Source of the DNA: Chiloscyllium plagiosum
Lineage: Eukaryota
Length of the DNA stretch: 48,177 bases
Assembly (NCBI RefSeq): GCF_004010195.1
Contig: NC_057718.1
Span: 9,538,655 to 9,586,831, forward strand
Direction: 5' to 3'
The notes under the pieces were generated by a model that did not search any database, was not told the DNA's origin, and was given only the letters and a program-made list of their open reading frames with translations. Made by a program: the position numbers and the translations under genes. This document shows, in pieces, positions 1-48,177 of the stretch (positions are counted from its first letter, which is position 1; every line of letters starts with the position of its first letter).

Positions 1-397
1 TGGAGCGTCGGAGGCTGAGGGGTGACCTTATAGAGGTTTACAAAATTATGAGGGGCATGGATAGGATAAATAGACAAAGTCTTTTCCCTGGGGTGGGAGA
101 GTCCAGAACGAGAGGGCATAGGTTTAGGGTGAGAGGGGAAAGATATAAAAGAGACCTAAGGGGCAAATTTTTTACGCAGATGGTGGTACGTGTATGGAAT
201 GAGTTGCCAGAGGAAGTGGTGGAGGCTGGTACAATTGCAACATTTAAGAGGCATTTGGATAGGTATATGAATAGGAAGGGTTTGGAGGGATATGGGCCGG
301 TGCTGACAGGTGGGACTAGATTGGGTTGGGATATCTGGTCGGCGTGGATAGGTTGGACCGAAGGGTCTGTTTCCGTGCTGTACATCTCTATGACTCT
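1..397 (+). mobile_element. CR1 (HER1-like) LINE 3' end
   Basis: ORF2 C-terminus RGDLIEVYKIMRG..RTRGH..FFTQ.VV.VWNELP...FKRHLD, followed by 3'UTR and a (ctctatga)n tail. Confidence 0.9.
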
Positions 398-2510
398 ACC
401 CCCTGACTCTCTTGCTACTGGTGTCTTCCACTGAAATCTGATGCAAAGTATCTATTCCATTCCTTTACCATTTCTTTATTCCCCCTTATTACTTCACCAA
501 CCTCATTTTCCAGTGGTCCAACATCCACTCTTGCCTCCCTCTCTGACCTTTGAGATATCTTTAAAAAACTCTTGCAATCTTCTTTTTATTATGAGGTAGC
601 CTACTTTCATATTTCATCTTTCTCCCCTTATTGCTTTTTTTTAAATTTATCCTCTGCTGGTTTTTAAAGACTTCCCAATCCTCTGGCTTCCCACCGCTCT
701 GGCATCACATTATAAATTTTTCCTTCTACTTTTATGCTTGTCCTTGACTGCCCTGATCAGCCTCATCGTCCCCTTAGTGCATTTCTTCCTCCTTGGGATG
801 AGTTTCTGCTGTGCCTCCCGAATTACCGTCAGAAACTCCTGCCATGGCTGCTCCACCGTCTTTCCTGCTTGGCTCCCCTTCCAATCAACTCTGGGCAGCT
901 CCTCCCCTCACGTCTTTGTCATTACCGTATTGTAATACCATTTCATCTGATTCCAGCTTCTCCCTCTCAAATTGCAGGGTGAATTCTCTCATATTATGGT
1001 CACTGCCCCCCACCTGGGTTCCTTCACCTTAAACTCCCTCATCAAGTCTACCTCATCACCAAATCCAGAACTGCCTATTCCCTAGTGGGCTCTACCATAA
1101 GCTGCTCCAAAAAGACATCTTGTAGACACTCTACAAGTTCCTTTTTTTGATTAGATTCCCTACAGTGTGGAAACAGGCCCTTCAGCCCAACAAGTCCACC
1201 CTCCGAAGAGCAGCCTATCCAGACCCATTCCTTGATTAATGCATCTAATACTACGGGCAATTTAGCATGGCCAATTCACCTAACCTGCACAGCTTTGGAC
1301 TGTGAGAGGAAACTGGAGCACCCGGAGGAAACCCACGCAGACACAGGGAGAATGTGTAAACTCCACACAGGCAGGCGGGAATTGAATCTGGGTCCCTCTT
1401 GATATTCACTCCCAACCTGATTTTCCCAGTCCGCCAGCAAACTGAAGTCCCCCATGATTAGTGCAATTACGCGTTTCTTCCATGCCTTTTCTATCTCCTG
1501 ATTGATTTACTTCCCCACATCCTGACTACTGCTAGGGGGTCTATACACAACTCCTATCAGGGTCTTTTTTGCCACTGGGATTCTTCAACTCTACCCACAC
1601 AAATTCTACACATTCCAACTCTATATCACTTCTCTGCCTGCCCTTTCAAAAGGACGGGTATCCTTGGATATTTATCTCCCAGCCACGATCCCCTTGCAGC
1701 CATATTTCTGTGATACCTAGAACATCATACCCACCAATTTCAATCTGTACTACATTGACCTGACTGCATTTAAGTCCAATACCTGCAGTCCTGTGTTGAC
1801 TGCCCTGCTTCTCATAGTTGTCCCCCTACCTGCTATGCCTGAAGTTAGATTCCTGACATTTTCCATACTCTCTGTCCTATTGTTTGTTTGTTCTGGAAAC
1901 TTTAATCATCTCTGCCCAACCCTCCCTCACTAAGTTTTGCCATAATTTTCCATGCAACCAAACTCACCCCTCCACCATTTAGTTTAAAGCACTATGCCCG
2001 AGTTATGCAATTAACCAGGATTCTGGTCCCAGTGTGACTTAGGTGGAGTCTGTCCCATTGGAACAGCTCTCTCCTTCCCCAGTACTAGTCCCAATGCCCC
2101 ATGAATTCAAACCCATTTCTCCTACACCGACCTTTAAGCCAATTGTTTACCTCTATGGTCTTACTGACCCTATACCAATCAGCTCATGGCTCAGGTAATA
2201 ATCCAGAGATCATTACCTTTTTTGGTTATGTTTTCTAAGTTAGCCTCCTTGCTGCTCAAGATCCCTCAGCAGAACCTTGGTCCTCTTTCTACCCGTGTTG
2301 TTGGGGACCACGACAACTGGATCTTACCCTCCCACTCCAAGTTCCTCTGCAGCCCAGATGAGATATTCCTGAATCCAGGCACCAGGCAGACATCACAGCC
2401 TTCAGGACTCTCAATCTTGGCCACAGGGAACAGTGTCTATCCTCCTGATTTCACCATCCCCAATTAGAATGGCATTTCTCTTTCCTACCCCAATCCGACT
2501 TGAATGGCTT
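398..2510 (-). mobile_element. Degraded CR1 LINE (ORF1 esterase and ORF2 endonuclease remnants), interrupted by a SINE
   Basis: Minus-strand fragments ECLQDVFLEQLMVEPTRE, YDVLGITEIWLQ and CLPGA..DPVVVV. Confidence 0.75.
1149..1396 (-). mobile_element. HE1-type V-SINE (5'-truncated)
   Basis: V-domain GGAGTTTACACATTCTCCCTGTGTCTGCGTGGGTTTCCTCCGGG and taatc tail. Confidence 0.85.
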
Positions 2511-3164
2511 CCTATACAATAGACAATAGGTGCAGGAGTAGGCCATTTGGCCCTTCAAGCCAGCAGCACTATTTGTTATGATCATGGCTGAACATCCACA
2601 ATCAGTATTCTGTTCCTGCCTTATCCCCATAACCCATGATTCCACTATCTTTAAGAGCTCTATCTATCTCTTTCTTGAATGTATCCAGACACTTGGCCTC
2701 CACTGCCTTCTGGGGCAGAGCAGAAGTTGGCATCGGTGACCACAGTGCTATGGTCAGGGTTGGTCATCCTCCCTACAGCCCCCAATCTCACCCACACAGG
2801 GAGCAAGAACCCCAATGCCAAGTTGGGAAGCCAGTGTGAAGTGGGGCCAGTTCCAGGTAAGTATGAACCTGAACATGACCCCGCGAATGCTGTTAGAAAG
2901 TGCACGTGTTGGGGGAATGGGGGCTGGATTGTAAGAAGATTGTCAGCAGCCACATCATCTGCAGACGCTGAACAACCTGACAACACCACAAACCCTAGTG
3001 ATGAACAATGTGATGCTACCCAGATCCAGTGAGGAACTACGCCTTGAAGCAAGGCATCACCTTCCTAGGGCCGAGGATACCGAACTCTGCAGGTACCTCT
3101 AGGTAGATTGGCCAGACAGCAATGGCTTAGGAAGGAGCAGACAAGAGACAGACATACAACCCAC

Positions 3165-3319
3165 CTGACAGCACGGAGACGCAGCCAAGATGTCATAAGT
3201 GTACATGGTGCCCAGCTGATGCCAACTCCCGTCCCATCGAGACTTGCATTTGATGCAAATTATCTTATGTACCCCTTCGAGACAGTCCACGCAGATGGCA
3301 TAGAGGTGCATGAGCCTTC
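3165..3319 (-). CDS. HECA: Headcase homolog, coding exon 3 (155 bp)
   Basis: Acceptor tctgattacag|GA AGG CTC ATG. Encodes GRLMHLYAICVDCLEGVHKIICIKCKSRWDGSWHQLGTMYTYDILAASPCCQ. Donor CAG|gtgggt. The final exon (ARLNCKHCGK...) was not found in 1-3164. Confidence 0.96.
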
Positions 3320-4349
3320 CTGTAATCAGACCAAGGGCAAAGTTTGAGTCAGGTCCCACTTTTACTGATACAAGTTACAGCACAGACATTGTTACTTCTC
3401 AAAACTAGAAAACTACACTCGTATGTTATTTTTCTTTTAGAAGTACTCACAGGATATGGGCTTTGATGGCTAGGCCAGGCACTTAAAACTCATTCCTAAT
3501 TACCCAGAGGGCAGTAACATTGCTGTGGGACTGAAGTCACGCGTGGGCCAGACAGATAAGGATGGCAGATTTCCTTCCCTAAAGGCCATTAGTGAACCAG
3601 ATGCACAAACAGAAATTGCTGGAAAAGCTCAGCAGATCTGGCAGCATCTATAAAGAGAAATCAGAGTTAATGTTTCAGGTTGAGTGACTCTTCCTCAGAA
3701 CCAGAGGGGTTTTTAAGACAATTGTCCGAGTTTACATAATCACCATCAGGTTGGCTTTCTATTCCAAATATTTCTATTAAATTCAAATTTCACCGCTGGC
3801 TGTAGTGGGATTCTGGATTACTCATCTAGAACTCTAGTAACAGTGACTACAGTTCAAAACCAGAACAGCTCACAAACTGTCAATTGCTTTGGAAGATTCT
3901 GAGGTTTTGAAAGGTGTAATATGAATGCAAATCCTTCTTTCTAAATCAGTGTTGCAGACTGCCCTAAACAGCTGCTCTGTCTATCTCACTCTCCACCCAC
4001 CAACCCAGACTCAATACCTCATTTCCCGATGATTATAAAGATTCCCGGCTTCCCTTCTAAGGAGGAGGGAATGGTCACAACTCTGAAAGCCAAAACGGGG
4101 TTGATCTAAATTGAAGCCTGTGCAACAGTTTCTTCAGGGTATGGAGGGCTGAGGGTGGGAAGGAGTATAACCATGTCATGGCTGAGCCTTTCCTTGCTCT
4201 GCTCCCTGGGTTCGGGAAGTGCAAATTTCCTGGTGTGAGCTCATTTCAGACAAGACTACAGTTAGGAGCACTCTACCATTGCAAAATGATTGGGGGCAGG
4301 GCGGGGGGGGGGGGGCAGTCCAGACTGAGGAGATAAGGAGAACTGCTTA

Positions 4350-4860
4350 GTCATAGAACTGTACAGACCCATGGAAACAGACCCTTCGGTCCAGCTTGTC
4401 CATACTGACCAGATATCCTAAACTAATCTAGTCCCATTTGCCAGCACTTGGCCCATATCCCTCTGGACCCTTCCTTTCATATACCCATCTAGGTGTCTTT
4501 TAAATGTTGTCATAGTACCAGCCTCCATCACCTCCTCTGGCAGCTCATTCCATACACGCAGCACACTGTGCAAAAAAGTTGCCGCTTAGGTCCCTTTTAA
4601 ATCTTTCCCCTTTCACCCTAAACCTATGCCCTCTAGTTCTGGACTCCCCCCATCCCCAGGGAAAAGCCCTTGTCTAGTTACCCTACCCACGTCCCTCATG
4701 ATTTCATAAACCTCTATAAGGTCAGCCTTCAGCCATCGACACTCCAGGGAAAACAGCCCCAGCCTGTTCAGCCTCTCCCCTTACTCAAACCCTCCAACAC
4801 TGGCAACATCCTTGTGAATCTTTTCTGAACATTTTCAAGTTTCGTAACATCCTTCCGGCA
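4350..4860 (-). mobile_element. CR1 LINE 3' fragment
   Basis: Reverse-complement match to the element at 1-397. Confidence 0.85.
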
Positions 4861-5141
4861 GGTCGGAGACCAGAATTCTGCTTGCGAAAGGACTGAGGAC
4901 AAGAGGACATAGATTTAAAGTAATTGGCAAATAGAAGGCAAAGCAACACAAGGAAGCACAGCGAGCAGTCAGGGTCTGGAATGTAGAGTTTGAGAATGTG
5001 GTGGAGGGTCAATCAGGACCATGATCTGGAAAGGAAGAATGTATCGCAGTATCACAGTGAGAGGGCGGGAGAATGGCACAGAATGAATAGCCCATACGGA
5101 GAGTGTGTGCAGGCTAGGGATGCAAATATCACCCCCAATTT

Positions 5142-5440
5142 GGGGTGGCACGGTGGCTCAGTGGTTAGCACTGCTGCCTCACAGCGCCAGGGACCTGGGT
5201 TCAATTCCCACCTTGGGTGACTGTCTGTATGGAGTTCGCACATTCTCCCTGTGCCTGTGTGGGTTTGCTCCAGTTTCCTCTCACAATCCAAAGATGTGCA
5301 GGCCAGGTGAATTGGCCGTGCTAAATTGCCCACAGTGTTAGGTGCATTAGTCAGGGGTAAATAGGGTAGGGGAATGGGTCTGGGTGGGTTACTCTTTGGA
5401 GGGTCAAAGGGCCAGTTTCCATACTGTAGGGAATCTAATC
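5142..5440 (+). mobile_element. HE1-type V-SINE
   Basis: A box TGGCTCAGTGG, B box GGTTCAATTCC, V-domain and CR1-like 3' tail. Confidence 0.9.
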
Positions 5441-5579
5441 AAACTAGTTTAAACTATTAAAATTAAATTGGTTAACCATTCAAATATTAACAGGTATATT
5501 TACTAAAAGTAAAAGACCAACTAATTGCTTCTAGCTCTACACACCAAAACTGAGAAAAGAAAATGGTTAAACCCATTAG

Positions 5580-5918
5580 TACAACAAACTTTGTCTTAAC
5601 TGGCCCCTTCTGAACTGGCAAAAATTATATCCCTCAAATACCACAAGGTTTACTGTATTATTACAACCTCCGAGTACTTAGTTGAGGGTGCAAGTGAGAA
5701 GGCTCTCTGCCGGCAAGTTTTACTTAAGTCAAAGTTGCGTTATTATTTGATTGATGCTGTAAATAAAGTACAACAACGATGTGTTTACCCCCTGCATTAC
5801 ATTTCAATTACTTACTGTGTATTTTTACACTGATTATGTGGCCCTTTTGATTACCCACAATATTTGATCATCCAGCACACTCCTGTACCATAGGTGCCAA
5901 TTAATAAAAAGTTTGCCT
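5580..5918. mobile_element. Old MITE or DNA-transposon-like repeat, copy 1
   Basis: Diverged similarity to 24896-24985 plus 25660-25899 (e.g. gtgagaagg..., gtaaataaag..., catttc.att, tgattaccc/tgattatcc). Confidence 0.55.
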
Positions 5919-5919
5919 T

Positions 5920-7075
5920 GTGACTGTAGCCTTTAAACAAATGTCCAACTTCAAACAGATCATTATTCGCAGCGAACTGCCTGGCTTTCAGGACAATACC
6001 ATACAACCTTGTCATGGTAGATGCTGCAAGACGTGTCAGAGTGTCGACACGGATACCACCATGACACATAGGAACACCTCCCACCATGTACTGGGCGGGT
6101 ACTCATGTGACTCGGCCAATGTTGTCGATCTCATACACTGCAGGCAAGGATGCCCAGAAGCATGATACATTGGTGAGACCGAGCAGAGGCTACGGCAACG
6201 GATGAATGGGCACCGCACAACAATCAACAGACAGGAGGGTTCCCTCCCAGTTGGAGAACACTTCAGCGGTCTGGGACATTCAACCTCAGACCGTCAGGTG
6301 ACCATCCTCCAAGGTGGACTTCCGGACAGTCAACAACGCAAAGTGGGCAAGCAGAGGCTGATAGCTAAGTTCAGTAACCATAGGGATGGCCTCAACTGGT
6401 ACCTTGGGTTCATGTCACATTACAGGTGACTCCATTGCACTACACACACAGAGACAGACAGACAGACACAGACACAGACACACACACACCCTCTCTCATA
6501 CACTCCCACACTCTCATCCATGCACGCATCCTCTCACAGACTTATACCTTTTACACTCACATTTACACACACTCTCACAGACAGTCATAACCACCTCCCC
6601 CCAACATGCACACACACATATGCAAGTTTGTGGGGTGAATTTGTACTTGTAGAATTACATTTTATTTTGCTCAAAAACTGTTTAAATCCATTTAAGATTC
6701 TGTAAATCCTTTTTTAGAATAGAATCAGTCTGAACATTGGGGCACAGACAGTCTCACACAGGACACTTCACACCTTCAATGCACTATCTGGGCTGACATG
6801 GCACCTATTGTTAAAGTTCACTTAAGAATGTAACTTTAAAGAAGTTCTTGAATTTACATATGAAAGAACTGAAACCAACATGTCCATTCTAAAAGATGAG
6901 AGACTTAACAAACAATTCAATATATAATTTCAGTTACATCACACTGCAAACGTTTGCTATAAATTCTGTGTCTTACAATCTTATACTCCATAACCACTGA
7001 TGAAGGAGCAGCGCTCCGAAAGCTAGTGCTTCCAACCTGTTGGGACTATAACCTGGTGTTGTGTGATTTTTAACA
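5920..7075 (+). mobile_element. Penelope-like element 3' part: Cys-rich linker, GIY-YIG endonuclease and 3' pLTR with hammerhead motif
   Basis: QPCHGRCCKTC...YSCDSANVVDLIHCRQGCPEA*YIGETEQRLRQRMNGHR...PVGEHF..GH...RLIAKF..HRDGLN. CTGATGA-A-GGAGC-agc-GCTCC-GAAA-GCTA at 6997-7025. Confidence 0.9.
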
Positions 7076-7254
7076 TTTTATACAATATTCTCAAATGATT
7101 TTCCAAAACGTAACTTACCTGCTGCACTTTTCTAACCTGTTTTAAACATTAACAGCAATTTATTAATGGCAAGACCATTTTCCATCCCTAGTTTGGACAT
7201 GATGGGCTGAATGTTCAGTAATAATTCTGTGATGGTTTAGAGAATCAAGGATCT

Positions 7255-8335
7255 TTCTTCTGATCTTGCACTGGTCAGGACAATTCACAAGAATACCAAT
7301 TTATGCCTGAAAACAATTGGTTGGCATGTCAACTACGATTGGTAGTAGTAGCTTTGTCACAGAGAATTCCCTAGTTAATGACGCCTGCCAGGGTTTGCTT
7401 AAAGTTTAAGCCAGACCGGTCAATTCTTAATTTCTTTCAGAAATACCTCGACTGCTGAACCTGTGAATGACCGTCACCTACCTTGTTGAGTTGAAAGAGA
7501 TACAGTGCACGTACATGGCTTTTCTATCGCAAATAGCAGGACGCTGTGTATGAGTAAATGTAGACTCTGGTAGACACAACTGCACCATACTGCAAGCCCA
7601 ACTAACAATCCTAAATTGGTTGCCAACATAATCCATCACATACTCAGGATTATCCAGCAAATGCTGTCCAATTGCAGTGTTGTGACATTGTGCTGCCAGG
7701 TTTGCTAATGGAGACGGATTGGAGAGCAACAAGCAAGATGTGAACTGAATCCAACCAGCTGGTACTAGCAAAACCCACAACGCAGTGTCCAAAATTAACT
7801 ACGGCTCCACAATTGGACAGCAGCTGCTAGATAACCCCCGAGTGTGAAACATTACGCTGACAACTGATTTAGGCTCATCAGTCAGGTTCACACTGTGGCA
7901 CATACATTCATACACAGGGTCAAGTTCTTTATCAACAGATATAACATGTTTGCATTGATTTCAACTCAATAATGCAGGTAGCTACCATTCTCAGGTTCAT
8001 TGCCTTGGGGGTATGCTGATCAGAGTCAACCTGCCTGGTTTAAAATTTACGAGGAGAATGTGAGGACTGCAGATGCTGGAGATCAGAGCTGAAAATGTGT
8101 TGCTGGAAAAGCGCAAAAGCGCAGCAGGTCAGGCAGCATCCAAGAAGCAGGAGAATCGACGTTTCGGGCATGAGCCCTGGTTTAAAATTTAAACAAAGCC
8201 TAGCAGTTAACTGTCATTCATAAGTGACTGGTGCACTCTTTGTGGCCTGTACCAATCAGTACTCTCAACCCATACAGTAGAAATGCTGGAGTTCCCGTCA
8301 ACGTAGCATTCTTGTGACTTGCCTGATGAATGCAG
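7255..8335. mobile_element. Old inverted (palindromic) Penelope-like remnant
   Basis: Minus-strand TAIGQHLLDNPE...NQFRIVS (GIY-YIG C-terminal region) at about 7480-7690, mirrored on the plus strand at about 7805-7970. The ends are mutually inverted, with degenerate CTGATGA at about 8323. Confidence 0.7.
8051..8177 (-). mobile_element. Short Penelope pLTR-derived insertion (family A), 16-bp TSD
   Basis: Flanked by cctggtttaaaattta at 8034-8049 and 8176-8191. Partial hammerhead (GGGC..GCCC GAAACGTC). Confidence 0.85.
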
Positions 8336-10049
8336 AATGTAGATGGTCGATACAATGTGTTTCTCTTAAAAAAGAAAAACTTTTCAGGAAACGTCCTCCT
8401 CTGAGTCCTCATCCTGTCTGAATCCCTCCCAGTATTAGCTCTGCTCTCCCACCGTATCCGGTGGAACCCCACCTGTGCAGCCACACATCCTGCTACAAAC
8501 ATGGTGCAACTATAACAAACTGTGTGCATCGCTGGAATCCACAGCGGTGGTGCTGATAGAACACACACTATTCATATTGCCACTGCTTGAGAGTCATACC
8601 CGGCAAAAATAGCAGATTATCAGGGGCTGAGTTTCCCTTGTGTGTACAGACCACTCCCTGACAACAGCAAGCCGACTGAATAAAAGTAGGATAAAGTCAG
8701 ATATGGGTTTCCTACATGACAGCCATTTCAGTAGCGGCCGAGCACTTTGAGATGCACAATAGTCACAAACAGCATTATGTAAATATAAGACAATGCTTCA
8801 TGCTTCTCATTTTGCTAAAAATGCCCCTGCCTCTGGCTCAAATGCAACCCCCTCCCCTCACCAGTTCTGGCAAAGCAAAACCTCTTCACTGTCTGTTGAT
8901 ACAGAAGTGAGGGTAGAGTGGAACAGAGAGCGACAGAGAGAAAATGCACACACACAAGAGACAGAAATGTATAACGGAGGGGTGGGAGGAGGGAACAAAG
9001 TAAGAGAGAAAGAAGAAACATCATATATCACGTGTAGAACTTTTGAACCGGCTCAATTTTAGACACTTCATCTCCTCTGGACCACAAATGCTGGTATGGT
9101 TAGACTGGCAGCACAGTGGTACAAAGGGCTTTTATCAGTCACTGCCTCGTCAACACTGGCACAGTCTCCTCTCAACTCAGAGAGCTCCTTAACACAGCAG
9201 GCAGGAACAGAGAGACGCTCACAATGTCGTCAACACAGTGCACTCTAACCTAAATGACGCACACATGACTTCCTATAGGAGTTCCTCATCGGAAGGGAGG
9301 GTCAGAGCAAAACGCAAACCTGCCCCAGCAACTCAAACCGAGAAAGGGAATGATTCACAGCTTGCAGCCGTGGGTCACTGACTCTATCCGGTGTCACTCA
9401 GAGAGATCCGTTAGCAGGGTCCGCACTGAGCTCGGAGGTGAGGGCATGCCCTTCGTCCACCCCCTCCTGTGCTACACTGACAAAGTAACATCAACACAGG
9501 CGTCACAATCAATCCAATGGGAAACAGTAACAGTGAGCAACAAACCTGGTTCTCGCTTGTATGCAGTAAAGAGGGATTGCACAGGCTGTCAGGAGCTACT
9601 GGATGTCCCCACGTAAGAAAGAAGGAACTAGGATCTACCCCGGGGCTGATTATCACTTAGCCTGTCATAAAATGCTTCACGAATGAATAGCCCAGTTGCT
9701 TTTAATGCAAGTGAACGTGGCAAGCTTAAAAGGGCTTATGCCCGAAACGTCGATTCTCCTGTTCCCTGGATGCTGCCTGACCTGCTGCGCTTTTCCAGCA
9801 ACACATTTTCAGTTCTGATCTCCAGCATCTGCAGACCTCACTTTCTCCTTTCTTAGGAAGTGCCCATCCATGGCATTCAGTGCCCATTCCATTTGTCCTT
9901 GTGGCTTTCTAGGACACAGACAGTTAAGTCAACCAGGGAGATGGAGTCATGCACAGGTAAAACTTTGCACTCAAAGAAGGAAGGGGGAAACGATTAAAGT
10001 GCAGTTCAGTTAGTGAGGGGTTGCAGTCTCCTGTGTTCTAACAAAAACT

Positions 10050-10262
10050 AGAGCTGAAAATGTGTTGCTGGAAAAGCGCAGCAGGTCAAGCAGCATCCGA
10101 GGAGCAGGAAAATCGATGTTTTGGGCAAAAGCCCTTCATCAGAAATGCTTTTGCCCAAGACATCGATTTCCCTGCTCCTCGGATGCTGCCTGACCTACTG
10201 TGCTTTTCCAGCACCACTCTAATCTTGATTCGGATCTCCAGCATCTGCAATCCTCACTTTGT
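10050..10262. mobile_element. Palindromic Penelope pLTR-derived insertion (family A)
   Basis: Inverted arms meet at cccttcatcagaaatgcttttgccc. Related single-arm copies at 9729-9849 and 21134-21257. Confidence 0.8.
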
Positions 10263-10264
10263 TC

Positions 10265-10605
10265 TTTCTTATTCATGTTCCCATCCAGTTGCCTTGTATC
10301 TGTTGCAATTGTACCAGCGTTCACCACATCCTCTGGCAGCTCATTCCATGCACGCACCACTCTCTGCGTGAAAATGTTGCCCCTTAGGTCCCTTTTATAT
10401 TTTTCCCCTCTCACCTTTAACCTATGCCCTCTAGCTTTGGATTCCCCTACCCTGGAGAAAAGATCTTGTCTGTTTTATCATATGCATGCCCCTCATGATT
10501 TTATAAACCTCAATAAGGTCACCATTCAGCCTCTGATGCTCCAGGGAAAACAGCCCCAGCATATTCAGCCTCTTCCTGCAACCAATCCTGGCAACGTCCT
10601 TGTAA
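10265..10605 (-). mobile_element. CR1 LINE 3' fragment
   Basis: RGEKYKRDLRGNIFTQRVVRAWNELP. Confidence 0.85.
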
Positions 10606-11144
10606 ATCATTCAAGTAGACGTCTGATCTCAGACATCCTCAGAGGGAGGTATTCGAGTCCAGCAGCAAAAGATGCCTTGCTCCAATGAGCACTAGAGAGA
10701 CCGCACCCAGAATACTGAGTACAGGCTCTGAACCCCTGGCCTGAGGAAGGACAGACTTCATATTTGTAATGGTGGGACTGTCCTACAAGGAGAGGATTGA
10801 GGGGGCTGGGCCTGTTTTCTCTGGAGTTTAGAAGAACAAACAGGGATGTCATAGAAAGCTACACGATTCTGAAAGGGACAGACAGCGTAGATACAGAAAG
10901 AAACTCCCCCCGGATCGAGAACCAGAGGACACAGCCTCAGCATCTTGAGGACACCAGTTAGAGGATTGAGGGGAGGAGGTGGGAGCATAGTTGTAACATC
11001 ACTTACTAGTAATCCAGAACCTGAGGATAATACACTGGGATAACGGATTGGCTCAAACCCCTTCATGGCAGAATTTGAAATCAATTTTTAAAAATTCTGG
11101 AATAAATGACCACGAAATGACTGATTGTTGTAAAAATCCATTTA

Positions 11145-11715
11145 ACAATAACTCCTCTACTTCCACAGGAGACTACGGAAATTCAGGTTGTCTACAAAGA
11201 CTCTGACCAACATTTACAAGTGCACCAGAGAAAGCATTCTATCTGGATGCTGGGTACAGCAACTCCTCTCCCCAGGGCTATAAGAAACTACATAGAGCTG
11301 TGAACATAGCCCAGACCATCAGGCAAGCCAAGCTTCCATCCATTGGCTCCATTTACACTTCCCACTACGTCCAGGAAAGCAGCCAATATCATCAAAGACC
11401 CTTCCTACCTCAGTTATAATCTCTTCCAACCTCTTCAGTCAGGCAGAAGATACAAAAGCTTAAACACACCCACCAACAGATTCAAGAACAGCTTCTTCCC
11501 TGCTGTTCTCAAACTTCTGCATGGACCTCTCAAATTTTTAATTTAATATTTATCTCGCTCATTATGCGCTTTCTCCACAGCCGTAACATTGTATTCCTCG
11601 CTCTGTCCTGTTACCCTAATGCACTGTGTGTGGTGTGATCTGCCTGAAATGCACTCAAAACAAAACTGCTCACTAGGTGTTCATAGATACATAAAGCAAT
11701 AATAAATAAAATCAA
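11145..11715 (+). mobile_element. Rex1/Babar-type LINE 3' fragment nested in a tRNA-derived SINE
   Basis: KAANIIKDPS...LFQPLQSGRRYKSL.T.TNRFKNSFFPA is a typical Rex/Babar RT C-terminus, with an A-rich tail. SINE halves at about 10975-11140 and 11718-11875. Confidence 0.75.
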
Positions 11716-14700
11716 ATTGAGGGAAGGAAATCCATCATCCTTACCTTGCCTAGTCTATGTAGGAGTCCGGAACCACAACAATGGTGGTTGATTCTTAACC
11801 TCCCTCTGGGCAATTAGGAACAGACAATAACTGTTGGGCTGAATAGCGACACCCACATCCCATTTGCGAATAAAATTAAGACAGAGGATGGTGAAACTTT
11901 GGTACTCTCTGCCCCAGATGGCAATGGGAGCTGTCATCAGTATGTCTGTGAGTGACAGATACATTTCCAGATAATAAATTATATGAAGGGACAAGGAGGG
12001 AGATGACTTTACATGCTTTAGAATGGCGGAGCCGGCTCCAGAGATGAAGGCCCATTTTTGTACCTAAGCTCCTCGTCAAACTCTGCTAGGTATTAACCCT
12101 TTCAGAGTCTTAGGCTAGACAAGCCGTCCCCAAAGGTAGCGGTCATCTGGACAGCCAACAGCGTACCAAATCTGAGAATTTCTAGCTGGTGCTCCCAGTG
12201 TCTGAGCCACACCCAGGTTGGTAGCAGCACTTCAGTAAGGATCAGGAACATCTTGCAGTAAAGGAAGACACTGTAATGTCACAGGACTAGTAACACAGAG
12301 TTCCAGGTTCAAATCCCACCACGGCACTGAGGGAATTTAAAATCAACTAACACATTTGGAAGCAATGACTGATTTCAGTGATAGTGACCAAGAAACTAAC
12401 CTCGATGGTGATGAAGTCCCATCTAGTTCATTGATGGGAGGAAGTCTGCTGCTCTTACCCAGTTTAGCCTACATGTGACTCTATACCCACACCATACGGG
12501 CTCACTCTTAACTGTCCTCTGAAATGGCCAGGCAATTAAGGATGGGCAACAAATGATGCCCACCTCCTATGAACAAATAAATTAGAAGTAGGATTTTAAA
12601 GGTCTGGATAGCAGTATAAGTTAATATTTAACTGGATGAGACAGCACTGGGATTAACCGCAAACCAACCATTCACTAAACTCCCCATGCCCCGCCAATGA
12701 CAATGTAAAACCCTACAATCCTGTGATTATCCCTTGTCTCAAGAGCTGATGTGTAGGTTATATTTAAACACTTGCTCAACATCAAATGAAAGTGGCACTG
12801 TGTCAACATCAAACAGTATCTGGTGCCCAACATAATTCCAATCCTGAATACGCTGCCTGAAATGGTGGTGGAAGCTGTTTCAAGGCTAACATTTGAAAGG
12901 AAATCAAATACATGTGGAGAAGGGGGTGGGGAGGGGGAATGCAAGGATTTGGAGGAAGCCTATGATGTGAGGTGGGAGAATGTGTAAAATTCACCGGATC
13001 GCATTTCCAAAGAGCTAGAATCACCAGAGTGGGTCGAATGGCCATTTATGTGCTGTGTAAGGATATTCTAGCTATGGAGGAAGTGCAAAAAAGATTTATC
13101 AGAGTGATTCATGGGATGGCAGGACTAATAAATGAAGAGGGGCTGAATCAGTCAGGACTATATTCACTGGGGAGTAAGGGAAATCACACAGAAACCACTA
13201 ACAGGATCAGATAAGGGAGTCCAGAACCAGGGGCCACAGTGTAAAGATATGGGGTAGGCCATTTTTAAAAACAAAAATCATTTGTGAAATGTAGGAGTCG
13301 CTGGCTGGCCAGCTTTATTGCCCATCATTGGTTGGGGCTTTGTAGTGATTGGTACAACTGATTGACTTGCTACACCATTTCAGAGGGAAATTGAGAGTCA
13401 ACCACATTGTTGGTTGTGTTTAGGCCAGACCAGGTGACGAATGCAGATTTCCTTCCCTGAAGGAGATTGGTGAACCAGATGGGGTTTTCCTGACAATTGG
13501 CAATGGATTCATGGTCATCAGTAGATTCTTAATTCCAGATTTTTTTTTAAAATTGAATTCAAAGTCCACCATCTAGATTGGCAAGATTCGAAACCAGGTA
13601 CCCAGAACATTAGTTGAGTTTCTGGATTAATAATCTAGTGATAACACCACTAAGCCATCACTTCCTCTTTGTCCTTGAGGGCCAAGGAGAAATGTCTTCA
13701 CTCAGAGTGTTGAGCCTGTGGAATTCTCTACCACAGGAAGTGATTCAGGCAAAAATATTGGTTGCTTTTAAGGAGTTAGATATAGTGCTTAGGGCTAAGG
13801 GTGTGGGAAAAAAGCATGAGCCAGGTACTGAGTTGGAGGGACAGCTATGACCATACTAACTGGCAGAGCAGGCTCAATGGGCCGAATGGCCTACTTCTAC
13901 TTTCTAGGTTGCTTGATAATTCTGTAACAGGCCGGTGAAACCTCTCCAAAGCAAGAGCATTTGTCCTGGTGGCAAACCAAACAAAGCCTGTGGCATTTGG
14001 GGTTAAGTGACCCTTCCCTCATGGGAAAGGTGGATGGTCCATGCCAAGCTCAGCATTAACCAGCTGCTAGGGCTACAGATTCATGGGATACCATGCCCAA
14101 TAATGGTCCATGGCACAGCTCTGCATAAACTGACAATGCATAGCAGAAGGATTTAAACATAAGCGTTGGGTCATTGAAGAAAATGGAAGGGTGGCACTGA
14201 ATGGGTTATCGTTTCACCTCCAGGGCCAACACAATTCACTCAAGATCGATGACCTCACTGTTCATTCACTCCCCGAACCAATCACAGGAGGGTTACCCCA
14301 TTATGCAGGCACAGAGCACAAAAGCAAGGAGAGATTATCATGAACCTTTACAATAACGCGTTGCCTCAGCTCCAAATGGATCACAACTCTTGTTAGCACA
14401 TGGGAAGGAGTAGAGATGGTCCAGAAACAGTGAATAAGGATGGTCATGGGGCAAAGGTCTTCAATAGTTCCCAAGGTTGTTCTCCTTAGAGAAGGTTAGA
14501 ATGAGTTGATAGATGAACAGAGGAGACAAGAGAGAAACTCTTGCCATTGATAGAAACAACAAGAGTCTGAGCGTGCCAGCTCATGATGAATCACAGAATG
14601 GCCCAAGGAGGCCATTCAGCCCATCATGCCTGTGTCTGTGAATGGCAAAACCACAAAAAGGCGACATGAGAAAGCACTATCCTTTTAAAGGCAGTAAACG

Positions 14701-17700
14701 ATTCAATGGGGGAATGCGCTGCCTGAAGAAAGATCCAAAGCTGGTTTTCAAGACTGTACCAGATAATTGTCTGAAGAGGAAAGAAATCTGCAGGCTACAA
14801 GGAAAGGGCAGAGAGAGGGATTGCAGGGACGGGCAGCCAGCACACGATGGGCCGAATGACCTCCTCCTACGCTTGAAATGTTTTATGATCCAGTGAAAAG
14901 GGGATTCCGGTCAATAAGATAATATGAAAACTCTCATTAATCACTCTCTGAAACAGCTATCCTATGAGCCCTGCTCCGCTCCACCCTTTCCCCACAGCTT
15001 TGCAGATCCTTTTTATACAATTCCTTTGTCAGAGTGGTCATTGGATCTGCTTCCATTGCCGACTCTGGGAGCACAACCCAACAATTCACTGCATCAAAAA
15101 TAAAGATGCATCTCCTCTCTGGGTTCTTCAACCTGTATCCGCCAGTTACAGACCCCCCCCCCCCCCCCCCCCCCGCCAGTTTCATCTTACATCCCGTCAC
15201 GATTTTGATCGTCTACAACAGTTTCTTGGTGAGGCACAGGCAACAGGTTTCTGTTCAAGTTCAACAGCTCCAGCATCAACGAATAACAAAGCAAGACTTG
15301 TATCAATGTCTGTCTGGTTGGTTCTCTCTGAAAGGCATTAACACTCAGCACTACAGAACAGTCTTACCTCTTCTTCCCACTCAATACCACTCCCATCCCA
15401 CTCACCATTCTCAACGGAACTTCACTCAAGTCAACATTATCCATACACAATCCTCACAGGAAAGATGAACAGATACTCAATGGAATGGGGATACACAGCC
15501 ACACATTCTAGCTAAGATCGAAGTGTGCACTGTCGGATGGTGAAGTTTGGAGGACTGAAGCCTCTGACCCTGTCTTTAATCCAAGGAGCATAGACTAATT
15601 TGTAGTAACCCCATCCCCTCCAGGACCACCAGGACTGAAAGCTTGAACGCCCCCAAAATACCAGTGACAGTCCCCAAGGTCTCCAGGTCAGTAGGATTCT
15701 GGTATTCATTGCCATTCCCATGTGATATACCAGAGAGGAGGTCTCTGATAATGGCATGTCTCAAAGGACACTGTAATTAAGAAGCGGGGGCAACACAGCA
15801 TTGTCAAGCTGTCGCGCCCATAATGATGGTTTGAATAACAATCCACCATTCTCATCCCTCCCCCTCCAGGATTCCATAAAATATCCATTCACCATTACTT
15901 TCTGCTTCTTATTAAACACTTTCTTTTTTTAAACATAGTCTAGAGCAAGATGGTGTCATGTTCCAGCTAGAGTTTAAACTGGGTGCAGATAGCTAAGAGA
16001 AACAACATCGAATCACTTAAAGAACTGAGGGAGTGCTGAGTGAGAGTGAGCGAGAGGACAGTCTGACAAAGATTACACACCACAATATGCTTATCTGGCA
16101 TTTTACAGGTTCCTAAATAACTCAGAGCTCTATGCATACACAACATTTTGTCTGCTTTTTTTTTTAACTGTGTGGGTTGGTATCTAATCATGGTTTTATG
16201 GTTAATTGATGCTTCATGACACAGGAGCAAGGTATCCACAGGCAACCCTGAGAGAAAGAGAGAGAGTCAACATCCAGAGGTAACCCTGAGACAGAGACAG
16301 AGAAAGACAGACAGAGAGAGAGAGACAGAGAGAGAGAGAGACAGAAAGAGAGAGTCAACATCCAGAGGTAACCCCGAGACAGTGTGTGTCAACATCCTCA
16401 GGTAATCCCCCGTGACAGCGTCAATATTCAAAGATATGGCCCGGCAGTGGATCAATATCCATAGGTAATCTCCCGGGAGAGTATCAAATATTCAAGGGGT
16501 TCCAAGGAAGCTATCATATTCACCACAGGAGGAATTTTACGATTCTAAATACACTGTCAGTTCTGTGCACAAAATCATGTCACCACAATACCAGAAACAC
16601 ACCTTGCTTGAACTCTGCAGCAGAACAGTCGCCTATCAGAACACCCCACCCCCTCCCCCTTCCGAAGCTCATGGCAGGGCTTTGATTAAATGCCTGGAGA
16701 AAGTGGACTATTCCAGTGACAGCTGCCAAATGTAGAGAATCAGTCAGGCGGTAAGGAACCCCTGCTGCAGCCAGACATTAGGACGCGGGGCTGAGAGCTC
16801 CCGGGTCCTCCAGCCCCAGAATGGAGCGGAATTAATTCTCAAGTGCGGTGGCCTGCAAGACCTCTTCCAGCTCAACACTCCCCGCCCATGGCCAACAGTG
16901 CAAGGCAAGTGTATCAAACGCCACTGGGGACTTCTCCTGGAATAGGCAACGCAGATGGATCCAGCGATCTGCACACAAAGGAGTAAGGAAATAAACTCTT
17001 CCAGCCCAGCAACACGCATCGCCCGAAGACATCGGTGCTCCTTCAAATCTCGACACCTGTCTATCCCCAATTTCCATCGCTCCACTGTTGACAATTGCAC
17101 ATTCAGCTAAGTCTGTCTTATGTCGTGGAACTTCCTCACTTAAAATATCCTTTCTCTCCCTCTCCTCTAAGGAAATTCTGTTTGAGAATCTGCACTCATC
17201 TCTTCTTTTGAGGTTCAGTGTCAAATGTTGTATTCGAACACTCCTGCACTGAGCCTTTGGGATATTTGACTGTACTGACGGTGCTATATGAATGCAGATC
17301 AATCATCATTAGTAAGAATCAGAGTTCACCAATGAACACCTCCCATTCATTCCGCCCAGACAGTATGAAACATATTACACTGGTGGAAACAAGCAATGCT
17401 TTTCAGTTCAAAAGATGCTGTTTAATCCCTACCAAGCCGCTTTGTCCATCAGTCACTTTCTGCGCTCTGCTGTCATAGAATCATAGCACCCCTGCAGTAC
17501 AGAAGAGGCCATTCAACCCACTGAGTCCACACCGACCTTCCAAAAAGTATCCCACCCAGACCAGAAATCCGCCAACCTCATATCTCTGTAACTCCACACT
17601 TACCACAGCTAGCCCTACACATCACTGGACATTATGGCAATTTACTATGGCTAATCCATCTAGCCTGCACATCCCTGGACGCTATGGGGCAATTTAGCAT

Positions 17701-17749
17701 GGCCAACCCACCTTACCTGTACAGTAGTGCTAACCACTGTGCCACCGTG

Positions 17750-18068
17750 GGCGGCACGGTGGCACAGTGGTTAGCACTACTGCCTCACAGCGTCAGAGAC
17801 CCGGGTTCAATTCCCGCCTCAGGCGACTGACTGTGTGGAGTTTGCACGTTCTCCCCGTGTCTGCGTGGGTTTCCTCCGGGTGCTCCGGTTTCCTCCCACA
17901 GTCACAAAGATGTGCAGGGTCAGGTGAATTGGCCATGCTAAATTGCCCGTAGAGTTAGGTAAGGGGTAAATGTAGGGGTATGGGTGGGTTTCGCTTCGGC
18001 GGGTCGGGGTGGACTTGTTGGGCCGAAGGGCCTGTTTCCACACTGTAATCTAATCTAATCTAATCTAA
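17750..18068 (+). mobile_element. Near-intact HE1-type V-SINE with (taatc)n tail, flanked by inverted SINE pieces
   Basis: A/B boxes, V-domain and retained CpGs. Inverted partial copies at about 17480-17749 and 18070-18220. Confidence 0.92.
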
Positions 18069-19729
18069 TCTTCGGACTGGGGGAGGAAACCGGAGCACCC
18101 AGCGGAAACCCCCACAGACACGGGGAGAATGAGCAAAGTCCACACAGATAGTTGCCCGAGGTTAGAATCAAACCCAGGTCCCTGACGCTGTGAGGCAGCA
18201 GTGCTAACCACTGGGCCACCATGCACACAACACTGATACAGAATGTCAATAAGTGACTTCAACACAATATACACTGTGTTACTCACTGGCTAAATGGAAA
18301 ACAAAATCAGGATATGGTACACATTACAAATGGCCAGGTAACCAGCTGCAGTGTGCTGCTGATGTCTGAGAGTGATACCTAGCTGTCAATCCCTTAAGGA
18401 GAATGGCCTCCAGGCAGAGTTGCATATACTGCTCATTCCTCACTGCCCAGGGCAAGTGGTGGAGAATTCAACAAACAGATTGACTGCCTTGATGACTTCA
18501 GAGGATCATTAACACGACACAGAGTGTAAGAGCAGGGAGGTGATACTGGAACTCAATAAAACATTGGTTAGTCCACAGCTAGAGTACTGTTTGCAGTCCT
18601 GGAATCCATGTTATAGGAGGGATGTGATGGCACTGGAGAGGGTGCGGAGGAGATTTACCAGGATGCTGCCTAGGCTGGAAGGTTTCAGTTACGGAGTGAG
18701 GGCAGCCAAAGAACTGCCGATGTTGGAGAGCTGAAGCCAAAACAGAAATTGCTGGAGAAACTCATTAGGTCTGGCAGGACCCGAGAGAAGAAAACAGTGA
18801 AAGTTTAGAGTATAGTGACTCTTCACAAGAACTATACAAGGCTATAGGCCAAATGTTGGAAAATGGGATTACAATAATTAGCTGGTTGTTTTTGACCAGT
18901 AAGGATATAATGGGCCGAAGGGCCGTTTTCTTTGCTATAGATCTCTATGACTCTAATGTCAGAAATCCGAGCTGGACCAAACCATTTGAACCCTCATCTT
19001 GGCTCGGTTGGTGATAATAATAATGGCTGCTCTTCCATATTGGTAACACATTCCTGTTCTGTCTCCCAGACCCATTAAAGCACAAAACTTTCAGCCAACC
19101 TCCCTTGTGGTTATATTCAGTGACTGAACCTCTACAACTGTTTAGAGGCAGAGTGTTCCAAAGGTGTTCCGAATGCCTCTGTCAGGGAGAATTCCTCTTC
19201 AATTCAGAACTGATCAGGCAAATCTTCATTCTGACACTGTGGTCAGGATCCTACTAAAAGCCAAATGTTCTTGAACTGCAGCCACGCTTTAGCAGACTGG
19301 TGCAAACACCAGGTTTCATTCAGATTTTATGACAATCAACCATTCCCCAGACGTTTTGAGGCCAGCTTTTGTTCATTTCTGAAAAAGTGAAATCATGGTT
19401 CCGCCGGGGGGAGGAATTTGAAGAGTTAATCATTAAATTATTAATCCCCAAACTTAACCATGTCAACTCGGATTTACTTATAATCAGTTTCAGTAAGAAT
19501 GAGGAAGTTGGAGCAGTGAATGCTGTGGGGAAGTGGAGTTAAACACTACAGTTTCATTGCAACAGTGCAGTGACTTCTCCGTCCTTTCAACTGTATTGGC
19601 TTCTGGTCCAGCAATGCCTCAAATTTAAAGATTTCCTCCTGGTTTTCGCATCCTTCCATGGCCTCAACCTCTCCCTGGCTGTGTAATCTGTTCCAGCTTG
19701 AGATCTCTTCATTTCCTCCAATTTTTTTT

Positions 19730-20039
19730 GATTAGACTAGATTCCCTACAGTATGGAAACAGGCCCTTCGGCCCAACAAGTCCACACCGACCCTCCAAAG
19801 TGTAACCCACCCAGACCCATTCCTCTACCCTGTATTTACCCCTGACTCATGCACCTAACACTGTGGGCAATTTAGCATGGCCAATTCACCTGACCTGCAC
19901 ATCTACGGACTGTGGGAGAAAACTGGAGAACCCAGAGGAAATCCACGCAGACATGAGGAGAATGTGCAAACTCCACACAGACAGTCACCCAAGGCGGGAA
20001 TCGAACCTGGGTGCTAACCATTGAGCCACCGTGCCACCC
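19730..20039 (-). mobile_element. HE1-type V-SINE
   Basis: V-domain and tail on the minus strand. Confidence 0.88.
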
Positions 20040-20159
20040 ATTCTGGTCTCTAGAACGACCCAAATTTAAGGCTTGAGCCCTAAGCTCTCAAACAGTTCTG
20101 GAATACAGTCCCCTTCTTTACCCCCTTTAAAATGCATGAAATCGCCCTCTTTGACCATA

Positions 20160-20450
20160 GGGGAGTCTGAAACTAGAGGGCATGGGTTTAGAGTGAGAGG
20201 GGAAAGATTTAAAAGGGACCTGAGTGGCAACCTTTCCATACAGAGGGTGGTGCGTGTATGGAATGAGCTGCCAGAGGAAGTGGTGGAGGCTGGTATACTA
20301 ACAACACTTAAAAAGGTATTTGGATGGGTAAAGTAATAGGAAGGGTTTAGAGGGATATGGGCCAAACACTGGGAAATGGGACTGGATTAATTTAGGTTAT
20401 CTGGTCGGTATGGATGAGTTGGACCGAGGGGTCTGTTTCTGTGCTCTCTG
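20160..20450 (+). mobile_element. CR1 LINE 3' fragment
   Basis: GESETRGHGFRVRGERFKRDL...RVVRVWNELPEE. Confidence 0.85.
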
Positions 20451-20479
20451 ACTCGGTTTGTCTGAATATTTGTCCTATA

Positions 20480-21130
20480 ACTCAATTCATACAACATGAC
20501 ATCAAGAAATGGCCAAAAACACTGGACACCACAAATGTTATGGATCCTGACATCAGCCCAGCAATAGTAGTGAATACTTGTGCTCCAGAATTATGTGCAG
20601 CCTTAGCCAAGTTGTTCCGGTATAGCTACACGTCTGTACCCCTTCTCTGTATACAAGTCTCCCTGTTTCATGCCAACTGTCCAAATACAGTAACTACAAG
20701 AGCAGAAGCTGGGAATACTGCAACAAATATCTCACTTCCTGACTCCCCAAAGCCTGTCCACCATCTAGGAGGCAAAGGTCATGAATATGATGGAATATTC
20801 CCCACTTGCCTGGATGGGTGCAGCCCCAACAACACTCAAGTTCGATTCCATTCAGGACAAAGCAGCCCGCTTGATTGACACCACATCCACAAGCATCTCC
20901 CCACCACCGGCACTCAGTAGCAGAACTGTGTACTATCTACAAGGAGCATGGGGAAATTCACCAAGGGTCCTCAGACTGCACCTTCCAAACTCACAACCAC
21001 TTCCATCCAGAAGGATAAGGGCAGCAGATACCTGGGAACACCACCGTCAGCAAATTCCCAGCTGAGCCACTCACTGTCCTGACTTGGAAATATACTACAA
21101 TTTCTTCACTTTCACGGTGTCAAAATCCTG
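20480..21130 (+). mobile_element. Internally deleted CR1/L2-superfamily LINE fragment
   Basis: PDISPAIVVNTCAPEL..LAKLF and MEYSPLAWMGAAPTTL..DSIQDKAARLI are RT-flanking motifs. Confidence 0.7.
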
Positions 21131-21826
21131 GTTCCCTAATGAAGGGCTTTTGCCCGAAATGTCGACTCTGCTGCTCCTCAGATGCTGCCTGACCTGCTGT
21201 GCTTTTCCAGCGACACACACTCTCGACTCTGATCTCCAGCATCTGCAGTCCTCTTTGCCTGGAAATCCCCCCGCCTCATGAGGACCATGAGTGACCATAT
21301 ATGATTAGGACAGGTTTGGAGGGATATGGGCCAGGTGCGGCAGGTGGGGCTAAATGGGATTGGGATATCTGGGTTGGCATGGACAGGTTGGACCGAAGGG
21401 TCTGTTTCCATGCTGTACATCTCTATGACTCTATGACTACAACAGTACAAGGAGGCAGCTCAACACCACCTCCTGTAGGCAATTAGGGATGGGGCAGTAA
21501 TACCCAAACTCCATGAATGAAGAAAAAAATCACTTTGTGTGGCTCAATGTTATATTTTGCTTAAGGTGATTGTGGGAAACACTTTGGGACATTTTATTGT
21601 ATTAAAAGATGCTAAATCAACAGAAGCTGTTGAACACACAAAACACAAAACTGCAGATGGTGGAAATCGCAGACCAAAAAATAAAGCAGAAATTGCCAGA
21701 GGAACTCAGCAAGTCTGGCAACATCAGAGAAAGCAGAGCTAACGTTTCGGGTCCAGTGACCCTTCTTCAGAGTCTGGAACATTAACTGATCAGATCATCT
21801 CAACTCTCGTGATAAAGCAGCTCCAT

Positions 21827-22097
21827 AGGGGCGGCACAGTGGCTCAGTGGTTCGCACTGCTGCCTCACAGCACCAGGATCCCAGGTTCGATTCCAGCCTC
21901 GGGTGACTGTCTGTGTGGAGTTTGCACATTCTCCCCGCGTCTGGGTATTCCAGTTTCCTCCCACAGTCACAAAGATGTGCACGTCAGGTTAATTGGACAG
22001 AGGGAAATTGGTCTGGGTGGGTTACTCTTCGGAGGGTCAGTGAGGACTTGTTGGGCCAAAGGGCCTGTTTCCACACTGTAGGAAATCTAATCTAATC
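21827..22097 (+). mobile_element. HE1-type V-SINE
   Basis: A/B boxes, V-domain and taatc tail. Confidence 0.88.
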
Positions 22098-22204
22098 ATA
22101 ATCACATCATTCTTGTTTTTGGGGACGGCATGGAGGACTGGAGAGAGGGAGAGAGAGGTTTCGACAAGGAGCAATCATGTGTTAGAGACTCATCACAACA
22201 GAGA

Positions 22205-22500
22205 GATGATGGCTCAGTGGCATTATCACTGGACTGTTAACCTAGAGAACCAGGTAATGCTGTGGCAACTGGGTTCAAATCCTGCAATGGCACGTGGTGG
22301 TATTTGAATTCAATAAAAATCTGGAGTTGACGAATCTGTTGCTGACTGTCAGAAAATCCCGTTTGGTTCACTAATGCCCATTAGGGAAGGAAACTGCCAT
22401 CCTTACCTGGACTGGCCTATGTGCCACTCCACAGCCAATGTAGTTGACTCTTAAATGCCCTTTGGATAAATAAAATTGAGTAATAAATGTTAGTCTATCC
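22205..22500 (+). mobile_element. Second, older tRNA-derived SINE family
   Basis: A box TGGCTCAGTGG and B box GGTTCAAATCC. The body ggttcactaatg..agggaaggaaa.tgcc.tccttacc recurs at about 3440-3850, 10975-11875, 12270-12580, 13280-13660, 33365-33870 and 40250-40580. Family name not assigned. Confidence 0.75.
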
Positions 22501-22544
22501 CATTAATTAATTTTTTTAAAAGTGTAAGTCAGAGATAATTTAGC

Positions 22545-22955
22545 GAGTTTTGAGAAGATTTGTAGTTCAAGTTGAGGTTCTGGATGTAGGTTTGCTCGCT
22601 GAGCTGGAAGGTTGGTTTTCAGACGTTTTGTCACCAAACTAGGTAACATCTTCAGTGAGCCTCCGAATGAAGCACCAGTGGTGTAGCCCGCTTTCTATTT
22701 ATGCATTTATCAACAAACACACTGACTTGGACCCATTTACCATCCCCTGAGAAAAAGTACAGGAAATGACATCAGAATAGGAAATGATGTCACCACAGGA
22801 AATGACACCACCAACCCAAGGAAACTTAAATATATAAATAGAAAATGGGCTACACCACCAGTGCTTCATTCGGAGGCTCACTGAAGATGTTACCTAGTAT
22901 GGTGACAAAACATCTGAAAGCAAACCTTCCAGCTCAGTGAGCAAACCTACATCCA
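22545..22955. mobile_element. Palindromic Penelope pLTR remnant (family C)
   Basis: Arms about 22579-22702 and 22833-22955 are inverted. Each has CTGAAGA-TGTTACC-loop-GGTGAC-(A)AAA, a hammerhead with a mutated GAAA. Confidence 0.8.
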
Positions 22956-23057
22956 GGACAGAGACAACTTCTTTGACACATGGAGTATTAACAATTATTG
23001 CTGGATTTCTTTTTGAAACATAACCCATTGAACAGGGACCAGGTCTGGATGTCCTGA

Positions 23058-23292
23058 AGGGGGAAAAGTGAGGACTGCAGATGCTGGAGATCAGAGTCGA
23101 GAGGGTAGTGCTGGAAAAGCACAACAGGTCAGGCAGCATCCGAGGAGCAGGAGAATCGATGTTTCTGGCATGATCTCTTTCAGAGCACAGGCAAGCCTCA
23201 TTCCTGATGAAGAGCTTATGCTCGAAATGTTGATTCTTCTGCTCCTCGGACGCTGCCTGACCAGCCATGCTTTTTCAGCGCAACACTCTCCG
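23058..23292. mobile_element. Palindromic Penelope pLTR-derived insertion (family A)
   Basis: Inverted arms with CTGATGAAGAGCTTATGCTCGAAA at about 23204. Confidence 0.8.
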
Positions 23293-23329
23293 TTCTGAAG
23301 AAGGGTCACTGGACCCTTCACTGCTTTTC

Positions 23330-23645
23330 TGATTAGATTAGATTCCCTACAGCGTGGAAACAGGCCCTTCGGTCCAAAAAGTCCACACCAGCCCTCCAAA
23401 GAGTAACCCACCCAGACCCATTTCCTTCTGAGTAATGCAACTAACACTATGAGCAATTTAGCTTGGCCAATTCACCTAACCTGCATATCTTTAGACTGTG
23501 GGAAGAAACCGGAGCACCCGGAGGAAACCCACGCAGACACAGGGAGAATGTGCAAACGCCACACAGACAGTAGCCAGAGGCTGGAATCAAACCTGGGACC
23601 CTGGTGCTGTGAGGCAGCAGTGCTAACCACTGAGCCACTGCGCCG
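23330..23645 (-). mobile_element. HE1-type V-SINE just downstream of the HECA exon 2 donor
   Basis: A/B boxes, V-domain and tail on the minus strand. Confidence 0.88.
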
Positions 23646-23749
23646 CTCTCCACAGATGCTGCCAGACCTGCTGAGTTTCTCTAGCAATTTCTGTGCTTGT
23701 TGCAATAGAAGGCTGTGCACAAAGGAAGCAGTGAACTGAACGGACCTAC

Positions 23750-24772
23750 CTTGGAGGTGACAAGGGACGTCATACTCAATCTCGTCATGTCTGGAAGGGC
23801 TGAGAAACAGAGTGCCGTCCACCAGTGGGAAGAGTTCAAAGACCGGCAGGACCTTGTGGCACAGCGCACAGTTCACCACGTTCCTCTGACTGGCGCTGAG
23901 CGCAGCCAGGATGAACTTCCTCAGCTCCTCACCCTGGCCAACCTGGGCATCGTCCTCCATGCGAACATGGTACGTGTTCATCTTGTGCTTGGGCACGTGG
24001 GTGAGCAGCTCAGAGAGGTCCAGGCGGCGCAGGAACTGCACCGGAGAGTCCAGGGCGCCCAGGCGGGGAGCCGCGGCACCCAACTCTGACTGGCTGTAAC
24101 GCCCGCCCCCGCTGGGCATCAGCTTGCGGCAGGGCTCCCCGTGAAGCGCCGTCTTGAGGAACTCGCCCAGGTGCCGGGAGCCACGGGGCCCGCCAGCGGA
24201 GAAGGAGAGGTAGGGGTGAGCCGGGGGCGGAGGGGACGGCTCAGGGGGGGAGCCGCACGGTGACCTGAAGTGCTCCTTGTGGCTGGGGGTCTGGACGCCA
24301 GCCGCCCCCTTCTCCTGAGAGTTCTGCCGATCGGTAGAGTGCCGCCGCTGGGCCTCGTGGGAGCGGGGCGCCCGGTTGAGCTTGCACTTCTTGCCCTCCT
24401 CGGGCAGCGGCTCGCCAGCCTTGGCGCCCACCTTCTTCTTCTTGTCGTCCTGCCTCCGCCGGGCCTGGTACCAGTCCACGTCCTTCTTCAAGTGGCCCTG
24501 GCCGCAGCGACAGGAGCAGAAGCGGAACGCCAGGTCGTAGCCCTTCTTGGTCCACATGTTCTGACGGCACTGCTTCTCGTTCCAGCTGCGGGCGCGGCCG
24601 ATGCAGTTGAACTGCACCAGGATGCTGCTCTCCCACTCGTAGAAGCACTGCAGGTGCATCCAGTTGCCAAACGGGCAGTGCTCGTTGTTGCAGACCACGC
24701 GCTGGTAATCGTCCTTCTCCAGCTCCACCGGCCTGCCAAAGCTGCACACCAGCGGCGAGGCGCACGAAGCCT
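23750..24772 (-). CDS. HECA: Headcase homolog, coding exon 2 (1023 bp)
   Basis: Acceptor gttgttccacag|AG GCT TCG TGC. Encodes CSFGRPVELEKDDYQRVVCNNEHC..WMHLQCFYEWESSILVQFNCIGRARSWNEKQCRQNMWTKKGYDLAFRFCSCRCGQGHLKKD and VQFLRRLDLSELL...FPLVDGTLFLSPSRHDEIEYDVPCHLQ. Donor CAA G|gtaggt. Phase 1-1. Confidence 0.97.
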
Positions 24773-24895
24773 CTGTGGAACAACAACAACAGGTGAGTAC
24801 TCATTACTGGATCCACAGCAGGGAATGTGGGGGATGCCCCATTATAGAACAACGCTCTATAACGGTACACGCATCAGGGTTCAAGAAGCTAAAGA

Positions 24896-25899
24896 ACAGC
24901 AAACCTTCCCTTAACCAGCACCCTCGATAAACCAGCCAAGTATTTTTATACCTCAAATATTTCAAAGTTTACTATATTATTCTGTCCAATTGTTAGAATT
25001 ATATTTTTATTACCTCAGTGTAAATATGTGCGTGGCTCAATCAGGTGGTTAGACCACTTTTGGAATACAGCATTCAATCCTGGTCTCCCTGTTACAGGAA
25101 GGATGTCATGAAACTTGAAAGGAGATCAGAAAGGATTTACAGGAATGTTGCCAGGGTTGGAGGGTATGAGCTTTCCCTAGAGCATCAAAGGTTGAGGGGT
25201 GACCTTACAGAGGTTATAAAATCATGAGAGGCATGGATAGGATGAATAGACAAAGTCTTTTCCCCAGGGTGGGGGAGACCAAATCTCGAGGACATAGGTT
25301 TAAGGTGAGAGGGAAAAGATTTGAAAGGGACCAAAAGGACAGATTTTTCACGCAGTGGTTGGTGTGTGTATGGAATGAGCTGCCAGAGAAAGTTATGGAG
25401 GCTGGTACAATTACCTTTAAAAGGCATCTGGGTGGGTAACATGAATAGGAAGGATTTAGAGGGATATGGACCAAATGCTGGCCAACGGGACTAGATTAAT
25501 TTAGGATATCTGGTCCACATGGACAAGTTGGACTGAGGGGTCTGTTTCTGTGCTTTACAACTCTATAACTGGCCAGACAAAATATCAATTTCGTGTTGAT
25601 TCACTTTTGAGTCAATTTCTCCTCAAACACCACAATCTACCAAGATGTCTGAGTAGTCAATGATGGGGTGTGTGAGAAGGGTCTGTGTCGGTAAGTTTAT
25701 TTAAGGTAAGGTTGCATTATTGTTTAAGTGATTGGCGCCGTAAATAAAGAATAACAATGACGTGTATACCCCACTCATTACATTTCTATTAATCAGAGTG
25801 CGTGTTTACATTGGTTACATGGCCCTTGTGATTATCCGAACTATCTGATCAACCAGTACACTCCTGGTCCCACTGGCATCTATTCACAGGTTTTCTGTA
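24896..25899. mobile_element. MITE-like repeat copy 2, split by a CR1 3' fragment (25045-25570, +)
   Basis: Halves match 5580-5918 and the right end is ...ttttctgta. The inner CR1 encodes VRPLLEYSIQSWSP...KSRGHRFKVRGKRF. Confidence 0.6.
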
Positions 25900-25964
25900 T
25901 TTGTGTTCGTTTTTGTGTGCCTTTTCAATGTCAGGACAGCCCCAAAGCCAAGTTCACAGAATCA

Positions 25965-26205
25965 CAAAATAAAGCAAAAGAACTGCGGATGCTGGAAACC
26001 TGAAACAAAATCCAATATTGCTGGTGAAACTCATGAGGTCTGGCAGCATCTGTGGAGAGAGAGAAAGCAGAGTTCATGTTACCAGTTGAGTGACCCTTGC
26101 GCGGACGAAGGGGTCCCTGGACTCAAAACGTTAACTCTGCTTTCTCTCCGCAGGTGCTGCCTGACCTGCAGAGTTTCTCCAGCAATTTCTGTTCTTGTTT
26201 CACAA
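25965..26205. mobile_element. Palindromic Penelope pLTR-derived insertion (family B)
   Basis: Inverted arms with degenerate hammerhead GGACGAAGGGGTCCCTGGACTCAAAACGTTAAC. Single arms at about 3605-3700, 18735-18830, 21640-21775 and 23648-23700. Confidence 0.75.
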
Positions 26206-29200
26206 AATCAAGTAAGTGTTTACAGCACAGGAGGAGGCCATTTGGCCCAGGGTACTGGCGCTCATTAAATAGACATCATTATCTGGTCGCAAACTGCTGC
26301 TTTCTCCCCATACCCTTGCACAATAATCCAAAATAATCAGCCAATGGCCCTCTCGAATGCTTCAATTGAACCCCTGGCTGACTTGATTGGTCTACGATCA
26401 AGCCTAGGCTAAACTCCACTCTCTGTTAATGCACGGTGATTCTGAAATATTGCCCAATAATGCAGGCTTACAATTGTGAAAGACTGGGGAAGTTTCTAGC
26501 TAACTGTGCTGCACTCTCCCAGTTGGGTATTTCCCTGACAGTAATATGCAGTGACAAAGCATGCAGAAAAAGTAGACCATCCTGAGTCCCATGGAGAAGG
26601 TGCAGTCAGACAAGTGCGAGCTGCAGTTTAGCGCTAACCAGCACCGACCATCCTGACAGTCAGTCCATGGATACCGTCCCTCATCCAACTCAAAGCTCTT
26701 CCCATAGTCGGGAAGTCCAACAGCCCCATTCCCAACTCCCCCACAGCTGCTCACTATTGGATTCAAACACAAGCAGAAACGTAGCTGGGGGGGGTACCAC
26801 AGTGACAGAGCAGCTCCCGGAAGAAGCAGCAAAGCATTCCGAAAGTTTTCCAGGTGGATCTCAGCAATTGTGGCCTGTTCGTACAATACAGCAGCCATAC
26901 ACGCATCCAAATTTGGAGCAGGAATAGGCCACTCTGCCATTGGATCAACCATGTCTGATTTGATTACTCCATATTTCTGCTATATGACCCCCCGCCCCCA
27001 TAGTCTTTCACCCAACCATGCTTACCAAGAGTCCACGTCTGTTTTAGATATTCAAGGACTCTGCTTTCCCTGCCTCAGACTGATCACCCTCTGAGAAAAA
27101 AAAAAGTTCATGCTTTAAATGAGCTCCCATGTAATTTTAAACAGTGAGCCCCCCCCCCCATTCTATATTCTCCAACAATAGGAAACATCCTCGTCACACA
27201 CTGTCAAGAGCCCTCAAGATCTTGTATGTTTCAATCAAATTACGTATCACACTTCTTAACTCCATAGATATAAGCTAACCTTTCTTCATAGCACAATCCA
27301 CCCATTCCAGTTGTTCATCTGTTAAAACCTCTGAACTGTTTCTAATGCATTCAGATCCTTCCTTAACTAAGATGACCAATTCCCTACACAGTACTCCGGA
27401 TGGGGTCACACCAGGGTCCTGTAAAAGCCAAACATAACCTTCCTGCTTCTGTATTCAATTTCCCTCGCAACTAAGCTGAGTCTCAAACTCAGACATTTAC
27501 AACTGGGAAGGAGACCATTTGGCCCATCTTATCTGTGCTGGCTGACAAGGAGCCATCCAGTCTAATCTCTCTTTCCAGTTCCTCGGTCTGTAACAGCGTA
27601 GGCTGGGGCCCATTGAATGCAGATTGCTACCACCCTCTTAGACAGTGAGTACTAGACTCTCACTACCCTCTGGGTGAAAATATTTTCCCTCAAATCGCAC
27701 CCAAACGTATCATTCAAAACCCCTCCCTCTCTTCCGCCAACACCTCCCCCACCCCAGCTATGCCCTGTTGACCATGTGCTTCATCACAATGCAGCTCTTG
27801 ACCACTCTAATCGAGACCACCCATTTTTATACACTTATGAGATTTTCCCCAGTGAACAATCGCAGCTTCTCTTATCTCCTTTAACCTGCTCCTTAAAACC
27901 AACCTCTTCGACAAAGCTCTCAGTCACTTGTGGTGGATATACGGAACGCTCTGCCCCAGGAGGCAGTGGAAGCCAAGAATCACGATCAAGAGATGGATAG
28001 AGCTCTTAAAGATAGTGGAACCAAGGGTTATGGGGATAAGGCAGGTACAGGATACTGATTGTGGATGATCAGCCATGATCATAATTAATGGTGGTGCTGG
28101 CTCGAAGGGCCGAATGGCCTATTCCTGCACCTATTGTCCATTGTCTCAAATGGCACCTTACTTGGCTTGGCAACAAATTCTGAAGTTATGAAATATCTTA
28201 GATCTTTTTAAACCACTTTAGAGATGCTATTTACGAGGCCATTCAGCCCCCCCAAAGCCCACTCTGCCATTCAATAAGATTTGGTTTTGGCCTTAACTGC
28301 ACTTTTTTTAGATTTGTTGAATCATTTGGTGCATGTGGGTGTTGCTGGCTGGGCCAACATTTATGGCCTGTCCTTAGTTGCCCCTTGAGAAGGTGGGGGT
28401 GAGCTGCCTTCTTGAACCCCTGCAGTCCACCTGCTGTGGGTTGACCCACAATGCCATTAGGGAGGGAATTCCAGGATTTTGACTCAGCGGCAGTGAAGGA
28501 ACAGCGATATATTTCCAAGTCAGGATGGGGAGTGGCTTGAAGTGGAACTTGCAGATGGGGGGTGATCTTGCATATTTACTGCCCTTGTCCCACCTGTGTC
28601 CCGTTACCCTCAACTCCCTCGGTCAGTCAAACAATCTCTGATCCTTGAATATATACACAATCCCCTGCTCTCTGCAGACAACAATTCTAAAGACCAACTA
28701 CCCCATGAGAGAAAAAAATTTCAATCTCCAATTTAAATGCTGTTCCCTCCCCCACCCGTATTCTGACACTGTCCTCTTTGGTATTAAACTTCCCACAGAG
28801 AAAAATGTGAACAATATTGACAGGTAAAGAAGATATTCTGTTCCCACTAGTTGCTATGTCAGTAACACGGGGTCACTGGCAGCAAGAGAGCTCAAGAGTG
28901 AGATGAGGAGAAACCTCTTTACTCAAAGTTGTTGGGATTTGGAATGCGCTGCCTGTGAGAGTGGTGGAGGTGGATTCCATAGGAGGTTTCAAAAGAGAAC
29001 TGGATTCATAGTTAAAACCAATGAATTTACAGGGCAATGGAGAACAGGACTAGCTGAATAGCTGGTACCGACATGGCGGATCGAATGGCCTCTTTCTGTA
29101 CTGTAAAAATTCAATGTTTCTGTGAAACCCCTTCCAGTATCTAGCCTCTCAAGTCCCCACAAAACCTTATTGTTGTTGATTTACCTGCACAGAATCTCCA

Positions 29201-30076
29201 ATGGCTGCAAAGCATTTTTGGGACATACTGAAAGTTGTGAAAGACGCTATGTAAATGCAAATCTTTCTCCCCGCTATATTAAACAATGGCAGCTACTCTA
29301 CCGGCTGTGCGAAAAGGATGTCCACTCATGGGACTTTTAGTTCATCTGAACCATCTGCAGGGCTCAGGAAAGTTTGTAACCCACAAGTTGCTGACCTTAC
29401 CCCAGCCCCAAAGCAAGAATAAGCAGTATGCTCGCCACAATTACTTTCCCCCAAGTTAGAAAAACAGGAGTGTTACTGGGACAGTGTTCCTCGTACTCTA
29501 TGAACTCTCCTGTCTGCAGAGTTTGGCTGTCACACCACATGTTGCCGCCTCCCGTTGTGGAACAGCTCGTCCGATCATCCAGAGGGTATTCTGGCTCATC
29601 CCAATAGAAATCCCGCCTTCGGGGCAGAAAGAAAAGTATTTTTCCCCCCTTAGATCTTACTGGCAAGAAGTGGGTTAAAGAGGAAATACTTGTAACTGGT
29701 TAAGATAGACATTCTCCCCAGTGGATTGATTGGCCAATCTCTCCCAATCGCATAAATAGGAGCGTGGACGGGATGGTGTTTTTGTTAGAGACAAATCACT
29801 AACCAATTTAAATACTGAACACTGTCAGAGGCCCCTAACCACAGTGATATCGGATGGAACAGGAACGCTGATATCAGAGGTTATTTGCATATTTTCCTTT
29901 TTTTAAAAAACAGCCTCACTTTGTATATTTTCCATCAAAACTGAAAGTACTTTGCAAAAAAAAGCTTCCTGCTCCGCTGTAAAATGAAAAGCGACAGGCT
30001 TTGCAAGGCTGTGACCTGCTGGACTTGGACTGGTTTAGAGGGGTTTTGTTGTTACATTCTGGTTCTGCCCTCTCAC

Positions 30077-30239
30077 CGTGATCGTTGCCTGTTTCCGACT
30101 GGCCCAAAGCAGCGCCTCCGGCCGCCGATCCTGCTGCTCCGGCCGACAAGGCGGCAGCTCCGGCCGCAGCCTCCTGCTCGTCTCCGCTGCTGTTGGTGCG
30201 CTTGTTTTTCCTGCCCTTGGCGTTCTTCTGGTTCGGCAT
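30077..30239 (-). CDS. HECA: Headcase homolog, coding exon 1
   Basis: ATG in context ggaccATGc. Encodes MPNQKNAKGRKNKRTNSSGDEQEAAAGAAA..., matching the vertebrate HECA N-terminus (MPNPKNSKGGRKNKRANSSGDEQE plus Ala/Gly-rich tract). Ends CAC G|gtgaga (phase 1). GC/CpG-rich. Confidence 0.95.
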
Positions 30240-30800
30240 GGTCCGGGGCTAATGCAGCTCCGGGCTCGGTTCATCCGCCTTGCTGAAGCTTCTCTGGCTC
30301 CCCGCTTCCCTTGTTTATCCCTATCCGCCTCTATTAATGTATATTTGTGTGTATTCCCGTCGTCACAGCGATTCTCCACCTCCCCGTCTCTGGACAGTGC
30401 AGGCAGCGCCTACGCGCTGTGCACAGAGAAGGCGTGTCTAATGGCGCCTCCCATAACCACTGCAAGAGAATAGATCAGGCTCCCTTCCCCGGGCCAACGT
30501 TCCAAACCCCAATGTATTAACGTTCCTTCCCCGGACCAACGTTCCAAACCCTAATGTATCAATGTTCCTTCCCCGGGCCAACGTTCCAAACCCTAATGTA
30601 TCAATGTTCTCTCCCTGGGCCAATGTTCCAGACCCCGATGGATCAATGTGCCGTATCCGCTTTCGCTCCAAAGATGCGACAGCATCTATTTTCCTTCCCC
30701 ATTTCGCTGAAATCACTTCGCTGTCAGCTCCTCACCTTCCTTGTCCGACTGGTTTGAGCTGCGCCAGCGCATTCCACGCAAGGATTGGTTTGCTCAGCTG
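30240..30800 (-). promoter_or_regulatory. HECA: HECA 5'UTR and promoter region with a probable non-coding leader exon (intron 30460-30735)
   Basis: CpG-rich. Strong minus-strand donor AAG|gtgagg at 30736/30735 and acceptor ctattctcttgcag| at 30460. CCAAT on the minus strand at 30784-30788. Confidence 0.55.
30483..30650. repeat. 42-bp tandem repeat (about 4 copies)
   Basis: Unit ccttccccgggccaacgttccaaaccctaatgtatcaatgtt. Appears as a 14-aa repeat (NIDTLGFGTLARGR) in the ORF track. Confidence 0.9.
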
Positions 30801-30872
30801 TCAGTCAAACGGATGTCCAGAATGGGACCTCCCCCTATGTATAAAACGGACCAGGTAGGTAAACAAGGCATG

Positions 30873-31960
30873 CAATTTCCCTTCCCACGTGGTTAAAGAT
30901 GCCCTCCAACACATCTGGTCCACATCCCGCCCCTCCGCCCTCAAACCCCACCCCTCCAACAAGAACAGATCCTCCCCCCACCCCGTGTTAACCTTCCACC
31001 CAACCAACCTTCGCATAAACCACATCTCCTTTCCACCACCTCCAAACGGACCCCACCACCAGGGATGTATTTCCCTCTCCACCCCTTTCCGCCTTCCACA
31101 AAGACCTTTCCCTCCGTGACTACCTGGTCAGGTCCACACCTCCCAACAACCCACCCTCCCATCCTGGCTCCCATCCTGGCACCTTCCCCTGCCACCGCAG
31201 GAACTGCAAAACCTGTGCCCACACCTCCTCGGAGGAGAAAGTGAGGTCTGCAGATGCTGGAGATCAAAGTTGAAACTTTATTGCTGGAACAGCACAGCAG
31301 GTCAGGCAGCATCCAGGGAACAGGAGATTCGACGTTTCGGGCACAGGCCCTTCTTCAGGTCCTGAAGNNNNNNNNNNNNNNNNNNNNNNNNNNNNNNNNN
31401 NNNNNNNNNNNNNNNNNNNNNNNNNNNNNNNNNNNNNNNNNNNNNNNNNNNNNNNNNNNNNNNNNNNNNNNNNNNNNNNNNNNNNNNNNNNNNNNNNNNN
31501 NNNNNNNNNNNNNNNNNNNNNNNNNNNNNNNNNNNNNNNNNNNNNNNNNNNNNNNNNNNNNNNNNNNNNNNNNNNNNNNNNNNNNNNNNNNNNNNNNNNN
31601 NNNNNNNNNNNNNNNNNNNNNNNNNNNNNNNNNNNNNNNNNNNNNNNNNNNNNNNNNNNNNNNNNNNNNNNNNNNNNNNNNNNNNNNNNNNNNNNNNNNN
31701 NNNNNNNNNNNNNNTTGTACTCTTTGCTACCTTCCCCCACCCTCCTCTCTGACCTATCACCTCCATCCCCACCCCCATTCATCTATTGTACCCTATGCTA
31801 CTTTGTCCCCACTCCTGCCACCCTTTCATTTATCTCTCCACCCTGCAGGCACCCTGCCTCTATTCCTGATGAAGGGCTTTTGCCCGAAACGTCGATTTTC
31901 CTGCTCCTCTGATGCTGCCTGACCTGCTGTGCTTTTCCAGCACCACTCTAATCTAGACTA
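30873..31960 (+). mobile_element. Penelope-like element (family A) inserted in the HECA promoter, 16-bp TSD
   Basis: Flanked by aggtaaacaaggcatg at 30857-30872 and 31961-31976. ORF remnant PVLTFHPTNLRINHI..SLRDYLVRS..PGTFPCHRRNCKTCAH. Inverted pLTR at 31231-31367. Intact hammerhead at 31866-31893. Confidence 0.9.
31368..31714. other. Assembly gap (N run)
   Basis: 347 N bases. Confidence 1.
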
Positions 31961-32315
31961 AGGTAAACAAGGCATGTTTCACAGACAGCAGGCTTCTGGT
32001 CTGAGCATGTTTTCAACAGGTGGTTGCATTTTACGCCAACTATTCTCTGATACATCCACCCCGATGGATTTAGTTCAGTAAGGCACATTTTTAACGCTAT
32101 GCTTCCTTCGTAAAATTGAGGGAAATATATCCTTCAATGTCGGCATAAAGTGCAAGGCATATAGGTTTCTAACAATACAGTATGATCCTCACTACGTTTA
32201 CAATAATGTTTATTATTTGACATACTCATTAGATGTTCAACATACATTCTAAAGCATTTAGCACAATTTCATTAAAAATCCCACAGTATACAAGCAGGCC
32301 ATTCAGCTCAACAAG

Positions 32316-32497
32316 ATTAGAGTGGTGCTGGAAAAGAATAGCAGGTCAGGCAGCATCCGACAATCAGGAAAATCGATGTTTTGGGCAAAAGCTCTTCATC
32401 AGAAATGCTCATGGATGCTGCCTGACCTGCTGTGCATTTCCAGCACTACTCCAATCTTGACTCTAATCTCCAGCGTCTGCAGTACCCACTTTCACCT
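32316..32497. mobile_element. Palindromic family A insertion within an HE1 SINE tail, 15-bp TSD
   Basis: attcagctcaacaag at 32301-32315 and 32498-32512. The host SINE continues to about 32788 (minus). Confidence 0.85.
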
Positions 32498-33038
32498 ATT
32501 CAGCTCAACAAGTCCACCCAGACCTACCCCACCCGTTACCCTGCATTTCCCATGACTTATGGATTTAGCCTGCACATCCCTGGACACTAGAGGGCAATTT
32601 AATATGGTAAATTCACCTGAACTGCACATCTTTGGATTGTGTGAGGAAACCAGAGCACCCAGAGAAAAACCACACAGACAGGGGGAGGATGTACAAATTC
32701 CACACAGAGAGTCACCCAAGACTGGAATTAAACTGGGTCTCTGGCACTGGGAGGCAGCAGAGCTAACCACTGAGCCACCATGCCACCCTTTTCCAGCCCA
32801 TCTATACTCTAAAGAACCTTAGATAGTGTTCTTTCCACATTGCCCCTTTGGAGCACTGGCCCCAAGCTCAGTGCATCCCCCGATACATTTTTCTAGGCCT
32901 TGGACTGTGCTAGTGTGCAACACTCCGAAATCACAGGCTGTATGTTCCAGAGAAGATTGGACATAAAATGTAAATATACATTGTTAATGTAACCTGTTGT
33001 GGTAAGTGTAGTAAGGGACTTAATGCACTGTCATTTTA

Positions 33039-33317
33039 GATTAGATTACTTACAGCGTGGAAACAGGCCCTTCAGCCCAACCAGTCCACACTGACCCTCC
33101 GATGAGTAACCCACCCAGACCCATTTCCCTCTGACTAATGCACCTAACACTATAGGCAGTTTACCATGGCCAATTCACCTGACCTGCACATCTTTGGACT
33201 GTGGGAGGAAACCCACGCAGACACAGAGAGAATAGGCAAACTCCACGCAGACAGTCACCCAAGGTTGGAATTGAACCTGGGACCCTGGTGCTGTGAGGCA
33301 GCAGTGCTAACCACTGA
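33039..33317 (-). mobile_element. HE1-type V-SINE
   Basis: V-domain and tail on the minus strand. Confidence 0.88.
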
Positions 33318-33618
33318 GACAAGTCAGTATTGCACTATATGTGTTTCTTTATTCTTTTATTGAATGTGGACCGTGCTGGTAAGGCCAGCATTTGTTGCCT
33401 GTCCCAAACAATACTTCAAGTGAATGACTTGCTAGGCCATTTCACAGGACAGTTAGGAATCAGTCACGTTGCTTTGGATCTGGAGTCACGTGTAGGCCAG
33501 ACCAGATGAGGACGGCAGATTTTCTTTTCCGAAAGGACATTAGTGGAACCAATTGGATTTTTACAAGAATTGACAACAATTTCCTGGTTACCATCAAACT
33601 AGGCTTTAATTCCAGATT

Positions 33619-33717
33619 CTGGATCAGTGGTGCTGGAAGAGCACAGCAATTCAGGCAGCATCCAACGAGCAGCGAAATCGACGTTTCGGGCAAAAGCCCT
33701 TCATCAGGAATAAAGGC
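33619..33717 (-). mobile_element. Family A pLTR insertion with intact hammerhead motif, 13-bp TSD
   Basis: ttaattccagatt at 33606-33618 and 33718-33730. Minus strand reads ttcCTGATGAAGGGCTTTTGCCCGAAACGTCga. Confidence 0.85.
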
Positions 33718-34066
33718 TTAATTCCAGATTTATTAATTGAATTCAAGTTTCTAACAATTCAGCATGTTGCTCACTGCATTTACTGCCAAGGTGAGATTCA
33801 AACCTGGACAATTGACCCAGGTATCTGGTTCACTAATGCAGTAATGTTACCACATTGGCACTGCCTCCCTCATTGTCAAGGGAAATAAATTGAAGTTGAA
33901 ATATTTTGTAACATACTTTTACAAATTTAATGAAGTCCATATACTTTGGGGAAAGGAATGTGTCTTTCTGAGCTGCAAAAGTAAACAAATTTGGGACAAA
34001 ACCCTGAAATGTGAACTGGTTCTCTCTCTACAGATGTGTTGAATATTTCCAATATTTTCAGTTTTT

Positions 34067-34175
34067 ATGGATGTAGGTTTGCTCGCTGAGCTGCAAGGTT
34101 CATTTTCATTTGAAAATGAACCTTCCAGCTCAGAGAGCAAACCTACATCCAGAGCCTCAACCTGAGCTACAAATC
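34067..34175. mobile_element. Family C mini-palindrome nested in a family B copy, 10-bp TSD
   Basis: Hairpin tggatgtaggtttgctcgctgagctg...cagctcagagagcaaacctacatcca. ttcagttttt at 34057-34066 and 34176-34185. Confidence 0.8.
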
Positions 34176-34712
34176 TTCAGTTTTTGTTTCAGGTGTACAT
34201 TACACATTTTTCTTCTGTCAAAAAGCTACAGCAATGGATCTCAACACACATACACATAGGAGTATTTAAACAGCACTTTTACTGGAATGTCAGGCTTGTG
34301 AGGAAAGTGGATTTTTTAGGGTTGGTGGAGAGTACAATATATGAAGAATAGTCTTACAATCCCTGCAGGGAGCAGATTTGCCAAAACAGCCCCACTGAAG
34401 AAATTACGATTCCTCTTCTGTAAAGTGAATGAGAACAGACACAACTTGCACAAGAATTAACAAATAATAATTCAAATGTTCACTTTACATTTTCAACAAA
34501 ACAATATCTTATGCAATGACAAGATTTATATATAGCATTCTGTAAGTCCACAGGATGCTGCTCTTTATTCAGTTTCCACCTCAAAGTTTCACGAATACAA
34601 TTCTTTTCATAGAATCCCTACAGTGTAGAAACAGGCCATTTGGCCCAACAACTCCACACCAACCCTCTGAAGAGTATCCCACCCAGCCCCATTCCCTATT
34701 ACTCTACATTTG

Positions 34713-35457
34713 GAAGTGGCTAATCTGTGAAGTGTGATGTTATTGGTTGGTTCCTTGGAAAGAAATGCTGAAAAAGACTGTTGTGACCTGAGGGAGAGAG
34801 CGTTCACAGAAATGATGTGGGTGGCACAGTGGCTCAGTGGTTAGCACTGCTGCCTCACAGTGCCAGGGACCCAGGTTCAATTCCAGCCTTGGGTGACTGT
34901 CTGTGTGGAGTTTGCACATTCTCCCTGTGTCTGCGTGGGTTTCCTCTGGATGCTCTGGTTTCCTCCTACAGTCCAAAGATGTGCAGGTTAGGTGAATTGG
35001 CCATGCTAAATTGCCCATAGTGTTAGGTGCTTTAGTCAGAGGGAAATGAGTCTGGATGGGTTTCTCTCTGGAGGGTCGGTGTGGACTGGTTGTGTCGAAG
35101 GGCCTGTTTCCACACTGTAGGTAATCTAATCTAATGTCCCTGACTAATGCATCTAACCTGAACACTATGGGCAATTTAGCATGGCCAATTCACCTAACCT
35201 GCACAACTTTGGACTGTGCGAAGAAACCCACGCAGACACGGGAAGAAAGTGAAAACTCCACACAAACAGTCACCCGAGGGCGGAATCGAATCCAGGTCTC
35301 TGACACAGTGAGGTAGCAGTGCTAACCACTGAGCCAACATATCACCCACATCATTTCTGTGAACTCACTCTCCCTCAGGTCACAACAGCCCACAGAGCGG
35401 AGCTTTTCAGCATTCCTTTCCAACCAATAACATCACACTTCACAGATTGGCCACTTC
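34713..35457. repeat. About 750-bp imperfect palindrome: non-SINE flank plus HE1 SINE duplicated in inverted orientation
   Basis: 34713-34817 and 35346-35457 are reverse complements outside the SINE. SINE copies at 34818-35133 (+) and 35136-35345 (-). Confidence 0.85.
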
Positions 35458-35617
35458 TAGATAAACACCCAACTCTTCAAGGTGATCACATAACTTTCCA
35501 GACCTGAGACTTTTTTAATTTAGCTCACAGAATACTTTCAAGGGTCCTGTCTCCTTTTCCACCAAATAGGAAAAGCCGATCTCTTCCTGAGAATGATTTG
35601 CGTTCTCTCCTCACAAG

Positions 35618-36150
35618 ATTAGATTAGATTCCCTACAGTGTGGAAACAGGCCCTTCAGCCCAACCAGTCCAGACTGACCCTCCGAAGAGTAACCCTATTT
35701 CCCTTTGACTAATGCACCTGACACTATGAGGAGAAAGTGAGGTCTGCAGATGCTGGAGATCAGAGCTGAAAATGTGTTGCTGGAAAAGCGCAGCAGGTCA
35801 GGCAGCATCCAGGGAACAGGAGAATCGACGTTTCGGGCATAACCCCTTCTTCCTGAAGAAGGGCTTATGCCCGAAACGTCGATTCTCCTGTTCCCTGGAT
35901 GCTGCCTGACCTGCTGCGCTTTTCCAGCAACACATTTTCAGCACCTGACACTATGGGCAATTTAGCACAGCCAATTCACCTAACCTGCACATCTGTGGAC
36001 TGTGGGAGGAAACTGGAGCACTCGGAGGAAACCCAAGCAGACACGGGGAGAATGTGCAAACTCCACACAGACAGTCGCCCAAGACTGGAATTGAACCTGG
36101 GTCCCTGGCACTGTGAGGCAGCAGTGCTAACCGCTGAGCCACCGTGCTAC
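35618..36150 (-). mobile_element. HE1 SINE interrupted by a young palindromic family A element (35729-35940), 15-bp TSD
   Basis: gcacctgacactatg at 35714-35728 and 35941-35955. Near-perfect inverted arms of about 88 bp. Hammerhead CTGAAGA-A-GGGC-TTAT-GCCC-GAAA-CGTC at 35853-35880. Confidence 0.92.
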
Positions 36151-38664
36151 CCCAAGTATTCTCTCTGTTTCTATTTCTATGTATTGGAGTGCTTCACCTT
36201 TGTGTACAATCCTTAGGAGCATAGGAACAGGAGTAGACCATTCAGCCCCACATGTCCATTCCACCATTCAATTAAATTATGACTGATCTATGGCCTAACT
36301 CCATATATATGCTTTGACCTATATCTCTTAATATCTTTGCTTAACAACAATTTATCTATTTCAGATTTAAAATTAATAACTGATCCAGCATCCACTGTCA
36401 TTTGTGGAAGAGAGTTCTGAACATCTAAAACTCTTTGTGTGTAGAAGTGCTTCCTAACATCTCTCCTGAATGGTCTGGCCTTAATTTTCAGACTATGCCC
36501 CAGTGGAATTGTTTATCTTTATCTACCCTGTCTTTTCCTGTTACATCCCAATGACTGAGGAAATTTCCCAGGCATTTTATGCAGAATCAATTGTGTGCCA
36601 TCCCCATACAGTCCCAAAGCAGAACTCCAATCTAATCCTCATAAACGACTTACCTCCCTATTGGAATTTCTGTGCCACGATCATTGTGACTGAGACCAGC
36701 TTTCAATTCCAGATCTTGAATTGAATTTAAATTAAATTTCACGTGCTATCATGCTGGGAGTGGAACTCCTGTCGCTGGAACATTAATTAGTGTGGGCCCC
36801 TAGATTTCCAATTTTGTGTTATGATCAGGATCCCACCACCTCCCCACAGCAAGTATTTAGTAAACCAAATGTTACATTGACATTTAATGCACGGATTTGG
36901 AGTACGAGTCTTGCTATCATTAAACAGTAGTTTGGTGGGACAGCATCGAGGTACAGGTTTGTTCTCATTGCCTAAAGAAGGATATCTTTCACCTAAAGGG
37001 GCTACAGATTGATTTTTGGGATGAAATACTGACTGAATAGAATGGACCTGTTCTCTCGGGAGCTTTGACGAATGAGAAACAATCTCATTGAGACGTTCAA
37101 GATCAGAGGGCTTAACAGGTTATCATTATATATCTTGTCTTTTCCTGTTAATATCTTGAAGACTATGATCAGATCACCACTTCCTTTATAAATTCTAGAG
37201 AAAACAGGCCTAATTTGTATAATCTCTCTTCATAATTTAACCTCTTAAATCCAGGTATCATTCTTATACACCTACACTGTACTCCCTACAAAGCCAATAT
37301 ATCCTTCCTATGGTGTGGTGCCCAGATTTGTACACAGTGCTCCGACCCTCTAACCAGGGTTTTGTATGACCGCAGCATAACTTCGGCATTCTTATCCTCC
37401 AGTCTTCTGGATAAAAAGGGCAGCATTCCATTAGCTTTCTTCATCATTTTTCTGCACCTGTTTATGACATTTTACATATCTATGCACCTCAGTCTCTTTG
37501 AATATCCACTGTATTTAACTTCATGCCATCTAGAAAGTTCCCCGATTCATCCTTTTTTGGTCCAAAATGGATGACCTCACACTTATTTACATTGAACTCT
37601 AACTGTCACAGTTTTGCCCAATCACATAGTCTATCAATATCCCTTTGTAATTTTATGCTATTGTCTACACTGTCTGCAATATCACCTAACTTTGTGCCTT
37701 CATCAAAGTCATTAATAAGTCATTTTAATCCTCTGAGGAAAAACAGTTTGGAGTCATACAGCACGAAAATAGGCCCTTCGGCCAGACTCGTCCCTACTGA
37801 CCAGATTTCCTAAACATAACTAGTCCCACTTGGCTAATTTACTCCAAATCGCTCAACATCTTTCCCATCTATATAAGTGTCCAAATGTCTTTTAAATGTT
37901 GTATATGTACCCACCCCTACCACTTCCTCTGATAACTTGTTCTGTATACGCAATGTGTGAAAACGTTGCCCCTAAGGTCCCTTTTAAATCTTTCCCCTCT
38001 CATCTTAAACCTATGGCCTCTGGTTTGGACTTCCTCCTCCTGGAGAAAGGACTTTGGCTCTTCACCTTATAGGTGATTTTAATTAATTCTTCTCATTTCT
38101 GTCCCAAAAGGGCAATCCTATTTTTTAAACTCACCCATAAAAGTAAACATTATTTTCTTCCGTAGCTTGGTCAAGACCATTCAGAATCTTATACATTTTA
38201 ATTAGGTCACCTCTCACTCATTCAAACTCTAGTGAAAACAGGCACAGTCTGTCTATTGTTTCCTCATGACATCACCCACTCAACCTCACAACCGCAGAAA
38301 GCAGTTTACCATCAATTACTTTTGCAGTTTTATCCCTGTCCCAGTGTAGGAAATCTATTACACAGCACGCTGTCACAGACAGCAGTGTCAGCAAGTTAAT
38401 CTGTGGGAGAAATGTTGGTTAGATTACATTAGATTAGGTTAGGTTTTATTGTCACTTATACTGAAGTACAGAGAACAGTGAAAAGTTTACAACGTCATCA
38501 CTCACGGCACCATCTTGGATTAAAACAAGTATAAAATAAAGAAATAATTTAGAAGTTCGACATTACAGTTCTTCTCAGTGTAAAGGAATAAATAAGGAAT
38601 AAAGTTGAAGTTCCAAATCACAGTCCTTCTATAGCTGGGCTTCCTCGTGAGGCCTTGATCTCTC

Positions 38665-39010
38665 TCCCACACTGATCTCGATCTCTCGATCCCCACACCT
38701 CCACGCTGCCAATCTCCATCCTCTCTCTCCCACTCTGGACTCGATCTCTCAATCCCCACACATCCCCGTTGCCGATCTCCATCCTCTCTCTCCCACACTG
38801 GACTCGCTCTCTCAATCCCCACACATCCCCGTTGCTGATCTCCATCCTCTCTCTCCCACTCTGGACTCGATCTCTCAATCCCCACACCTCCCCGTTGCCG
38901 ATCTCCTTTCTCTCCCTCACACTGGACTTGACCTCTTGATCCCCACACCTCCCCGTTGCTGATCTCCATCCTCTCTCTCACGCACTGGACTCGATCTCCT
39001 GATCCCCTGC
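38665..39010. repeat. 63-bp minisatellite (about 5.5 copies)
   Basis: Unit approximately ctcgatctctcaatccccacacatccccgttgccgatctccatcctctctctcccactctgga. Appears as a 21-aa repeat in the ORF track. Confidence 0.9.
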
Positions 39011-39034
39011 CCTGCCATCTTGCCACTGACCACC

Positions 39035-39545
39035 ATAGAGTCTTACACACGGAAACTGATCCTTCGGTCCAACCAGTCCATGCTGAATATAATCCCAAAC
39101 TAAATTAATCCTACCTGCCTGCACCTGGTCCATATCCCTACAAACCTTTCCTATCCAATGTCTTTGAAACATTGTAATTGTACCTGCGTCCACCACTTCA
39201 ACCACTCTCTGTGTAAAAGGTTTGCCTCTCATGCATTTTTTAAAAAATCTGTCTCTTCTCACCTCAAATATGTGCCCCGTCTAGAAATCCCCCTTCCTAG
39301 GGAAAAGACACCAATCATTAACTCTATCTATACCTCCCATTACTTTATAAACTTCAGGTCACCTCTCAACTTCCTGTTCTCCAATGAAACAAGTCCCAGC
39401 CTATCAGGCCTTTCTTTATAACTCAAGCCTTCTATACCCGACAACATCCAGGTAAATCTCTTCTGAACCCTCTCCAGCTTGATAATATCCTTCCTATAAC
39501 TGGGCGACCAGAACTGGACACAGGACTCCAGAAGAAGCCTCACTA
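39035..39545 (-). mobile_element. CR1 LINE 3' fragment
   Basis: LESCVQFWSPSYRKDIIKLERVQKRFT...LRGDL. Similar fragments at about 37140-38080. Confidence 0.85.
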
Positions 39546-40949
39546 ATGTCCTCTTCTATCTCCCACGCTGGGCTAGATCTCTCGTGCCTCCGCCCTCCCA
39601 TCTCGTCACCAACCACCTCACCACAAGCTGCCAGAGTATCATTGAAGTGTGGAATGTGTGTCTGCTCTGAGCAGATGGAGGGAACGGCTCCAGAGCTGGA
39701 GGGTCAGGGTGGTCATGGTTTAAGGGTTAGGTCTTACCCATTAGAAGAACATCCCCACTGTTACAGATTAGTTCCTTGGAATCTCTTACTTCCATGCAAC
39801 ACGACAGACCTGGCCTTGGTTTAACATCTTGTCAGAAGAGCACTCCAAAGTTATAAAGCATTCGTGTAGAAAGCATGGAGTGTTCTGGTTCAGAGCTGCA
39901 ATGCCACAAAGTAACACTAGAGGTGTTACAGATCACACAGTCAGTAGAAGGAGTTCATTTCTGGCTGTGAAGTTACTAAAAAGAGCTGTGAGAGCAGGAA
40001 AACCAACAATAACGAGAGACTTCAGTCAACCAAATAGTAATTCAGAAAGCACAAGAAAAGTTTAGAGTCAGCTGACACATGCAGGGTAATGCTTCGCTCT
40101 GTTAATGAAACTAACTCATCCTTAATCATCTTCAGGGAATGATAAAAATTCTGCTCAGCCCTTTTGTGTCCTTTTCACATCTTACTCCCTTGCTCTTTCC
40201 TGATAGATATTACCTTGGCACAGCGCTTGTTAATTACTTTATTTTTTGTTCATTCTCAGGATGTAGACGCATTGGCTTGGCCAGCATTTATTGCCTTCTT
40301 TCGTTGCCCAAACTAAGAGTTGCGGGTCTGGAATCTCATGCAGGCCAGACCAAGTAAGGACTGCAGTTTCCTTCCCTCAAGGACATTAGTGAACCAGATG
40401 GGTTTTTGCCAACAGTTGAAAATGGTTTTATGGACATCGTTCGAATCTTAATTCCAACATTTTTATTTGAATTCAAATTCTACCATCTGCTGTGGTGGGA
40501 GTTGAAATGAACCCCAGAACATTAGCTGGGTCCATTACCAGGATTAATAGCGATGACACCACAAATCCATCACCTCCCTTAACATCAGATGGATGCCATA
40601 TCATCTCTCAGGGAGAAGAAATCACAGAATAACATTTTACATGATCTGAAATTCGTAATTACCTATAAACAAAAACACAATAAATGTCATACATTTAAAA
40701 TGAATAAATTCAACAATTAAAGCTTTAATTAAAGCAGCTCTGTAACTCTTCCAAAGCCAAAGGTATAATGCTGAACATGCAGGACAAATATGTGACCAAA
40801 GCAAACTGAACTTTAAATGATTTACCAAGATAAGATCCATCGGGGGACAGGCGATAGGATGAATCAGAGGGGCAAAGAGAGACTTGGACATGGACATTAT
40901 AAGTGAGGCTCTGCAATTAAGTACCACATTAGTCGGAGAAGCCTGGGAA

Positions 40950-41430
40950 CCTATGACCAGTCTTTGAATTGAGGATGAGAACAAACTGCGAAGTATTTTG
41001 AGAAACTGCTTCCTCGAAGGGAAGACTTTCTCATGAGTGAACCGGAGAAAGATAAGCGGAATCCTATTTTTCCACAGGAAGTTGCAGGAAGTTGCAATGT
41101 TTCCTGCTCAATCTCGGTGACCACACTTCAAAACGTACAGCACTTTGGGATATGATGAGGACATGAAAGATGTTATATAAATGCAAGTCAGATTCAGGAA
41201 AATGATTTTTTCTGTCTTGATGTTTATAAATTATGATGCTATGGTACTTACATTTCATTAATCTCCGCAGGTAAATCCCAAATTTAGTAATGGTCATGTA
41301 TACTGCTGTTCCACATCCCATGAACAAGTAATGAAAAGAAACATCACTGACAATGGCATTTTCCAAATCCTAGTCTTTAGGTCTCCATTCACCACAATTT
41401 GAGCTTCTACAACCAATAAAACCATTACTC
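40950..41430 (-). pseudogene. Possible RRM and C-terminal remnant of the RBM44-like pseudogene
   Basis: Frameshifted fragments IVVNGDLKTRI / IVSDVSF / AEINEM and SSFSKY..HPQFKD resemble recalled RBM44 RRM motifs (VSEADLRSHF..VSEISI..KEMNG) and C-terminal SFTK....LHPE. Weak similarity, but in the expected order and orientation. Confidence 0.35.
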
Positions 41431-41544
41431 TCTCAATCTTGACCATTCTCCCAGAATGGCATTTATCCTAAATCCAAAGGGAACCGACTTGGACAACTTT
41501 AGACGTCCACTGTCAGATCTGGCTTCCTCTTCCACATTCCTCAC

Positions 41545-43172
41545 TCAGGAAAAAGAGAATATTGTAAAGGAGAAGACAGAGGTACGAGATATTAGATTAG
41601 AAAGGATCAAGGTTATTTACAAACAGGTGTCATCAATTCTGGAAGGAGTCCCCTGAGCCGAATGGGATTTATCCGAGGATTCTCTGGGAAGCAAGGGAGG
41701 AGATAGCAGAGCCTTTGGCTTTGATATTTGAGTCATCATTGTCTACAAGTTTAGTACCAGAGGACTGGAGGATTGCAAATGTTGTGCCCTGTTCAAGAAG
41801 GGCAGTAGAGATGACCCAGGTTACAGACCAGTGAGCCTTACTTCAGTTGTAGGAAAGGTTTTGGAAAGGATTATAAGAGATAAGATTTATAATTATCTAG
41901 CAAGCAACAATTTGATTTCAGATAGTCAACATGGTTTCGTCAAGGGCAGGTTGTGCCTCTCAAACTTTATTGAGTTTTTTGAGAAGGTGACCAAGCATGT
42001 AGATGAGGGTAGAGTAGTTGACATGGTATACATGGACTTCAGTAAAGCCTTTGATAAGGTTCCACACAGTAGGCTGTTGGAGAAAATGCAGAGGCATGGA
42101 ATTGAGGGTGATTTAGTAGTTTGGATAAGAAACTGGCAAACTGAAAGAAGGCAGCGAGTGGTGGTTGATATAAACTATTCAGCCTGGAGTCTGGTTACTA
42201 GTGGTGTGCCACAAGGATCTCTTTTGGGACCACTGCTGTTTGTCATTTTTATAAATGACTTAGACGCAGGCATAGGTGGATGGATTAGCAAATTAGCGGA
42301 GGTCACTAAAGTCGGTGGAGTAGTGGACAGTTTGGAAGAATGTTACAGGTTGCAGGGGGACTTGGATAAACTGCAGAATTGGGCTGAGAGGTGGTAAATG
42401 GAGTTCAATGCAGCTATATGTGAGGTGATGCACTTTGGGAAGAATAACAGGAAGGCAGAGTACTGGTCAATGGAAAGATTCTTGATAGTGTGGATGTGCA
42501 GAGGGATCTTGGAGTCCATGTACATAGATCCCTGAAAGTTGCCACCCAGGTGGATAGTGCTGTTAAGAAGGCATACGGTGTGTTAGATTTCATTGGTAGA
42601 GGGATTGAGTTCCGGAACCGCAATATCATGCTGCAACTATACAAAACACCAGTGTGGCCGCACTTGGAATATTGTGTATAGTTCTGGTCCCCATATTTCA
42701 GGAAGGATGTGGAAGCATTGGAAAAGGTGCAGAGGAGATTTACCAGGATGTTGCCGGGTCTGGAGGGAAGGTCTTATGAGGAAAGACTGAGAGACTTGGG
42801 TCTGTTCTCATTGGAAAGAAGAAGGCTAAAAGGGGATTTGATGGAGACATACAAAATGATCAGAGGATTAGATAGGGTAGACAGTGAAAGTCTTTTTCCT
42901 AGGATGATGACGTCAGCTTGTACAAGGGGCCATAACTACAAATTGAGGGGTGATAGATTTAAGACAGATGTCAGAGGCAGGTTCTTTATGCAGAGAGTGG
43001 TAAGGGTGTAGTTAACTCAGCCACATTAGGGAGATTTAAACAATCCTTAGATAAGCACATGGATGATGATGGGATAGTGTAGGGGGATAAGCTGAGAATA
43101 GTTCACAGGTTGGTGCAACATCAAGGGCCGAAGGGCCTGTTCTGCGCTGTATTGTTCTATGTTCCATGTTCT
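41545..43172 (+). mobile_element. 5'-truncated CR1 LINE (RT domain to 3' tail), defective
   Basis: RPVSLTSVVGKVLE..SQHGF..YMDFSKAFDKVPH..SGVPQGSLLGPLLF.IFINDL. The catalytic FADD motif is decayed to LAEV, with a stop at about 42395. Tail of (gttctat)n. Confidence 0.95.
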
Positions 43173-43479
43173 AATCCTTCAAATCAAATGTCTGTCCCCA
43201 CTATGTACTATTTAAAAAGTTGCATTTAAGACAATGGGTCATTGTCTTTGGAATACTCTTTGTCAAAAGTGGTGGAAGCAGAATCATTGAACAACTTGAA
43301 GAAAGAGGTGGACAGATCAAAGGGGTGAAAGGTTATCGGGGAAAGGCAGGAATGTGGACTATCCCTAATCTTATTGAATTGTGTGGCAGGTTGAGAGGGC
43401 CAAATGACCTATTCCTGTTCCTAACTCATTTTTAGATGTGATGCATAAGCAAAAACCTGTACCAATTAAATATTTAGAA

Positions 43480-44200
43480 AACTGAAGCCATTGTTTTCAA
43501 TCCCCACTCCAAACTCACTTCCCTAACTATGGATTTCAACCCTCTTCCCTTGCACATTTCCAAGTCTAAGCCATTCCGAGATGGCCTTCCAACTACACCT
43601 GCTATTTCCACCTCAACAACATTTCCTGACTTTGTGTCTCAGCAAATACTCTGCCAAACTCTCATTCCTCCTTTTGTTACCTGTGGACTTGGCTATTCCA
43701 ATGCACTCCCAACTGGTCTCCCACTTGCTACTTACCATAAACCTGAGGGTGTCTGCTACCTGTCTCTTCACTCACACTGGGTCCCATTCACCTGTCACCC
43801 ATTTGTCTCCCGACCCACATTAATAATTTTATAATTCTCAGCCTTGCTTTCAAATCCCTGTTCCTCCCTATCTCTGTAATCTCCTCCATCATCACAATCA
43901 TTGTCATATCTGGACTCCTCCATCTCTGGGGTCTTGCATGTTCCCAGTTTTCATTGCTCCACCATTGGTTGCCATCCTTTCCGATGCCAACATTCAAAGC
44001 TCCGAACACCATCCCGCAACCTTTGTACAGCTCGATTTTCTTTCTTCACCACTACGACACTCCTTATAACTTATGTCTTTGCTCAAGCCTTTGGTCTTCC
44101 ATCCAGCAGCTCCTACGTGGCTCAGTGTTGAACTTTGTTGATACTGTTCCTGTGCGTTGTTGTGAGATATTTTAATCCATTAGAAGAACTATGAAAATGC
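43480..44200 (+). mobile_element. Degraded L2-type LINE 3' fragment
   Basis: QTLIPPFVTCGLGYSNALPTGLP resembles the L2 motif TLIHAFVTSRLDYSNALL.GLP. Confidence 0.65.
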
Positions 44201-45176
44201 AGCTGCCTCAGTTGTAATCGCACCATCCATTTCAGCTCACTTCCAAGGTAAAGAGACTCTCTTCTTTTCAAAATAGGCTTGAAGTAATTAAAATTTCTGC
44301 TGGAATCCAGATAACTCTTTTTTTTATTATTATTATTACACTCCTAATAACTTTCTACCAGACCATAGGACTACTCTCTCATTAAAGAGAGACAACTGAT
44401 AGTTGTTTAAGCTGAGGGTCACTGTGCCTCAGGTGAAGGGAGAGATTGAGAAGGAGAATACTTGACAGTGAGCTCAGCTGGCGTAAACTTTGAACGCACA
44501 TTGTTAGTGTCACTCTGCATCAGCTGTCCAGGCAACTGAGCTATACCGACCCCCCTCCTACCAATGCTGTACTGTCCCTGATACTGTTTCAATTCCTTTC
44601 CTTTATTTGAAAAGATATTCAAAAAAACTTCACTTCTTTTCCACCAGCTATATCGCAGCACTCCAGTTTGGGATTAACAATAATTCCTCATTCTAAGATA
44701 ATATTGTTAGACTCCTTTTCTTAGGAATGCTGACAACACATGTTACTCCATCAAAAGACCTCTCAGCACTTTGACTAGGAGAAAGTGAGGACTGCAGATG
44801 CTGGAGATCAGGGTCGAGAGCGTGGTGCCAGAAAAGCACCCGATGAAGGGCTTATACTCAAAACGTCGATCCTCCTGCTCCTCACATGCTGCCTGACCTG
44901 CTGTGCTTTTCCAGCTTTTCTTGACTCTCAGCATTTCGAACCTTGATGCATGCTTTTCTGAAGACTGCCTTCCTAGCACAGACCGAGAAATGAAAGTCAT
45001 ATCTGGAAAGTTATCCCAGTAGCCCTGTGGGTAGTCTCAGTAGTAACTCTGGGTAACTTCGTTCTTACTTGGAATTGTTTTGTGGTTTTTGGAAGGTGAT
45101 TACTAACGTGAAACACAGAAAATTGTCTATGTTTAACTTAGAATTCCTAGAGCCCAAATTTGCAGCAAATAACATT

Positions 45177-45473
45177 GGGTGGCACGGTGGCTCAGTGGTT
45201 AGCACTGCTGCCTCATAGCACCAGTGACCCAGGTTCAATTCACAGCCTCAGGCAACCATCTGTGTGGAGTTTGCACATTCTCCCTGTGCTTGTGTGGGTT
45301 TCCTCCCACCCTCCAAAGATGTGCAGGTCATGTGAATTGGCCATGCGAAGTTGCCCCATAGTGTTAGATGCATCAGTCAGAGGGAAATGGGTCTGGGTGG
45401 GTTATGTTTGGAGGTTTGGTGTGGACTTGTTGGGCCAAAGGGCCTGTTTCCACACTGTAGGGAATCTAATCTA
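45177..45473 (+). mobile_element. HE1-type V-SINE
   Basis: A/B boxes, V-domain and tail. Confidence 0.88.
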
Positions 45474-45664
45474 AACATTAAAGTAGGTGTATGTAAATCT
45501 CACTGTTTCATCTTACCTCCCACAAAGAACAATGAAAATGTATCTGAAAACGACGTTTACATCATGTATCAAAATTATTTAATGACTACTTCTGTGTAAA
45601 ACTAACAGCAATAGCATGTTAACCTTAAATATACAATGAGTGATGTTCTTATACATTACAGTTC

Positions 45665-46540
45665 CTGCAGTGGCGACAAAACATCTGGAATGACATTTTG
45701 GTTCCCAGTACTCTCAACGTACTCTGGTTCATTTTAAGCTTCTGTAAAGCAGATGTTACAGCTGCGGCAAACTCAGTGCCAAGCTTAAACAAAACGACTC
45801 CAGATTTCTCCTCGACAGCCAACTTTTAAACTCTCCAACAATGTAGTTGACGCAACCAAATATTGTATTTCAAAAGCTGGAACACTGCCTTTCTAACTCT
45901 TTGCTTCAAACCCCTGCAGCAGTGTGATGAATGATTTCTATCTTTGGTCACAGAAGGTAAAGAGAATTCTGCTTCTGCACATCTGTACTTTTGCATGTTT
46001 TCTTCAGCTCTGCAAATACTACCAAGAACTTTCCTCAGTTTGGATTTGCACTGTCTGGGACATGATTCCTTTGTATGTGAATTAAAATCTGTTGCCTGTA
46101 GGATCATGTAGTTGCGTTTCTCCTCTGTGCTGACCTTAGCTGTCTGTGTGCTTTGCTGTTTCACTGTAGTTTCAACAATGGACCACATTGTATTTCAAAC
46201 AGCATTTCCATGCTTTCCACTTTGTCCCAGAACTGGTCTATTTTTGCTGATCAAAGTTCTGTCAACTTGATTAGCAACAGGGGTCACCGCTGTAGTTTCT
46301 TTGTCTATCGTGAAATCAGTCCTGAAATCAGCATCAATCCTCATAATTAAAACTTTTGAGCCTTTGTTAGAGCAGTTCGCATGTTTCACTTGGTTTTGAG
46401 TACAAGCTCCTTCGATCCAAGTCCCATCTCCAGAGACTGTCGATTCTGTGGGGCACAACTGATAATGGTTCAAAACGCATGATTCACAGGTCCACTCAAA
46501 TAGCTCTAATGGTCTGTCACTGCTACACTTGCAACAATGC
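45665..46540 (-). pseudogene. RBM44-like pseudogene, central conserved block
   Basis: One frame reads DADFRTDFTIDKETT...TLISKNRP...KHGNAV*NTMWS ... HCCRGLKQRVRKAVFQLLKYNIWLRQLHCWRV*KLAVEEK...TEFAAAVTSALQKLKMNQSTLR, then a frameshift to NQNVIPDVLSPL. This parallels recalled human RBM44 motifs ([103 protein letters not shown]). In-frame stops at 46195-46197 and 45826-45828. Confidence 0.75.
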
Positions 46541-46606
46541 TATCCCCAGTGTTATGGACTAGGTCAGACCACTCAAAACATTCTTAAGCAGGCAGCCCAG
46601 ACCAAC

Positions 46607-48177
46607 GGTCTTTTTGCAGCAGAGAGCAGCAGGAGCTGGGTGGAAGTGAAGTCGGAGCGCAAAGCCGGTCGGGAAGGTAAGTGATTGTTATTAGAGTGGG
46701 TGTGTTCTAGACCCCAGGTCCTATAAAGTAGGGCCTCCCTCCCTCCCTCCTCCTCTAACCTAAATTAAGAGTCCACAGACTTGCCCCAAAAAGAGGGTCA
46801 AAGGAAGTTCCAGTGGATTGAAGAGTGAGGCTTTAGCTCAGGAGTCTTTGACAAGGAGGTTGAGTTAAGTGATTACGCCACAGTTGAAGAGGGTGAAGAC
46901 ATGACTGCCCAGCTGGTTCAGTGTGCTACGTGCTTGATGTGGGAGGTCAACGACTCTGGTGTGTCTGGCTCGTATAAGTGTGGAAAATGTGTGCACGTTC
47001 AGCTACTGACAGAGCATATTGCAGCATTGATGAAAGAACTCGAGGACCTTAGGCCCATCCGAGAGAACGAGATCTTTCTGGACAAGACCTTCAGCGAGGT
47101 TATTACACCAATCAGAGCAGAAGAGAGCAGACGATGAGGAAGGTAGAGAGAAGACAGGTGCAAGAGACCCCGGGGGAAGTACCTGTCAGGAACAAGTTGA
47201 ATCTTTTGGAAACAGTAGAGACAGATGACACTGCCAGTCCGCGAGGCGGCCAGGTCTATCAATCAAACGTTGGCGCAGAGGCAGAGCGGAAGAGTCGGAC
47301 ATCGCACAGAGCCGTGGTAATAGGGGACTCCGTAGTGAGAGGAACTGACCGGGGTTGTTGTGACAGCAGACGGGACTTAAGGATGGTGTGTTGCCTTCCT
47401 GGTGCCAGGGTTAAAGACATCACAGACAGAGTGCAGGAAATCCTCAAGGACAAAGGTGAAGAGCCAGAGGTGGTGGTACATGTCGGCACAAATGATGTCA
47501 GGAAGAAGAGGAGGATCATACTACAGCGGGACTTCTGAGAACTAGGAAGAAGGCTGAAAAGCAGGATGTCCAAGGTGGTTTTCTCCAGTTTGCTTCCAGT
47601 TCCTCGGGTGGTGAGGCCAGGAACAGGGAGATAATGGACTTGAACGTGTGGCTGGGGAACTGGTGCAGGAAGCAAGGATTTAAATTCTTGGATCACTGGG
47701 GTATGTTTTGTGGTAAGCATAAATTCTACAAGAGAGATGGTTTGCACCTTAATAGGTTAGGGACCAGCATTCTGGCAGGCAGGTTTGCTACTGCAACACA
47801 GCTACGTTTAAACTAAGTAGCGTGGGGGAGGGGATGAACTGGATGTTTAAGAAGGAAATTGAAGGGAAAGTTAGAACAAGGGAAGTCAAGAAAGATGACT
47901 GTATCAATGAGGCAGAAAACTCGGAAAGGGATCATGCTGTAAGGTTGAGTGAAATAGGAGTTGATGGGAAAGGTGAGGGCAGTAACAAATTAAAAATACT
48001 ATACATGAATGCACGAAGCATTAGACATAAGATGGATGAGCTTGAGGCTCTTTTGGAAATTGGCAGATACGATATTGTGGGGATAACGGAGACGTGGCTT
48101 CAAGTGGACAGGGCCTGGGAAATGAATATTCAAGATTACACGTGCTATCGTAAGGACAGACTGACAGGCAGAGGGGG
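46607..48177 (+). mobile_element. CR1 LINE 5' portion: 5'UTR, disrupted ORF1 (46901-47816) and ORF2 start (47834 to window end)
   Basis: ORF1 has CATC...CGKC zinc finger and leucine zipper, plus SGNH esterase motifs VIGDS, CCLPGAR, VHVGTND and DGLHLN, with frameshifts and a stop at 47536. ORF2 APE motifs LYMNARSI..K..EL and YDIVGITETWL are open to the end of the window. Confidence 0.95.

Follow-up and report, generated by a model that had tools for sequence, protein, structure and literature searches.

A palindromic, hammerhead-bearing insert in a Chiloscyllium plagiosum SINE as a probable doubly 5'-truncated insertion of a Penelope-like element

How did a palindrome carrying a minimal hammerhead ribozyme core come to lie inside a shark SINE, and is it a mobile unit in its own right or the stump of a larger element? 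The locus lies in a 48,177-nt stretch of Chiloscyllium plagiosum DNA, referred to here as the window, and had been read in a preliminary description as one copy of a SINE-like, non-autonomous, ribozyme-bearing family mobilised by a Penelope protein. The anatomy given there was confirmed by repeat search and SINE alignment: the insert (35729-35940) is 212 bp long with near-perfect inverted arms, lies between exact 15-bp direct repeats, and has arms (35765-35852 and 35855-35942) of 88 nt each that stand two bases apart and are 99% complementary, with one mismatch. The region of the target 15-mer is single-copy in 5/5 aligned paralogous SINE copies (5 of 16-17 window matches), so the 212 bp plus one repeat constitute an insertion. 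The host SINE is presumably HE1, a V-SINE of sharks and rays. Arm positions below are numbered with core C3 as +1, which places the cut site at +29, and some end positions were read by eye.

35614-36160, plus strand: host SINE (HE1-like) split by the insert, with 16-17 window copies (alignment)
35714-35728, plus strand: left target-site duplication, 15 bp, an exact repeat that is single in 5/5 paralogous SINEs
35729-35764, minus strand: 36-nt 'tail' present on the long arm only, its outer end being the long 3' end, +126 from core C3
35765-35852, minus strand: inverted arm, terminal repeat of a Penelope-like element (PLE) from +3 onward, without C3-U4 and hence with an incomplete minus-strand core
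35850-35940, plus strand: sense arm, covering about -2 to +88 of the PLE terminal repeat, with the short 3' end, by arm positions
35853-35880, plus strand: minimal type I hammerhead core with CUGANGA, extra A, 4-bp stem II, GAAA and ACGU palindrome
35941-35955, plus strand: right target-site duplication, 15 bp, an exact repeat

The two arms overlap by 3 nt (35850-35852). The hammerhead core, with its short stem II and ACGU palindrome, is present as first described, and its C17 is at 35880. The core boxes, the extra base before stem II, G10.1-C11.1, the palindromic 15.2-16.2 and NUH were all found in the focal copy, and the extra nucleotide between 9 and 10.1, the G10.1-C11.1 pair, the palindromic 15.2-16.2 and the missing helix III are shared with the minimal hammerheads of metazoan PLEs (PMC4209133), for which no shark example was found in the text consulted. 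Stem II of the shark motif is 4 bp; helix I has 3 bp flanking a U-U mismatch across the shark family and is cut to 2 bp in the focal copy, short of the 4-5 bp of a minimal type I hammerhead. An Rfam search of the focal insert returned no hammerhead match and only sub-threshold miRNA-like hairpin matches.

In folding computations, the full focal RNA formed one hairpin (-181.4 kcal/mol) in which the probability of stem II was 0.0, and a ribozyme-compatible fold cost 41.5 kcal/mol, for which reason the focal copy is unlikely to self-cleave: the predicted hairpin excludes the active fold, helix I is reduced to 2 bp, and the minus strand is without C3-U4. For a published minimal hammerhead, the monomer did not cut and dimers cut weakly (PMC4209133). 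A complete core is kept in only 4 of the 16 arms at the 11 window loci, with decay often at CpG sites.

Eleven loci of the insert family were placed in the window by BLAST, matching the earlier count of about eleven related copies; they comprise 16 arms and 1,700 bp (3.5% of the window). The target-site duplications claimed for four other copies are all exact, at 8034/8176 (16 bp), 30857/31961 (16 bp), 32301/32498 (15 bp) and 33606/33718 (13 bp), and a random control yielded an exact flanking repeat of at least 13 bp in 0/19,683 boundary pairs. At 6/11 loci no duplication of at least 10 bp was found, one of these six having its right end in an N gap. The ten loci beside the focal insert are as follows.

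8034-8191, minus strand: single-arm copy, +8 to +126, 16-bp duplication (alignment, repeat search)
9730-9849, plus strand: single-arm copy, +7 to +126, no duplication found, 118/120 identical to the focal long arm
10050-10266, no single strand: two-armed copy, short arm minus and long arm plus, no duplication found (alignment)
21133-21257, plus strand: decayed single-arm copy, about -2 to +116 (arm alignment)
23062-23298, no single strand: decayed two-armed copy, long arm minus and short arm plus (arm alignment)
30857-31976, plus strand: 5'-truncated PLE insertion of about 1.1 kb, 16-bp duplication (coding match, repeat search)
31233-31367, minus strand: young-type copy nested in the PLE coding piece, 0 to +126, with a second arm running from 31360 into an N gap
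32301-32512, no single strand: two-armed copy, 15-bp duplication, short arm from about -9 and long arm from about +41
33606-33730, minus strand: single-arm copy, -9 to about +88, 13-bp duplication, complete core (alignment, repeat search)
44777-44924, no single strand: decayed two-armed copy, long arm from about +64 and short arm from 0

Several of these copies have features of their own. The arm of the 8034-8191 copy contains an 8-bp internal tandem duplication. Between +78 and +95 the arms of 10050-10266 show differences of the subfamily type, as if two RNA molecules had been templates, and no duplication was found there to confirm a single insertion event. The copy at 31233-31367 is a young mini-copy inserted inside an older PLE's coding piece, and the 347-N gap that swallows its second arm may have arisen where assembly failed at the hairpin.

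The link to an autonomous element comes from the 30857/31961 insert, which consists of a frameshifted coding piece (30874-31232), then the N gap, a C-rich 3' region (31715-31865), a hammerhead at 31866 and a short end at 31960, joining the terminal repeat to RT/GIY-YIG coding sequence within one duplication-bounded insert, by a join that spans the 347-N gap. The family had been characterised as ORF-less units of 100-230 bp, a description that fits the mini-copies and fails for this insert of about 1.1 kb with PLE coding sequence. With P0001 the coding piece shares 73-75% identity (E 5e-42; 82% over a 73-aa query), and the protein closest to this piece is named from a bamboo shark. P0001 contains RT motifs, a C-x4-C-x2-C linker also found in the window coding piece, and a weak GIY-YIG match; in longer relatives, RVT_1 and GIY-YIG were both detected in 4/4 scanned at E<=0.01. 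Such a linker fits Neptune or Nematis (PMC8557442), and the PLE clades reported in vertebrates are Neptune and Poseidon (bioRxiv 10.64898/2026.07.22.740005). A full-length pLTR-ORF-pLTR or partial tandem master was absent from the window. The coding link and the core features support the proposed PLE origin with a minimal type I hammerhead, and the same link, with the domain matches in the relatives, supports mobilisation by a Penelope RT/GIY-YIG protein. A second, different PLE fragment lies at 5926-7075 on the plus strand, with a decayed linker and GIY-YIG piece (5926-6396) from which a gap-free stretch of about 600 bp leads to a minimal hammerhead at 6997 in which AGCU replaces ACGU; no duplication was found around this fragment.

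Comparison of the 16 arms revealed two 3' ends, nine long and seven short. Seven of the long ends are at +125/126 and two decayed ones at +116 to +121, and the short ends are spread over about +76 to +95, with the focal copy at +88. A long end is paired with a short end in 5/5 two-armed inserts, which leaves the focal copy with a 36-38-nt tail, and the centres of these five inserts all differ (+3/-2, about -7/+6 to +11, +1/-9 to -20, -9/+41, and +64/0). From this pairing and the differing centres, the palindrome was probably assembled at insertion. The 10050 and 32316 inserts have about 15 nt in common around the short arm's 5' edge, a stretch that could reflect common descent from one palindromic donor and may equally be the subfamily's native upstream sequence.

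The 5' ends are clustered at the edge of the hammerhead: 13/16 arms begin between -20 and +11 relative to the first base of the core, and only 1/11 loci retains more than about 20 nt upstream of the hammerhead. Ends defined by the cut site were rejected, as 0/16 arms start at +29 plus or minus 5. Counting one arm per locus, 8/11 5' ends fall within 21 nt, for which exponential truncation gave P of about 1e-4 with a mean of 107 nt, as fitted, and 0.01 with 40 nt, the most favourable of the means tried; the breakpoints are non-random, as the proposal of a family had implied, and do not follow length-random 5' truncation. The coordinate of the stop is shared by long-start and short-start arms, which makes it positional. 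In the literature searched, which lay outside subscription journals, supplements, Repbase and Dfam, no description was found of 5'-end clustering at the hammerhead edge or of the shark stumps. A pyrimidine motif at -3 that resembles an initiator, and a stretch partly matching the downstream promoter element of Drosophila, were considered and set aside as too loose to count.

The focal insert is best explained, and with good probability, as a doubly 5'-truncated insertion of an endonuclease-bearing PLE with a Neptune-type linker, its palindrome having been assembled at insertion. A staggered target cut by the PLE protein would have produced the 15-bp duplication, and reverse transcription would have been primed on both target strands, starting internally at two sites, about +88 and about +126 downstream of hammerhead C3. 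Both cDNAs would then have stopped just upstream of, or in, the hammerhead 5' box, and would have been joined head to head via the 3-nt overlap, a mechanism of joining that we infer. A palindrome made anew at each insertion would be a dead end, and the hammerhead would be a passenger of the PLE terminal repeat. As for the reason for the stop, the preferred reading, given about an even chance, is run-off of the reverse transcriptase at the RNA 5' end, synthesis having started on the 5' terminal-repeat copy of the element's own mRNA.

The duplication, the arm geometry, the two 3' ends, the differing centres, the 5'-end clustering and the gap-spanning coding link are observations from this window. 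Two-strand cutting with extension, internal starts and the use of uncleaved RNA as substrate come from published work on other PLEs. PLEs have been described with a neighbouring inverted copy, truncated at its 5' end, and with a tail of 30-40 bp at one end (PMC8557442, PMC3846280, PMC8969392); the tail and inverted truncated arm of the focal insert match this signature, which is one ground for reading it as a PLE insertion. Insertions of endonuclease-bearing PLEs (PMC8557442, PMC3846280, PMC11167929) share with it the head-to-head terminal repeats, the one-sided tail, the junction palindrome, the duplication and, some 120 nt downstream of the hammerhead, an internal start; on the C3 scale, the published start would be at about +120 to +127, matching +126 here. 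The shark insert differs from those units in having arms of only 90-125 nt and no ORF, in its duplications of 13-16 bp versus the 8-10 bp described for rotifer copies, and in 5' ends that cluster at the hammerhead edge, which were not found described in the accessible text of those papers. The element type itself is already known: solo and opposite-strand minimal hammerheads have been ascribed to truncated PLEs (PMC4209133), and de novo PLE insertions in Chlamydomonas have a median length of 128 bp (PMC9977147).

Two considerations favour run-off. In D. virilis, 46 bp separate the PLE start site from a downstream intron (PMC2377424), and the 3' end of that intron has been placed at helix I (PMC4209133). 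The Anolis protein requires 172 nt of ORF sequence, which lies beyond its start site, and the sequence beyond the start would be offered in full by a single element only at the 5' repeat. Counting against the proposed mechanism, the 5' ends are tighter than length-random truncation would make them, a pattern that a fixed short template would also give.

For comparison outside the shark, public metagenomes were scanned with a core pattern, producing at least 133 motifs in at least 127 public loci (at least 123 stretches), 80 loci having full flanks. With this core pattern, position 17 was not G in 132/133 motifs listed. Helix I, which lies outside the pattern, had at least 3 Watson-Crick pairs in 26/37 clusters listed (shuffle mean 5.4, maximum 15), and its pairing was found in 8 sequence types among the motifs listed. 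Judged by sequence, the hammerhead motif is real as a class. A PLE C-terminus was located upstream on the same strand for 29/128 motifs listed, 26 of them within 66-147 nt, and a search for an ORF start downstream of the hammerhead gave a PLE match in 1/128 motifs listed, which was C-terminal. Duplications of at least 10 bp were found at 25/93 non-redundant sites with enough flank (22 loci, among the matches listed; control mean 2.9, maximum 7). The duplication-bounded inserts listed comprise 10 single-arm inserts of 87-154 bp, with the 5' edge at -3 to -29, and 5 inverted pairs of 237-417 bp, and in the three inverted pairs called from both arms a long end was again paired with a short end. 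The single-arm and inverted-pair architecture is, on this sequence comparison, not special to the shark genome.

In the largest metagenome cluster, 10/19 motifs continue upstream for over 60 nt, 5 end sooner and 4 meet the end of their contig, so that 5'-end clustering is weaker there. No metagenome locus listed resembles the shark sequence over at least 45 nt, and these loci therefore serve as an architectural comparison only. A family-specific DNA pattern gave 0 matches in metagenome contigs, and a relaxed core pattern gave 0 matches in viral contigs and 5 in genome contigs, the latter entering only the motif comparison and the search for neighbouring PLE coding sequence. Hammerheads of the animal PLE type occur in two contigs of a bacterial MAG (L124 and L126), in one of them immediately downstream of a PLE ORF; both contigs are probably host DNA in a bacterial bin.

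The alternative that survives best concerns the reason for the stop, and overlaps the last step of the preferred explanation: the reverse transcriptase could have met a barrier formed by a bound protein, a dimerised hammerhead or the upstream C-rich stretch. Protein assistance of the Anolis hammerhead speaks for it, as do the C-rich upstream sequence in this shark family and the reading-through of some copies (31715-31865, and in the metagenome). Stem II is only 4 bp, however, and the 10 duplication-bounded single-arm inserts listed from the metagenome stop at -3 to -29 with upstream sequence that is not C-rich, leaving the barrier a possible but rather doubtful cause.

A short, ORF-less single-arm RNA (the hammerhead plus about 130-170 nt), transcribed from solo copies, perhaps by a promoter inside the terminal repeat, and trans-mobilised by the PLE protein, would also account for the 13/16 arms starting within -20 to +11 and for the 10/11 loci without anything further upstream, the palindrome still being built at insertion. 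The D. virilis terminal repeat holds a promoter (PMC2377424), and non-autonomous PLEs and trans-mobilisation are on record (PMC8557442, PMC3846280, PMC9977147). The arms, however, are 74-97% identical to the focal long arm and represent several sequence types, one of them ORF-linked, and the cores decay, often at CpG sites, with 4/16 complete. Solo stumps end at +88 or +126 and, going by the Anolis requirement, may be without the binding site. The Chlamys non-autonomous PLEs (MRC1, Chlamys-N4; PMC8557442, PMC9977147) resemble the shark copies in their short de novo insertions and carry the autonomous partner's 3' end; as described there, they have their own internal sequence and are without canonical hammerheads, whereas the shark stumps show no private internal sequence. 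Such a short RNA is an unlikely source of the inserts.

The reading closest to the preliminary description, a family in which entire palindromic units with a functional ribozyme are transcribed and mobilised again, is very improbable. Several palindromes are of similar size and two have about 15 nt near their centres in common, but 5/5 centres differ, 0/16 arms start at the cut site, helix I is 2 bp, and the 88-bp hairpin (-181.4 kcal/mol) would block the ribozyme. A self-propagating palindromic family is left unsupported by the five differing centres, the two-start tail signature, the PLE-coding link and the hairpin that excludes the ribozyme fold. From the proposal of a SINE-like, ribozyme-bearing, non-autonomous family there remain the PLE origin, the mobilising protein and the non-random breakpoints.

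Non-LTR retrozymes, tandem hammerhead repeats processed to circles and re-inserted, have a type I hammerhead, a PLE terminal-repeat origin and longer duplications in common with the shark units, and are recorded as ORF-less, hammerhead-bearing, PLE-terminal-repeat-derived elements in one cartilaginous fish (PMC7229834; bioRxiv 10.64898/2026.07.22.740005). There they are tandem head-to-tail with an average of 363 bp, whereas the shark units are inverted or solo with a minimal core, show head-to-tail repeats at 0/11 loci and do not span cut site to cut site, so this origin is scarcely credible. A MITE or foldback DNA transposon, suggested by inverted arms and a duplication, can be dismissed with near certainty: the arms are asymmetric by the 36-nt tail, single-arm copies are also duplicated, the duplication is 13-16 bp, and the sequence is a PLE end.

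The focal arms differ at 1/88 bases, the 9730 copy matches at 118/120 positions, and the focal duplication is exact. This arm identity, near-identical copy and exact duplication support a young focal insertion, and the recent activity proposed for this copy stands on them. Identity of other arms to the focal long arm ranges over 74-97% (several sequence types), at 74-86% for most. Hairpin-driven homogenisation could inflate arm identity as a measure of age.

The insert family shares the window with a gene, headcase (HECA), exons of which were identified as follows.

23472-24800, minus strand: headcase (HECA) exon (Pfam)
within 3102-3374, minus strand: headcase (HECA) exon (Pfam)

We take about 30077-30239 on the minus strand to be the likely first coding exon of HECA, starting at 30239, which puts the focal insert some 5.5 kb upstream of the gene; an intron contains five of the family loci. 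Of 24 sequencing-run entries listed, 20 contain part of 33000-38500, and no RNA run is among those containing it. A third hammerhead-bearing family with a longer stem II is present at 3607-3699, 18739-18824, 21660-21790, 23294-23316, 23655-23693 and 25983-26191, with a complete core at 21770 on the minus strand and a head-to-head pair at 26017-26191. A near-perfect palindrome at 34068-34151 (41-nt arms, 95%) is unrelated to the focal insert family by BLAST. Decayed RT and esterase-like ORF1 pieces at 41732-43011 and 47053-47816 are, we assume, LINE-like.

Little is yet understood of how PLEs transpose or of what the hammerhead contributes; the stumps offer sharp coordinates for both ends of the process, since starts lie at about +88 and +126 and stops between about -20 and +11, with not one at the cut site, +29. 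We put forward tentatively, with somewhat less than even confidence, that a pair of start sites, a pair of templates and a single fixed stop upstream of an uncleaved ribozyme are a read-out of the PLE mechanism. If true, an unsolved mechanism would be naturally legible in thousands of genomic stumps, and if the stumps are run-off products, their 5' ends would mark where the template's 5' end lies. The family also supplies many perfect or near-perfect hairpins in introns.
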